64,000 nt of DNA from Candidatus Cloacimonadales bacterium (GCA_963667035.1 OY762964.1:1920001-1984000); one strand, 5' to 3'. Positions 1-64,000 are shown, counted from the first letter of the stretch. The notes: a model not told the origin generated them from the letters alone. Program-made: numbers and translations.

Positions 1-448
1 AGTTGTTAACTTCCAGTTTCAAAGAATTAACAAGTACCTCAGCTTCCTTAACTCTACCAATTTCTTTACCTACTGCCTGAATAGCAGTATAAACTTCACT
101 AACTGATTTAGGATAGATGCGAACAACCTTAATACCTAATTTTTCCAGATTATCTGCTAAATCCTGTTGTTCGAGCTGCGTTGTGAAAACTATCGAAGGA
201 TTAAGTTTAATAATCTCTTCCATTTTAATCTCACCAAACTTACCAACACTTGGTTTATCTTTTAAAGATTCAGGCCAAGTGCATTCGTCAGTAACAGCTA
301 TGATTTCGTCTACAGCTCCCAATTGAGCAATTATTTCGGCAACTTCGGGAGAGATAATAACTATACCTTTAGTAGTCTCCGCGGAGTTCTTAACAGAACA
401 AGCTGAAAGAAAAAGTAATAATAAAATAAGTAAAATGCTATTCTTCAA
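1..448 (-). CDS. BtuF/FepB-like ABC transporter substrate-binding lipoprotein (cobalamin/iron-siderophore family), runs off window edge
   Basis: Manual minus-strand translation from TTG at 448: MKNSILLILLLLFLSAC (lipobox) ...IISPEVAEIIAQLGAVDEIIAVTDECTWP...EEIIKLKPSIVF, typical of the helical-backbone periplasmic binding protein N-terminus. Not in the ORF track. Confidence 0.8.
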   Translation of the reverse strand, partial: MKNSILLILLLLFLSACSVKNSAETTKGIVIISPEVAEIIAQLGAVDEIIAVTDECTWPESLKDKPSVGKFGEIKMEEIIKLNPSIVFTTQLEQQDLADNLEKLGIKVVRIYPKSVSEVYTAIQAVGKEIGRVKEAEVLVNSLKLEVNN

Positions 449-1277
449 TTTCGTACTCCGTATTCATAAAGATTCTCCATTCACGACCCGGAAGGGGGAT
501 AGTAAGCCATTGGGCATAATATCTGAATTCCATGTCATAGAGCTGGTCAAAAAGGTAATAAAAAGCATTACCGGACTCTTCAGTCTGTGCCTTTTTGATA
601 AGTTCTACAAGCTGCTCTGCCCCATCAGCATTTAAAGTGTTGAGGTTGTTTCCACCCAGTTTACCTGTTCTATTATTAAAGATAAGAGTACCATCGGTTT
701 CAAAGAGCAAAAGATTTATAGTATTAAGATCCGGTAGCCAACTGATAAAGTCAAGTAGTTTCGCTGTATCAATTAGGAGAGTTAAAACTCCTACATACTG
801 GTTACCCGCATTGTAAACAGGCACAAGATATTCTTGTAGTAGGATTCCGTTGGGACCTTGAATGAGCGATGTAATATACGGTTTGTTATTATCTTTCACA
901 TAAAGATACTTCTCTGATTTACTTAGATTCAAACCTTCAGGTTGCCTGAACTCTTTTGGTTCTACATATAGCATAGTACCATCAGGTGATATCAATCCGC
1001 AGGATAGAATGTAATCTCTTGCTTCAACACCGGCTAATAGATAGCTTCGCATCTTCTCTTCACTGATTCCAGGAGGGAGAAAGAAACGTGTTACTTTCTC
1101 TGCAGTCAGTGCTAAATCATCCATTCTACGCTTTGAGTTCACTTTCAAGGTGGAGAATGCTTGTCTTTCTTGCATTGAGAAAGGAATTTCTTCCTTTTTT
1201 TTACATCCGTTTGTAACTATTGAAGATAGGATAATTACTAATAGTAGGCCTGTCTGAAGTTTTGATACGATTTTCAT
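438..1277 (-). CDS. Cache-domain extracytoplasmic lipoprotein with no output domain
   Basis: Signal peptide with TNGC lipobox; dCache-like motifs (KPYITSLIQG...LVPVYN..QYVGVL; ETDGTLIF; EWRI). ATG at 1277 preferred because the upstream extension overlaps the rnf terminator. Confidence 0.6.
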   Translation of the reverse strand: MKIVSKLQTGLLLVIILSSIVTNGCKKKEEIPFSMQERQAFSTLKVNSKRRMDDLALTAEKVTRFFLPPGISEEKMRSYLLAGVEARDYILSCGLISPDGTMLYVEPKEFRQPEGLNLSKSEKYLYVKDNNKPYITSLIQGPNGILLQEYLVPVYNAGNQYVGVLTLLIDTAKLLDFISWLPDLNTINLLLFETDGTLIFNNRTGKLGGNNLNTLNADGAEQLVELIKKAQTEESGNAFYYLFDQLYDMEFRYYAQWLTIPLPGREWRIFMNTEYEIEE

Positions 1278-1294
1278 ATTGCCTCTGAAAGGTG

Positions 1295-1331
1295 AAAAAG
1301 ACACCTCTCCCGCCGGAAGGGGTGCCTTTTT
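1295..1331 (-). terminator. Probable intrinsic terminator of the rnf operon
   Basis: Imperfect GC-rich hairpin flanked by A5/T5 runs just after the rnfB stop. Confidence 0.55.
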
Positions 1332-1348
1332 CGCTTTATAACTTAGTC

Positions 1349-2335
1349 CTAAACCATCTCTATGGCTTTCTTAGGACACTTCTCATAACAGATTTCACAA
1401 CCGATACATTTGGACTGGTCAACTGTATGAACACCCTTTAGCTCACCGCTAATGGCATCAACAGGGCACTTCTTGGCACAGATTGTACATCCGATACATT
1501 TATCTTCAATAATCTTAGCCTTTTTACGTTTTCCCGCCATCTGATCTTCGATTGCCTTAGTCGGACATTTAGTTGCACATAGACCGCAATTGATGCACTT
1601 ATCATAGTCAATAACAGCTAAATTACCATCCATAGTAATTGCTTCAACAGGACATGCTCTGGCACAAAGTCCACAACCGATACAACCGCGAGTAGTTCCG
1701 CAATTGTTCTTAGCTGAAATACCTTTCTCCTTGTTTGAGCACTCTATCTTAACTTGTTGGTCAAACTTAACTATCTCAATAAGGTGTCTTGGACACGCTC
1801 TTACACATGCTCCACAAGCAGTACACTTATCAGGATCAATAGTTCTGTTGTTATTTTCATCAATAATGAAAGCATCAAACGGACAAGCTGCAACACAATC
1901 ATTATAGCCTACGCAACCATACGAGCACATGTTCGGACCGTTAGCTACCATAACAGCAGACTTACATGTAGGTACACCGTCATATTCAAACTTAATCTTT
2001 GTGTTGTCATTTCCACCGCAAGAGCAATGGATATAAGCTATTTTCTTAACCGATTCTCCGGCTTTCATTCCCATTATCTCTGCAATAGCTTGTGCTGTTG
2101 CAGCTCCACCGGGAGCACAAAGATTAATATCGACACCGTTTTCTACGATTGCTTCCGCATAACCACCACAACCCGGTTTACCACAGGCACCACAGTTAGC
2201 TCCCGGAAGAGCTTCAAGTATTTTCTCTACTCGAGGGTCAACCTCTACATGAAAAGCAACCGAGGCAATGGCAAGCCCTATTCCGTATAATAAACCAAGA
2301 GCTCCGACAATAATTACTGGTAATAATATAGTCAT
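1349..2335 (-). CDS. rnfB: Rnf complex subunit B (polyferredoxin)
   Basis: N-terminal TM helix, LPGANCGACGKPGC motif, multiple CxxCxxCxxxCP clusters. Confidence 0.95.
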   Translation of the reverse strand: MTILLPVIIVGALGLLYGIGLAIASVAFHVEVDPRVEKILEALPGANCGACGKPGCGGYAEAIVENGVDINLCAPGGAATAQAIAEIMGMKAGESVKKIAYIHCSCGGNDNTKIKFEYDGVPTCKSAVMVANGPNMCSYGCVGYNDCVAACPFDAFIIDENNNRTIDPDKCTACGACVRACPRHLIEIVKFDQQVKIECSNKEKGISAKNNCGTTRGCIGCGLCARACPVEAITMDGNLAVIDYDKCINCGLCATKCPTKAIEDQMAGKRKKAKIIEDKCIGCTICAKKCPVDAISGELKGVHTVDQSKCIGCEICYEKCPKKAIEMV

Positions 2336-2343
2336 GGTTCCTC

Positions 2344-2949
2344 CTACATCTTAAGCCCGGAGAAGCCGAGGAAGGCAAGAGCCATAGCACCTGCAACTAT
2401 CAGGGATATAGGCATACCTTTCATGCTCTTGGGTACGTTTGCGAATTCCAATCTTTCTCTGATTCCTGCCATCAGAACGAGTACTAAGGTAAAACCAACA
2501 CCTGAGAAGAAACCATTAAGGATAGCATCCAAGAAGTTATAAGATGCACCACTTGGCCACTTAGCCGTTGTGTTAAGAATTGCCACACCGAGAACTGCAC
2601 AGTTTGTTGTGATTAAAGGAAGGAACACACCAAGTGATTTGTAAAGCGACGGTGAGTTCTTCTGAATAACCATTTCCACAAACTGCACAAGCGTCGCAAT
2701 GGTCAGGATGAAAGCAATTGTTTGGAGGTATTGCAGTCCGTGAGGGACTAGCAGATATACCTGAATAAGATATGTAATCGCCGATGCCATGGTCATAACA
2801 AATATAACTGCCATACCCATACCAAAGGCTGAGTCTAGTTTCTTGGAAACACCGAGATAGGGGCACAGACCAAGGAAACGGGCAAGAACAAAGTTCTGAA
2901 CAAAGATAGCTCCAACAGCCATGACCATCATTCTAGCTAAAAATTCCAT
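2344..2949 (-). CDS. rnfA: Rnf complex subunit A
   Basis: [17 protein letters not shown] and [12 protein letters not shown] motifs; operon context. Confidence 0.95.
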
Positions 2950-2958
2950 CTGTATCTC

Positions 2959-3555
2959 CTACTTCTCTTTCTTTAACAAATTGATTAATGCCATCAGGAA
3001 ACCAACGGTAATGAAGGCCCCAGGAGCAAGAATAGCAACAAGCATTGGTGATTGGATATAAGCTTCGGGAAGAATAGGAATATCAAGAATCTTACCTGCA
3101 CCGAGAATCTCACGTATTGTGCCTATAATTACAAGTGCCAAAGTAAAACCAAGCCCCATTCCTACACCATCTAGTAATGATCTGAATACATTATTTTTAC
3201 TTGCAAAGGCTTCCGCTCTACCAAGAATCACACAGTTCACCACAATAAGCGGAATGAACAGACCGAGTGATTTATGTAAGGCAGGCAGGAAAGCACCCAT
3301 AGCCATATCAACAATTGTCACGAAAGTTGCAATAACAACGATGAACACGGGAATTCTGATTTTAGCAGGTGTAAAACCCTTAATCAGAGATACAATGATA
3401 TTGGAACAAATCAGCACAAATGTAGCTGAGAGCCCCATACCAAGAGCATTCATAACTGAGGAGGTTACAGCAAGAGTAGGACACATACCCAAAACAAGGA
3501 TAAATACCGGATTCTCTTTGATGAAACCGTTGGTTAATACTTTCATATTACTCAT
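2959..3555 (-). CDS. rnfE: Rnf complex subunit E
   Basis: ENPVFILVLGMCPTLAVT and IPLIVVNCVILGRAE motifs. Confidence 0.95.
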   Translation of the reverse strand: MSNMKVLTNGFIKENPVFILVLGMCPTLAVTSSVMNALGMGLSATFVLICSNIIVSLIKGFTPAKIRIPVFIVVIATFVTIVDMAMGAFLPALHKSLGLFIPLIVVNCVILGRAEAFASKNNVFRSLLDGVGMGLGFTLALVIIGTIREILGAGKILDIPILPEAYIQSPMLVAILAPGAFITVGFLMALINLLKKEK

Positions 3556-4117
3556 TTGTTACCTCCGCATTAGAGATTTTGGCTTGAAGCTTAACAATAC
3601 CTTCATTGATGGAATTCGTAACCGTTCTGGTAGTTATTGTTGCTCCTGTAATAGAAACAACTTCTCCACCGTCTTTGTCTACTAACAACTTAGGAAGCTT
3701 CTTACCTGTAAATTTATCAGCAAATTCCGGTAATGATGCTTTAGCTCCAAGTCCCGGGGTTTCTGCTTGTTCGATAACTTTAATATTGTTAATTGAGAGG
3801 TCCTGTTTCAGACCAACAACTGTCTTCACATCACTGCTATATCCATACTTGGAAACAGTGATTACATATCCGACAGTCTTTCCAGTATCGTCTTTTGCTA
3901 CAAAGTATGCATCAGTATCGACATCAGAGCCATCAACAAGATACTGCTTTTCAAATACAGATGCTTCAGGCATAACTTCTTTACGAGCATTTTCAGCTTC
4001 AACTCTCTTAACTTCTGCTATCATTGGAGCTGTAACACTATTTAAATAAGCCAAAATACCCGTTGCAAGAGCACATACAGCCAGAAGAATTAATCCTAAT
4101 TTAAGATAGTACTTCAT
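3548..4117 (-). CDS. rnfG: Rnf complex subunit G
   Basis: N-terminal TM helix, ETPGLG, and ITGATITT covalent-FMN motif. ATG overlaps the rnfD stop (TAATG). Confidence 0.93.
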   Translation of the reverse strand: MKYYLKLGLILLAVCALATGILAYLNSVTAPMIAEVKRVEAENARKEVMPEASVFEKQYLVDGSDVDTDAYFVAKDDTGKTVGYVITVSKYGYSSDVKTVVGLKQDLSINNIKVIEQAETPGLGAKASLPEFADKFTGKKLPKLLVDKDGGEVVSITGATITTRTVTNSINEGIVKLQAKISNAEVTNE

Positions 4118-5184
4118 TATTTCTTCCTCCCACCGAATGGTTTTGGAAGTGTCCATCTATCAATAAGAGGAACAGCCAAGTTCATAAGCAGAATTGAGTA
4201 TGATACACCTTCAGGATATCCGCCGACTAAACGAATAACAACTGTAAGAAGTCCACAACCGATACCAAAGTAAACTCGTCCAAGCTTTGTCATCGGGGAA
4301 GTCACATAATCGGTTGCCATGAAGAAAGCACCAAGTACCATACCACCGGCAAGAACATGGAATAAAGGTAAAAGGAGTGAAAAATGGCCTAAACCTTTGA
4401 TTCCGCCGAAAATGAAAGTGAGAATGAATACAGTCAGTATATAGCTGACAGGAATTCTCCATTCGATAATATTTTTATAAATTAGCCATGCTGCACCTAA
4501 GAGAAGTGCAAAAGCTGAAACTTCACCAATCACACCGCCGATATTACCCCAGAAGAGATGTTGGAGTGTAGATGAATCAAAGAGAGCGTTAAATATCTTT
4601 GCACCTTCTCCACTTCCAAGTCCTGCAACAAAGTCCGAGTCACGTAACATTTTAGCAACACCGAGAGGAGTTGAAGATGTTATAAGGGCTTCGGCTTTTG
4701 CACCAAGACCTTCGAGGCATGTGATACCGCTAAGGATTCCGCCTTTAGGTGCAACCCAACCTGAAGTTGTAAGAGTTGGCCATGAAGCAACAAGGAACGC
4801 TCTTGCGAGCAAAGCGGGATTAACAGGGTTATTACCCAATCCGCCGAAAACTTGTTTACCAATGGCAATCGCAAATATTGAACCAACAACCGGAAGCCAC
4901 CAAGGTGCACCCGCATGAAGGTTATATGTGAGAAGTATACCAGTGAGAACTGCCGAGCCATCCATAACGGTTACAGGTATCTTTCTCCATTTTTGAATCA
5001 GAAATTCTGTTGCTACTGCAGCTACAACACCGTAGACAGTAAGCATCAAGGCATTAATGCCGTAGAAATATACTGCTGCAATCAAAGCTGGAACAAGTGC
5101 AATAACAACTTGCCACATAACATTGGACACAGTTGACTTGTCGTGCAGATGAGGGGCAGCGGATACTTTAAATCTATTCTCCAT
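4117..5184 (-). CDS. rnfD: Rnf complex subunit D
   Basis: APHLH, KQVFGGLGNNPVNPAL, SSTPL FMN site, GAFFMATDYVTSP. Confidence 0.95.
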   Translation of the reverse strand: MENRFKVSAAPHLHDKSTVSNVMWQVVIALVPALIAAVYFYGINALMLTVYGVVAAVATEFLIQKWRKIPVTVMDGSAVLTGILLTYNLHAGAPWWLPVVGSIFAIAIGKQVFGGLGNNPVNPALLARAFLVASWPTLTTSGWVAPKGGILSGITCLEGLGAKAEALITSSTPLGVAKMLRDSDFVAGLGSGEGAKIFNALFDSSTLQHLFWGNIGGVIGEVSAFALLLGAAWLIYKNIIEWRIPVSYILTVFILTFIFGGIKGLGHFSLLLPLFHVLAGGMVLGAFFMATDYVTSPMTKLGRVYFGIGCGLLTVVIRLVGGYPEGVSYSILLMNLAVPLIDRWTLPKPFGGRKK

Positions 5185-5196
5185 TTATCCTCCGGC

Positions 5197-6537
5197 CTAT
5201 TTCTTCTCTTGTCTTTCACGCATGATGCGTCCGACGTTAACTTTAGCTATGTCTATCCATTGCACCATTTTTATCTGGGCTGGGCATACATAGGCACATG
5301 TACCGCATTTCATACAATCCATAGCTCCGGCTTTCTCAGCCATATCCCAGGCTTCGTTCTTTGCTGCGTTTGCTATCATGCTCGGTATCAGATTATGAGG
5401 GCATACATCAACACAACGTCCGCAACGCAAACAAGTATGCTCCTGATTAAGTTTTGCTTTCTTCTTATCAAAGAAAAGTAAACCTGATGATCCTTTAGCC
5501 ATTGGAGCATTTAAATCCGGAATTGCAAATCCCATCATAGGACCGCCGGAAATTATCTTTCCAATCTCGGCTTTTGCTCCACCGCATTTATCAAACAACT
5601 CTTGGAAAGATGTTCCGATTCTACTTTGAAGATTCTTAGGATTGTTTACGATACTACCGGAGATGGTAATAATTCTATCAATACAAGGACGTTTATAGCG
5701 AATAGCTTCATAGATTGCAATAGCAGTTCCAACATTCTGAACAACAACACCAATATCCATCGGAAGTCCACCTTTGTTTGGAACCGCTCTCTTGGTTGCT
5801 GCATAGATAAGCTGCTTCTCCCCGCCTTGCGGATAACGAACTTTCAGGCCGACGACACTGAGATTTCTATACTGACTTACCGCTTTCTGCATAATCTTTA
5901 TTGCATCCGGTTTATTAGCTTCAATACCTATCATACCACGACCGGCACCCGTTATCTTCATAACAAGTTGTAATCCGGCAACAATATCATCAGGTCTTTC
6001 AAGCATAAGCCTGTAGTCAGCAGTAAGGAATGGTTCACATTCAACACCGTTTAGTATAACAGTATCAATCTTCTTATCAGGAGGAGGGCTAAGTTTCACA
6101 TGAGTTGGGAAACCTGCTCCACCCATTCCACATACACCTGCATTTTTTACTCTGTCCTTCATTTCATCGACAGATAAATCCATAAATTTCTCGTCGTTTG
6201 TAAGCTCTACCCAGTTGTCAGTTGATCCGTCACCGGTAATTTCAATAGCCATAGATGTAGTTCCACAAGGATGTGGGAACTCCGCGATCTTAGTTACCTT
6301 TCCGGTTATTGAAGCATGCTGAGCAATCGAGACAAATCCACCCGGTTCAGCAATCATTTGTCCCGTTTTAACTTCATCCCCCACTTTAACAACAGGCTTG
6401 GATGGTGCTCCAATATGCTGAGAAAGTGGTATTACCACTTTTGGGGGAAAATCCATCATCTCAATCGCAGCATCTTTCGAATACTCCTTATAATCATGAG
6501 GATGTACCCCGCTAGGGAATGTTTTTAGTTTCATCAC
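5197..6537 (-). CDS. rnfC: Rnf complex subunit C
   Basis: GMGGAGFPTHVK, NGVECEPFLTAD, YPQGGEKQLI, two 4Fe-4S motifs. Confidence 0.96.
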   Translation of the reverse strand: MMKLKTFPSGVHPHDYKEYSKDAAIEMMDFPPKVVIPLSQHIGAPSKPVVKVGDEVKTGQMIAEPGGFVSIAQHASITGKVTKIAEFPHPCGTTSMAIEITGDGSTDNWVELTNDEKFMDLSVDEMKDRVKNAGVCGMGGAGFPTHVKLSPPPDKKIDTVILNGVECEPFLTADYRLMLERPDDIVAGLQLVMKITGAGRGMIGIEANKPDAIKIMQKAVSQYRNLSVVGLKVRYPQGGEKQLIYAATKRAVPNKGGLPMDIGVVVQNVGTAIAIYEAIRYKRPCIDRIITISGSIVNNPKNLQSRIGTSFQELFDKCGGAKAEIGKIISGGPMMGFAIPDLNAPMAKGSSGLLFFDKKKAKLNQEHTCLRCGRCVDVCPHNLIPSMIANAAKNEAWDMAEKAGAMDCMKCGTCAYVCPAQIKMVQWIDIAKVNVGRIMRERQEKK

Positions 6538-6758
6538 TACTCCCTTCTTTGCTTGTTTATGTGTATAGTTTTCCTATTTCCTATTTTGAACGTCATTATT
6601 AAGGCTAATTGATATAAATCAAGTAATTTTTGGTTTTTCTGTAGAATTGATTTTCTAGAGATAATCTATAAGCAGGTTTACCTTTAAACATCTGAGTTGT
6701 ATTCTGGTTCTATTTTTTTCTACGAGAATTATATTCCCTGTTCAGCCTGTGGTTTGCT

Positions 6759-6837
6759 ATCGCCCCTACAGGGTTCCAATATTTTTTAGTATTAAATACC
6801 CCATGCTGAAGCATGGGGCTATTGAACAGATGCTCCT
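6759..6837 (-). repeat. REP-like multi-hairpin element (family also at 30211 and 45041-45631)
   Basis: CCCCATGCTGAAGCATGGGG hairpin. Minus strand reads AATAGCCCC-hairpin-GGGGTAT, matching the core of the 45 kb copies. Confidence 0.55.
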
Positions 6838-6944
6838 TAATATCACAATCCTTTAGCCACGAAGTGGCGTAAGTGGACTAAGGATAAAATACCAATCATA
6901 ATTAATCCGTATTTTGTTAAACCGTTTTATACTTAACACTAAAC

Positions 6945-8138
6945 TCACTCTGCTTCCTTGATTACAGAATCATCCAAGTAAGGGTAATATGACCTTTCCT
7001 TATCAAGTCTATGCTTATCTTTTTCAAAGACAAGGAGATCAATATAATCATTTGTATTAGTATAAATAATTAAATGTATATCATCTTTAATAAAGTGAGT
7101 TCCGTTCTGAGTATTAAGATTTACATCGGAACCGTAATAGCATATTGAAAAGACATTATCTGTCTTCGTTACAGCCACTTCACGATTGAGAATAGATTCA
7201 AGTATCGCTTTGAATGTAGTATGATCTTCGCCATAGCATTTCATTGCACATATAGTAGTTACTATCTCACTAGACTCCTTGCCAAGAATTTCACGTTCAA
7301 CATGTACTGAATCAACTCCATATCTTGCTTTTGTGAATTGAAGAGATTCCACAAGAGTCTTCAATTCTTCTAACTGCTTAGCAAGCATATAAGTTTCTTT
7401 AGTACCTGAAATTCCATATTCAGTTATTGTTAAATGTTTAGTGCTTGAATCATAGCTAAGAAATGTCTCGGTAGATTTTGTCTGTAATGTTGAAATCATG
7501 CCTTCCAGTATAATTGTAGTGTCTATAGATTCAATAACTTTCTGATGAAGTTTGAATTCCTCATCGGTTACTTTACCGGGACTTAAAAAGCTTCCATCAT
7601 TCACTTTCTCAATTGGTACACATCCATTATCAGAACCTTGGTAGTTAGTCATCTGAACCTTATAGTAGTGTTTTGCTAACTGTGCCCCTACCCCATGATT
7701 ATGATATAAGTGTACTGCGAAGTAAAACTCGTCGTTGTTTGCCATATACACGTAAATATTGGGGAAACCACTAGCTACTCTCTGGGGATCATGATTGATT
7801 ACAATCTCACGCTTCAAAACTCTTTCGAGTTCATTTTTTAAATCAGTTTCTGATTTAACTATTTTAGGTTCCGGAACAAATGCTATGTAATCTTTTGCCA
7901 TGGATTGTTGAAAGGAGTTTGCTATAACGACATACACAGGAGAATCATGTTGCCCCACAAATGGGTAAGTCCCTGTTATTTCTTCATACTCCTTTAATAA
8001 TGTCCCATAATAATATAAGTCATTAAGTCGCTTTTCATCAGCACCCGTTTGGTATTTGTTTTCCATTGAATCGTATACACAACCATTGAGTATAATTATT
8101 ACTAATACACCGATAAGAAATTTCATAAATGCTTTCAT
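6945..8138 (-). CDS. Hypothetical lipoprotein
   Basis: 397-aa ORF with GGAGG RBS and LNGC lipobox; no recognised family. Confidence 0.7.
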   Translation of the reverse strand: MKAFMKFLIGVLVIIILNGCVYDSMENKYQTGADEKRLNDLYYYGTLLKEYEEITGTYPFVGQHDSPVYVVIANSFQQSMAKDYIAFVPEPKIVKSETDLKNELERVLKREIVINHDPQRVASGFPNIYVYMANNDEFYFAVHLYHNHGVGAQLAKHYYKVQMTNYQGSDNGCVPIEKVNDGSFLSPGKVTDEEFKLHQKVIESIDTTIILEGMISTLQTKSTETFLSYDSSTKHLTITEYGISGTKETYMLAKQLEELKTLVESLQFTKARYGVDSVHVEREILGKESSEIVTTICAMKCYGEDHTTFKAILESILNREVAVTKTDNVFSICYYGSDVNLNTQNGTHFIKDDIHLIIYTNTNDYIDLLVFEKDKHRLDKERSYYPYLDDSVIKEAE

Positions 8139-8303
8139 ATATCCTCCATTAATGCAAGCGATAGCCTCACGTTAATATTGAATAGAGTCAATAATTAATT
8201 ACAATATTTATCAAAGCTTAAGAATTACCAACCATTTCTATGTATCTTTAATGTATAAGACCTATCTACTCTATGAAACATTACTCTTCAAAGCAATACT
8301 TAA

Positions 8304-8675
8304 CTATCGGTGCTGATCAAACAGGATTGTATTACCGTCAGGGTCTGTAACCATAAAACTAGCAGATCCTTCACCCCCTTGATCTACCTCATTCTCTATG
8401 GATATCCCTTTGGCTTTCAGTACTTCTCTGATTGATCTAATGTCTTCAAAATCCTTTAATTCTTCCGCCTTTTGATTCCACCCCGGATTAAAAGTAAGTA
8501 TATTGTTTTTTAACATATCTTGAAATAAGCCAATCACTGTGTCGTCATTATGCATTATTAGCCATTTTTGATTAACATCTCCTGCCATTTCTTCAAATCC
8601 CAAATTTAGATAGAAATCTCTTGAAACAATTATATCCTTAACCGAAAGACTTATCGAAAATGCACCTAGTTTCAT
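8304..8675 (-). CDS. VOC/glyoxalase family protein
   Basis: ISLSVKD...FYLNLGF and VTDPDGNTILFDQ motifs. Confidence 0.88.
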   Translation of the reverse strand: MKLGAFSISLSVKDIIVSRDFYLNLGFEEMAGDVNQKWLIMHNDDTVIGLFQDMLKNNILTFNPGWNQKAEELKDFEDIRSIREVLKAKGISIENEVDQGGEGSASFMVTDPDGNTILFDQHR

Positions 8676-8985
8676 TTTTTACCTCCATAAGTGTTATAAG
8701 CAATTATTAAAATCATTTATGGAGATAAGTAAAGTAGAAAAATGAATATATAGTAGATTTATGGGTTATCAATACTTAGATTGTGCAAGATAACATTAAA
8801 CAGAAAAGTTAGTTACAAAAGGAAATGACATGGTATCTTTACTTCTCCAATTACTATATAAAAGTTAAAGTATGACAATTATTAAACTTACTCATAATAA
8901 CAAATTTTAATCATTTTACATAAAATATAAAGATAGGACAAAAAATTGTTGACTGTTTTAGACAACATCTTGGATATGGACTATT

Positions 8986-9684
8986 ATGGAGAATATATAT
9001 AAAGATAGAGATAATAGATTTATAATTGCAATAGACGGTCCTGCAGCCTCAGGGAAAAGCACCACAGCCAAACTTTTGGCAAAAGAGTTGGAATACAGCT
9101 ATATAGATACAGGGGCAATGTATAGGGCTTGTGGATTATGTTCCAAGCAATTAGATATATCTTTATCTGATATTCCCGGAATCGAGAGAATGTTGAAGAA
9201 TATAATTATTGAATTTAGATATAGTGATACAGGAAATCGCATTTATCTCAATGGAGAAGATGTTAGTGAGTTAATCAGGACAAAAGAGATTTCACGTCTT
9301 GCTTCCGATATTTCTCAGATAGGCATAGTCAGAATAAAAATGGTGGACATGCAAAGAGCAATGGGGGAGCAAGGAGGAGTCGTTATGGATGGACGTGATA
9401 TAGGGACTGTTGTTTTCCCTAATGCGGACTTCAAGTTGTTTATGATTGCCAATGTAGATGTAAGAGCCCAAAGAAGAGTTGCTGAATTACAGCAAAAGGG
9501 AATAGAGATTAGTTTTGATGAAGTAAAGGCTGATTTAATTTGGCGGGATAACAACGATTCAACCAGAGCTCTTGCTCCATTAAAAAAAGCTGATGATGCT
9601 ATTGAGATTGATACAACCGGTTTATCTATCGATGAACAGGTGTATAAAATTAAGGAAATTATCAATAATAAAGTGTACGCATAG
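8986..9684 (+). CDS. cmk: Cytidylate kinase
   Basis: IAIDGPAASGKST, DTGAMYR, DGRDIGTVVFP. Confidence 0.96.
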   Translation: MENIYKDRDNRFIIAIDGPAASGKSTTAKLLAKELEYSYIDTGAMYRACGLCSKQLDISLSDIPGIERMLKNIIIEFRYSDTGNRIYLNGEDVSELIRTKEISRLASDISQIGIVRIKMVDMQRAMGEQGGVVMDGRDIGTVVFPNADFKLFMIANVDVRAQRRVAELQQKGIEISFDEVKADLIWRDNNDSTRALAPLKKADDAIEIDTTGLSIDEQVYKIKEIINNKVYA

Positions 9685-9701
9685 AGTGTTCAATAAGTGT
9701 A

Positions 9702-10574
9702 ATGCAGATTTTATTAGCTAGACATGCCGGGTTCTGCTTTGGAGTTAAAAGAGCGGTAAAAATCGCTGAAGAAAGCGGAGCGAAATATAGTAAAGTTAAC
9801 ACCCTTGGAGATATTATCCATAATCCCCAGGTAGTTAACCAACTGAAATTAAAGGGTGTAGTCCCTGTTTCCAGTGTTTCAGAATGCCTGGATAATCCGG
9901 TAATTATCCGTTCACACGGAGTCACAAGGGATAGCTATAAAGAACTGCAAGCAAGAGACATCGAGATTATTGATGCAACCTGCCCTTTTGTTAGAAAAGC
10001 ACAGGAGCATGTCCGATATGCTGATAAGAATGATTATCAAGTATATATATACGGAGATGCCGAGCATCCGGAAGTAAGGTCACTTTGTTCTTTTGCTACA
10101 AATAAAAAAGCTGTTGTTATATCATCTGCTGAAGAGATTATCAACCCCTTTCATAAGTCTGCCTTGATTTCCCAGACCACGAAGGACTTAAAGGGTTTTA
10201 AACAAGTTACTTGTCGCTTAGTGGAAGAGTGCCGAGAATTACTTGTTTTCAACACAATATGTACTGCAACCGAAGTTCGACAGCATCATACTGTTGAATT
10301 GGCAAAAACAGTCGATGTGATGTTGATAATAGGCGGTAAACACAGCTCAAATACAAGAATGCTCGCAAAGCTTTCAGCTAGTTATGCTGTCACTCATCAC
10401 ATTGAGACAGCCGAAGAGCTGAAACGTGAATGGTTCGTGCAGGAGAGTAAAATCGGTATCTCTGCCGGTGCTTCCACACCGGATGACATAATCGTAGAAA
10501 TATATAATAAATTAATAGATTGGTTTGGGGATCTGTCCAAGACAGACAATGTCACAGATATTCCAGTCCACTAA
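9702..10574 (+). CDS. ispH: 4-hydroxy-3-methylbut-2-enyl diphosphate reductase
   Basis: GFCFGVKRA, HN, DATCPFV, TICTAT, SSN, GASTP. Confidence 0.96.
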   Translation: MQILLARHAGFCFGVKRAVKIAEESGAKYSKVNTLGDIIHNPQVVNQLKLKGVVPVSSVSECLDNPVIIRSHGVTRDSYKELQARDIEIIDATCPFVRKAQEHVRYADKNDYQVYIYGDAEHPEVRSLCSFATNKKAVVISSAEEIINPFHKSALISQTTKDLKGFKQVTCRLVEECRELLVFNTICTATEVRQHHTVELAKTVDVMLIIGGKHSSNTRMLAKLSASYAVTHHIETAEELKREWFVQESKIGISAGASTPDDIIVEIYNKLIDWFGDLSKTDNVTDIPVH

Positions 10575-10587
10575 TTCAGGAGGAAGA

Positions 10588-12708
10588 ATGGATTACACAA
10601 AAGATGAAATTATCAAAGCTGAAGTTCCGGAAGATGAACTCTTAGCAGCTGAAGAGGCTTTACGTCACCAAGCTGAAGAGAATGCTGATATAAAACCGGA
10701 AAAAGAAGAAAAACAACTAACTGAAGAAGAATCACAGCATCAGGCTATGATTGATCTTATTGATCAGTCTTTCCCAGATTACAGTGCAGGTCAGATCGTT
10801 GAAGGAACAGTTGTCTCCGTTAACGATAAGGAAGTACTTGTTGATATCGGTGGAAAATCTGAAGGTGCTATTCCTGTATCTGAATTCAGTTATTCAGGTG
10901 TACCTTCATTCATGGATAAAATCCAGGTGATGGTAACACGCTTCGACGAAGGCAGAATTAAGCTTTCCAAGAAAAAAGCAGATTTCAAAGTTAACCTTGT
11001 TAAGGTTAAAGAAATCTTCGAAGCACAAGACCGTGTGCAAGGCATTCTTAGACGCAGAGTTAAGGGCGGAATGATTGTTGAGATTTTAGGTCTTGAAGCC
11101 TTTTTACCAGGCTCTCAGATTGCTCTCAAACCAATTCCTAATCTGGATCAGTTTATTGGTAAAGAACATACTTTTTACATCATCAAATTAGATGAAGAAC
11201 GTCGTAACATCATAGTTTCACGCAAGAAAGTTCTTGAGGAAGACCTTGAAAGTAAGAAACATGAAATTATCGACAGTATTAAAATTGATGCCGAGCTTGA
11301 AGGTGAAGTTAAAAACATTACCAATTACGGTGCATTCATTGATTTAGGTGGAATAGACGGACTTCTTCACATTCAGGATATGTCATGGGGAAGAATTAAT
11401 CATCCATCAGAAATGTTGAATATTGGCGACAAGCTCAAAGTTAAAGTGATTGACTTCGATAAAGAAAGCGGTCGCGTTGCCCTAGGTCTCAAACAACTTG
11501 TTCCTGAGCCATGGGCAAATGTTGATGCTAATTACCCTGAAGGTAAACAGGTTAAAGGCAAGGTTGTAAATATAGTTAATTACGGTGCATTTGTTGAGCT
11601 TGAACCGGGTGTAGAAGGATTGATTCATGTTTCAGAAATGTCGTGGACAAAATCTATTGTTAACCCTCACAAGTATGTGAAGATTGGTGAAACTGTTAAT
11701 GCAATCGTTTTGGCTATTGATAAAGTTAGTCATAAAATTTCTCTCGGGATGAAGCAGATGGCTCCTAACCCTTGGGTATCAATTGACGAAAGATATCCTA
11801 TCGGAACTCCTATCGAACGTAAAGTTAAGAATATCACAGAGTTTGGTGTATTCCTTGAACTTGAAGACGGTATTGACGGACTTGTTCATATCTCTGACAT
11901 CTCTTGGACAAAGCGTATTTATCATCCAAGAGAAATGTTTAAGAAGGGACAAATGGTTAAGGCTGTTGTTCTTGCTGTAGACAGAACACTCCATCGCATT
12001 GCTCTTGGTATCAAACAGATGAGCATCGACCCATGGAATAGTCTTGATACTCTTTTACCTCTTAACACAGAAATTATTGGTAAAGTTTCAAAGCTTATAC
12101 CTAAGGGACTTCTTGTTGACATTCCTGTTGACGGAGCTTCTGTTGAGGGCTTTGTTCCTATCTCTCATTTAGCTATTCCTAACTTAGAGCATCCGGAAGA
12201 GTTCTTCAGAATGAATGAAGAGCTTCCTCTAAAAGTTATTGAGCTTGATATGGAAAACCGTCGTCTTATCCTGTCTGTTAAAGCTTATTTCTTCTCAAGA
12301 GACCTTGATCTTCAAGAGACCTATGTGCAGTTCCATAATGAACAGCATGAAGAGATTATGAAACATCTCGAAGAAGAAAGAAAACGTCGAGAAGAAAGAA
12401 AGAAAAAAACTTCAAAGAAAAAAGACAATCCTAAAGCTGAGAAGAAAGAAGAAACTCCTATTGAGGAAGTTGTAGCTCCTGAAGTACAGGAATCAGCTCC
12501 TGTAACAGAAGAAGTTATTTCTGAGACTGTAGTTCAAGAGCTGATAGCTCCTGAGGCTGTAACAGAAGAAATTCCTGCTGAGGAAGTTGTAACTCCGGAA
12601 GTAGAGGAATCAGTTCCTGTAACAGAAGAAACTCCTACTGAAGAAGTGGTAGAAGAATCAGCTCCGGTTGAAGAAGTTATTGAAACTACAGAAGAGCCAA
12701 AAGAATAA
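10588..12708 (+). CDS. rpsA: 30S ribosomal protein S1 with long acidic C-terminal tail
   Basis: Six S1 repeats (YGAFIDLGGIDGLLHI etc.); AGGAGG RBS before ATG 10588. Confidence 0.96.
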   Translation: MDYTKDEIIKAEVPEDELLAAEEALRHQAEENADIKPEKEEKQLTEEESQHQAMIDLIDQSFPDYSAGQIVEGTVVSVNDKEVLVDIGGKSEGAIPVSEFSYSGVPSFMDKIQVMVTRFDEGRIKLSKKKADFKVNLVKVKEIFEAQDRVQGILRRRVKGGMIVEILGLEAFLPGSQIALKPIPNLDQFIGKEHTFYIIKLDEERRNIIVSRKKVLEEDLESKKHEIIDSIKIDAELEGEVKNITNYGAFIDLGGIDGLLHIQDMSWGRINHPSEMLNIGDKLKVKVIDFDKESGRVALGLKQLVPEPWANVDANYPEGKQVKGKVVNIVNYGAFVELEPGVEGLIHVSEMSWTKSIVNPHKYVKIGETVNAIVLAIDKVSHKISLGMKQMAPNPWVSIDERYPIGTPIERKVKNITEFGVFLELEDGIDGLVHISDISWTKRIYHPREMFKKGQMVKAVVLAVDRTLHRIALGIKQMSIDPWNSLDTLLPLNTEIIGKVSKLIPKGLLVDIPVDGASVEGFVPISHLAIPNLEHPEEFFRMNEELPLKVIELDMENRRLILSVKAYFFSRDLDLQETYVQFHNEQHEEIMKHLEEERKRREERKKKTSKKKDNPKAEKKEETPIEEVVAPEVQESAPVTEEVISETVVQELIAPEAVTEEIPAEEVVTPEVEESVPVTEETPTEEVVEESAPVEEVIETTEEPKE

Positions 12709-12748
12709 ATAAAGATTCTTATAAATAAAGGCGATCGTAAGATCGCCT

Positions 12749-14410
12749 CAGACCGTTTACAAACCCAGTTATGAAAATGACTGGGTTTTTACATTGTAAG
12801 TTTATTTCTGATTAGTTGAGTACAATATCAGGATAATGAGATTTAGCTCTATATTCGTCTAAACCAGAGCATATATTAACATAAAAAGCTAATAACATTG
12901 ATGCCACTTTCCCTGATATGCCATTGAAAAGGTATTTAACCAGTTTCTTTATGTTTTGAACTACTGATGTCATATATGCTTGTTCTCGAACTCGTTCTAT
13001 ACCTCGATATTTCGCATACCGATAACCATGAAGTTGCTTTGCATTTGCAAAGCTTCTCTCAATGGTTTCTTTTCGTTTTTTGTATATCTCTTTGCCACAA
13101 AAGGTTAACCTGTTTTTATGGATAATCTCTCTACTGTCTTCCCATACATGACGCATGATAACTTTTTGATGGTTCTTGCTCTCGGTGCATTTGTTAAGCA
13201 TTGGACAGTTTTTACAATAGCTACTCTCGGATGCATATTCATCATAACCGTTACGGTTTGTTGTTCGATATTTAAGCTCTTTCCCTTCTGGACAGATGTA
13301 TATGTCTCTATCTGAAATGAACTTAAAATCACGCTTCTTGAAAAGACCTTTTTTACCTCCAAGTCGACGATAACCTATTACTCCCATGATTCCCATATCT
13401 ACTAATTCTTTGCATATATTAGCTGTATCATACCCGGCATCAAGACCTACTGCCAGGACATCAAAACCAAAACGCTCTTGCTGCACTTTTAGCCTATCAA
13501 TATAGCAAGAACTGTCATTCACATTGCCGGCGGTAATATGAACATCTGTTATGAAGTTTACTTTAGGATCTACGGTTCTATGATCAAGATAGAAGAAACC
13601 TTGTGGTTTCTTGTCTCGCGTCATGAAACCACTGTCAGGATCTGTTTTACTAGACTTAATCTCTTTAACTTTGGGTGACGAACCGCCTTTAAAGTCATTG
13701 TCTTTAGGTGGGAGTGGCTTCTTACCGTGAGCTTTTCGGTTTTCATCCACTGTTTTATTTAGATCTTCAAGATAACTCTGAGGTGTGGTCTCTACTTTAA
13801 TTGATTCATATTTGCCTTTATTAGCATTAGCTTTCAGATGAGTTGAATCGCTATAAAGAACCTTGCCATCTACCAAACCATTCTCGATACCAAGTTTTAC
13901 AATATCAATGAAAATCTCTTCAAAAACAGTGCTATCAGTAAAGCGTCTGCGACGATTCTGGCTGAAGAGAGAATGACTCGGTATTTTATCAGTAAGCCCA
14001 TACCCTAAGAACCAGCGATATGCTACATTGACCTGAATCTCTCTGATTAGTTGTCGCTCAGAACGGATACCAAATAGATAACCAATAAAAAGCATTTTGA
14101 AGAAAGTTATGGGATGCACTGGGGGACGACCGTTGTCGGGGCAATACAAATGAGCAGTTCGGTCCATAATAAAACTAAAATCTATTACCCTGTCAATCTT
14201 GCGTAGAATATGATCTTCCGGGACAAGATCATCTATTATTACAAATTCCATTTGGGACTGTGTGTCAGAAACTTTTTTAAGCATAACCACCTCTAATTAT
14301 GATGGTTTAAGTATAAACTAAGGGGGTTTTTGTCAATGATTGATGTTCTTATTTTAAGCTAAAAAAAGACAAAGCTATGAAATCTTACTCATAGCTTTGT
14401 CAACAGTCTG
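12749..14410 (-). mobile_element. IS1182-family insertion sequence (1662 bp) with 20-bp target duplication
   Basis: Terminal IRs CAGACCGTTTACAAAC / CAGACTGTTGACAAAG; flanked by identical AGGCGATCGTAAGATCGCCT at 12729-12748 and 14411-14430. Confidence 0.92.
12812..14284 (-). CDS. IS1182-family transposase
   Basis: DLVPEDHILRKID, GRPP, RSERQL, DSTHLKANA, DAGY, C-x2-C zinc motif, RKETIERSFANAK. Confidence 0.93.
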   Translation of the reverse strand: MLKKVSDTQSQMEFVIIDDLVPEDHILRKIDRVIDFSFIMDRTAHLYCPDNGRPPVHPITFFKMLFIGYLFGIRSERQLIREIQVNVAYRWFLGYGLTDKIPSHSLFSQNRRRRFTDSTVFEEIFIDIVKLGIENGLVDGKVLYSDSTHLKANANKGKYESIKVETTPQSYLEDLNKTVDENRKAHGKKPLPPKDNDFKGGSSPKVKEIKSSKTDPDSGFMTRDKKPQGFFYLDHRTVDPKVNFITDVHITAGNVNDSSCYIDRLKVQQERFGFDVLAVGLDAGYDTANICKELVDMGIMGVIGYRRLGGKKGLFKKRDFKFISDRDIYICPEGKELKYRTTNRNGYDEYASESSYCKNCPMLNKCTESKNHQKVIMRHVWEDSREIIHKNRLTFCGKEIYKKRKETIERSFANAKQLHGYRYAKYRGIERVREQAYMTSVVQNIKKLVKYLFNGISGKVASMLLAFYVNICSGLDEYRAKSHYPDIVLN

Positions 14411-15383
14411 AGGCGATCGTAAGATCGCCTTTTTCTATATACTGTTGATTGAATAGTCATTGTTGGCGGAGCTAATTCTCTTATTTGAGCCTCGTTTAGA
14501 TAGTTGTTACCAATGAAACTAACGTACACTACACTATTCGGATTAAGTTTACTTAGCTCATTCTCTAAATACTCTTCATAGTCATCAACATCGGGAACTT
14601 CTATCTTACACATAGGTCTGGTACTGAGATCTCTGAATCTATAGCTTAAGTTTGAACTCAGATGTATTTCTACAAATCCCTTTTGTTCATCGATTTCAGC
14701 TATCGAAGTACGTTCTGTAGAACCTGAGTAAACAATTGGAGTATTGTTTACGTATCTCACTTGTCTTCTATGTATATGTCCAGCTAAAACCATGTCAAAT
14801 TCGTTCAACAATGGAGTTAAGGCTATTGTATCTTCCCTATTGTAAAACGTGAAGTTACCGGGACCAACTTGAGCCCCATCGAAAGGATGGTGAACCAGAA
14901 GTAGCTCTAAATCACTTCTTTGATCCATATTGATTTCAGAAAGAATTTTAGAGAATTCGGTCCTAATATTCCCTTATAGAATGGGAAGCCTGTAATTGCT
15001 ATAGATCTTTCATTGATAGATAATGTAACTCTCATTGGTTCAGTAATAAAATGTATGTTAGGAGCAGCTATCAAGATGGATTCAGGGAGATTGGAGCGTT
15101 CATGATTACCGGGTAATAGAACAATTGGAATACCATTACTTGAAAATTTTAATAATCGCATGTAGACCTTATCTATTATAAAAAGTGGAATTTTACTTCT
15201 AAAGAAGAGGTCTCCACCATGAATAACCAAGTTAAATTTCTCTTTAACAGCAATATCCAAAATCGTTTCAAAGCTATTGAAGAAATCTACTCCACGACGG
15301 CGTTTCATGGTTCTGGGATTAACAGGATAATCAAACCCCAAATGTGTATCACTAAAGAAGAGTATTTTTAATGAATCAGGCAA
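14389..15383 (-). pseudogene. SbcD/Mre11-like metallophosphoesterase, split by an apparent 1-nt deletion near 14970
   Basis: 5' ORF has SDTHLG, GDLF, GNHE; 3' ORF has GHIH and YSGS. Adding one A at AAG GGA A^TA restores FYKGNIRTEFSKILSEINMDQR in frame. Confidence 0.8.
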
Positions 15384-15386
15384 ACC

Positions 15387-16151
15387 TTATAGTTCTATTT
15401 CAGGATGTTCCTGTTTTACACGATGAATGATAGCATGCAATTCTGTGATTTCTTCTTCACGCTGTTTTAGAATCTTTCTTTCGGATTCTCTCTCATCACT
15501 TTCTTCCAGCAATCTAAATAAAATCATTTTTATAAGGCTCGTAATTCTTCTAACTAAACCAAACCCAATCAGTAAAATAAGAGCAAGAAAACTTAAGAAA
15601 TAGATACTTCTTCTTTTACGCCAAGTTTTGACTTTCTCTTCAAGATCAACGTGGTCTTTGTAGTGTTCATTTTGTAGTAAATCCAAAACTTGAATGTATT
15701 CTTTTGAGTTCTTAATAAGCTCTTGTGCTTTTTCTCTACTAATTGAGTTTTGAAAAACGATAGTGTTAAACTGGTCTTTTACAAGATTTGTGTTAGTTTG
15801 ATATTTATCCTCTTTATGTATTGTTTGAAGGAGTACAATCATTGATATATCTTTTTTTGCTGTCTGATATGCAGTCAAAGCATCCGTCGTAGAAATGTTA
15901 ATATCAGTCAATTTTGGGGAAGCCATCTCTTCGATAAGGCTGTTAATTATATGTAAATATTGCTCTTTCACAGAAGCACAATGTAATGAGGTTGCCAAAT
16001 GATAGCTGTTAGAGACCCATATCATTTTACCTGAACGAGATTGATACCAACCAAAATAAAGCCCTGTCACAATACCAAAAACTAGAATCATACCAACAAG
16101 CACGTTAATATAGTGCTTCACTGTTTCAAACCATACACTCTTATCTGCCAT
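15387..16151 (-). CDS. Hypothetical membrane protein (two TM helices, helical periplasmic domain, coiled-coil tail)
   Basis: Hydrophobic segments near the N-terminus and near residue 185; tightly packed between panC and the phosphoesterase. Confidence 0.65.
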   Translation of the reverse strand: MADKSVWFETVKHYINVLVGMILVFGIVTGLYFGWYQSRSGKMIWVSNSYHLATSLHCASVKEQYLHIINSLIEEMASPKLTDINISTTDALTAYQTAKKDISMIVLLQTIHKEDKYQTNTNLVKDQFNTIVFQNSISREKAQELIKNSKEYIQVLDLLQNEHYKDHVDLEEKVKTWRKRRSIYFLSFLALILLIGFGLVRRITSLIKMILFRLLEESDERESERKILKQREEEITELHAIIHRVKQEHPEIEL

Positions 16152-16152
16152 T

Positions 16153-16989
16153 TTACCTCAAATCAGAGTTGTCAATTAATCTTGTACTCTCAATAAATAC
16201 AGCCAGAACAACTCTAGTATTATTATCAACATCAATTTTAGTTCGTAAAGTATCTTTGTCAACAAATTCGATGTAATCAACAACTCCATTGGCATTTGAA
16301 ATAATCGATTCCATCTCTTTTCTTATATTATCAACTTTTGTTTCACCTGATATGAATAGTTCTCTGGCTTTATTGATTGATTTTTTCAAACATAGAGCTC
16401 TCACTCTTTCATCATCATTAAGATACTTATTTCTAGAGCTTAAGGCTAGTCCATCTTCTTCTCTGACAATCGGGCATGTTACTATTTTAGTTTTAAAGTG
16501 AAGTTCATTAATCATTTTTTTAAGTACTGCAACTTGTTGATAATCCTTTTCTCCCATATACATGAAATCAGGTTGAACTATGTTCATAAGCTTAGCAACA
16601 ATCGTAGCCACACCCCTAAAATGACCAGGTCTTGATTTGCCGCAAAGTATCTCAGTTATCTCTTCCACATTAATCCAACTGCCATATCCTACCGGATACA
16701 TCTCGTCATCATAAGGAAGGAATACAAAGCCGGCTCCAGCTTTCTTAGCTTTTTCAAGATCTTCACGCAAAGTTCTCGGGTAGTTGCTTAAATCTTCATT
16801 TTCACCAAATTGGCTCGGATTCACATAAATGCTCAGTACAACTTCAGAACATTCTTCACGAGCTTTTTTGATTAAACTGATATGCCCCTCATGTAAGGCT
16901 CCCATAGTGGGAACAAAACCTATTTTCTTATTCCATAAAGGCTTTTGTGTAAGAGCTTGCATCTCTTCTATTGTTTCTATCACTCTCAT
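16153..16989 (-). CDS. panC: Pantoate--beta-alanine ligase
   Basis: PTMGALHEGH, RPGHFRGV, GEKDYQQ, LSSRN, RLIDN. Confidence 0.96.
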   Translation of the reverse strand: MRVIETIEEMQALTQKPLWNKKIGFVPTMGALHEGHISLIKKAREECSEVVLSIYVNPSQFGENEDLSNYPRTLREDLEKAKKAGAGFVFLPYDDEMYPVGYGSWINVEEITEILCGKSRPGHFRGVATIVAKLMNIVQPDFMYMGEKDYQQVAVLKKMINELHFKTKIVTCPIVREEDGLALSSRNKYLNDDERVRALCLKKSINKARELFISGETKVDNIRKEMESIISNANGVVDYIEFVDKDTLRTKIDVDNNTRVVLAVFIESTRLIDNSDLR

Positions 16990-16997
16990 TAAAGCCC

Positions 16998-17354
16998 CTA
17001 TTTTCTATCTATAATCTTGTTCTCTTCATCAACGATAATTACATTCGGTTTAAGAGTTTTCAATTCTTCTTCATTGAGCTGAACAAAGTTTACTATAATT
17101 ACTTTATCTCCTCTTCTAACCAAACGGGCAGCAGCACCATTAACTCCGATAATACCACTTCCAGGTTCACCCTCTATGACATAAGTTGCAAAGCGATTGC
17201 CATTATCAATATCATATATTTCCACTTTCTCATTAGGTAAAATTCCAGTCACATCCAAAAGCTCTTTATCTATAGTAACACTTCCTACATAATCAAGGTC
17301 AGTTTGAGTTATAGTAGCTCTATGTATTTTAGCATATAACATTGTTCTAAGCAT
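16998..17354 (-). CDS. panD: Aspartate 1-decarboxylase
   Basis: [20 protein letters not shown]. Confidence 0.96.
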
Positions 17355-17593
17355 CTTTTCCTCCTGCTTAAATATAATGTCAAGATTTTGGCTTCATAGA
17401 AATTGTAAACAAATTTCCTTCCTTTGTTAGTATAGAGAATAGTCAATCTTCAAATGAGCTATTCATATCTTAGTTTGTCCTCTAAAAACGAGATACTATT
17501 CCACTTTCTCTCGCAATGGGATAAGCAAATATGCATAGAACAAGCAACCAATCACACCTATTCAAACAATTATACAATAATTGAAACAATATA

Positions 17594-18664
17594 TCAGACA
17601 ATCTTCTTTTCTATATAATTGGAGTTCATTAATCTAAGCAAACCCATGTAATCCATCCCGAATGCTAAGTGGTCACCCACTTTGTAGTTAGCCGGATTAT
17701 CTTCTAGTTCTATCACAATCATGTCTGAACTGGCTCCTGCAAATTTGATTCTATTATCCTTAGGGAAAATATGCTTCTCGTCAACATCCAATAATCCTAG
17801 GTCAATGATTGCCCTGTAGGCTTTCTTGCCTTTATCTTCTTCATCGAACTCTGCAGTTTTGCCTTCAAGATTAGTTCCACGATTTCCGGTTGGTACTATA
17901 GGTTTCTCTGCCAGTTCAATTATCTGTGCATACAATGTAAAAACATTATTGTGCATATCTTCTAAAAGTTTATCACTATATACATCCGTTCCCAGATACA
18001 AACTTTCCCCTACTCTGAAGTGATTAATACCTTTAGGTAGACTATTGTTAAAAATCAATGGTAAAACTACTGAACTCCCTCCCGAGACATAAGGGATTTG
18101 TTTATTGAATTTAGCTTCTATAAGTTGCTCATAAAGACTTAGTTGGATAAGTTTATCCTGACTCGGTAAAACTCCGTACAAGCAAGTAAAGTTTGCTCCA
18201 ATTCCTACCACTTCAAGATTTGGGAGTTGGAAAACTTTCTCATAGAACTTTATAAAATCATCCCTTAAGACTCCTTCCCTGAGTTCTCCCATTTCAATCA
18301 TGATAATAATCTTATGATTTTTATTTTGTTTAACAGCAGCTTTTGACAATGCTCTTATTGTCATTAACTCAGTATTCATGCTAATATCGGCATATTTTAC
18401 AACATTAGCAATCTGGCGTTTAGCAGGTGGTTTAATATAAATTGTCTCTATATCAGGATTCATTGCTTTAATAATCTTTAGATTAGTTAATCTTGAGTCA
18501 CATACCTGAGTTACTCCACACGCATTGATCTCTTCTAAGAATGTTTTGTTACCACATAACACTTTAGTAACAACAGCCCATTTTATCTTATTCTTAATGA
18601 AGAGATTATCCAGATATGTATAGTTCTCTCTAAATTTCTGTCTATCTAATGCTAGAAATGCCAT
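17594..18664 (-). CDS. Alanine/ornithine racemase-family PLP-dependent enzyme
   Basis: VTKVLCG (PLP Lys), MGELREG, SGGSS, FRVGE, GASSD. Confidence 0.85.
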   Translation of the reverse strand: MAFLALDRQKFRENYTYLDNLFIKNKIKWAVVTKVLCGNKTFLEEINACGVTQVCDSRLTNLKIIKAMNPDIETIYIKPPAKRQIANVVKYADISMNTELMTIRALSKAAVKQNKNHKIIIMIEMGELREGVLRDDFIKFYEKVFQLPNLEVVGIGANFTCLYGVLPSQDKLIQLSLYEQLIEAKFNKQIPYVSGGSSVVLPLIFNNSLPKGINHFRVGESLYLGTDVYSDKLLEDMHNNVFTLYAQIIELAEKPIVPTGNRGTNLEGKTAEFDEEDKGKKAYRAIIDLGLLDVDEKHIFPKDNRIKFAGASSDMIVIELEDNPANYKVGDHLAFGMDYMGLLRLMNSNYIEKKIV

Positions 18665-18676
18665 GATACACCTCTT

Positions 18677-19120
18677 TTATCTTGTATAACGCATCTCTAC
18701 GTATTTAGTTTTAAATCCGACTTTCTCATATAGGTGGATTGCGGGATTATTCTTTTCAACATGAAGTTTGATGGAACCTTTGGTAATCTCAATCACCTCC
18801 TTCATAAGCATCTTACCGATTCCTTTGCCTCTCATTGTATTGTCAACAGCTATATAAACCAGTATTGTCTCAGGAATGTAACCTTTCATACCTGTGTTAT
18901 TAAGAATCACTGCTCCTACTGTATTACCTTCAAAAGTACAATCAATGATTTTACCACCAAATGATTTATGGCGTTCCATAGCATAATCATAACATAATTG
19001 AATCTGCTCTATCGGATCTCCATACTCTTCTAAAGCAGCATATAAAAAACTTACTATTTCCTTTTCTTTACTAATTGTCGGTTCGTTAATTCGGTCATAA
19101 ATGGTAATGTCAAAAGACAT
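18677..19120 (-). CDS. GNAT acetyltransferase
   Basis: YIAVDNTMRGKGIGK and NPAIHLYEKVGF. Confidence 0.9.
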   Translation of the reverse strand: MSFDITIYDRINEPTISKEKEIVSFLYAALEEYGDPIEQIQLCYDYAMERHKSFGGKIIDCTFEGNTVGAVILNNTGMKGYIPETILVYIAVDNTMRGKGIGKMLMKEVIEITKGSIKLHVEKNNPAIHLYEKVGFKTKYVEMRYTR

Positions 19121-19322
19121 AATTCTCCTTAAACTGTGTGTGAGGTTAACGATTTTCTAGATGTTAATTTTGAAATGAACTTATAAATGTTATATTGTCA
19201 TTTTCATGAAAAAGAGATATACGTCAAGGAGGAAAATTAAGAGTTGAGATTTCTTAAGTAATATATTTAAATATATGTTACGTTAACTACACACCCTAAA
19301 TCAAGGCATATCAGGTAGTTGT

Positions 19323-19355
19323 AAAAATAGAGGATTCTACTAGTAGAATCCTCTA
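19323..19355 (-). terminator. Intrinsic terminator
   Basis: Perfect 28-bp palindrome TAGAGGATTCTACTAGTAGAATCCTCTA with a U-tract on the minus strand. Confidence 0.75.
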
Positions 19356-19374
19356 AAAAATCTGAAATTATTGT

Positions 19375-20364
19375 TTATTTTCTCTCGAATGCTCTTTTAA
19401 CAATACATAAGATGTTTGTTCCATCAGAAGAGAATGTTGCTTCCCTAACAGAGCTTCTCAGAGTTAGAACAGTATTGTTTACCAAATCAATTAAGTAGTT
19501 TATATCCTTGCTATCATCTCCGACAAGAATCTTTGTTTGACTTGGAGAAAGAGCAATCTCACCGGATATATTGCTATATGATTGCCTTGTAAACTGATTA
19601 GTTGCCAAATCATAGTATGTAAGATAATTTACCCCTGAATCAACTTCTACACCTATAATCTTCCCTAACTCTTCACTGTATACCATTGATTTGAGAGTAA
19701 TCAACTTATTAACGTGCTCAATCCCTTGCAGATGATTCACTCTATAAAAATGGTCATCTGAAGAATAGTAATAGTTGCTATCATTAGCACAGCCAAGAAC
19801 TGTAGAATGTGATCTAACATGTGTAGTAGTCAATAGATAATCAAGTTTATCATTCACAATATCATATTTCATTAACATGAATCTATCAGCAAAACTTTCA
19901 TTGGTATCCTGCCAATAGAACACGAAATCTCCACTGTCTGAGAAACAAACACCTTTGACTGTTGTACTATTATCATTAATCAATACTGTTCCGCTCCCAT
20001 CACTATTAACTAAGAACAGGGCTTTACCTAACATAACAACAAATGCATCTCTATTCCTACTTACGGCTACTACATCATTCATATCAGGGACAATCATTCT
20101 GTAGTATTCGCCATCAGTTGTTAAGACTCTTATTTCATTGGTATAAGCCACTTCATCTTGCAGGATGTATTCTTGATTATCAATATTGATGTAGTTATAA
20201 TTTCCATCAGGTATATCCAGATAACTCAATATAGGACCATTCAATGATCTTATTGCAACATAATCTCTATAATAGTAATCTTTTGTTTCATCATCAAAAA
20301 GTGAACTGCACCCGTTAAGAATGATTGCTAAAGTTATAATAGACAGCAAATATATTCTTTTCAT
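19375..20364 (-). CDS. Lipoprotein with TolB-like beta-propeller repeats
   Basis: LNGC lipobox; FSDSGD, LSPSQTKI, FSSDGTNI blade-like motifs. Confidence 0.6.
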   Translation of the reverse strand: MKRIYLLSIITLAIILNGCSSLFDDETKDYYYRDYVAIRSLNGPILSYLDIPDGNYNYINIDNQEYILQDEVAYTNEIRVLTTDGEYYRMIVPDMNDVVAVSRNRDAFVVMLGKALFLVNSDGSGTVLINDNSTTVKGVCFSDSGDFVFYWQDTNESFADRFMLMKYDIVNDKLDYLLTTTHVRSHSTVLGCANDSNYYYSSDDHFYRVNHLQGIEHVNKLITLKSMVYSEELGKIIGVEVDSGVNYLTYYDLATNQFTRQSYSNISGEIALSPSQTKILVGDDSKDINYLIDLVNNTVLTLRSSVREATFSSDGTNILCIVKRAFERK

Positions 20365-20373
20365 GTAAACCCC

Positions 20374-21363
20374 CTAATCTACTTCAATCATACCGGCAAT
20401 ATATTCACCATATTCTGAAATTGACGGTTGGGTTTTAAATTTTTTACCTATTAATGTCTCATCCATAGTAGCAAGGTCAATCAAGTAGTTATCTATGATT
20501 ATGTTTTGCCCATCTCTGTAGAATTTAGGAAATGATACACCCTCAACGAACTCATTTATTTGCTTTCTATATATCTCTTCTCCTGATAGCATATCCATTA
20601 CAACCAATTGTTTTCCTGGAGTGTAATATGCTAATCTTTGAGCATCCATTTGATAATCAAAGAATGAGATATCCTCTTCCGTGATTGTTTCAAATGTTCC
20701 TGTTTCTAAATTGAGTAATGCTAGTTGCCCAAATATCGTGTTTCTTCCATAATCATAAAGTTTACCGATGATCAAATCATCATTAATAGATTTGCAATTA
20801 GAGAAGATATAACGACTATCAGAATAGATAATTCTCTTTTCCTGTGTTTCTATGTTTATGGAATATAGTGATCTAAGATCTCCATCTCTCGTTTGATATA
20901 TCAATTCGGTTTCGGAAGAGTTAAAGAAAGGCCATAGCATATTAGAAGATTCAGTAACTATGATTTTAGTCTCTCTTGTAACAACATCAACAATTCTTAA
21001 AATACCACCTGAATAATAGCATATCTTAGTGCCATTATTTGATAATGAGAAATCATCCGGTGTAATCCATTCATTAACTGAATTCCCGAATCTATCTAAT
21101 TCGTGACCTGAAGTCGTATACATTCTTAGATAAGAGCCGGTAATACCCATTAATCTATAGACTTCATCATTATCATCATCGGGATTAAAGAACATGTATG
21201 ACTGTTTATAAAAACCGGTAATCCTAGCAACTTCCTCTTGATCCAGATCCAATATTAAGACATTATAGTTATTTATGTCATAATCATTAAAGCCATCATC
21301 ATAACAACCGAATAACCAAACACCTATTAAAGTAAGTAAGATTGTTTTAGAAAATATTCTCAT
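20374..21363 (-). CDS. Lipoprotein with TolB-like beta-propeller repeats
   Basis: LFGC lipobox; LSNNGTKI, PKFYRDG, PSISEYG motifs; AGGAGG RBS. Confidence 0.6.
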   Translation of the reverse strand: MRIFSKTILLTLIGVWLFGCYDDGFNDYDINNYNVLILDLDQEEVARITGFYKQSYMFFNPDDDNDEVYRLMGITGSYLRMYTTSGHELDRFGNSVNEWITPDDFSLSNNGTKICYYSGGILRIVDVVTRETKIIVTESSNMLWPFFNSSETELIYQTRDGDLRSLYSINIETQEKRIIYSDSRYIFSNCKSINDDLIIGKLYDYGRNTIFGQLALLNLETGTFETITEEDISFFDYQMDAQRLAYYTPGKQLVVMDMLSGEEIYRKQINEFVEGVSFPKFYRDGQNIIIDNYLIDLATMDETLIGKKFKTQPSISEYGEYIAGMIEVD

Positions 21364-21634
21364 ATCCCCTCCTCCTATAACTCATTACTTATATATGTTT
21401 CTTATCCTCTAACTTTTTTCTCTCAAGAATAATCTTTATTACTATCATATTTGAACTAATAAAACTTTTATTGTCAAGAAAGAAATCCTAAAATGTCTAG
21501 TTTGTGTATAAAATTTTGTGAATTATCCAATTACTAGAAACTATCTACTTAGAACAGGTATAGAGTAACTTAGAACCGTAAATAAAAGCGGATAAAATAA
21601 ACTTACAACTGAAGGATAAAGTTAATAAAAGATA

Positions 21635-21661
21635 TTGACCAAGATTAAATAAATGTATGAT
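21635..21661 (+). promoter_or_regulatory. Putative sigma70-like promoter of the type I-B cas operon
   Basis: TTGACC-N15-TATGAT with TG immediately before the -10 box. Confidence 0.5.
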
Positions 21662-21698
21662 TTGGTTAATTAGTTTATAAGGGTGTAGGAGGTATGTT

Positions 21699-22370
21699 AT
21701 TAAACACTGTAGTTACATAGTTGTCAAATTTCCGGATATAGAGTTTCAAAGTAGAGATTTACCAAAACTGAGAGGTTTTTTTGCTAATAAATTCAAAGAT
21801 AACACTATCTTTCATAATCATTTACCGGATGGTAAATATTCTTATAGAATGCCATTGATACAATACCGGATAATTGATGGGTATCCTGCTTTGATAGGAA
21901 TCAGAGACGCAATAGACATAATCAAAGGACTGTTCTTTGATTTAAACGAAATCACTATTCTCGATAAACAGTTTGTAACAAATGAAAGAGAAGTCTGTTT
22001 TTTAGAAGAATCACTAGGGATAAGTGAAGACTACAAGAACTATATATTTTCATCTCCATGGTTAGCTCTTAATCAGGAGAATCATAAATCCTACAAACAA
22101 ATGCATCCGATAGAACAGAAACGTTTTCTAAACAGAATCTTAAAGAACAATCTTTTAACTCTCTCCAAAGGCTTTGAGTACTGGATCGAAAACTTTGATA
22201 AAGTAGAGCTTGAAGGATGGTTTCATGAGATACAAGTGAATTTTAAGAATAGAAAACTGATTGGTTTTAAGGGCGAGTTTACAACGAACTTTGCAATCCC
22301 TAAATATTTCGGACTAGGTAAACAGTCAGCTCGTGGATTTGGAGTTGTTGAACTGAAAAAGGAAGGATAA
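21699..22370 (+). CDS. cas6: CRISPR-associated endoribonuclease Cas6 (type I-B); first in-frame codon after the SD is ATT
   Basis: Frame extends 50 codons upstream of the tracked ORF (KFPD...LPKLRGFF...FHNH...YRMPLIQY); C-terminal GLGKQSARGFG G-rich loop; AGGAGG 6 nt before ATT. Confidence 0.85.
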   Translation: MKHCSYIVVKFPDIEFQSRDLPKLRGFFANKFKDNTIFHNHLPDGKYSYRMPLIQYRIIDGYPALIGIRDAIDIIKGLFFDLNEITILDKQFVTNEREVCFLEESLGISEDYKNYIFSSPWLALNQENHKSYKQMHPIEQKRFLNRILKNNLLTLSKGFEYWIENFDKVELEGWFHEIQVNFKNRKLIGFKGEFTTNFAIPKYFGLGKQSARGFGVVELKKEG

Positions 22371-24217
22371 TGATACATAAAATGTATGCTCTATATGATT
22401 TGTTTGGTGTTGATTTTGTCGAAAGTATGAATAATCAGTATGGACTCGTTAATGACGATGAAGAGCACATTGTAATCGTTCAAAACATTGAGTTGAAGAA
22501 TAATATTGCCTCTTTAGGTAGAATTGAAATGCTTCAATATAATAAACAGATGAATCTGAGGAACTTTTTTTATAAAAAAGCTCCCGGTCAGAGAAAGTCA
22601 CCTTTCCCCACTATTGTTGTGACTTTAGATTCATTAAGTCATGAGTCAAATGGGAAAAATGAGTTTGAATCAAAATTCTCAAGGAAGATATCAGCAATTC
22701 TTTCCGGAAATTGCAAAATTAACAAGGAATTGAAGCCAATACTGAATCTACATCAGAACGAAATTTCTATTATATCCGATACTCTTAAAGAGACAATATC
22801 CATTAAGCCGAAGGATAAGTATTTATATACAATCAAGATTAATGGTTTTTACACTGGAGAATCTGAGTATTATAATGGAATCAAAAAGAATAGTATCGAA
22901 AATCTATACTCAGGATATTATCATTTAAGTGAATCAAAAGAGATTCAAGGTAAGGATTTTACATGCTCAATCTGTAGAAGTAACTCAAAAACAGCATGGG
23001 GTTATGTTTCTACTTTCAATTTCTATACATCAAAAACAGACCATCAGCCAATTGCTGGTGGATTCATGAAGGAAAGAGCCCACTACAATTATCCTGTTTG
23101 CCCTGAATGTGCGGAAAAACTATATAAAATGAAACCTCTGATTGAGAATTATTTTAATTACAGATTCTGTGGACTCAACTACTTCTTGATACCTGAATTC
23201 ATTTCGGTAAGTTTAAACAAAAACTATATCAAAGATATATTGGAACTCTTTGTTACCGATAACAGAGAGGAAACCAAAATTGGAAAGTTAAGTCTCGGAA
23301 AAAATAGAAGTATTGTAGAAGATGATACCGAAGATATATTTGAGTCTTTATCTGAATCTAAGAACATAGCAAACTATACTATGCTATTCTATCAACAAAA
23401 CAATCAAGAGTTTAAAATTCTCTCTACTCTGGAAGGTATATTTCCCAGTCAATTCGAGAAGATTTTTACAACTAAAGATATTGTTGAATCTTATGAAGTT
23501 TTCCATAAACTAAAGGGTTTAAAGAAGGATGCTATCGATAATCATAAATTTACTTTCAACGGTATAGTTAAAGCCTTTTTCCCTATTAATAGTAAAATGG
23601 AAGGCGATTTTACAAAAGCTTTCTTAGAAATATCCAGAGCTATATTTATGCAGAGCACAATTGAGTATAATTATATCCTTGATAGGATTGTGAAAGTTAT
23701 CCGTAAACAGTTTATTAATGAACAATATTGGAGTATTTATACATTAAAAGGATTAATGTTGTTGCACTTTTTGATTGAATTAGGGTCAATAAATAAAGAG
23801 AAACCTAAATTTAAGGAGGTAAATTTGAATAAGAAGTATTGTGATTTCTTTACTGAACACAGTAGTGTTTTCGGTACGAATTCAGCAAAAGCCGTCTTTT
23901 TGATTGGAGTATTGTGCCAATTCCTTCTAAATATACAACAACGGGAAAGAAGCTGTACACCATTTAGGAAAAAGTTAAATAGTCTGAAGCTTAATCCTGA
24001 GTTAATAACAAAACTTTATCCACAGATTATCGAGAAATTGGAGCAATATGATTCCAACTATTACAAAGAATTGGAAACGGATATATCTAGTTTGCTGATA
24101 ACTGAAAGTCTGGACGTCCTTAACAATAATGAGATAAGTTTTTATTTTGTTTTGGGTATGACACTTAGTAAAAAACTTAAGATTGATAAAAATGAAAAAG
24201 GAGATAATAATGATTAA
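22370..24217 (+). CDS. cas8b: Type I-B large subunit Cas8b (Csh1/TM1802-like)
   Basis: CSIC...YPVCPEC zinc motif, C-terminal FLIGVL...QQRER..PF..KL, FYFVLGM; position between cas6 and cas7. Confidence 0.88.
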   Translation: MIHKMYALYDLFGVDFVESMNNQYGLVNDDEEHIVIVQNIELKNNIASLGRIEMLQYNKQMNLRNFFYKKAPGQRKSPFPTIVVTLDSLSHESNGKNEFESKFSRKISAILSGNCKINKELKPILNLHQNEISIISDTLKETISIKPKDKYLYTIKINGFYTGESEYYNGIKKNSIENLYSGYYHLSESKEIQGKDFTCSICRSNSKTAWGYVSTFNFYTSKTDHQPIAGGFMKERAHYNYPVCPECAEKLYKMKPLIENYFNYRFCGLNYFLIPEFISVSLNKNYIKDILELFVTDNREETKIGKLSLGKNRSIVEDDTEDIFESLSESKNIANYTMLFYQQNNQEFKILSTLEGIFPSQFEKIFTTKDIVESYEVFHKLKGLKKDAIDNHKFTFNGIVKAFFPINSKMEGDFTKAFLEISRAIFMQSTIEYNYILDRIVKVIRKQFINEQYWSIYTLKGLMLLHFLIELGSINKEKPKFKEVNLNKKYCDFFTEHSSVFGTNSAKAVFLIGVLCQFLLNIQQRERSCTPFRKKLNSLKLNPELITKLYPQIIEKLEQYDSNYYKELETDISSLLITESLDVLNNNEISFYFVLGMTLSKKLKIDKNEKGDNND

Positions 24218-25103
24218 AAGAACCGAGATTCTATTCTTGTATGATGTACAAAATGCAAATCCTAATGGAGACCCTTCAGATGAGAATAAGCCACGTATTG
24301 ATGAAGAAACAGGAATCAATATTGTTACTGATGTAAGGCTAAAAAGAACCATCAGAGATTATCTCATGAAATACAAAGGTTACAATGGAGAAAATGGAAA
24401 GGATATATTTATCCGTCAAACCAATGTTGATAATGATCCGGCTAAAGGATTAAATGACGCAAAAGGAAGAGCTGAAAACTTCAACAATGATGAAAATAAG
24501 ATTATTGAAACATGCATTGATGTAAGACTCTTCGGTGGTGTTATTCCTGTAAAGAAGACTGGTAAGAAAGACAGCTCAATTACTTTAACCGGTCCCGTTC
24601 AGTTTAAGATGGGGCAATCACTTCACAAAGTCAAGTTACAACACATAAAGGGAACGGGAGCATTTGCTTCTAAAGCAGGTGCAGAACAGCAAACATTTAG
24701 AGAAGAGTATATACTTCCTTATTCGTTGATTGCTTTCTATGGTATTATCAATGAAAATACTGCAAAGCACACTAAACTAAGGGAAGCTGATGTTGAAGAC
24801 CTCTTCGAAGCCATTTGGAATGGTACAAAACAACTAACTACCCGTTCAAAGTTTGAGCATAATCCTAGAATGTTGTTAACAATTGAGCATGATAATCCGA
24901 ATTTCTTTATCGGTAATCTAGATAAATACATTAGTCTCAAATCAGATAAAAAAGATGATGAGTTAAGAAATATTTCCGAGTTAGCTCTTGATATGGAGGC
25001 TCTAGTAATAAAACTGTCTGAGTTAAAAAAAGATGATAATAAATTCAAGGTTGTTATGCGTGAAAAAGACTCAAATCTAACACTTGAAAACTGGGATTAC
25101 TAA
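24210..25103 (+). CDS. cas7: Type I-B Cas7 (Csh2)
   Basis: NPNGDP...PRID, VTDVRLKRTIRD, DVRLFG, TGPVQF, TRSK. Confidence 0.93.
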   Translation: MIKRTEILFLYDVQNANPNGDPSDENKPRIDEETGINIVTDVRLKRTIRDYLMKYKGYNGENGKDIFIRQTNVDNDPAKGLNDAKGRAENFNNDENKIIETCIDVRLFGGVIPVKKTGKKDSSITLTGPVQFKMGQSLHKVKLQHIKGTGAFASKAGAEQQTFREEYILPYSLIAFYGIINENTAKHTKLREADVEDLFEAIWNGTKQLTTRSKFEHNPRMLLTIEHDNPNFFIGNLDKYISLKSDKKDDELRNISELALDMEALVIKLSELKKDDNKFKVVMREKDSNLTLENWDY

Positions 25104-25117
25104 ACATGGAGGACTAA

Positions 25118-25834
25118 ATGACTCCAGAAAGAGTATTAGTATTTGATTTAGCAGGTGATTACGCCCAGTTCAGGAAGTTCTTCACAAATATGTCTCCTAC
25201 TACTTTTTCAGTACCACCCCGTACTGTTATCGTAGGAATTATTGGAGCAATAATCGGAATTGATAAAAGCATCAATCCTAGTATATATCATGAAAAAAGT
25301 AGTTTTGTTGGTATCAAACTGTTAAAACCGATTAAGAAAACATCGATTACAATGAACTATATTAAAGCAGTTACAATGTCTCAGATTAATCGATTTAAGA
25401 ACCATAAACCAACTAACATAGAGTTCTTGAAGGATGTGGCATATAGAATCTATTTCTCTCACACAGATGATAAAATATACAATGAGTTAAAATCAATGCT
25501 GTCTCAAAACGGTTCTTATTACTCTATCTCATTAGGATTAAGTAATTGTCTTGCTGAGTATGAGTTTCGTGGTGAATTCGCAATCGAGAAAGGCTCCAAT
25601 AATGCTAAGTATAGTATCGCCTCAGTAATACCTTATGAAATGATAAAAGAGCTTATCTTTAGTGAGAAGTTACATATTCGTAAGGATACCATTCCAGGGA
25701 CAATGAATGCAGATAGAAAAGTGACTAATTATAGAGAAATAATATTTGAGACTGAAGGGCACTCCATAGAGATAGTACCGCAAGAGCCACCATTATATAT
25801 CAAAAATCTCGATGAATATATTTATGGAATCTGA
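25118..25834 (+). CDS. cas5: Type I-B Cas5 (Cas5h)
   Basis: GDYAQFRK...TFSVPPRT..GIIGAIIG; SLGLSNCLA. Confidence 0.92.
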   Translation: MTPERVLVFDLAGDYAQFRKFFTNMSPTTFSVPPRTVIVGIIGAIIGIDKSINPSIYHEKSSFVGIKLLKPIKKTSITMNYIKAVTMSQINRFKNHKPTNIEFLKDVAYRIYFSHTDDKIYNELKSMLSQNGSYYSISLGLSNCLAEYEFRGEFAIEKGSNNAKYSIASVIPYEMIKELIFSEKLHIRKDTIPGTMNADRKVTNYREIIFETEGHSIEIVPQEPPLYIKNLDEYIYGI

Positions 25835-28121
25835 GTTACTTTCACATCCTAAGATAACGCTTGACGAACACCTTACAAGTGTTTATTTAAGAGGAATTAA
25901 ACTATTTGAGAAGAATAGAGTTTTCTCGGAATTAAAAAGGATTCTGGAAATCTCTCTTCTCTTTCATGATCTTGGCAAAGCTTCTAAACACTTTCAGAAT
26001 TACATAAGAGGAACAGAACTCAAAAGTAACAGTTCTAGGCATTCCGGAATTTCTGCTGCCTGGACATATCTATATCTCTCCAAGTTGCTTAAGCTATCCG
26101 AGCTCGATTCATTATTAGGTTACCTGATTGTGAGGAAACATCATAACAATTTTGATGACATTAAACAAATGCTTATAATGCCTGATGAAAGCTTGTTAGA
26201 GATAAGTGAAAATATAGACTATGACAAGCTTGTCAAAATCTATTCTAAAGCACTGGACGATTGTATCGTTATTGAACATGACATGTTTGTAGAGTTTCTT
26301 AAGCAATTAGAAACCAAATCACTATACAGGAGATTGAGAAGACATATTAAATCCCTTCCAAATGACTATTGGATAAAGCTAAATTATTTGTTTTCAATCT
26401 TAGTATATGCTGATAAAGAAGAAGCAATTTTCCACTCTAAAGTAGACTCGTCTGACACCAGATATTGGAAACAATCTTTTGTTCCAAACTATATTCAGTC
26501 TCTTCCTAAAACTGAAAGTTTTCTAAACAGTTTAAGAGCAAAAGCTTTTAATAATCTGAATGAATTAACACCAAGACAAGGTATTCAATCAATAAACCTT
26601 CCAACCGGATTAGGAAAAACATTATCAACATTAAATTATGCAATAAAGCTAAAGGACTCATTAAATAGTAATAGTAGTATAATCTACTGCTTACCTTTTA
26701 CATCAATCATTGATCAAAACTTCAATGTCTTTAAGAATGTGTTCCAAATGAATAACTTAAGTTATACTAATAATGCTTTGTTATCCCATCATCATTTAGT
26801 AGATTTAAACTTCATTGGTACTAGCGATTTCAGTCTACATGAATCTGAATTTCTTATTGAGACTTGGAACAGCGAGTTAATTGTAACTACATTTGTGCAA
26901 ATAATCTTAACGCTGTTTTCATTCAGGAACACTTCTTTAAAGAGATTTCATAAATTAGCAAATTCAATAATAATCTTGGATGAGGTACAAAGTATTCCAT
27001 CGGAATACTGGTCACTTATTAGAAAGGGCTTACAAGCTATCTGTGATTATATGAATGCGACCGTTATTCTGGTTACAGCTACGATGCCCTTAATCTTTGA
27101 GAAAAATACATTAGTTGAACTGATTTCAGATAAAGAAAGTTTTTTTGGTAAAATGAATAGAGTAACTCTTGATGTAAGCTTACTCAATAAAAAGACTGAT
27201 ATAAATACATTCATAGACACTATCCTTGGCAGATATAATACTAAACCTGATATAAACAGACTTATCATAGTTAACACAATTCAATGCTCAATACAGCTTT
27301 ATGAGGCACTAAGACTAGAACTTGATTCAGAGAGATTAATCTATCTATCATCTAATGTTATTCCTAAACATCGTTTAAGTAGAATTAATAAAATTAAAGC
27401 TGAACCCGGAAAAGGATTTATCATTGTTTCTACCCAAGTAGTTGAGGCAGGTGTTGATATTGATGTTGAGGAAGTTTATAGGGATTTAGCTCCTTTAGAC
27501 TCAGTAATACAGGCATCAGGAAGATGTAATAGAAATGCTATTGGGAATCAAGGTAATGTTGTACTGATACAATTAACTAACAACAATAGGTTTTATTGGA
27601 GTTTTGTTTATGATCAAGTTTTAATTCAAGCCACAACCAATTCCATTGTCTCCCTGAATAAAATGATTATTCCTGAGATTGATTACCCTAAGTTAACAAA
27701 GCGATACTATTACTCTTTAAATGAAGCAATATCTTAAACAAAATCGGACATGATATGGCAATCTCTAACCTCACTGAATTATTCGCAAGCTTTGGATAAT
27801 ACTAATAATGATAAATATGTATTATCGCTATTTAATGACCATAAAACAACAACTGTTTTTGTGGAAATCGACAATAGTGCTACCCAAGTCATGCAAGAAT
27901 TTTGTTCTCTTGAACTTAATCCTGACGAGAATGAATATGAGTTTAGAGCTCGTAAAAGAGATGCCTACAGAAAGTTATCTCCATACATCATAAATGTTCC
28001 TGAGAAGTATCTTAAAACAGAAAATAACCTGTATATACTAAATAAGGATATGTTAAGAACTATGTATGACGGAGATACAGGATTTAAACGCATGTCTAAA
28101 CAAGAGGACTTTATACTATGA
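25824..28121 (+). pseudogene. cas3: Cas3 (HD nuclease-helicase) interrupted by in-frame TAA at 27735-27737
   Basis: HD (FHDLGK), PTGLGKT, DEVQ, TQVVEAGVDI, GRCNR. The downstream ORF 27750-28121 is in the same frame and completes the C-terminus. Confidence 0.88.
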
Positions 28122-29149
28122 TGCAACTATTTATAAATACTTATGGAACATATATAAAAAAGCACGATGATATGTTTGAACTTGTTATTGATGGCAAGAA
28201 AACAAAGATAACTCCTGAGAAAGTAAGCTCAATAGTAATCACAAACGGAGTCATGTTAACTTCAGATGTTATAAAGCTTGCAATGGATTATAATATTGAT
28301 ATAATCTTTCTTGATGAGTTTGGTGACCCATACGGAAGAATATGGTATCCAAAAATTGGTAGTACAGTTGCTATCAGAAGAAGACAATTGGAAATAATGG
28401 GAGAACCTATTTCTTTGGATTTTATCAAGTACACAATACATTCTAAGATGTCCAACCAGTTAGCTTTTGTTAAGAAGCTTCTTTCTTAACGTGATATCAC
28501 TACAGATGATTATATGAGAAGATTTCGCAGTATGAAAGAGATATTCAATAATTTACATGAAGCTACCGGTTCTCTGGATAATCTATCAAATTCTATACGA
28601 GGTTGGGAAGGTAGTTTCTCTCGTATTTACCTCGAAATACTCAATAACATTATTCCCAAGGCATACAAGTTTTCAGGGAGAAGTAAAAGACCTGCAAAAG
28701 ATGCTTTTAATGCTTTTCTGAACTATGGATATGGTATTCTATATAGTAGAGTCGAAAGAGCCCTTATTATTGCAGGATTAGATCCTTATGTCAGATTTCT
28801 TCATACAGACAACTTTAACAAGAAATCATTAGTCTTTGATTTCATTGAACCATATCGGGATTTAGTTGACGAACAAGTATTTTACATCTTTTCTAAAAGA
28901 CAGTTTAAACAGGAATTCATTGAAGAAATCAAGGATGGTGTAAAAGTTTCCACCGACGGTAAGAAGTTCTTTATCTCAATCCTCATGGAAAGCTTCGATG
29001 AGATAATCAGATACAGAAACAAAAATCGGAAAAGGATTGATACTATCCAAGCGGATGCTCATGCTTTTGCTAACTATTTAATTGGCTGTAATGAAGCATA
29101 TAAAGAGAATTCTGTTGAAACTAGGATTAACAACTTACTTAAGGAATAG
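28118..29149 (+). pseudogene. cas1: Cas1 interrupted by in-frame TAA at 28487-28489
   Basis: N-terminal half (DIIFLDEFGDPYGR) and C-terminal half (GWEG, NAFLNYGYGILY, GLDPY.FLH, FDFIEPYR) lie in one frame separated by a stop. Confidence 0.9.
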
Positions 29150-29158
29150 GTGTCAACA

Positions 29159-29449
<291 letters not shown>

Positions 29450-29451
29450 TT

Positions 29452-30042
29452 ATGAATATTGATTACTATATAACATCTTCGGATGTAATCGAATACCTTT
29501 TCTGCCCCGCTTTTACTTACTTCATGCATGTTTTGAATATTGAGCAAAACGAAAAAAGAAGATTTCTTGTTACTAAAGGGATTGATATACATGAAAAGAA
29601 TCTTGTTAGGAACAAAGACTATCTAAGAAAGAAAGCTGGAGCAGTAAAAAAAGAGTCTGATTTATATCTTACTTCTGATAAACTGAAAATTGTCGGAAGA
29701 CTTGATGAGCTACTGTTTCTTGAAGATGGGACTGTTGCCCCCCTAGATTATAAATACGCTTATTGGGATAATAAATTGTACAGAACATATAAAATGCAAC
29801 AAACGCTCTATGCTCTTCTAGCTGAAGAACACTTCAACTCTATGTCCAATAAAGCTTTCATCGTCTATGTTAGAAGTAAGAAGAAATTAGTTGATTTTGA
29901 TGTTACTCCAACACTCAAAATGGAGGCAATATCTATTGTACACGACATCTTGGATATTATCTCTAATTCCAAATTCCCACAAATTAACAGTTCATCAATG
30001 AAATGCTCTGATTGCACCTATCGAAACATCTGTATTAAATAG
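29452..30042 (+). CDS. cas4: CRISPR-associated exonuclease Cas4
   Basis: N-terminal YLFCP, GRLD..DYK RecB motif, QQTLYA, C-terminal CSDCTYRNIC. Confidence 0.92.
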   Translation: MNIDYYITSSDVIEYLFCPAFTYFMHVLNIEQNEKRRFLVTKGIDIHEKNLVRNKDYLRKKAGAVKKESDLYLTSDKLKIVGRLDELLFLEDGTVAPLDYKYAYWDNKLYRTYKMQQTLYALLAEEHFNSMSNKAFIVYVRSKKKLVDFDVTPTLKMEAISIVHDILDIISNSKFPQINSSSMKCSDCTYRNICIK

Positions 30043-30169
30043 TATTTTGAGTATTTTGGCGAACAACATTGTTACTATAATAAATAGACATATCAATGAA
30101 TTTATCAGATATCCATTTCTGATATTTCTTCTTAATTATATGGTATTTAAATATATACGTGAGATTATG

Positions 30170-30206
30170 ATTACTTACCCACTATCCATTAAATCAAGGA
30201 TTCATT
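30170..30206 (+). repeat. Possible solitary degenerate type I-B CRISPR repeat after an AT-rich leader-like region
   Basis: ACTATCCATTAAATCAAGGATT resembles the ATCCA.TAAAACAAGGATTGAAAC repeat class; single copy only. Confidence 0.45.
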
Positions 30207-30210
30207 TTGT

Positions 30211-30301
30211 TAATCCCAAGGGTATTAAATATGAGATTCTTGTACGAAGTGTATGGGAATAATATTTAAAATGATACATCGATCCCGAAGTGGGTCGAAT
30301 A
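30211..30301 (+). repeat. Degenerate three-hairpin REP-like element homologous to 45290-45376
   Basis: TAATCCCAA.GG.ATTAAATATGAG...AAGTGGGTCGAATA shared with 45290-45376. Confidence 0.65.
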
Positions 30302-30566
30302 CTCTATTGAGATAATCTATGGATAACATCAAAAAATTTCAGGTCAATACTACTATTTTGCTATCACATAGAATTCTTATCGCGTTATTATTAACAAACT
30401 CATATAGACCGGATAGCAATTTAATCCCCATCTGATTCTCTACTATCGTAACGAGTTTTTAACGGGAAGCTAACGAGATATAAGGAACGTATAAAACAGA
30501 AAAAATAAAGCTATATGGAATCCCATCTATTCTCTAAGTTACACTATTATAAAATAATGCCAGAAG

Positions 30567-32453
30567 TTATCTTCTGACTGCTATTAACTCATATATTTTA
30601 ACCGGAATGTTCTTGCCTTTCACTTTAATCTCGTCAAGATAATCAACAACAACCTTGTCTTTAACCACTTCGAGTGTGTACTCACTAATAATAATCTTCT
30701 TTTGGGTTTTATACTCTTTGTTAATAGCCTCCAATCTTGCTCCGAGATTAATGTTATCTCCTATTGCCGTATAATCAAATATCTGCTCCGACCCTAAGTT
30801 ACCAACAACAGCTTTACCCGTATTAATACCAATACCAATCTCAAAGATGTCTCTTCCCTCTTTCTGCCATTCACGATGGAGTCTATCAAGAACATCTCTC
30901 ATCTCAAGAGCAGTCCTACACGCATTTAGAGCATGTTCTTCATCTTTCAAGGGAGTACCGTACAGAGCCATAATCTCATCACCGACAAACTTATCGACGA
31001 TACCCTTATGTCTCTTTATAACTTCAACCATAGCCGTGAGGTACTCACTCAATATTGCCACTGTGGTCTCCGGAGGGTGAGATTCACTATAGCTAGTGAA
31101 AGAGCGGATATCCGAGAATAACACTGTAATCTCTTGCTCTGAACCTCCGTATGTAAGAGACTTTGGATTCTTGAGTAGCTCATTAACGACTTCAGGGGCC
31201 ATATACATTTGGAAAGCATTCTTAATAAATCTCTTCTCTCTAGCAGTTGAAATGAATGTGTATACCAGATTAAATGTATAACTTAACAGACCATATAAGA
31301 TGAAAATAACTACTTGCCAAATCTCGTTGAATTGTATGAATCTGTATACTGACCATATTAAAACTGCTATTAGAATTAATAAAGTAATCAGAATTGAGTA
31401 TTGTGGCTTTATAAGCCTATTCACTATTTGCATTATTATAGCAATAAAGAATAACAATAGAATTACTGTTCCAAAACCTACTTCATTGATAAATCTTCCA
31501 TCCTTTACCATTTGGAGGAAATTAGCATGTATCTCAACTCCGGGAAGAGTTACTTTCTTATAGTTAAAAGGTGTGCTGAAATTATCATGCAACTCTGCAG
31601 TAGAAACACCGACAAAAACCGTCTTGTCTTTAAAAACACCTTCAGAGAGAAACTGATTAAACTCGTTAATTTGAAAGTCCTCGGTTTCAAAGCCCGGTAG
31701 TAAGAAATTCTCGTCATCCAATATGGAAGAGAAAGAATAGTACTTGAAAGTTCCTTCCGCACCATAATAGTTAATGGCTACTCGCTTAGAGTTGTTTAGA
31801 GGGATTCTATAATCATTGACTTTTAAGACACCATCTTCTCGGACAATATTGTCCTTCCACGAACTATCACCTTTCTCTGTAGCAAGTGCTACTATCCCTA
31901 AAGAGTATACCCGTAAATCAGCTTCCTCATCATAAATAGGATAGTTTCTGATAAACCCGTCAACATCAGCACTCATGTTAACCATACCCCAAGGAGCATT
32001 AGCTCTGAATATCTGGGCTATCGGAGGAAGCAATCTGAATACACTCGAGGTTTTCTTCTCTCTAATTACCTTTCCAGCCCATACAATGTTATCATATTGG
32101 GCAGCTATACTTCCAAGTAGATTATCAGCATTAATATTACTACTTTCGGTAAACTCGATATCAAAAATAATCTGTTTAACACCCGCCTTTTCAAGATTCT
32201 CAATCATTCTTGCATAGTACCCCCTTGGGAAAGGCCATTGAGTATCAAGCATACTGAAAGATTCATCATCCACACTTACAATAACAATGTCATTAGAAAC
32301 AGGATGTTCCTCTCGCAATCTAAACAGATAATCCCAAGTCCAGAGATTGGCTTTGTGAAAAGGAGGAGTAAAGCTAAATATAAGAGTGACTGCCAATAGA
32401 ATCACTACGGCAGTCACTTGAGTCCAGAAAGACTTAAAACTAATTGGTTTCAT
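30567..32453 (-). CDS. CHASE2-domain membrane class III adenylate cyclase
   Basis: CHASE2 (DIVIVSVDD, WPFPRG, DVDGFIR, PGVEIHAN), three TM helices, FSDIRSFT / DKFVGDEIM / YTAIGDNINLGARLE. Confidence 0.93.
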   Translation of the reverse strand: MKPISFKSFWTQVTAVVILLAVTLIFSFTPPFHKANLWTWDYLFRLREEHPVSNDIVIVSVDDESFSMLDTQWPFPRGYYARMIENLEKAGVKQIIFDIEFTESSNINADNLLGSIAAQYDNIVWAGKVIREKKTSSVFRLLPPIAQIFRANAPWGMVNMSADVDGFIRNYPIYDEEADLRVYSLGIVALATEKGDSSWKDNIVREDGVLKVNDYRIPLNNSKRVAINYYGAEGTFKYYSFSSILDDENFLLPGFETEDFQINEFNQFLSEGVFKDKTVFVGVSTAELHDNFSTPFNYKKVTLPGVEIHANFLQMVKDGRFINEVGFGTVILLLFFIAIIMQIVNRLIKPQYSILITLLILIAVLIWSVYRFIQFNEIWQVVIFILYGLLSYTFNLVYTFISTAREKRFIKNAFQMYMAPEVVNELLKNPKSLTYGGSEQEITVLFSDIRSFTSYSESHPPETTVAILSEYLTAMVEVIKRHKGIVDKFVGDEIMALYGTPLKDEEHALNACRTALEMRDVLDRLHREWQKEGRDIFEIGIGINTGKAVVGNLGSEQIFDYTAIGDNINLGARLEAINKEYKTQKKIIISEYTLEVVKDKVVVDYLDEIKVKGKNIPVKIYELIAVRR

Positions 32454-32460
32454 TTATGAG

Positions 32461-34848
32461 TTAGAACCTTTGTGAGATATAAAGATTCCAGTTTAATTCA
32501 CTGTAATCCATATCATCGAAAGTATCATTTGTATAGTTCTTTAATCTAATGTTTGTGGAAATTCTGGTTTTAGCCCAAGGCTTATATCTTGCTCCGAAAT
32601 TAAGATAAGTGAATGCCTGCTCTTCATCACCTGAGAGCATTACATACTTCATATCAGTGTAAGGTATAAGTTTGTTATCAAAGAGACCGTACTCACCCCT
32701 AACACCGACAGAGTTACTTCCTGTATCGGAACTATTATCAAGAATAACACTCTCAGAGTTTGACCAACTGTAATAAAACTTGGTTGTTAGTGGCATAGTA
32801 GAGAACTTATTTAACATTGTAAAGTTGATATTGTTAAGAGTAATCCCATAATCATCATTTAACTCATCAGTATTCTTACTGTTAGAATAAGTCACATTAA
32901 AATGAGTTGGGGCATAAGTAAAATTCTTTAAGTAATAGTTTACACCTGCACTCATGTTTGTAGTCTTCTGATTGAACTGTTCAACCTTAGTCTCATCAAC
33001 TTCTCCAATATTAGTTGAAGAATCAAAGCTTAGATTAACTGACGTGACATCATAGTATTGGTATAATAACTGACCAAAGTATCTTTCATAAGTAGTTGTA
33101 GTTGACTTTTGCTCTGATAGGTTATCCTGATTCTGATTGTAACCACCAAAAAGATGTACAACATCAAGGATATTGATTTTATCGCTTACCGTAAGCTTAG
33201 AAACATCATTCTGTAGTCCACTTGTGGAAAGTGAGTTAAAACCTGAGCCAATCTCTTCATATTCCAAATTAATATCATTTAAGAGAAGATAAGGACGTAG
33301 AAAAGCCTTCCAAGCTACACTTGACATTCCTGGCTTATATGGTTGCATATTCTCATTAATTATGAAAATATCGTCATAAGTCTCGGGATTGATATCGAAC
33401 TCAAATCCCATAACATCTATAGAATCGAAATCAAATCTTTCTTCCATATCTTCCAGAGTAAAGGCACCATCTGTTATATTACTGTTGTAGAAACTCATTG
33501 CAACTTCCGCACCAAGACTAGACTTCTGCTCCGGTAGTGTAATCACTAAATCCGTACCTAAGACAAGATTATCTTCAGGAAAGACTGTCTGAGTAGTATC
33601 CGTTATAGTGTAAAAATTGAAGTGCTCATCTTTGAGAGAATTAACATCATCTCGAGTTTGTGACATGTGAATACCCCAAACAAAATTAGTGTGTTCACTT
33701 CTACTTGCACCCATCTCCATTCTTAAAGCGGTAATATCTCTGGCAAATGTACTGCTTTTATTCATTTCATCTTTAATAGCTCTTCTGTTTTCTCCTGTAG
33801 AATACATGATCTTGACAAAGTGGTAATCTAACTCGGTGTGAAAACCATAAACATTACTGTTATTCATGTTATAACTTGAGAAATTGGGAGTATAATCACC
33901 AAATATTACTCTTAAGAATGGGATTTCCATATCAAATCTGATTCTGTTATAGCGTTGAGTATATTCATTCTGCTTAGAGTCACGATACATGTTACCTCTA
34001 AAATCGTACCAGAAGCCTTTTCTATGAGCATTCTTAGAACGTGAATACAGGTTTAAGTTGAAAGTGGCATCGTTATCTTTGTTCGCAAGGTTAGAGTTAT
34101 CATCACTTGTAACGGAGAATACATTGGATTTGAAAGTGGCATCACCTGTTATTGATAAAGGTAGCTCAAAACTCTTTTTATCCGATATAACTTTAGTAGT
34201 ATGCTTACCTGACAGCAATAGAGTACCGTTATTATTTCTAACCTGCATCTCTGCTGTATGCATCCCGGGCTTTACATTTGGAAGTACAAGAACCATCATG
34301 TTATCTGTAGCAGTAGCTTTGGAAGTAAAATCCTTACCGTCAAAAATAACCTTAATAGTCTCTAAATTAAGCTCATCCTGTACTGAGAAGTATGAAACTG
34401 AAAATACATAATCCTCTTCTGCATCGATCTCAGTTTCAGGACTAAGAATCAAAAGCTCTTTTGACGCATTGTAACTCATTTTACCTACTGGATAGGGATG
34501 ATCGGAAGGCATAAACTTTGGCAAAGACACCATCATCTTGTTTTTAGTTTCTACCTCAAAGTAGAACTCTAGTCCTGTATCCTGAAAAGCATTTAGAGGT
34601 AACTCTGCTGTATAATCAGTATCAGCTCCTTCATCTCTATCTGCTGCAATCATCGTGTAGCTTGTCTTTCCTATTGCTCTGTAATAGAAGAAAGCATAAT
34701 CTATATCTTCTATATCCTGCATTATGGAAACACTCACTTGAACATTTCCGTTATCTAAATCCGTTATCCTTGGCTCATCAAAGATGATAACATCAGAGAA
34801 CAATTGAAGTGTAAGTACTAAGAGAACAAATATAACTATTCTTTTCAT
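32461..34848 (-). CDS. Putative outer-membrane beta-barrel protein with N-terminal Ig-like domains
   Basis: Signal peptide, alternating beta-strand pattern, terminal YISQRF (aromatic C-terminal Phe). Confidence 0.6.
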   Translation of the reverse strand: MKRIVIFVLLVLTLQLFSDVIIFDEPRITDLDNGNVQVSVSIMQDIEDIDYAFFYYRAIGKTSYTMIAADRDEGADTDYTAELPLNAFQDTGLEFYFEVETKNKMMVSLPKFMPSDHPYPVGKMSYNASKELLILSPETEIDAEEDYVFSVSYFSVQDELNLETIKVIFDGKDFTSKATATDNMMVLVLPNVKPGMHTAEMQVRNNNGTLLLSGKHTTKVISDKKSFELPLSITGDATFKSNVFSVTSDDNSNLANKDNDATFNLNLYSRSKNAHRKGFWYDFRGNMYRDSKQNEYTQRYNRIRFDMEIPFLRVIFGDYTPNFSSYNMNNSNVYGFHTELDYHFVKIMYSTGENRRAIKDEMNKSSTFARDITALRMEMGASRSEHTNFVWGIHMSQTRDDVNSLKDEHFNFYTITDTTQTVFPEDNLVLGTDLVITLPEQKSSLGAEVAMSFYNSNITDGAFTLEDMEERFDFDSIDVMGFEFDINPETYDDIFIINENMQPYKPGMSSVAWKAFLRPYLLLNDINLEYEEIGSGFNSLSTSGLQNDVSKLTVSDKINILDVVHLFGGYNQNQDNLSEQKSTTTTYERYFGQLLYQYYDVTSVNLSFDSSTNIGEVDETKVEQFNQKTTNMSAGVNYYLKNFTYAPTHFNVTYSNSKNTDELNDDYGITLNNINFTMLNKFSTMPLTTKFYYSWSNSESVILDNSSDTGSNSVGVRGEYGLFDNKLIPYTDMKYVMLSGDEEQAFTYLNFGARYKPWAKTRISTNIRLKNYTNDTFDDMDYSELNWNLYISQRF

Positions 34849-34851
34849 ATC

Positions 34852-35532
34852 TTACTCCTCAATCTCAAGTTCAATATACCTAATATTGCCTTCTGCATCA
34901 CGAAGCGGAACTTTAATCTTCTGAGTTCCCTCAATATCACCTTTAATGTAATCCATAATCTCAGCATTTAACTTAGGAGTAGGACCAATGTTAACCTCGC
35001 CATCCGAACGTGACTCTGCTGTATTACCGGGTTCCAGATTAAACTTCTTACCGGTAATTGTATTTTGGATTTCAAGCAATCCCTTAAACATGTGAATCCA
35101 AGTTGTTCCTTCCGGATCAATAATAGTCAGAAATGAAGTTCCTTTAACAGAAGCTACCGTATTGCTAGTTTCCAGCCTGTATTGATCCTTCATGTGACTA
35201 TTTATTTTTGAGAATACCTGACCGGCTTCAAGTTTAACTTTCTTTGAAAGTAATTCTCCGTTTCTTGTTCCATTGATTGTTACAATACTCCAAGGGAATA
35301 CTTTAACCAATGAGCCATTATCAGTGTACTTTACTGCTGCATAAGATTTACCACCTGTAGATAACTTATCATTATTAACAAGTAGCCCACCTTTTTTAAC
35401 CGTTGTCTCCTCCTGTTGCTCTCTTTGCAATGTAACGTCACCTTTAGCTTGAAACAATAATGCAACAGGATTCTCTGCAAACAGGAAAGTCATAGTTATC
35501 AGTATAAATGTTATAATATATATCTTTTTCAT
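34852..35532 (-). CDS. FecR-domain periplasmic protein
   Basis: Signal peptide; DKLSTGGKSYA, LETSNTVASVKGTSF FecR motifs. Confidence 0.85.
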   Translation of the reverse strand: MKKIYIITFILITMTFLFAENPVALLFQAKGDVTLQREQQEETTVKKGGLLVNNDKLSTGGKSYAAVKYTDNGSLVKVFPWSIVTINGTRNGELLSKKVKLEAGQVFSKINSHMKDQYRLETSNTVASVKGTSFLTIIDPEGTTWIHMFKGLLEIQNTITGKKFNLEPGNTAESRSDGEVNIGPTPKLNAEIMDYIKGDIEGTQKIKVPLRDAEGNIRYIELEIEE

Positions 35533-35540
35533 GCTTCCCC

Positions 35541-36635
35541 CTATTCCTCAATACTTACTGTAACAGGTTTTCTGATAAATTCTCTTAGTTTTTCAACTGC
35601 AGCCTTTCCAGAAAGCCAGTTCTCGTCTGTTACTACCTGTTGGGTAGGTATCATTCCATCTTCAAGAAGTGCATTAATCTCAGCATTATTGAGTAATTTA
35701 AGTAATTCGACAATCTTAACACTTATCTGATTTGCCTCAGAGGAAGTATCTTCAACATACCTGAAAACATTATAGTCACTTTCAAGTGCTAGTTCATGAT
35801 TGTTTGAAGAGCTTTCTGTTACTAGTCCGGTAGAGACTTTCCAAGCATAATAATAACCATCGGTAAAAGGTAAGAACATTGCAAATGAGTTTGATGTTAA
35901 TCCTTCCGCTTCATAGAACATTCTTCCTGCACTATCCAAATTTCTTGATGTTAACTCATCCTTTGCTTCAAACTCTTTTATTACAATAGAGAAATCATTT
36001 AATCCTACCAGATTAGTTTGCCAACTATAGAGAACTGTATTATTGCTTACATCAGGAATCATCCTTCCCTGCGGATTACCGGGCTGATTGAGAAATATAG
36101 CATTTGAATTGGTGACATTGAAAGTAAAGGTTGCAGGAGAACCCAATGAGATATTGTTATTACTATAATCTATAGCCTCTAAGGTAATAATAAAGGTACC
36201 ATCCGGTAATAAACCTGTATTCAATATAACGTCTTCAAATGTAGGAGCAATATCAAATATGTGGTCCAAAGAAAGAGATTCTTTTGCCTCTTTAAACCAA
36301 ATAGAACCATCACTATCAAGTATATCTCTGTTTGTTATTGAAATGGAATTCATCTCAAAAGTCTGATCTTTAGCATCCATGACAGAACTATACAATTCAA
36401 GCCCGTCCCAAGTAAAAGATAAACTTAGAGCAAATTCTCCCAAACTCTCTCCCGGTATATCATTACTGATTGTACCACTAAACAGTATGGGTTGCCCTTC
36501 AGGAACTTCCGGATCTAACTGCCCTATATTGAAGCGATTATAATCCATACTATTTGGAGATATATTAATATTGATCGAAGCAATCAAACCCATTGCTACT
36601 GCTAAACCTATAAAAATAAGCAATATTCTTTTCAT
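35541..36635 (-). CDS. Hypothetical secreted protein (Fn3/Ig-like)
   Basis: Signal peptide; LLPDGTF and YYYAWKV beta-sandwich motifs; translationally coupled to ddl. Confidence 0.6.
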   Translation of the reverse strand: MKRILLIFIGLAVAMGLIASININISPNSMDYNRFNIGQLDPEVPEGQPILFSGTISNDIPGESLGEFALSLSFTWDGLELYSSVMDAKDQTFEMNSISITNRDILDSDGSIWFKEAKESLSLDHIFDIAPTFEDVILNTGLLPDGTFIITLEAIDYSNNNISLGSPATFTFNVTNSNAIFLNQPGNPQGRMIPDVSNNTVLYSWQTNLVGLNDFSIVIKEFEAKDELTSRNLDSAGRMFYEAEGLTSNSFAMFLPFTDGYYYAWKVSTGLVTESSSNNHELALESDYNVFRYVEDTSSEANQISVKIVELLKLLNNAEINALLEDGMIPTQQVVTDENWLSGKAAVEKLREFIRKPVTVSIEE

Positions 36636-37555
36636 TATTCCCCCTTTAGTCCGAAGTCAATAATTGTCTTCAGAAGGTCTTTAAAATCTATCCCGTCAGC
36701 CTTTACAGACATCGGAGTCAAGCTTAATTCCGTCATTCCAGGAAGTGTATTTACTTCCAGTAGATAGAATTTATTTCCGTCATATCTGAAATCTATTCTC
36801 GCATATCCCTTACAATAGCATCGCTTGAATAGTTTTTCAGCATAAGATTGTATAACTTCAACTTCCTGCTCTTCCAGTTCAGCCGGAGCAATATACTCTG
36901 TATTACCGGAAGTATACTTATTCTTGTAATCATACCAACCCTGCTTAGGCTTAATCTCCACAACAGGTTTGGCTTCGCCTCCTATTATTGTAACAGTTAA
37001 TTCTCTTCCCGGAATAAACTGTTCTATCAAAACATTATCATCATACTTGAATGCTTCGGTTATTGCTTGAGAAATGTCATTCTTAGAGTTAACCAGAGAT
37101 ATACCTACTGACGAACCTGCTGAGTTCGGCTTAACAATCAATGGACAGCCTATCTCCTCAATCTCTACATCTTCTATAGTATCCCCTTTCTGCAAGAGAA
37201 TATCTTTTGCAATAGGTAAACCGCAGTCTTTTGCAATCAACTTGGTAAGATGCTTATCCATAGTAATCATGCAAGCATTGGATGGACTACCGGTAAACTT
37301 AAATCCGGTCATTTCAAGAATGGCTTGAATCTTTCCATTCTCTCCAACTCCTCCGTGCAACCCGTTAAATATGATATCTGGATTTAAATCTTTAAGAATA
37401 GCTATAAAATCTTCTATGTGCTGATATTCAGAGGTATCAATTGACTCTACATCATACCCGTCTTTGGTTAGCCGGCTAGCTATATTCCTTGCTGAAATCA
37501 GCGATATTTCTCGTTCAGGAGAGTCTCCTCCTGACAAAACAACAATTTTATTCAT
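36635..37555 (-). CDS. ddl: D-alanine--D-alanine ligase
   Basis: GGDSPEREIS, LHGGVGENG, GSSVG, YDYKNKY, EVNTLPG. Confidence 0.96.
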   Translation of the reverse strand: MNKIVVLSGGDSPEREISLISARNIASRLTKDGYDVESIDTSEYQHIEDFIAILKDLNPDIIFNGLHGGVGENGKIQAILEMTGFKFTGSPSNACMITMDKHLTKLIAKDCGLPIAKDILLQKGDTIEDVEIEEIGCPLIVKPNSAGSSVGISLVNSKNDISQAITEAFKYDDNVLIEQFIPGRELTVTIIGGEAKPVVEIKPKQGWYDYKNKYTSGNTEYIAPAELEEQEVEVIQSYAEKLFKRCYCKGYARIDFRYDGNKFYLLEVNTLPGMTELSLTPMSVKADGIDFKDLLKTIIDFGLKGE

Positions 37556-37650
37556 ATAACACCTCTATATAAGTTTATAATCGGTAGAGAGATGTCAAGC
37601 AAAATGTATTTGCTTTGTTTATCGGTTTATAATGGGTTGATATAAATGCC

Positions 37651-37676
37651 AAAAGGGCACGGTAACGTGCCCCTAC
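37651..37676 (-). terminator. Hairpin terminator / GTAG-type REP downstream of the stnC-like gene
   Basis: AGGGCACG-GTAA-CGTGCCCT; minus strand begins GTAG and ends in TTTT. Confidence 0.55.
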
Positions 37677-37696
37677 TATGTATATGACCAAATATT

Positions 37697-40600
37697 TTAA
37701 GGTTTCAACTTCTTGATTGCTTTCTTATTTAGTACTGTAATCGGTTTTGCCGATTCATCTTCCCATTTGTATGACAGTATCAATTCATTAAGCTGATTCT
37801 TGTCAAATCCATGAGTACATCCGGTACAAATACCTTTTCCCATACGAGCTAGTTCAACCCAATAATCAACACTATTCTCTTCATCTTTTAACCATCCGGC
37901 TTGATGGAAGATATTGAGCATATCAGTCATCTTATTAGATTTCTTCACATTATGGAATACTGTCTTTCTGAATCCGTCTGCATAAGCAGAACCTTCCATT
38001 TCGAGATAGGTAGGTCTTGGTATAGCAACGTCAACATTATCGGGCTGGAATTGATTAATCGCAAGAGTAAACCCATTATCAACCTGAGGTGTTTCACCGT
38101 AGTATATAGCAAAATCTACTTTACTCTCGGAAACCGGTTTAACATCATTATACCTCATTCCTAGAGTATTTGAGAAGTTAGATGTTACCATTACACCTGA
38201 ACCTTTCGAGAAATCACAAATGGTTTTTGCTAATTTCCAGGTTAGTTTTGCAACTTTCTCAGAGACGTTGTCTCGATTGTATATAACAACCATCTTCTGA
38301 TTAAAGTCTATACAATTAGGTTCACACTTAGGTTTGTTCTCATAACAATCAAGTGTATGTTCAAGAGCGGTTTTAGGATTATACTTGGCATAGAAATCAA
38401 CCAATTTTGTGAATCCGATCTCTTCCTCATTAATCCAATATAGTTTCTTGCCTTTTAACTGTAAGTTTCTGAGTACACTTCTAAGCGAAAGGTTTATATC
38501 ACCGACAACATAAAAAGCATCAGTCTCCAGTAAGTCACTATATTGCTTAATAAAGCCTGCAGGGATCTCATCGGATATATCATTACATAATGAGAGTGAA
38601 CCTATTTCAGCTCCTATCCTGCTTGCGATAGTCTGAGTTAACGCTAACTCTTCCAGAGTAGCATCCGGAGAGACATAGAGCATTTTACTCTTTGCCGAAG
38701 AGCTTTTCTCTTGAAGCATTTGAGCAGTGAACGCAGGAATAGTCTCTTTGTTTTTATAAAGAGCAGTCTTCAAGCTATCATCAGCATCATAAGCCTGCCA
38801 ACCGAATCTACCGGCAAAGCAAATGTTTCTCAGATTATCTCCCTGTTCTTCAGGAGTCTCAATAAACTTTATCTTACCATCATAAGACTTAACGTTTATC
38901 TTACAGCCATTACCGCAAGAGCCACAGTTTTGAATAGTTTCCTCTGCTCCCTTAGGATTCATCTTATAATTTATATTCTTAGGAAGTAATGCTCCGACAG
39001 GACAGACTTCAATACATTTTCCGCATGTCTCACAGCTTGTCTCGGATAAGTCACCGCCGAATTCAGGAGCAACATAGGTTGGGAATCCTCTATAGATAAA
39101 TCCAAGCACTCCGGCTCCCTGAATCTCGGCACATACTCTTACGCAACGTCCGCATTTAACACATTTATTTGCATCATGTAGAATAAACGGATGTGTTGAC
39201 TCTACCGGATGCTTATTGCGACTTCCTGCGTATGCATAAGCATCAACACCATATTCAGTAGCATAGCGTCTTAAATCACATGTTTCATTAACCTGACATC
39301 CGCATTCAAGACAACGTTCAGCTTCTTTTATTCCGGATTCTCGTTCATAATCGAACTCAACCTCATTAAAAGTTGATACTCTTTCGTTTACAGGAAGTTC
39401 AGGCATTTTAACTTTATCTTTTTTCTCGAACTGCTCGAAATATTCAGGTTCAATGTCTTTTAATTTCTTCTCTTTCTTCGAATCAAATTGAACTACAGGA
39501 GCCATCATCTGACCTTGAAGGAAATTATCTATAGCATTGGCAGCTTTCTTACCATCAGCAATAGCTTCAACCGCAGTTGCAGGTCCTCGCTGGAAATCAC
39601 CGCCTGCAAAGATATTCTCAACACCCCAATACATTGTAACTTCATCTACAACAGCCGTTGACCACTTGGATACAGGCAACTGTTTGCCATTAATATAATT
39701 ATCTTCTTCACCGAGGAATGTAATCTCAGGGGCTTGAGAAACTGCCGCTATGATAGAATCAAACTGCACATCGAAAAATTCACCGGACGCTTGAGGTCTT
39801 CTTCTTCCACTGGCATCAGGTTCTCCAAGAACCATTTTCTCAAGCTTCACAGTCTCTAATCTACCATCTTTATTAGGAAGCAGTTTGGCAGGATTAGTTA
39901 AGAAAAGGAATTTTACTCCCTCTTCCTCTGCCGCATCAATTTCATATGATTCAGCAGGCATCTCATTACGAGTTCGTCTGTATATCAGAGTAGTATCGCA
40001 ACCAAGCCTTACGGCTGTTCTAGCACAATCTATCGCTGTATTTCCTCCACCGACTATAGCACATTTTTTACCTAAATCAGTCTTTTTACCTTTTACAGTA
40101 GCTTTAAGGAAATCAACTCCAAGATGTACTCCCTCAATATTCGAACCTTCAGTTCTGAGAGGGACAGCATTCAAAGCACCAAGTGCCATATAGACAGCAT
40201 CATATTCCTTTGCCAGTTCTGGTAATTTTATATCTCTACCGACAAATGTATTATACTGAATCTCCATTCCATTGGCACACATTAAATCTATTTCTTTCTG
40301 AAGAATCTCTTTAGGTAACCGATACTCGGGAATACCATATCTAAGCCAACCTCCGGCTTTATCTTCAGCTTCAAAGACTTTTACATCATAACCACGATTT
40401 GAGAGATAATATCCGGCAGATAAACCGGATGGTCCGCTACCAATGATAGCAACTTTCTTACCTTTAGACGGTGCTTTCTCAGGAACAAACGGATTCTCCA
40501 AATCAATATCTGCAGCATGACGCTTAAGCTGTCTGATAGCTATCGATTCATCGACAACCGACCTACGACACTCTTGCTCACAGAAAGCAGGACATACACG

Positions 40601-41029
40601 ACCTATTGACAATGGCATCGGTAAGTTTTCTTTTATTACTTTCACAGCTTCCGTATACTGCCCGTTTGCAATTAAAGAGACATAAGTCTGAACATCAACT
40701 CCGGCAGGACAAGCCACTTTACATGGGGCTTCACAATCTGCATAGTGATCGGAGAGAAGAAGCTCAAGAGCTGTTTTCCTCGCATCCATTACATCAGAAG
40801 AATTAGTTTCAATCTCCATACCTTCATAGATGTTAGTTCCGCAAGCAGTAACAAATCCGGGACGTCCTACCAGTTTTACTGCACACACCCAGCAAGAGCC
40901 AAAAGGTTTCAGTTCTTCATCATGACAAAGAGTAGGAACTTCAATTCCATGCTCATTACATACTGCAAGTATTGTCTTAGTACAATCTACCTGTATCTTT
41001 TTACCGTTTAATGTAATATTTATCATCAT
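37697..41029 (-). CDS. StnC/Nfn-BfuA-like subunit: NuoG/HydA-type FeS N-terminus + GltD/NfnB-like FAD-NADP domain + degenerate molybdopterin-oxidoreductase domain
   Basis: PTLC...CWVC 2Fe-2S; APCKVACP, GRVCPAFCE, IGSGPSG, GGGNTAIDCAR, YRRT; EAERCLECGC; CVKCGRC/CETCGKC; CGSCGNGC. Confidence 0.8.
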   Translation of the reverse strand: MMINITLNGKKIQVDCTKTILAVCNEHGIEVPTLCHDEELKPFGSCWVCAVKLVGRPGFVTACGTNIYEGMEIETNSSDVMDARKTALELLLSDHYADCEAPCKVACPAGVDVQTYVSLIANGQYTEAVKVIKENLPMPLSIGRVCPAFCEQECRRSVVDESIAIRQLKRHAADIDLENPFVPEKAPSKGKKVAIIGSGPSGLSAGYYLSNRGYDVKVFEAEDKAGGWLRYGIPEYRLPKEILQKEIDLMCANGMEIQYNTFVGRDIKLPELAKEYDAVYMALGALNAVPLRTEGSNIEGVHLGVDFLKATVKGKKTDLGKKCAIVGGGNTAIDCARTAVRLGCDTTLIYRRTRNEMPAESYEIDAAEEEGVKFLFLTNPAKLLPNKDGRLETVKLEKMVLGEPDASGRRRPQASGEFFDVQFDSIIAAVSQAPEITFLGEEDNYINGKQLPVSKWSTAVVDEVTMYWGVENIFAGGDFQRGPATAVEAIADGKKAANAIDNFLQGQMMAPVVQFDSKKEKKLKDIEPEYFEQFEKKDKVKMPELPVNERVSTFNEVEFDYERESGIKEAERCLECGCQVNETCDLRRYATEYGVDAYAYAGSRNKHPVESTHPFILHDANKCVKCGRCVRVCAEIQGAGVLGFIYRGFPTYVAPEFGGDLSETSCETCGKCIEVCPVGALLPKNINYKMNPKGAEETIQNCGSCGNGCKINVKSYDGKIKFIETPEEQGDNLRNICFAGRFGWQAYDADDSLKTALYKNKETIPAFTAQMLQEKSSSAKSKMLYVSPDATLEELALTQTIASRIGAEIGSLSLCNDISDEIPAGFIKQYSDLLETDAFYVVGDINLSLRSVLRNLQLKGKKLYWINEEEIGFTKLVDFYAKYNPKTALEHTLDCYENKPKCEPNCIDFNQKMVVIYNRDNVSEKVAKLTWKLAKTICDFSKGSGVMVTSNFSNTLGMRYNDVKPVSESKVDFAIYYGETPQVDNGFTLAINQFQPDNVDVAIPRPTYLEMEGSAYADGFRKTVFHNVKKSNKMTDMLNIFHQAGWLKDEENSVDYWVELARMGKGICTGCTHGFDKNQLNELILSYKWEDESAKPITVLNKKAIKKLKP

Positions 41030-41038
41030 GCAACCCCT

Positions 41039-42808
41039 TTACACCTTTGATATTGCTTGGAAACGACAAGCATCGTAACAAGCTCCACATTTAATACATT
41101 TATCCTGGTCAATAACGTGTGGCTGTTTCACGGAACCACTTATTGCATCTGTAGGACATTTTCTGGCACAGGCGGTACAGCCTACGCATTTATCCGTAAT
41201 AACTTCATATTTGAGTAGAGCCGTGCAAACGCCTGCCGGACATCTCTTTTCTTTAATATGAGCTTCATATTCGTGTCTAAAATATTTAATTGTTGTAAGT
41301 ACAGGATTAGGAGCACTTTTACCCAATCCGCAAAGAGATGTGTTGATAATCTTATGTGAAAGCTCAAGAAGCTTATCAATATCTTCCATCTCACCTTTAC
41401 CTTCCGTAATACGGGTTAGAATCTCAAGCATTCGCTTGGTTCCAACTCTACAGAAAGTACATTTACCACATGATTCGTTCTGTGTGAAGTTTAGGAAAAA
41501 TCTTGCAATATCAACCATACAGGTTGAAGTATCCATCACAACCATACCACCCGAGCCCATGATTGCTCCGGTCTTGGTAATAGATTCGTAGTCAATGTGA
41601 GTATCAATCAATTCGGCAGGAATACATCCGCCTGAAGGTCCGCCAAGCTGAACTGCTTTGAATGGTTTCTCTTCCTTCATTCCACCACCGACTTTATAAA
41701 TAACGTCTCTAATTGTTAATCCCATCGGTACTTCTATGAGTCCGCTATTTCTGATTTTCCCCGCAAGAGCAAAGACTTTGGTTCCTTTACTTTTCTCAGT
41801 ACCGAATTTAGCATACTCCTCTGCTCCGTTGTATATAATCCAAGGTATGTTGGCATAGGTCTCAACGTTATTATTGTTGGTTGGTTTCTTCCATAGTCCC
41901 GATTGAGCCGGGAATGGCGGTCTTAAGCGAGGCATCCCTCGTTCACCTTCAATAGAAGCAATAAGAGCAGTTTCTTCACCGCAAACAAAGGCACCTGCAC
42001 CTTCCTTAACATGAAGGTCAAAGGAGAAGTCGGTTCCTAGAATATTATTACCTAAATACCCTTTTTCTTCCGCATCTTTTATAGCTTTCTTTAAGTGTTT
42101 AACTGCTAGCGGATATTCAGCACGACAGTATATATAGCCTTCATCCGCACCTATAGTATAAGCACAAATTGCCATGCCTTCAAGAATACTGTGTGGATCA
42201 CCTTCAAGCACAGAGCGATCCATGAAAGCTCCCGGATCACCTTCATCGGCATTACAGATCACATACTTCTTCTTATTCTTTGCATCATAGGCAAACTGCC
42301 ATTTCATACCGGTACTGAATCCGGCACCACCTCTACCTCGAAGACCTGATTTCTTAATCTCATCAATAACCTCGGTAGCTTTCATCTCTTTGATTACTTT
42401 TTCGAGAGCTTTATAACCGCTATTAGCAAGATAATAATTAAGATTCTCAGGGTCAATCACACCGCAGTTTCTAAGGACGATGCGTTCTTGTGCCTGATAA
42501 GTAGCGTTTTCCGCACATTCGTAGTCCTGAGATATGATTGCTTTTTGCAGAAGAGGTTTTCCTTCCAGAATACCTTCTATTATTTCGGGCATATCTTTAG
42601 GTTCAAGATAACCGTAAGTTATGCTCTGATTGTTTCCATATTTAAATTCGACTACCGGTTCGGCAAAACACATTCCGATACATCCGGTTTTCTCCAACAC
42701 GGCATCATAATTGTTCTTTTTAATCAGGGTCTCGACTTCCTGATATATATCCCCGGCACCGGCTGCAAGTCCGCAACTGGCAACTCCCACTTTAATTGTA
42801 ATAGCCAT
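41039..42808 (-). CDS. NuoF/HydB-like (StnB/BfuB) NADH-FMN subunit
   Basis: SGLRGRGGAGF, CNADEGDPGAFMDR, GAGAFVCGEET, ESCGKCTFCRVG, C-terminal 2x4Fe-4S. Confidence 0.93.
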   Translation of the reverse strand: MAITIKVGVASCGLAAGAGDIYQEVETLIKKNNYDAVLEKTGCIGMCFAEPVVEFKYGNNQSITYGYLEPKDMPEIIEGILEGKPLLQKAIISQDYECAENATYQAQERIVLRNCGVIDPENLNYYLANSGYKALEKVIKEMKATEVIDEIKKSGLRGRGGAGFSTGMKWQFAYDAKNKKKYVICNADEGDPGAFMDRSVLEGDPHSILEGMAICAYTIGADEGYIYCRAEYPLAVKHLKKAIKDAEEKGYLGNNILGTDFSFDLHVKEGAGAFVCGEETALIASIEGERGMPRLRPPFPAQSGLWKKPTNNNNVETYANIPWIIYNGAEEYAKFGTEKSKGTKVFALAGKIRNSGLIEVPMGLTIRDVIYKVGGGMKEEKPFKAVQLGGPSGGCIPAELIDTHIDYESITKTGAIMGSGGMVVMDTSTCMVDIARFFLNFTQNESCGKCTFCRVGTKRMLEILTRITEGKGEMEDIDKLLELSHKIINTSLCGLGKSAPNPVLTTIKYFRHEYEAHIKEKRCPAGVCTALLKYEVITDKCVGCTACARKCPTDAISGSVKQPHVIDQDKCIKCGACYDACRFQAISKV

Positions 42809-42816
42809 GCATCCCC

Positions 42817-43278
42817 CTATTCGTATTTATTTAGAATGCCGGCAATACTATCTGCTGTTAGCTTACCATGAGTGTTGTCATCAACCATGACTACCGGTGC
42901 AAGACTGCAACAACCTAGACAGGCAACTTCCATTAATGTAAAGCGACCGTCCTCAGTTGTATCTTCCATATCCGAAAGCTTAAGTTGATTCCTGATTGCT
43001 TTATATAGAGCTGTTGCACCCGACACATGACATGCAGTACCTTTACATACTCTGATTATGTGTCTGCCTTGTGGTCTGAGTCTGAACATTGAATAGAATG
43101 TTGCCACACCATACATCTCTGCGATTCTAATTCCGGATTTGTCCGAAACATACCTCATTGTTTCCTTACTTAAGTAACCTTCCAGTTCCTGTACTTCTTG
43201 TAACAGCGGGATGGTTACGCCCTTTCTACCTTCAAACTTCTTCAAAATTGCATCGATTTTTTCAGTGTTATTGAGCAT
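42817..43278 (-). CDS. NuoE/HydC-like (StnA/BfuC) 2Fe-2S subunit
   Basis: VATFYSMF, VCKGTACH, ACLGCCSLAP. Confidence 0.93.
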   Translation of the reverse strand: MLNNTEKIDAILKKFEGRKGVTIPLLQEVQELEGYLSKETMRYVSDKSGIRIAEMYGVATFYSMFRLRPQGRHIIRVCKGTACHVSGATALYKAIRNQLKLSDMEDTTEDGRFTLMEVACLGCCSLAPVVMVDDNTHGKLTADSIAGILNKYE

Positions 43279-43346
43279 TTGGCCATACCTTAATCATATT
43301 TTTGTATAGTTTAAGAATTGGGTTGTATTATGAATTTGATGTCAAT

Positions 43347-43379
43347 AAAAAAAAGGCAGGCAAACAATGTTTACCTGCC
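43347..43379 (-). terminator. Intrinsic terminator of gdhA
   Basis: GGCAGGCAAACA-A-TGTTTACCTGCC hairpin followed by U8 on the minus strand. Confidence 0.75.
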
Positions 43380-43390
43380 AAATCATCAAT

Positions 43391-44794
<1,404 letters not shown>

Positions 44795-45023
44795 TTATGC
44801 ATCTTCGACAAACTTTTATTCACCTGTAAACTAATGGGATATAACAGGTTATATTTTATAAAAAACTTTTCTCTTGCCATGTTATGCTGACTTATTTTTT
44901 TAGCAGATTTATTTATTGAGCTTATCACACTCTAGTGTTGGGATTTTTCTATGTTTTTACTACTATTTTTCCGATGAATCCGGTGGTTTTGCGGAACAAT
45001 TCTTGGGTTAATATTAATAATAT

Positions 45024-45631
45024 TGTTCCGAATTTAACTCAGATTATTCAACCACGTTGTGGTTGTTTTGTTTATGGTGTTCATATACCCCGAATTACAT
45101 TCGGGGCTACTCAGATGTAACCACTTCGTGGTTGCAATACATATGGATTAGGAGAGTTGCAATATATGTAGTGCAAGTCCCCCCACTTGCACATAGCTCA
45201 AAGAGCTATTCATAGATAGCGTCTTTTTTAGTTACCAATACTACGCGACTTAGTTTACCATTTATCTTAAAAATCTATTCATCCACTTCTAATCCCAACG
45301 GGATTAAATATGAGTAGCCATGCATGAAATGCATGGTTACTAGCCTAAAAGTGTCGACCCCAAAGTGGGTCGAATATCTACAGTATTATCAAAGCTAGCG
45401 TCTATAAAAGTTTACTAGTACAACGTAAAGCGATTAGACCATGTTCCGATTAAAACTAAGATTATTCAACCACGTTGTGGTTGTTTTATTTATGGTGTCC
45501 CTAAACCCGAATTGCATTCGGGGCTATTCAGAGGTAATCCCATTCGGGATTGCAATACATGTGGTACAGGAGAGTTACAATGTATGTAGTGCAAGTGCCT
45601 CACTTGCACATAGCGATTAGACCATGTTCCG
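45024..45631. repeat. Cluster of REP/REPIN-like elements: two ~155-bp direct repeats bracketing an inverted family member
   Basis: 45041-45197 is similar to 45459-45614; inverted homolog at 45290-45376; GTAG-hairpins at 45168 and 45586; AGCGATTAGACCATGTTCCG at 45429 and 45612. Confidence 0.8.
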
Positions 45632-45839
45632 CTTGGAGTCGAACTCCCACCGGTCGTTTGGACTCGAGCTAAAGACTGTAAACATCCTTTTATATATACT
45701 AGTTCCCCCCTTTTTTACATTTTGCATCTTTCATTTTGCTTTTTCTCCTAACTCATATTCCTCTCTCTACTCTCAGCAGTAACAATTGCTTTAAAATCAA
45801 TTTTAACTTATTAATAAATTAGCCACTTCTTGGTAATTA

Positions 45840-45894
45840 ACCCAAGGATTACCCAAGTGTTTCACAAGGGTTTCACAAGTGTCTCACAGGAATT
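45840..45894. repeat. Five 11-bp tandem units upstream of cas13b
   Basis: ACCCAAGGATT ACCCAAGTGTT TCACAAGGGTT TCACAAGTGTC TCACAGGAATT. Confidence 0.75.
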
Positions 45895-45970
45895 ACTGCC
45901 GGGAGATGAGAGAGAAATGAGGTTGATTAGCTTGATTTAATAGCTTTTAGGACAAAAGTTAAAAAGTTGC

Positions 45971-45997
45971 TTGACCTAAATACAATTTACTTATACT
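45971..45997 (+). promoter_or_regulatory. Putative promoter of cas13b
   Basis: TTGACC-N15-TATACT about 30 nt before the GAGGAG-N6-ATG start. Confidence 0.5.
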
Positions 45998-46026
45998 CAA
46001 ACATTAAAAATGAAGAGGAGCATTTT

Positions 46027-49000
46027 ATGATAGAGAAAATGAATAGAGAAACCAAAGTTCGTTTCGGGTTATTCCTCAATTATGCAGAGCATAACATTGT
46101 TATTGTACTGCAATTCATACATGATATATTACTCAAACAGTGGAAGAAGTGTATTGATGTAGATAGTTCAAAACCGTTTGAATCTGACTTGCTACAACGC
46201 TTAGAGTACACTGACTTCCAGCAAATGGAACAAACGCTAAGTCTCATTAACAAACACTTTCCTTTTCTGGGAAAAATGATAGATTCTAACAAATTAGACA
46301 ATCTGAGCTTAGAAGGAAAAGCTAAGCGAGCTTCAGAAAATCTTATCTTATTGCTTAAAGCAGTACATGAGTTGAGAAATCAATGTAGTCATGAGTCGTA
46401 TGATTTAACAGGAGAAGAAACCCTCTTATCAAAAGATGATATAGAAACTATCCGTTACAGACTAAACAGGGTATTTGATGCATCGGTGGATGAGGCAAAG
46501 AGACGATTCTTTGCTCCGGATAAAACTGATGATGAGATAGAAAAAGACCTTAACCATCTAAGAAGATATATTTCCGTAAACAAGAAACGAGAAGATAATC
46601 CTGCTTTCAAATACAGGATTGTTGAAAACGAAGAGCTAACAATTAATGGAATTGCTTATATAACTTCCCTATTTTTAGAAAAAAGAGAAGCATATCTATT
46701 GCTTAACAGTCTTTCCGGGTTTAAAGAAAACAGAACTGATTGGTCCAGGTTAACAAAAGAGTGTTACACAGTTTATAGGATGCAACTTCCTCGTTCACAA
46801 GTAACCTCAAACTATGGGAAAGAGGGTTTGTTACTTGAAATGGTCAGTGAATTAATAAAATGCCCCCATGAGATATTCAAGCATCTTTCTGAGGAAGAGA
46901 GGAATAGGTTTGAGCCAAATCTCCAAAATGATGCTAGTGATTCAGAAGATGAGAATGAAAATGTTCTTAAAAGATACAATGACCGCTTTACTTATCTTGC
47001 CCTTAGATATATTGATGATAATAATCTGTTTGAGAACATTAGGTTCCAGATAGATTTGGGACGGTACTATAAAGAAAGCTACGATAAAACAACAATCAGT
47101 GGTGAGAGAGTGAATCGCAACTTGACCAAAAGGCTCACAACCTTCGGTAGATTGAAAGAAGTAAAGGATATAGTAGTTAAAGATTGGAATGATATAACCA
47201 AATCCACTACCGATAATCCTGTTCCACCATATAGAACAGATACTGTTCCTCACTATCATATAGTTAACAATCAGATTGCATTAAAGATAAATGAAACCGG
47301 TTTACCAAATCTTAGTGAATCAATAAAGCTATCTACACCTGATGCTTGGATTAGTGCTTATGACTTACCCGGGCTTATCTATATTGGTATTATCTCTAAT
47401 GATTTTAAAAGTCTCGAGAATAAAATCATTGGATATATAAAACAAACCTGGAAGAAGTTTGCTTCTGTGGCAGATGGAGAGAAGGACTTAGATGATATAT
47501 CATTACCACTGAAACATACACTCAAAGCTTTAAATAATAACAATGAGATTCTTTTTAGAAAGAAGAAACATGCTCAGATATTTGAAGAAACTGAGAATCT
47601 GCTAAAGAGCTATGACAATAGGGTAGAGAAATTACAAGATAGAAAAACAAAGCCTAAAGATAAAAAGAAGTATCAGATAAGGGCAGGTATTCTTGCGGAT
47701 TATTTGGCTAAGGATATGGTTAAGATGCAACCCTATTCACCTGAAAAGCAAGGAAAAGACAAGATTACTTCGATTAACTTCCGTTCCTTACAATCTAATC
47801 TTGCTTTCTTTGGGAGTAGCAAAGATAGCCTTAAGGAAGTCTTCCAAAGAGCAGGTCTCATCGCAAGAGTAAATCAGCACCCTTTCCTCTCAAAGATAAA
47901 CCCTTCCGACTACTCGGCAATCGGTCCATTTTATAAGAAATATCTGCTTTCAAAAATTGAGTTCTTGGAGAAATGTCAGAGGAATGATGACTATTCTCAT
48001 GTTACTTTTAAACCGACAAGAAACAAGTATTCCGACTCCAGAGGTTCTATAAAAGAAGTAGCTGAAAGACTGAGTCATTCTCCAGTAAATATCAACTCTG
48101 AGTTCTTTCTTAATCTTCTGAAGCAAGAGCTTCCTTCAATTACTAACGAAAGAATGAATCTGTCTTGGCTGATTAAAAAACATTATAACAAACAAGGATT
48201 CGAGCTTCAAGATATATATTCTAAGCCCAAGAGTTATGAACTTCATAAGAAAGTGGGGAACTATATTTCAAAGAATAAAGGGATAAGAAGACAACTAGAA
48301 GAAATATCTAATTGTAATAACTGTTTTGAAGCTCGCAAACTTGTTAAAGCATTGCCTGAACTTGAGTATAATCCTCCAACTTTAAAGCAAACACTCCTTA
48401 AACTTTGTCAGGACTTCAACAAGAATGAGAAATTAATCCGTTTTAGAGAGTTACAGGATATTGTGATGATTACAATGGTGAATGAGCTGATAAAAGAGAT
48501 TATGACTAATCCGGAAGATGAATTTAAACCTATTCGACTTGAAAGCTTAACTCCGGAGAATACGGATCCTCTTAACAACCCTATTGACACAACTCTTAGC
48601 ATTTGTCTTGAAGAAGTTAAGAAAAAAAAGAAAGATAAGGCTAATTATGTTATCAAACAGTTTGAGATAAAGAATGTTAAGATTAAGAACCTTGGTAAGT
48701 ATAAGCGTTATCAACATGATAAAAGATTAATCGGATTAACCTCTTGGATGGGACAGGAACCCTATAACTTCGATACTGTTATTAAAGAGCTAGAGGACTT
48801 TGATAGATACAAAATAGAGATTGCACTTAAGCTAAACGAGTTTGAAAAGGAGATGTTGAAAAAATACGATGGTTTTAAGGCTACAAAAGGGAATGGGTGC
48901 AGATTCGTAGGATTTAAGGAGTATACTGATAAATATAAGAAAGAGTTTGATAAAGAGAATGCGGAGCTGTTAAAAGATATCCGAAATAGAATTTATCATA

Positions 49001-49128
49001 ATGCTTTTCCTAATAAAACAATTCTTAATAATCTGACTATACATAATGAAATAGCTATGGAAATTAAGGATTTTGTGATAGATTTAGTGGATAAAATGCT
49101 CAAAAAACTCAAGGAAAAGGAGGAATAA
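46027..49128 (+). CDS. cas13b: Type VI-B CRISPR effector Cas13b (~1033 aa)
   Basis: HEPN1 LRNQCSH near the N-terminus and HEPN2 IRNRIYH near the C-terminus; Cas13b-type blocks FLNYAEHN, SLFLEK, DRFTYLALRYID, IRFQIDLG, FGRL, GILADYLAKD, HPFL; adjacent 36-nt-repeat array. Confidence 0.92.
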   Translation: MIEKMNRETKVRFGLFLNYAEHNIVIVLQFIHDILLKQWKKCIDVDSSKPFESDLLQRLEYTDFQQMEQTLSLINKHFPFLGKMIDSNKLDNLSLEGKAKRASENLILLLKAVHELRNQCSHESYDLTGEETLLSKDDIETIRYRLNRVFDASVDEAKRRFFAPDKTDDEIEKDLNHLRRYISVNKKREDNPAFKYRIVENEELTINGIAYITSLFLEKREAYLLLNSLSGFKENRTDWSRLTKECYTVYRMQLPRSQVTSNYGKEGLLLEMVSELIKCPHEIFKHLSEEERNRFEPNLQNDASDSEDENENVLKRYNDRFTYLALRYIDDNNLFENIRFQIDLGRYYKESYDKTTISGERVNRNLTKRLTTFGRLKEVKDIVVKDWNDITKSTTDNPVPPYRTDTVPHYHIVNNQIALKINETGLPNLSESIKLSTPDAWISAYDLPGLIYIGIISNDFKSLENKIIGYIKQTWKKFASVADGEKDLDDISLPLKHTLKALNNNNEILFRKKKHAQIFEETENLLKSYDNRVEKLQDRKTKPKDKKKYQIRAGILADYLAKDMVKMQPYSPEKQGKDKITSINFRSLQSNLAFFGSSKDSLKEVFQRAGLIARVNQHPFLSKINPSDYSAIGPFYKKYLLSKIEFLEKCQRNDDYSHVTFKPTRNKYSDSRGSIKEVAERLSHSPVNINSEFFLNLLKQELPSITNERMNLSWLIKKHYNKQGFELQDIYSKPKSYELHKKVGNYISKNKGIRRQLEEISNCNNCFEARKLVKALPELEYNPPTLKQTLLKLCQDFNKNEKLIRFRELQDIVMITMVNELIKEIMTNPEDEFKPIRLESLTPENTDPLNNPIDTTLSICLEEVKKKKKDKANYVIKQFEIKNVKIKNLGKYKRYQHDKRLIGLTSWMGQEPYNFDTVIKELEDFDRYKIEIALKLNEFEKEMLKKYDGFKATKGNGCRFVGFKEYTDKYKKEFDKENAELLKDIRNRIYHNAFPNKTILNNLTIHNEIAMEIKDFVIDLVDKMLKKLKEKEE

Positions 49129-49202
49129 TATGCAAAATGAAGTGAAGTATTCATGGTTTTGCATCTCTAATCCCATGTGTTTTATAGCTTTACAAAAAGC
49201 CT

Positions 49203-49571
49203 GTTACAGTACCCTCTGTTTTGGAGTCGGAGTGTAACTACTACCTGCATCAAACCACCCAATAAGTGTGTTACAGTACCCTCTGTTTTGGAGTCGGAGT
49301 GTAACACCGTTACTGATGAAGAGGATACAATCGTTGTTACAGTACCCTCTGTTTTGGAGTCGGAGTGTAACGGAACTGATCCCTTTATAAGATACAAAGT
49401 TGGTTACAGTGCCCTCTGTTTTGGAGTCGGAGTGTAACGGCAATATTCAACGAAGCTAGCAACTTCTAAGTTACAGTGCCCTCTGTTTTGGAGTCGGAAT
49501 GTAACTACTTGGACCGCAAGCATCCTTGCTTGCATATTACATTGCTCTCTACTATTGAATCGGATTATAGC
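49203..49571 (+). CRISPR. Type VI-B CRISPR array: repeat GTTACAGTACCCTCTGTTTTGGAGTCGGAGTGTAAC (36 nt), 5 repeats + 1 degenerate, 5 spacers
   Basis: Repeats start at 49203, 49270, 49336, 49403, 49470 and 49536 (degenerate, 25/36 to repeat 5). Spacers are 31, 30, 31, 31, 30 nt. Terminal GTTACA/TGTAAC pairing with a central TTTT loop. Confidence 0.97.
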
Positions 49572-49773
49572 ATTATCAATATGACACAGACTATTAGCAT
49601 ACTCCGAAGTGGGAGTTTAGGAGGATGCAATTATTGACAGGGATTATCGGACATAGTCACTCTTGATAGGCAGAAATTAATACTATTTTTACTTGACATC
49701 TGACAGAACAAGATTGCATTTATTCGTGCAGGCTCAATTTGAGTGAAAAAGAAAAAAGTAGGTAATTTATTCG

Positions 49774-50916
49774 ATGAGAATCCCATTTAATATTCCATTT
49801 TTAACCGGAAAAGAGAGTGAATACATTCAAGAAGCATTGAATAGTAAAAGGCATTGCGGAAATCACGCTTTTGCTAGAAGAGTAATCTCTCACATGCAAG
49901 CACAACACGGACTTGGAGAGGTCTTCCTCACACCATCCGGAACTGCCGCTTTAGAGATGGGAGCATTGCTAGCCGATATTAAAGAAGGAGACGAGGTGAT
50001 TGTCCCCTCTTATACATTCAGCTCCACAGCTAATGCAATAGTGCTTAGAAATGCTACTCCGGTATTTTGCGAAATAAATCCCAAAACAATGAATATAGAT
50101 GTTGATAGAATTGAGGAGTTGATAACTCCCAGAACTAAGCTGATAGTTCCGATAGATTATGCAGGTATACCTTGCGAGATAGATAGAGTTATGGAAATTG
50201 CCAAGAAACATAATCTTTTGGTGATGCATGACACCGCTCAATCATACGGTTCTTTCTATAAAGGCAAAGCCACCGGTAGTTGGGCTGACTTTGCGACGTT
50301 CAGTTTTCATGAAACAAAGAACATTACTTGCGGTGAAGGCGGAGCTTTAGTTATCAATAATCCTAAATTCGTGCAAAGAGCTCATTTCTTACAAGAGAAA
50401 GGAACAGACAGATCACTGGTATTAAGCGGTGTAAAAAGTAAATATCATTGGGTTGATTTAGGCTCAAGTTTCTTATTGGCAGACATCTTATCCGCTCAGC
50501 TCTATGCTCAAATGGAAGCGGAAAACGCTATCTTTGCAAAAAGAAAGACTGTGTTTGATGCTTACAGTAAACTATATGAACCTTACGAATTGAAAGGCTA
50601 CATCTCTATTCCTCATCTTAACGATGATATGGCTATTAACTACCATGCCTTCTGGGTTATATTTGATAAACCGCAATCCAGAGATAAGTTCATAGAGTTA
50701 CTAAAACAAGATGAAGTTTATGCTTATATTGGCTACATGCCGTTACACTCAGCCCCAATGGGTCAAAGATACGGTTATACCAAAGAGAGTTTGCCTATCA
50801 CGGAAGATATTGCTACCAGATTAGTGAGACTACCACTATATGCGGATATGGCTGATGAAGAATTGGATTACTGTCTGAGTGCTATGCAAAAGGTGATTGA
50901 GAAGCTTTATGATTAA
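49774..50916 (+). CDS. wecE: DegT/WecE-type TDP-4-keto-sugar aminotransferase
   Basis: TPSGTAALEM, YTFSSTANA, DTAQS, SFHETKNITCGEGG, EKGTDR. Confidence 0.88.
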   Translation: MRIPFNIPFLTGKESEYIQEALNSKRHCGNHAFARRVISHMQAQHGLGEVFLTPSGTAALEMGALLADIKEGDEVIVPSYTFSSTANAIVLRNATPVFCEINPKTMNIDVDRIEELITPRTKLIVPIDYAGIPCEIDRVMEIAKKHNLLVMHDTAQSYGSFYKGKATGSWADFATFSFHETKNITCGEGGALVINNPKFVQRAHFLQEKGTDRSLVLSGVKSKYHWVDLGSSFLLADILSAQLYAQMEAENAIFAKRKTVFDAYSKLYEPYELKGYISIPHLNDDMAINYHAFWVIFDKPQSRDKFIELLKQDEVYAYIGYMPLHSAPMGQRYGYTKESLPITEDIATRLVRLPLYADMADEELDYCLSAMQKVIEKLYD

Positions 50917-52402
50917 TATTGATAACCTTAGAAAAGAGCTGAAATCCATTCTCTTTTATGAGGATAACGATATAAATCTTGATTTACTGATTTCCGCCCA
51001 GATTGAGAACTCACCCGTTTCATCGGTATCAGAGTTGAAAACATGGCTCAGGAATCTTAATAGTAAGCAACTGTTTGACGTAAAGCAGGTTCCGCTTACC
51101 GAGATGAAACAATGGATTTGGGATAAAGAAATCGGAGAGATTAAACATAAATCCGGCGGGTTCTTCAGAATTAGAGGTTTACACCTTGATTCGCAATACA
51201 AAGAAGAAAGAAGCTGGGATCAACCGATTATATTCCAACCCGAGATTGGTATACTCGGATTTATCGTTAAGAAAATCAATGGTATTCTTCACTTCCTGAT
51301 TCAAGCAAAGGCGGAACCGGGGAATATCAACACCTTTCAACTTTCCCCTACCGTACAGGCAACAAGAAGTAATTTTCTCAGATTGCACGGAGGAAAGAAA
51401 ACAACTTTTCTGGAATACTTTAACGGGGATAAAAAAGCTCGAGTTATCCTGGACAGATTTCAAAGTGAACAAGGTACCAGATTCTATAATAAAAGAAATC
51501 GTAATATAGTTGTTCTGGTTGATGAAAACGAGCAAATTGATCCGGGAGATAACTTCAGATGGATGAGCCTCGGACAAATCATCCATTTTAACCAATTCGA
51601 TAATCATGTTAATATGGATACAAGAAGTATTATCTCATGCTTGAATCTGCTACCTGAGAAACCGGTATCTCTGAACCGAGTTGACCGTGAGAATCTTAGA
51701 GATTGCTTGAATAGCAACGGTTTTGAAGATGAGATTTCGGAATATGCTTTAAACAATATTGTTTCAGCACATCCCAACACAACAACACTTAAATCAATTA
51801 ATCAACATATAAGTAATTTTACTAACGAACGTTATAAATGTATTATAAACAAATCCTTTATACCTTTGCAGGATATGAAGGAATGGAAGACATCCGATTA
51901 CTCGATTAAGCGTCCCGATAATAGATTCTATGAGATTATGGGAGTGGAAGTTGAAGCAAGTCATAGAGAGGTTGTCCGGTGGGATCAACCGATAGTTAAG
52001 CAAAGTAATCATGGTGTTATTGCCTTACTTTCAACTATGATTAATGGTACTTGCTATTATCTTGTACAGTTTAAGATGGAGTGTGGACTCATCGATAATA
52101 TGGAGATGGCTCCTACTATTCAGTGTATTCCTACTAACTACCGGAATCCTGAGTCTATTCCTTTTATGAACTATGTGAATAGCGATAATTCAATCCTTAG
52201 CGATGCTATGCAGAGTGAAGAAGGTGGACGATTCTTCAGAGAAGAGAATAGAAACATGATTATTAATGTAAACAATTTACCTGAATTCGATGAGTCGGTG
52301 TTCGCTTTGATGTCTTTGGCACAGCTCAAACATTTCTCGCTGTTTGCTTCGACTTTGAATATAGAACTGAGAAGTGTGATTTCAACAATTAAATGGAGGT
52401 AA
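50909..52402 (+). CDS. NDP-hexose 2,3-dehydratase (EvaA-like)
   Basis: Duplicated domain: WDQPII..PEIGILG, QAKAEPGN, QLSPTVQAT, SEQGTRF; second WDQP, APTIQC, SEEGGRF. Confidence 0.9.
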   Translation: MINIDNLRKELKSILFYEDNDINLDLLISAQIENSPVSSVSELKTWLRNLNSKQLFDVKQVPLTEMKQWIWDKEIGEIKHKSGGFFRIRGLHLDSQYKEERSWDQPIIFQPEIGILGFIVKKINGILHFLIQAKAEPGNINTFQLSPTVQATRSNFLRLHGGKKTTFLEYFNGDKKARVILDRFQSEQGTRFYNKRNRNIVVLVDENEQIDPGDNFRWMSLGQIIHFNQFDNHVNMDTRSIISCLNLLPEKPVSLNRVDRENLRDCLNSNGFEDEISEYALNNIVSAHPNTTTLKSINQHISNFTNERYKCIINKSFIPLQDMKEWKTSDYSIKRPDNRFYEIMGVEVEASHREVVRWDQPIVKQSNHGVIALLSTMINGTCYYLVQFKMECGLIDNMEMAPTIQCIPTNYRNPESIPFMNYVNSDNSILSDAMQSEEGGRFFREENRNMIINVNNLPEFDESVFALMSLAQLKHFSLFASTLNIELRSVISTIKWR

Positions 52403-52408
52403 CCCTTT

Positions 52409-53380
52409 ATGCCTAAAGTGAGAATGGGAGTAATAGGACTTGGATATGTGGCTCTAAGAAGTGTTATTCCTGCCATGTCTGCCCATAGTGATATTGATAT
52501 TATTGTTTTTTATGATATAGATGGTGATAAATGCCGTAAATATGCAGAGGAATTCAATTGCCGTAGTAGTAAAACTATCGATGATTTCTTTGAGAATGAG
52601 ATTGATGTTGTATACATCTCTACTCCGACAGGGACACATTTTGATTTGGCTATGAAAGCTGCAGAGAAAGGGATTCATATTCTTTGTGAGAAATCAATGA
52701 CAGGCTCCTATGATGAAACACAAAAGCTTGTGGAATTCTGCAAAGCTAAGAAAGTGGCGATTCTGGAAGGCTTCATGTATCAACACCACACCCAGCACGC
52801 TTATGTTAGAGATATAATCTCAGAAGGTGTAATAGGAGATGTAATACATCTCTATGCTTCATTTGGCTTCCCGCCTCTACCAGAAGATAATTTCCGATTT
52901 AATAAAGCACTCGGAGGAGGAGCTCTCCTTGATGCAGGTGCTTATACGGTGCACTTCTGTAGAAACTTCTTTGAGCAGGAACCTGTATCCATCAAATCTG
53001 TTATTCACTATAATGATAAAGGACTCGATATTCACGGAAATGTAATCATGGATTTTGAGAATAATCGTTCTGCAAGCATGGTTTACGGTTTCAATAACTT
53101 CTATCAGAACAGTTATATTGTTTGGGGAACTAAAGGTAAACTCACTCTGGTAAGAGCTTTCTCACTTCCTAAAGATTTTGCGTCAACTTTGACAATTGAG
53201 ACTCATGGAGAGAAAACCGAGCTTGCGATGGCTCCATGTGACCATTTTGCCAAAGAAATTGATTATCTTATAAATAACTTATATAATGAATCAGAGGTCA
53301 ATCGTTGGTATGACGATGCTCTGGCACAAGCTTTAACCCTCAGTAAAATCATTAATAACGGAGAATGTAATGAAGACTAA
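52409..53380 (+). CDS. Gfo/Idh/MocA oxidoreductase, likely NDP-hexose 3-ketoreductase
   Basis: GLGYVA, CEKS, LGGGALLDAGAY; adjacent to the 2,3-dehydratase. Confidence 0.82.
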   Translation: MPKVRMGVIGLGYVALRSVIPAMSAHSDIDIIVFYDIDGDKCRKYAEEFNCRSSKTIDDFFENEIDVVYISTPTGTHFDLAMKAAEKGIHILCEKSMTGSYDETQKLVEFCKAKKVAILEGFMYQHHTQHAYVRDIISEGVIGDVIHLYASFGFPPLPEDNFRFNKALGGGALLDAGAYTVHFCRNFFEQEPVSIKSVIHYNDKGLDIHGNVIMDFENNRSASMVYGFNNFYQNSYIVWGTKGKLTLVRAFSLPKDFASTLTIETHGEKTELAMAPCDHFAKEIDYLINNLYNESEVNRWYDDALAQALTLSKIINNGECNED

Positions 53381-54242
53381 AGGTATAATTTTAGCCGGTG
53401 GTTCCGGATCCCGTCTCTACCCTATCACAAAAATCTATTCAAAACAATTGGTGGCAATCTACGACAAACCGATGATTTACTATCCTCTTTCTACATTGAT
53501 TATGGCTGGAATAAGAGAAATCCTCATTATCTCTAATGAAGAAACGTTACCTTGGTATAAAGAACTATTCGGTGACGGTTCACACATTGGACTATCTATA
53601 GAGTATGCCTTGCAATCCCAACCGAAGGGTATTGCCGAAGCATTTATCATTGGTGAAGAGTTCATTGGTGATGATAATGTAGTACTCATTCTTGGTGACA
53701 ATATATTCTATGGCTACCTGAATTTCTTGCGTAAAGGTATTGAAGATAACGTAGATGCTACAGTGTTCGGCTACTATGTCTCTGACCCTGAAAGATACGG
53801 TGTTGTAGAGTTTGATGAGAATATGAAAGCTGTATCACTTGAAGAAAAGCCTGCTGAGCCTAAATCAAATTACGCTGTTCCGGGATTGTATATCTATAAT
53901 TCAAAGGTAGTTGAGATTGCTAAAAATATAAAGCCGTCTCCTAGAGGTGAACTTGAGATTACTGATGTTAATAAAGTATACTTACAGAATAATCAGCTTA
54001 GAGTCCGTCTTTTAGGACGTGGTATAGCGTGGCTAGATTCAGGAACTCCAGACTCTCTACTAGAAGCTTCCAGCTTTATCGCTGCTGTCGAAAAAAGACA
54101 GGGTTTGAAGATTGGCTGTATTGAAGAAGCAGCTTACAATAAAGGCTTTATTGATTTAGAGCAAATTAGGAAAGTCATCAATGACCTTCCGAATTGTTAC
54201 TATAGAGATTACTTAAAGAAAGTTATCTTAGAAAAGAAATAG
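53370..54242 (+). CDS. rfbA: Glucose-1-phosphate thymidylyltransferase
   Basis: GIILAGGSGSRLYP, YDKPMIYYPL, LGDNIFYG, RGELEITD, WLDSGT. Confidence 0.96.
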   Translation: MKTKGIILAGGSGSRLYPITKIYSKQLVAIYDKPMIYYPLSTLIMAGIREILIISNEETLPWYKELFGDGSHIGLSIEYALQSQPKGIAEAFIIGEEFIGDDNVVLILGDNIFYGYLNFLRKGIEDNVDATVFGYYVSDPERYGVVEFDENMKAVSLEEKPAEPKSNYAVPGLYIYNSKVVEIAKNIKPSPRGELEITDVNKVYLQNNQLRVRLLGRGIAWLDSGTPDSLLEASSFIAAVEKRQGLKIGCIEEAAYNKGFIDLEQIRKVINDLPNCYYRDYLKKVILEKK

Positions 54243-54254
54243 TATTTCACAAAT

Positions 54255-54290
54255 AACAAAAGGGAACCGAATCGGTTCCCTTTTTTTGCT
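54255..54290 (+). terminator. Intrinsic terminator after rfbA
   Basis: AAAAGGGAACCGA-A-TCGGTTCCCTTTTTTT. Confidence 0.85.
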
Positions 54291-54434
54291 ATATATTATT
54301 ATAAAAATAATAGTTGACCTACTCAAGTATACATCATATTAATTGTCTATAATATATCAAGAATCTGTATACATCTGTCAAAAGCATTGCACATTGGTGC
54401 GAACAATTAACACTTAAGCGACTATGGAGTTTTG

Positions 54435-56738
54435 ATGCAACTATTATCTAAAAAAGTGTTTATCCTTGCAATTATAATAATTGCAACTACTTTATTGTTC
54501 TCAGCTATGGAGATAAAAGAGTCATACGATGAAGAATTAGGATTGTATGGTTCTAGTATCGTTTTACCTAAAGCATCTAGAACAGTAAGAACAATTACAA
54601 GAACCACAGAGCTTGACTCATTAGTAAGTCCTATTAACGAATATGTAATTATTGATTTTGGAGAGGTATCAGTGGGCACAATCTCAAACCTGACTTTTAC
54701 GGATACGTTAGTTATCATGGATAAGAGTCGAATTGTTATTGATGGCTCTGTAACAGTTGAAGGACAAGTAATTGTATATGGCGGTTTAACTGTTCCTGAA
54801 AATTCAACTCTTAATGTATATAACTATGTGAATGTAAATAGTTTTGGTCCCGTTTCTGATTATGATCAATTCTTTAAACTACAAGGGACACTAAGAGGTC
54901 ATGGTACATCAACTAATAAGGGTGGTGTCTGGGTCTGGCCTAATGGAGAAGTTATAGTTGATGGAGGAAGAATTGTCAACGCATACTTCGGACTTTATAA
55001 CTGTGGTGGTATAATTAAAATGGAACATGGTATTATTGATTCTTGCTCTCATGGGATAAGATGGTGGCGAGGAGAATTTGAAAACATGACTGGTGATCCA
55101 GCAAAGCATATTAATATTACTAATATCACAAGCTATGGTTTGAGATTACCTTATGACATCAATCTTGGTGAGCGTTCAATAAATAATATTAACTTTGATA
55201 ATGTCAACTTTGCAATTTACGGGCATGCTTCACAAGATTCTACCGTGACTATTAGTAATAAATTTAATTTCTACGGTGTTAATGCAACAAACACTTCACT
55301 ATTTCTTAGAAATGATAATAGATATAGTAAGCTATATCTGAAGGATTGCTCTGCCATAAATAGGAATACTCCATCAAATCTTGAAGCAGTGTTAATGAAC
55401 TCAGGTAATATATATGTAGAAGACTGTCATATTGTTGGGTACAATATAGGTTTCGATTTAAATGGTAGTTTACTTGTTGATCCTGAGTGCATAATAGAAT
55501 ATTCAAACATTGATAGTTGTACTACCGGTGTGTATTGTACTAGTTCAATTATAAGACTGAATGAGAACTCATTTAGAGAAAATCAGACAAACATATACTC
55601 TGTTAACTCTGTAATAAATGCAACAGGTAAAGATGGTAACAACATTTTTGAAGCAACTATTGTTAATATTAACACAAATACTGAGCAACTCAATATAAAC
55701 AATGGATATAACGATTTTTATAACGGAAATGCTAATCCATATTTTATTTATGTTGATACTTCTCTAACTTTCGGTAATTGTCATAATAATTATTGGGAGA
55801 ACAGTACCTATTCAAGCAGTACTGATACTGGAATAGATCCATATCCAAACTATGTCAACAATATCAATGATGTTTTCGAGCCTTATTGTTACTCCCCATA
55901 TAATGTATATAGACAGGAGAATAATTGCAGATTTGATATTGCTCAGAAAGAAATTAATGATGGTAATATTGAAGAAGGGTGTAGAATCCTACGAGCTATT
56001 TTGAATGATCATTTAGAGTCTGAAGCAGGTAATAGAATGTTATCGCTAGATATCTTGTTCTCATCAATGTATAAGTTAGGAGCCAGTTCAAATGACTTGC
56101 TATCATTCCTTGATTCTGTCATATCTGATTCTACTAGTGAAAGCCTCACTAACAACGCACTACGTTATAAAATGGATTTATATGCTGAGCATAGAAACTA
56201 CCAGCAAGCACTTACTATAGCAGATGATTTAATTGATAAGTCTCATAATGAAGAATCGGAATTGATAGCTATAATAGATTTACAATCACTTCTTTTGAAT
56301 ATGCTGCATGATGGATATACAGCTCCGAATACAAATTATACTTCTTACATCCGTCAAACGACACAAGAATATCTTAATGATATTTATAATAATAGACAAA
56401 AGCTTAAAGGTGCAGATAGTATTATAGATGATTCTCCAGGAGATGATTTTGTAGAATCTGCAAAAGTTATATTACTTGGGAACTACCCAAATCCTTTCAA
56501 TCCAACAACAACTATAGCCTTCAATCTTTCAAATGAAGATGATGTAATGATAAGTATATTTAACATTAAAGGTCAAATGGTTAAAGAGTTTTATTCACGT
56601 TCATATCCTAAAGGTTATAATACTGTGATCTGGGATGGATTAGGCAGTAATGGTCTAGTAGTCTCAAGTGGAGTATATTTTTATTCACTTAAATCCTCAA
56701 GTGGAACATATAATAAGAAAATGATTCTTATGAAATAG
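54435..56738 (+). CDS. Secreted beta-helix protein with C-terminal FlgD-Ig/T9SS-type sorting domain
   Basis: Signal peptide; Asn-rich beta-helix; NYPNPFNPTTTIAF...IFNIKGQ...WDG...SSGVYFY...KMILMK. Confidence 0.85.
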   Translation: MQLLSKKVFILAIIIIATTLLFSAMEIKESYDEELGLYGSSIVLPKASRTVRTITRTTELDSLVSPINEYVIIDFGEVSVGTISNLTFTDTLVIMDKSRIVIDGSVTVEGQVIVYGGLTVPENSTLNVYNYVNVNSFGPVSDYDQFFKLQGTLRGHGTSTNKGGVWVWPNGEVIVDGGRIVNAYFGLYNCGGIIKMEHGIIDSCSHGIRWWRGEFENMTGDPAKHINITNITSYGLRLPYDINLGERSINNINFDNVNFAIYGHASQDSTVTISNKFNFYGVNATNTSLFLRNDNRYSKLYLKDCSAINRNTPSNLEAVLMNSGNIYVEDCHIVGYNIGFDLNGSLLVDPECIIEYSNIDSCTTGVYCTSSIIRLNENSFRENQTNIYSVNSVINATGKDGNNIFEATIVNINTNTEQLNINNGYNDFYNGNANPYFIYVDTSLTFGNCHNNYWENSTYSSSTDTGIDPYPNYVNNINDVFEPYCYSPYNVYRQENNCRFDIAQKEINDGNIEEGCRILRAILNDHLESEAGNRMLSLDILFSSMYKLGASSNDLLSFLDSVISDSTSESLTNNALRYKMDLYAEHRNYQQALTIADDLIDKSHNEESELIAIIDLQSLLLNMLHDGYTAPNTNYTSYIRQTTQEYLNDIYNNRQKLKGADSIIDDSPGDDFVESAKVILLGNYPNPFNPTTTIAFNLSNEDDVMISIFNIKGQMVKEFYSRSYPKGYNTVIWDGLGSNGLVVSSGVYFYSLKSSSGTYNKKMILMK

Positions 56739-56776
56739 AGCTGATCATTATCTATGATTAAAGATTCTTGATAAAA

Positions 56777-56810
56777 AACAAAAAGGGAACCTTTTCGGTT
56801 CCCTTTTTTG
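56777..56810. terminator. Bidirectional terminator between the CTD-protein gene and the rRNA operon
   Basis: AAAAAGGGAACC-TTTTC-GGTTCCCTTTTTT. Confidence 0.85.
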
Positions 56811-56863
56811 TTATAAAAAAATAAATGTCATTGACTTTGTCTTTAAAAGTCAACAGCGGCTGA

Positions 56864-56980
56864 AGATGGCGGCGATCTACTCTCCCACATCGTTGCCAAT
56901 GCAGTACCATCGACGCTGGTGAGCTTAACTGCTGTGTTCGGAATGGGTACAGGTGTATCATCACCGCAATTGCCACCATC
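56864..56980 (-). rRNA. rrf: 5S rRNA
   Basis: Minus strand contains ACACCTGTACCCATTCCGAACACAG and GGGAGAGTAGATCGCCGCCA; ends approximate. Confidence 0.93.
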
Positions 56981-57032
56981 TTCAGCCGCTGCTTTGCGAC
57001 TATATTTGCTGGGATAGAGTATATAAAGTTTC

Positions 57033-59906
<2,874 letters not shown>

Positions 59907-59961
59907 GAATATCCTCTATACACTCTATCCCACGTATTTCACTTTGTTAGATCTAAAAATA

Positions 59962-60037
59962 TGGTGGAGGTTAACGGGATCGAACCGTTGACCGCCTGCT
60001 TGCAAAGCAGGTGCTCTCCCAGCTGAGCTAAACCCCC
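59962..60037 (-). tRNA. tRNA-Ala(TGC)
   Basis: GGGGGTTTAGCTCAGCTGGGAGAGCACCTGCTTTGCAAGCAGG...GTTCGATCC...CCA, 76 nt. Confidence 0.97.
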
Positions 60038-60043
60038 AAATGC

Positions 60044-60120
<77 letters not shown>

Positions 60121-60222
60121 ACTATATTTTGCTTAAAATTTATAAAAGTGAGTGAACAACTTACCGAACATTAATTATTGCAATGGAATCTGATTAAAAG
60201 ATTCATCGCTTTATACACCTTT

Positions 60223-61768
<1,546 letters not shown>

Positions 61769-61811
61769 TCATAATTGACTTGTTGGCTTATTATTCACTC
61801 ACTATTTCTGA

Positions 61812-61901
61812 CTTCTTAAAGATCAACCTGTCTAACTTCCGCGTTTCCGCATCCGTTTCACAAGTGTTTCGACAACCTAATGAGACCCCTTTTAGAGTCA
61901 A
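61812..61901 (-). promoter_or_regulatory. Putative rrn promoter and boxA-like antiterminator
   Basis: Minus strand TTGACT-N16-TAGGTT, then TGATCTTTAAGAA. Confidence 0.5.
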
Positions 61902-62290
61902 TAAAAAAAGCATCTTTTTTATTCGTATGTGGACACACATTTATATTTACTTTCTTTTTAGCATTGAGTTATGTAACTGATTTTATTTTTATCTTTAACA
62001 CTTTTATAGCTCTTTCTTAACCCCATTTTAGCTTTCATTTTCTGTTTTTCTCATTTTTTCTTCATTTTCTCTCATGCCCTCAGGTTTAGCTCTTTAACAA
62101 AGAATTTTGTGCCTCGAGAAAAGTGCTTTTATATATAGTATTTACTTAATATCTAATACATGATATAACGCTTTAATAATAGGATTAAATTCCATTCTCA
62201 ATCTTAATCAATTCCTATTCGTAATTTGTCATAATTATCAATCTGCTTTGTTCTTTTTTCACTCCTTTAGTAATCCGTCCAACTACGGAT

Positions 62291-62384
62291 TTCTTTCAAG
62301 ATTCTCTCTCATTTCTATCTCGTTTCTCTCCCGTTGCTCGCAACGGGAGACCAACGGGAGAGCAACGGGAGACTAACCCGAGAG
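62291..62384. repeat. Palindromically arranged 11-bp phased repeats
   Basis: Left arm TTCT..-units; centre TCTCCCGTTGC-TC-GCAACGGGAGA; right arm CAACGGGAGAC/G x3 + TAACCCGAGAG. Confidence 0.75.
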
Positions 62385-62447
62385 AATACAACGTCCTAAA
62401 TAAAGTAGACACATATATAACTGAGAGAAATTAAAGGTTTACAGAAA

Positions 62448-62915
62448 ATGAAACAGAAAACAGCATTATGTTATAGTGAAGTATTTAAACGTAAAGTAGT
62501 TAAAGAGATTGAGGATGGAGTTCTAACTATCTCCCAAGCAAGAACTATTTACAACATAGGTGGCTCCTCTACTTTGAAACGTTGGATTAATGAATACGGA
62601 ATAAATGATCGGATAGGAAGGACGGTACATGTTATGTCAAAAACAGAAGAGACAGAAAATATATTACTTAAAAGAGAAGTAAAAATGTTAAAGCAAGCCT
62701 TAGATGATGCCCAAGTAAAGGCAGTAGTTTATGAAGCTTTGATAGATATAGCCAAGGACAAATATGGTATTGACTTAAAAAAAAAGAGCGCATTAGGGCA
62801 GTCGATACTTCAAAGAATCAGAGAACAAGAGAGCGAACTCGAATCGGAGTCCAAGCGTCCTGCAAAGCACTCGGATGTAGCCGAAAAAGCTATTACAAAG
62901 AGAAGAAAGTCTTAG
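62448..62915 (+). CDS. IS3 OrfA (HTH)
   Basis: YSEVFKRKVV..TLKRW HTH, coiled coil, LKKK at an A9G slippery site. Confidence 0.88.
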   Translation: MKQKTALCYSEVFKRKVVKEIEDGVLTISQARTIYNIGGSSTLKRWINEYGINDRIGRTVHVMSKTEETENILLKREVKMLKQALDDAQVKAVVYEALIDIAKDKYGIDLKKKSALGQSILQRIREQESELESESKRPAKHSDVAEKAITKRRKS

Positions 62916-63673
62916 AGCAAAAGATAGATTTTGAAGAAAAGGTAATCTCTAAAGTAATGGTTATACGTTCAGAAATACCGGAGACCGGAGGTCGTAAATT
63001 ACAGGAGCATCTTCTTGACCCTGAATATGGAGTTCCAATCACAGTTGGACGCGATAAGCTTTTTGATATACTCAGAGCTCATGGTTTGATGTTTAAACAT
63101 AAGCCTCGTAAGGTATATACATCTGTCTCTGACCCGGATCATCAAGTATATCCAAATTTATTAGAGAATCTGACAGTAACTCGACCTAATCAGGTTTGGG
63201 TAACAGATATAACCTATTTGCAGTTAGTAAATAGCAAGCATTGCTATCTATCAATAATGACAGACTATTACAGTCGTAAGATTGTTGGTTTTACAGTACA
63301 GAAAGACATGACGGCAGAAAGTACACTTGCAACCTTCAATAAAGCTTATAAGAGTATCAAGCCTGCACCCGGCTTGATACACCACTCTGATAAAGGTTCT
63401 CAATACACTTCAGGAATCTATACTAATCGATTGCAAGAGTGTGGAGTAGATATAAGCATGACCGGTCCTAACAAATGCTACGACAATGCGATAGCCGAGA
63501 GAATCAATAGGACTCTAAAGTATGAGTTTTATTTGAGAGATAAATTCAGAGATATAGAACAAGCTAGGAAAGTAGTCGCCGATGCAGTTTATCTTTACAA
63601 CAATAAACGCTTGCATTGTGCACTAAAGCTTAAAACACCTAATGAATTTTATAATAAGGCACTTGCATCTTAG
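62783..63673 (+). CDS. IS3 OrfB (DDE integrase), reached by -1 frameshift
   Basis: -1 frame from the A9 run reads ...CKALGCSRKSYYK... into WVTDITY, HHSDKGSQY, DNAIAER. Confidence 0.88.
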   Translation, partial: KERIRAVDTSKNQRTRERTRIGVQASCKALGCSRKSYYKEKKVLEQKIDFEEKVISKVMVIRSEIPETGGRKLQEHLLDPEYGVPITVGRDKLFDILRAHGLMFKHKPRKVYTSVSDPDHQVYPNLLENLTVTRPNQVWVTDITYLQLVNSKHCYLSIMTDYYSRKIVGFTVQKDMTAESTLATFNKAYKSIKPAPGLIHHSDKGSQYTSGIYTNRLQECGVDISMTGPNKCYDNAIAERINRTLKYEFYLRDKFRDIEQARKVVADAVYLYNNKRLHCALKLKTPNEFYNKALAS

Positions 63674-64000
63674 TCATGCAAGTAAAACCATATTGTGGAC
63701 AACTTTCGTTCTTTAGAGAACTTATCCATGATAAAAAGTGTCTACCTGCATCAGGACTTTACAAAAAATGGTGGGAGGTAACCCTTTAAAGTATCCAGTT
63801 TTGTAATTAGCAAGAAAATTCTTTCTAAAAGAGTCGCAGAATATGGGGATAAAGCATAAATCAGCAGTTTTAGCCTTAAGTCCATATTCTGCGACTAACT
63901 CAACGGGGGCCTTGTTACCTCTAGTCCTGATTTTACGAATATGGTTGTAGTAAGTCTGATATATGAAGACTTTACTAATGAAAGATATAATGTCTCTAAA

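What the first reader, a model, noticed from the sequence alone, without database searches (positions are those of the whole stretch)
46027..49571. Stand-alone Cas13b (type VI-B) with its own array in a probable non-Bacteroidota host, no csx27/csx28 and no cas1/cas2
Seen: a 1033-aa ORF with HEPN motifs RNQCSH and RNRIYH at the two ends and Cas13b-type blocks, followed 74 nt later by a 36-nt-repeat array. The flanks hold only REP-like DNA and a sugar aminotransferase. Established: Cas13b is an RNA-guided RNase found mainly in Bacteroidota, usually ~1100-1200 aa, often with Csx27 or Csx28, with 36-nt repeats ending GTT...AAC around a poly-U loop. Inference: this is a shorter, divergent ortholog; I do not recognise its repeat (GTTACAGTACCCTCTGTTTTGGAGTCGGAGTGTAAC), and the host looks like a Cloacimonadota anaerobe. 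The FQIDLGRYYKESYDK hairpin appears to keep the Lys used for pre-crRNA processing (recalled alignment, unverified). It is a candidate new RNA-targeting tool.
Basis: partly seen in the sequence, partly recalled or inferred. Interest (0 to 1): 0.88.

Follow-up and report, generated by a model that had tools for sequence, protein, structure and literature searches.

The report
Lone Cas13b CRISPR locus in Cloacimonadota
A genuine but divergent RNA-cutting CRISPR enzyme (Cas13b) with its own small array sits alone in a Cloacimonadota chromosome, and its newest spacer is aimed at the transposase message of a Mu-like prophage in the same genome; it is a new member of a well-known family.

Summary
Window 46027-49128 (+) encodes a 1033-aa protein that matches the curated Cas13b model end to end (584 bits, cut-off 150). 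It keeps both HEPN motifs and the lid lysine. Seventy-four nt downstream lies an array of five 36-nt repeats plus a sixth, degenerate one, ending at 49571.

The host is Cloacimonadota. Cas13b was found in 1 of 232 genomes of that phylum, this one. The nearest relatives are at most 37% identical and are mostly Planctomycetota MAGs. Six of 7 related loci carry csx28 between cas13b and the array. Here csx28 and csx27 are absent genome-wide.

New here:
- Spacer 1 matches the same chromosome 31/31, antisense to the MuA-like transposase mRNA of an apparently complete Mu-like prophage.
- The genome also holds type II-C, III (RT-Cas1) and I-B systems; the I-B cas1 and cas2 are broken.
- The II-C array shares repeat length, spacer length, repeat end and leader end with the VI-B array. 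This suggests spacer uptake in trans, which is an inference.

No structure model or RNA data could be obtained. The scan has noted other Cas13b loci on other DNA, but none like this sequence. Verdict: a new member of a known kind, of moderate interest.

The parts
46016..46020 (+). Shine-Dalgarno-like AGGAG, 6 nt before the ATG
   Evidence: read
46027..49128 (+). cas13b, 1033 aa (type VI-B effector)
   Evidence: NF038190 584.2 bits, cut-off 150, residues 8-1013 on profile 3-1056/1066; PADLOC Cas13b 549 bits; PbuCas13b 6DTD E 1.8e-57; family profile against 6DTD E 1.7e-235 end to end
46375..46392 (+). HEPN1 motif RNQCSH (R117...H122)
47086..47088 (+). K354, aligned with PbuCas13b lid K393 (pre-crRNA processing)
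   Evidence: alignment (offset 39); nearly invariant in A1, invariant in A2; role of K393 from PMC11662929 passage
48982..48999 (+). HEPN2 motif RNRIYH (R986...H991)
49129..49202 (+). 74-nt leader; homologous in part to the leaders that follow csx28 in relatives; contains a strong hairpin at 49130-49164
   Evidence: alignment; fold
49203..49571 (+). CRISPR array: five 36-nt repeats plus a degenerate terminal repeat (49536-49571); five spacers of 31, 30, 31, 31 and 30 nt
   Evidence: only array with this repeat in the genome
49239..49269 (+). spacer 1 (leader-proximal): 31/31 match to C1:1659761-1659791, antisense to the mRNA of a MuA-like transposase of a Mu-like prophage
45030..45950 (.). dispersed repeat units bounding the island on the left
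   Evidence: up to 22 copies in G000; dozens in same-genus G113
21849..30042 (+). context: type I-B cas operon (cas6b, cas8b, cas7, cas5, cas3, cas1 with a TAA stop, cas2 with a TAG stop, cas4) with no array beside it

Best explanation
This is a genuine and probably working type VI-B CRISPR-Cas module reduced to two parts: cas13b and a six-repeat array. It belongs to the Csx28-associated (VI-B2-like) branch but has no csx28.

Origin. It is a 3.7-kb insert that the kin genomes searched lack, so it was most likely gained by horizontal transfer.

How it works (inferred from the family). The array is read in the same direction as cas13b. [quoted passage not shown] When a crRNA pairs with a complementary RNA, the two HEPN sites (R117/H122 and R986/H991) cut RNA, including bystander RNA.

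Target (shown). The newest spacer is a perfect antisense match to the transposase mRNA of a Mu-like prophage in the same chromosome.

Consequence (inferred). The lysogen is tolerated while the prophage repressor keeps that early gene silent. The RNase fires when the prophage is induced or a related phage infects.

Spacer uptake (inferred, about 55%). New spacers are supplied in trans by the Cas1-Cas2 of the co-resident type II-C system.
For: Identity as Cas13b. Catalytic and processing residues are kept.

Repeat. The termini pair (GUUACA/UGUAAC) around a U-rich loop. The orientation, T-run and 36-nt length match 6 related loci.

Selection. A second sample from another study (run X4) holds cas13b fragments 90-96% identical. 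Of the 40 differences that one search lists (53 more are not shown), 28 fall on third codon positions by my own count. The binomial p is 2.4e-6.

Island.
- None of 5 kin genomes matches window 46027-49673, while gdhA and the sugar genes do match.
- G113, with 98% 16S identity, lacks the locus.
- Cas13b is present in 1 of 232 genomes of the phylum.

Branch.
- The protein is sister (SH-like support 95) to a clade holding three Planctomycetota MAG proteins.
- Six of 7 related loci carry Csx28.
- The own genome has no Csx28 at E <= 1, and tblastn found nothing below E 0.8.

Target.
- Spacer 1 matches 31/31 at a single site.
- The site lies in a 716-aa ORF on the opposite strand, phrog_310 transposase, E 2e-88.
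- The neighbours are MuB-like, CI-like repressor, amidase, terminase, portal, protease, major head, tape measure and tail fibre genes.
- The flanks in the mRNA are 5' A and 3' GGA. These fit the BzCas13b rule of 5' D and 3' NAN/NNA (passage of 10.1101/092577).

Trans adaptation.
- The II-C system is complete: Cas9, Cas1, Cas2, 14 repeats and a 25-nt anti-repeat upstream of cas9.
- Both arrays have 36-nt repeats. Spacers are 30-31 nt in VI-B and 30 nt (12 of 13) in II-C, against 31-41 nt in type III and 35-37 nt in I-B.
- The repeats agree at 21 of 36 positions in register, including the last six. Five of 100,000 shuffles and 4 of 100,000 random genomic 36-mers reach this.
- Both leaders end in AAAGCCT.
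- The I-B cas1 and cas2 are broken.
- Precedents are F. columnare VI-B with II-C (PMC8092290 passages) and L. seeligeri VI-A with II-C (abstract).
Against: - No RNA or activity data exist for this locus.
- No structure model could be made.
- A perfect self-targeting spacer is also what an inactive system would tolerate.
- The array is short.
- Csx28, which the preprint abstract seen in the listing calls required for robust immunity, is missing.
- The repeat hairpin alone is not more stable than chance (z -1.57; 16 of 200 shuffles fold as well).
- The leader-first-repeat hairpin reported for VI-B systems (PMC13187072) is not predicted here.

Against the II-C link specifically:
- VI-B repeats of six unrelated genomes also share 11-17 of 36 positions with this II-C repeat.
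- The type III repeat shares 17 of 36 with the VI-B repeat.
- Part of the shared leader end (the A-run) is also present in relatives' VI-B leaders.
- No II-C protospacer was found, so a shared acquisition motif could not be tested.
- Only one of five spacers has a known target.
Confidence: 0.8

Rival explanations
1. The locus is an inactive or decaying remnant. After transfer it lost csx28, kept only a few spacers, and the perfect self-match is tolerated because Cas13b no longer works in this host.
For: There is no csx28, although VI-B2 loci 'almost invariably contain csx28' (10.1101/092577 passage). The array has only five spacers, its last two good repeats are mutated and its terminal repeat is degenerate. 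It carries a self-targeting spacer. The neighbouring I-B adaptation genes are broken.
Against: The 1033-codon frame is intact with every catalytic and processing residue. Twenty-eight of the 40 listed differences from the X4 variant are at third codon positions. Repeats 1-3 are identical. The self-match is on the leader-proximal spacer and in the antisense orientation that RNA targeting needs.
Confidence: 0.13
2. Spacers are supplied not by the II-C module but by the RT-Cas1/Cas2 module of the co-resident type III system, possibly from RNA.
For: An intact 855-aa RT-Cas1 fusion and a Cas2 are present. The type III repeat is also 36 nt and shares 17 of 36 positions with the VI-B repeat. RT-Cas1 modules do serve some VI-B1 systems (PMC11662929 abstract and passages).
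Against: Type III spacers here are 31-41 nt and variable, while VI-B spacers are 30-31 nt like II-C. Read from its leader side, the type III repeat shares only 10 of 36 in register. In the published cases the RT-Cas1 genes lie inside the VI-B locus, whereas here they are 1.58 Mb away.
Confidence: 0.15
3. The self-targeting spacer is harmless because the prophage carries an inhibitor of Cas13b, or the match is a relic of a failed defence against the phage that later lysogenised the cell.
For: Self-targeting spacers are commonly linked with prophages (PMC7708048, title and start of abstract in the search listing only). An anti-Cas13b protein, AcrVIB1, exists (10.1101/2024.11.17.623997, start of abstract in the search listing only). 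Many prophage ORFs have no PHROG match.
Against: No inhibitor was identified, and I had no AcrVIB1 sequence to search with. Repression of an early gene in a lysogen already explains tolerance without an inhibitor; this follows from established phage Mu biology and is an inference here.
Confidence: 0.15
4. The cas13b island is an assembly chimera and does not belong to the Cloacimonadota chromosome.
For: Short-read contigs of runs X1 and X2 break on both sides of the island, at the dispersed repeat and inside the array. They therefore do not bridge it to the flanks.
Against: The genome is a single 3.1-Mb contig, 98.2% complete with 0.55% contamination. The cas13b contig has a depth of 4-4.8, similar to 3.7-5.9 for the downstream contig. 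GC, GC3 and codon use of cas13b resemble host genes. The spacer matches a prophage of the same chromosome.
Confidence: 0.03

Closest known systems
PbuCas13b (Prevotella buccae, PDB 6DTD), the reference type VI-B2 effector
   Same: It is the best solved relative (E 1.8e-57 for the protein alone; E 1.7e-235 end to end with the family profile). Both HEPN motifs and the lid lysine K393 (here K354) are kept. The DR is 36 nt and lies downstream in the same direction.
   Different: Only about a third of residues are shared by eye in the aligned N-terminal two thirds; no figure was computed. The protein here is 1033 aa against 1127 aa. There is no csx28, and the host is Cloacimonadota.
Cas13b-csx28-array loci of Planctomycetota MAGs (L013 Anaerohalosphaeraceae, L014 Pirellulales, L015 Phycisphaerales)
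   Same: They form the sister clade in the tree at 33-37% identity. The repeat architecture is the same and the leaders are partly homologous. Two of these genomes also carry a type II system with 36-nt repeats and 30-nt spacers.
   Different: They carry csx28 between cas13b and the array. Their repeats share only 16-19 of 36 positions with this one. Their cas13b GC is 42-52%, against 34% here.
Flavobacterium columnare VI-B locus fed in trans by type II-C Cas1 (Hoikkala et al. 2021, PMC8092290; passages read)
   Same: The VI-B locus lacks cas1 and cas2 and sits beside a complete II-C system. Both arrays have 36-nt repeats, and the repeat similarity is concentrated at the leader-distal end.
   Different: Here the leaders also share their last 7 nt, which the paper says is not so in F. 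columnare. The phylum is different. Nothing has been shown experimentally here.
Listeria seeligeri VI-A/II-C/I-B crosstalk (Margolis and Meeske preprint 10.1101/2024.10.25.620265; abstract read)
   Same: One cell holds type VI, II-C and I-B systems, and the type VI array lacks its own integrase.
   Different: That case is VI-A, not VI-B. Here the I-B cas1 and cas2 are broken and a fourth system (type III with RT-Cas1) is present.
Porphyromonas gingivalis VI-B2 leader-repeat hairpin that blocks an extraneous crRNA (PMC13187072; passages read)
   Same: The guide-repeat crRNA layout is the same, so the first repeat could yield a leader-derived crRNA.
   Different: The minimum-energy fold of leader plus repeat 1 here shows the repeat folded on itself and no leader-repeat helix. 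The leader-derived 31-mer has no target in the genome.
Compact Cas13bt3/Cas13X.1 (PDB 7VTI)
   Same: It shows distant homology over about 130-150 residues (E 8e-6 for the protein alone, 1e-15 with the profile).
   Different: That protein is 775 aa. The present one is a full-length Cas13b.

Membership tests
Cas13b (type VI-B effector) | Full-length match to a curated Cas13b model above its cut-off | tested here: met
   NF038190 584.2 bits against a cut-off of 150, profile positions 3-1056 of 1066; PADLOC Cas13b 549 and 474 bits. Pfam has no hit.
Cas13b (type VI-B effector) | Two HEPN RxxxxH motifs, one near each end | tested here: met
   R117-N-Q-C-S-H122 and R986-N-R-I-Y-H991. R117, H122 and R986 are invariant and H991 at least 90% conserved in 34 homologues.
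Cas13b (type VI-B effector) | Lid-domain lysine for pre-crRNA processing (PbuCas13b K393) | tested here: met
   K354 aligns with K393. It is conserved in at least 90% of 34 and in all 8 aligned sequences. The role of K393 comes from a PMC11662929 passage.
Cas13b (type VI-B effector) | Adjacent co-directional array with 36-nt repeats, about 30-nt spacers, paired repeat termini and a U-rich loop | tested here: met
   The fold energy alone is not significant (z -1.57). No Rfam CRISPR-DR family matches.
Cas13b (type VI-B effector) | Locus lacks cas1 and cas2 | tested here: met
   None lies between gdhA and the sugar genes. The nearest cas1/cas2 are 17 kb away in a I-B operon.
Cas13b (type VI-B effector) | Bilobed Cas13b fold as in 6DTD or 8WF8 | not tested
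Only sequence-profile alignment end to end with 6DTD and 8WF8 is available.
Cas13b (type VI-B effector) | crRNA-guided and collateral RNase activity | not testable with these tools
   Needs a biochemical assay.
Subtype VI-B2 | Cas13b on the Csx28-associated branch | tested here: met
   Six of 7 nearest genomic loci carry Csx28. The best solved hit is PbuCas13b, whose locus is called VI-B2 in 10.1101/092577.
Subtype VI-B2 | csx28 next to cas13b | tested here: not met
   Only 74 nt separate cas13b from the array. NF040556 finds nothing in the genome at E <= 1. tblastn with six Csx28 proteins finds nothing below E 0.8.
Subtype VI-B1 | csx27 next to cas13b | tested here: not met
   PADLOC Csx27 gives only an 18-bit hit 1.6 Mb away, and the same search at this threshold rings in 6 of 14 control genomes.
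VI-B leader-repeat hairpin (block of the extraneous crRNA) | The first repeat pairs with the leader rather than with itself | tested here: not met
   The MFE and centroid of window 49129-49238 show the repeat's own hairpin. This is a prediction only.
Trans adaptation by type II-C Cas1-Cas2 | Complete II-C module in the same genome, with matching repeat and spacer lengths and shared repeat or leader motifs | tested here: met
   In the controls, other VI-B repeats share 11-17 of 36 positions with this II-C repeat.
Trans adaptation by type II-C Cas1-Cas2 | VI-B protospacers carry the II-C acquisition motif; acquisition depends on II-C cas1 | not testable with these tools
   No II-C protospacer was found. 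This needs genetics or in vitro integration.

The most novel reading that the evidence does not exclude
This is a natural two-part VI-B module (cas13b plus array, no Csx28) and the only one found in Cloacimonadota. It would be kept supplied by the integrase of a co-resident II-C system. It would serve as a transcription-gated guard on a resident transposable (Mu-like) prophage: silent in the lysogen, and triggered by the transposase message on induction. That would make it a type VI-B case of conditional tolerance of a temperate phage.
Probability: 0.3. Interest if true: 0.6.

Novelty: new member of a known kind. Interest (0 to 1): 0.45.

Why it matters
- It extends full-length Cas13b to a phylum where none of the other 231 representative genomes has it.
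- It gives a divergent ortholog, at most 37% identical to anything in 1.8 billion cluster representatives, that works (if it works) without the Csx28 partner its branch normally carries.
- It offers a compact natural case for two open questions about type VI systems. One is how arrays without an integrase gain spacers; here II-C, III (RT-Cas1) and a crippled I-B system sit in one cell. The other is how an RNA-targeting system coexists with a prophage it is programmed against.
- As a tool candidate it is one ortholog among hundreds.

Tried and rejected
- Related loci. The search for related loci with the single protein found no relative in genome contigs. The 34-sequence alignment was too diverse to seed a scan. 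An 8-sequence alignment worked.
- Csx27 model. My guess of NF040555 was wrong; it is an unrelated family. PADLOC PDLC01605 was used instead.
- Spacer targets outside the genome. All five spacers gave 0 exact matches in IMG/VR. Spacer 2 with up to 3 mismatches matched only its own array in 232 phylum genomes. Spacers 3-5 were not searched that way. blastn of the VI-B and II-C arrays against 50,697 phage records gave only chance-level hits (E >= 0.08).
- MuA-like protein. No relative was found in IMG/VR by this method.
- Expression. No RNA holder is listed among the public runs, so nothing can be said on expression or crRNA ends.
- Array variants. The laid contigs showed no alternative spacer content.
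- Promoters. Promoter-like sites in 45600-49800 are no more frequent than in shuffles (14 against a mean of 14.1).
- Leader. The leader-derived 31-mer has no genomic target.
- Co-transfer of II-C and VI-B. This is neither shown nor excluded: the own II-C Cas1 is 32-33% identical to those of the two Planctomycetota relatives and the own Cas9 31% identical to that of one (G232).
- Scripts. A regex count of the hairpin motif related to spacer 5 was mis-specified and found nothing; I draw nothing from it. The first tree run timed out in MAFFT. It was rerun with a faster alignment and fewer rows.
- Csx28 preprint. A phrase search for Cas13b without Csx28 found no passage.
- Literature. No paper holds both 'Cas13b' and 'Cloacimonadota'. 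I ran no other literature search on that point.


Full report
**1. The observation**

The frame at window 45967-49128 (+) is open for 1053 codons from a TTG. An AGGAG lies six nt before that ATG, and the Cas13b profile alignment starts at residue 8 of this form. RNQCSH and RNRIYH are residues 117-122 and 986-991.

The quoted 36-nt repeat occurs five times, at 49203, 49270, 49336, 49403 and 49470, with 0, 0, 0, 1 and 2 mismatches. None of 100 shuffles gave a match. The first copy starts 74 nt after the stop codon. A sixth, degenerate copy lies in phase at 49536-49571, with 24 of 36 identical; 0 of 2000 shuffles reached this. It holds five spacers of 31, 30, 31, 31 and 30 nt. No other copy of the repeat exists in the 3.10-Mb, single-contig genome.

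**2. What the protein is**

- NCBIfam NF038190 (VI_Cas13b, equivalog) scores 584.2 bits against a cut-off of 150. It covers residues 8-1013 on profile positions 3-1056 of 1066.
- Two PADLOC Cas13b models score 549 and 474 bits. Pfam has nothing.
- Among solved structures the best hits are PbuCas13b 6DTD (E 1.8e-57), PspCas13b 8WF8 (1.1e-42), BzCas13b 6AAY (2.2e-13) and Cas13bt3 7VTI (8e-6).
- A profile of 34 homologues aligns end to end with 6DTD (positions 38-1122 of 1127, E 1.7e-235) and 8WF8 (E 3.3e-228), but far less well with BzCas13b (3e-60).
- In that alignment R117, H122 and R986 are invariant, and N118, K354 and H991 are at least 90% conserved.
- K354 aligns with PbuCas13b K393 (the offset is 39 by my count). 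A passage of PMC11662929 calls K393 the critical lid residue for crRNA processing.

**3. How divergent it is, and who its relatives are**

A full HMMER pass over 1.84 billion cluster representatives found 683 proteins at E <= 0.001, 587 at <= 1e-10 and 296 at <= 1e-30. The best non-self hits are 36-37% identical. The word-indexed search gave 34%. The length of 1033 aa is within the range of full-length relatives, about 940 to 1290 aa.

A scan of one genome per species found 7 related loci:
- four in Planctomycetota MAGs: Anaerohalosphaeraceae, Pirellulales, Phycisphaerales and Sedimentisphaerales;
- three in Bacteroidota MAGs: Saccharicrinis, Draconibacterium and Crocinitomicaceae.

I built a FastTree tree of 68 rows. 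The rows were the query, six locus proteins, and representatives P0009-P0074 plus P0002-P0004 between 950 and 1300 aa. The frameshifted L017 gene and all shorter or longer rows were left out. In this tree the protein is sister (SH-like support 95) to a clade (support 99) of the three Planctomycetota proteins included plus three metagenomic ones. Its end branch is long, 1.19 against a median of 0.7.

**4. The host**

Ribosomal protein S1 from the window has its best named hits in Candidatus Zophobacter franzmannii (85% identity). After that come Cloacimonas, Cloacimonetes and Cloacimonadaceae MAGs. Zophobacter is filed under Candidatus Cloacimonadota. Three earlier notes on this genome say the same.

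The 16S gene at 60224-61769 (-) is 98% identical to that of the same-genus genome G113 and 86-88% identical to other families searched. I could not classify the 16S against a named reference set.

The Cas13b model hits 1 of 232 genomes of the phylum, or 1 of 151 among the good-quality ones. That one is this genome. No paper in the library holds both 'Cas13b' and 'Cloacimonadota'.

**5. The locus is an island**

In five kin genomes, gdhA (window 43391-44948) and the sugar genes (from 49674) find matches of 68-86%. Nothing matches 46027-49673.

The 0.9 kb to the left (45030-45950) is built of dispersed repeat units. They have up to 22 copies in this genome and dozens in G113.

The cas13b GC content (34.2%), its GC3 and its codon use resemble host genes. 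They do not resemble the 42-52% GC of the Planctomycetota relatives. The transfer is therefore either not recent or not from those lineages. Yet G113, at 98% 16S identity, lacks the locus.

**6. Accessory genes**

In 6 of the 7 related loci an ORF of 181-192 aa follows cas13b directly and precedes the array. All six are Csx28: NF040556 at 82-154 bits against a cut-off of 50, and PADLOC Csx28.

Here the 74-nt gap leaves no room for such a gene. NF040556 finds nothing in the genome at E <= 1. tblastn with the six Csx28 proteins finds nothing below E 0.8. The PADLOC Csx27 model gives only an 18-bit hit 1.6 Mb away, and the same search at this threshold rings in 6 of 14 control genomes.

The 74-nt leader aligns in part with the leaders that follow csx28 in the relatives. 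The layout therefore looks like a VI-B2 locus from which csx28 is cleanly missing. Smargon et al. [quoted passage not shown]

**7. The repeat and leader**

The repeat folds with paired termini (GUUACA/UGUAAC) around an inner stem and a U-rich loop. By energy alone this is not better than chance (z -1.57; 16 of 200 shuffles fold as well).

Its length, T-run and orientation relative to cas13b match the six relatives. It shares only 16-19 of 36 positions with their repeats. It matches no Rfam family.

The mutated copies lie at the end far from cas13b, so the cas13b side is the leader side.

PMC13187072 reports that in VI-B systems the leader pairs with the first repeat and blocks a leader-derived crRNA (passages). 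Here the predicted fold of leader plus repeat 1 keeps the repeat's own hairpin. The leader-derived 31-mer has no target in the genome.

**8. A target**

blastn of the island against its own genome gave one unexpected hit. Spacer 1, the leader-proximal one, matches C1:1659761-1659791 at 31 of 31 positions (E 1.3e-11).

The genome's + strand there reads like the crRNA. The site lies inside a 716-aa ORF on the minus strand, so the crRNA is antisense to that mRNA. The ORF is a transposase (phrog_310, E 2.1e-88), followed by a MuB-like 'DNA transposition protein' (phrog_296).

Within about 30 kb lie a CI-like repressor, an amidase, small and large terminase subunits, a portal/minor-head protein, a head protease, a major head protein, a tape measure protein and a tail fibre protein. 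This is an apparently complete Mu-like prophage.

In the mRNA the protospacer is flanked by 5' A and 3' GGA. That fits the BzCas13b rule of 5' D and 3' NAN or NNA.

No other spacer among those tested had a significant self-match. That covers the remaining three VI-B spacers searched there, 13 II-C spacers and 7 type I-B spacers; the type III spacers were not tested because the script extracted none. Spacer 5 is 25-26 of 30 identical to three sites that share a hairpin motif, and two of these lie in the prophage.

Outside the genome no target was found.

MuA-like genes occur in 82 of 232 phylum genomes, but the best is only 39% identical. The targeted phage is therefore this genome's own.

**9. 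Signs that the gene is kept**

Run X4, from another study, holds cas13b fragments 90-96% identical over 46074-48808. Of the 40 differences the table lists (53 more are not shown), 28 are at third codon positions by my count. The binomial p is 2.4e-6. The contigs of the probable source sample (X1-X3) are identical to the window.

**10. Where spacers could come from**

The genome has three cas1-cas2 pairs.

- Type I-B. The operon lies in the same window at 21849-30042 (cas6b, cas8b, cas7, cas5, cas3, cas1, cas2, cas4). There is one in-frame stop in cas1 and one in cas2, and no array beside it.
- Type III. The locus has an 855-aa RT-Cas1 fusion and two arrays.
- Type II-C. The locus is complete: Cas9 of 1056 aa, Cas1, Cas2, 14 repeats, and a 25-nt perfect anti-repeat about 110 nt upstream of cas9.

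Comparison of the arrays:

| Array | Repeat length | Spacer lengths |
|---|---|---|
| VI-B | 36 nt | 30-31 nt |
| II-C | 36 nt | 30 nt (12 of 13) |
| III | 36 nt | 31-41 nt |
| I-B | - | 35-37 nt |

Read from their leaders, the II-C and VI-B repeats agree at 21 of 36 positions in register. The shared positions include the central GTTTTGG-GTC block and the last six bases. Five of 100,000 shuffles and 4 of 100,000 random genomic 36-mers reach this. Both leaders end in AAAGCCT.

The controls temper this:
- The VI-B repeats of the six relatives share 11-17 of 36 positions with this II-C repeat.
- The type III repeat shares 17 of 36 with the VI-B repeat.
- The A-run of the leader end is also seen in relatives' leaders.

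A II-C repeat with 3 mismatches exists in same-genus G111, so the II-C system looks native to the genus. Two Planctomycetota relatives also combine VI-B with a type II system of 36-nt repeats and 30-nt spacers.

Hoikkala et al. (PMC8092290, passages) showed that the F. columnare VI-B array is filled by II-C Cas1. They found repeat similarity mainly at the leader-distal end, and found equal repeat sizes in only that one of nine species. Margolis and Meeske report the same integrase sharing for VI-A in Listeria, primed by I-B (abstract).

I therefore rate II-C trans adaptation as the most likely route, at about 55%. RT-Cas1 is the alternative.

**11. Verdict**

The locus is a new, divergent and probably functional member of the Cas13b family. 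It sits in a phylum where Cas13b is otherwise unseen and lacks the Csx28 partner of its branch.

The additions made here are:
- the resident Mu-like prophage as the target of the newest spacer;
- the four-system CRISPR background, with a likely II-C donor of spacers;
- the Planctomycetota sister clade.

None of these makes it a new kind of system. Activity, crRNA form, tolerance of the self-match and the adaptation route all remain untested.

Noticed in passing
window 21849-30042; a lone partial repeat near window 30175-30202; genome C1:663251, 758790, 1785064, 1863009: The type I-B operon has cas1 and cas2 each interrupted by one stop codon and has no array beside it. Mini-arrays of 2-4 I-B repeats are scattered over the chromosome. 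Three of them (at 663251, 758790 and 1785064) are followed by the same roughly 100-nt flank.
   Followed up: partly
genome C1:385898-388465 (-), arrays C1:384895-385232 and 397956-398419: A type III locus (Cas10-like and Csx10/Csx7-like RAMPs) carries an 855-aa RT-Cas1 fusion and Cas2. Two arrays flank it. They share the same sequence after the last repeat and differ in a TTATGC/TAGAGC variant inside the repeat.
   Followed up: partly
genome C1:1033248-1033277 and 1033512-1033541: One spacer occurs twice in the type II-C array, as spacers 4 and 8.
   Followed up: no
window 45030-45950: Several families of short dispersed repeats fill the gap between gdhA and cas13b. One 60-nt unit forms a tandem run with period 194 in same-genus genome G113 (C2:182353-183772).
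   Followed up: partly
window 49506-49535; genome C1:1651363, 1660472, 875899: The oldest spacer is 25-26 of 30 identical to three sites that share a GC-rich hairpin motif. Two of them lie inside prophage genes (portal/minor-head and transposase). In the portal gene the motif is read in frame as a low-complexity stretch.
   Followed up: partly
runs X1 and X2, laid on window 45900-49700: The contig that carries the prophage protospacer has depth 7.4 and 8.8, against 4 and 4.8 for the cas13b contig in the same runs. Per-contig depth is a weak measure, so this is only a hint that the prophage is present in more than one copy or in more cells.
   Followed up: no
window 49130-49164: A strong hairpin (AUGCAAAAU...AUUUUGCAU) starts two nt after the cas13b stop codon and has no U-run behind it. 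Its function is unknown.
   Followed up: no
L017 5938-9206 (Sedimentisphaerales MAG): The related cas13b there is split into three frames (213, 347 and 409 aa), although csx28 and a five-repeat array are intact.
   Followed up: no
phylum-wide: MuA-like transposases occur in 82 of 232 Cloacimonadota genomes, often in several copies per genome.
   Followed up: no
window 54432-56738: A 768-aa protein has a T9SS C-terminal sorting domain, in keeping with an FCB-group host.
   Followed up: no
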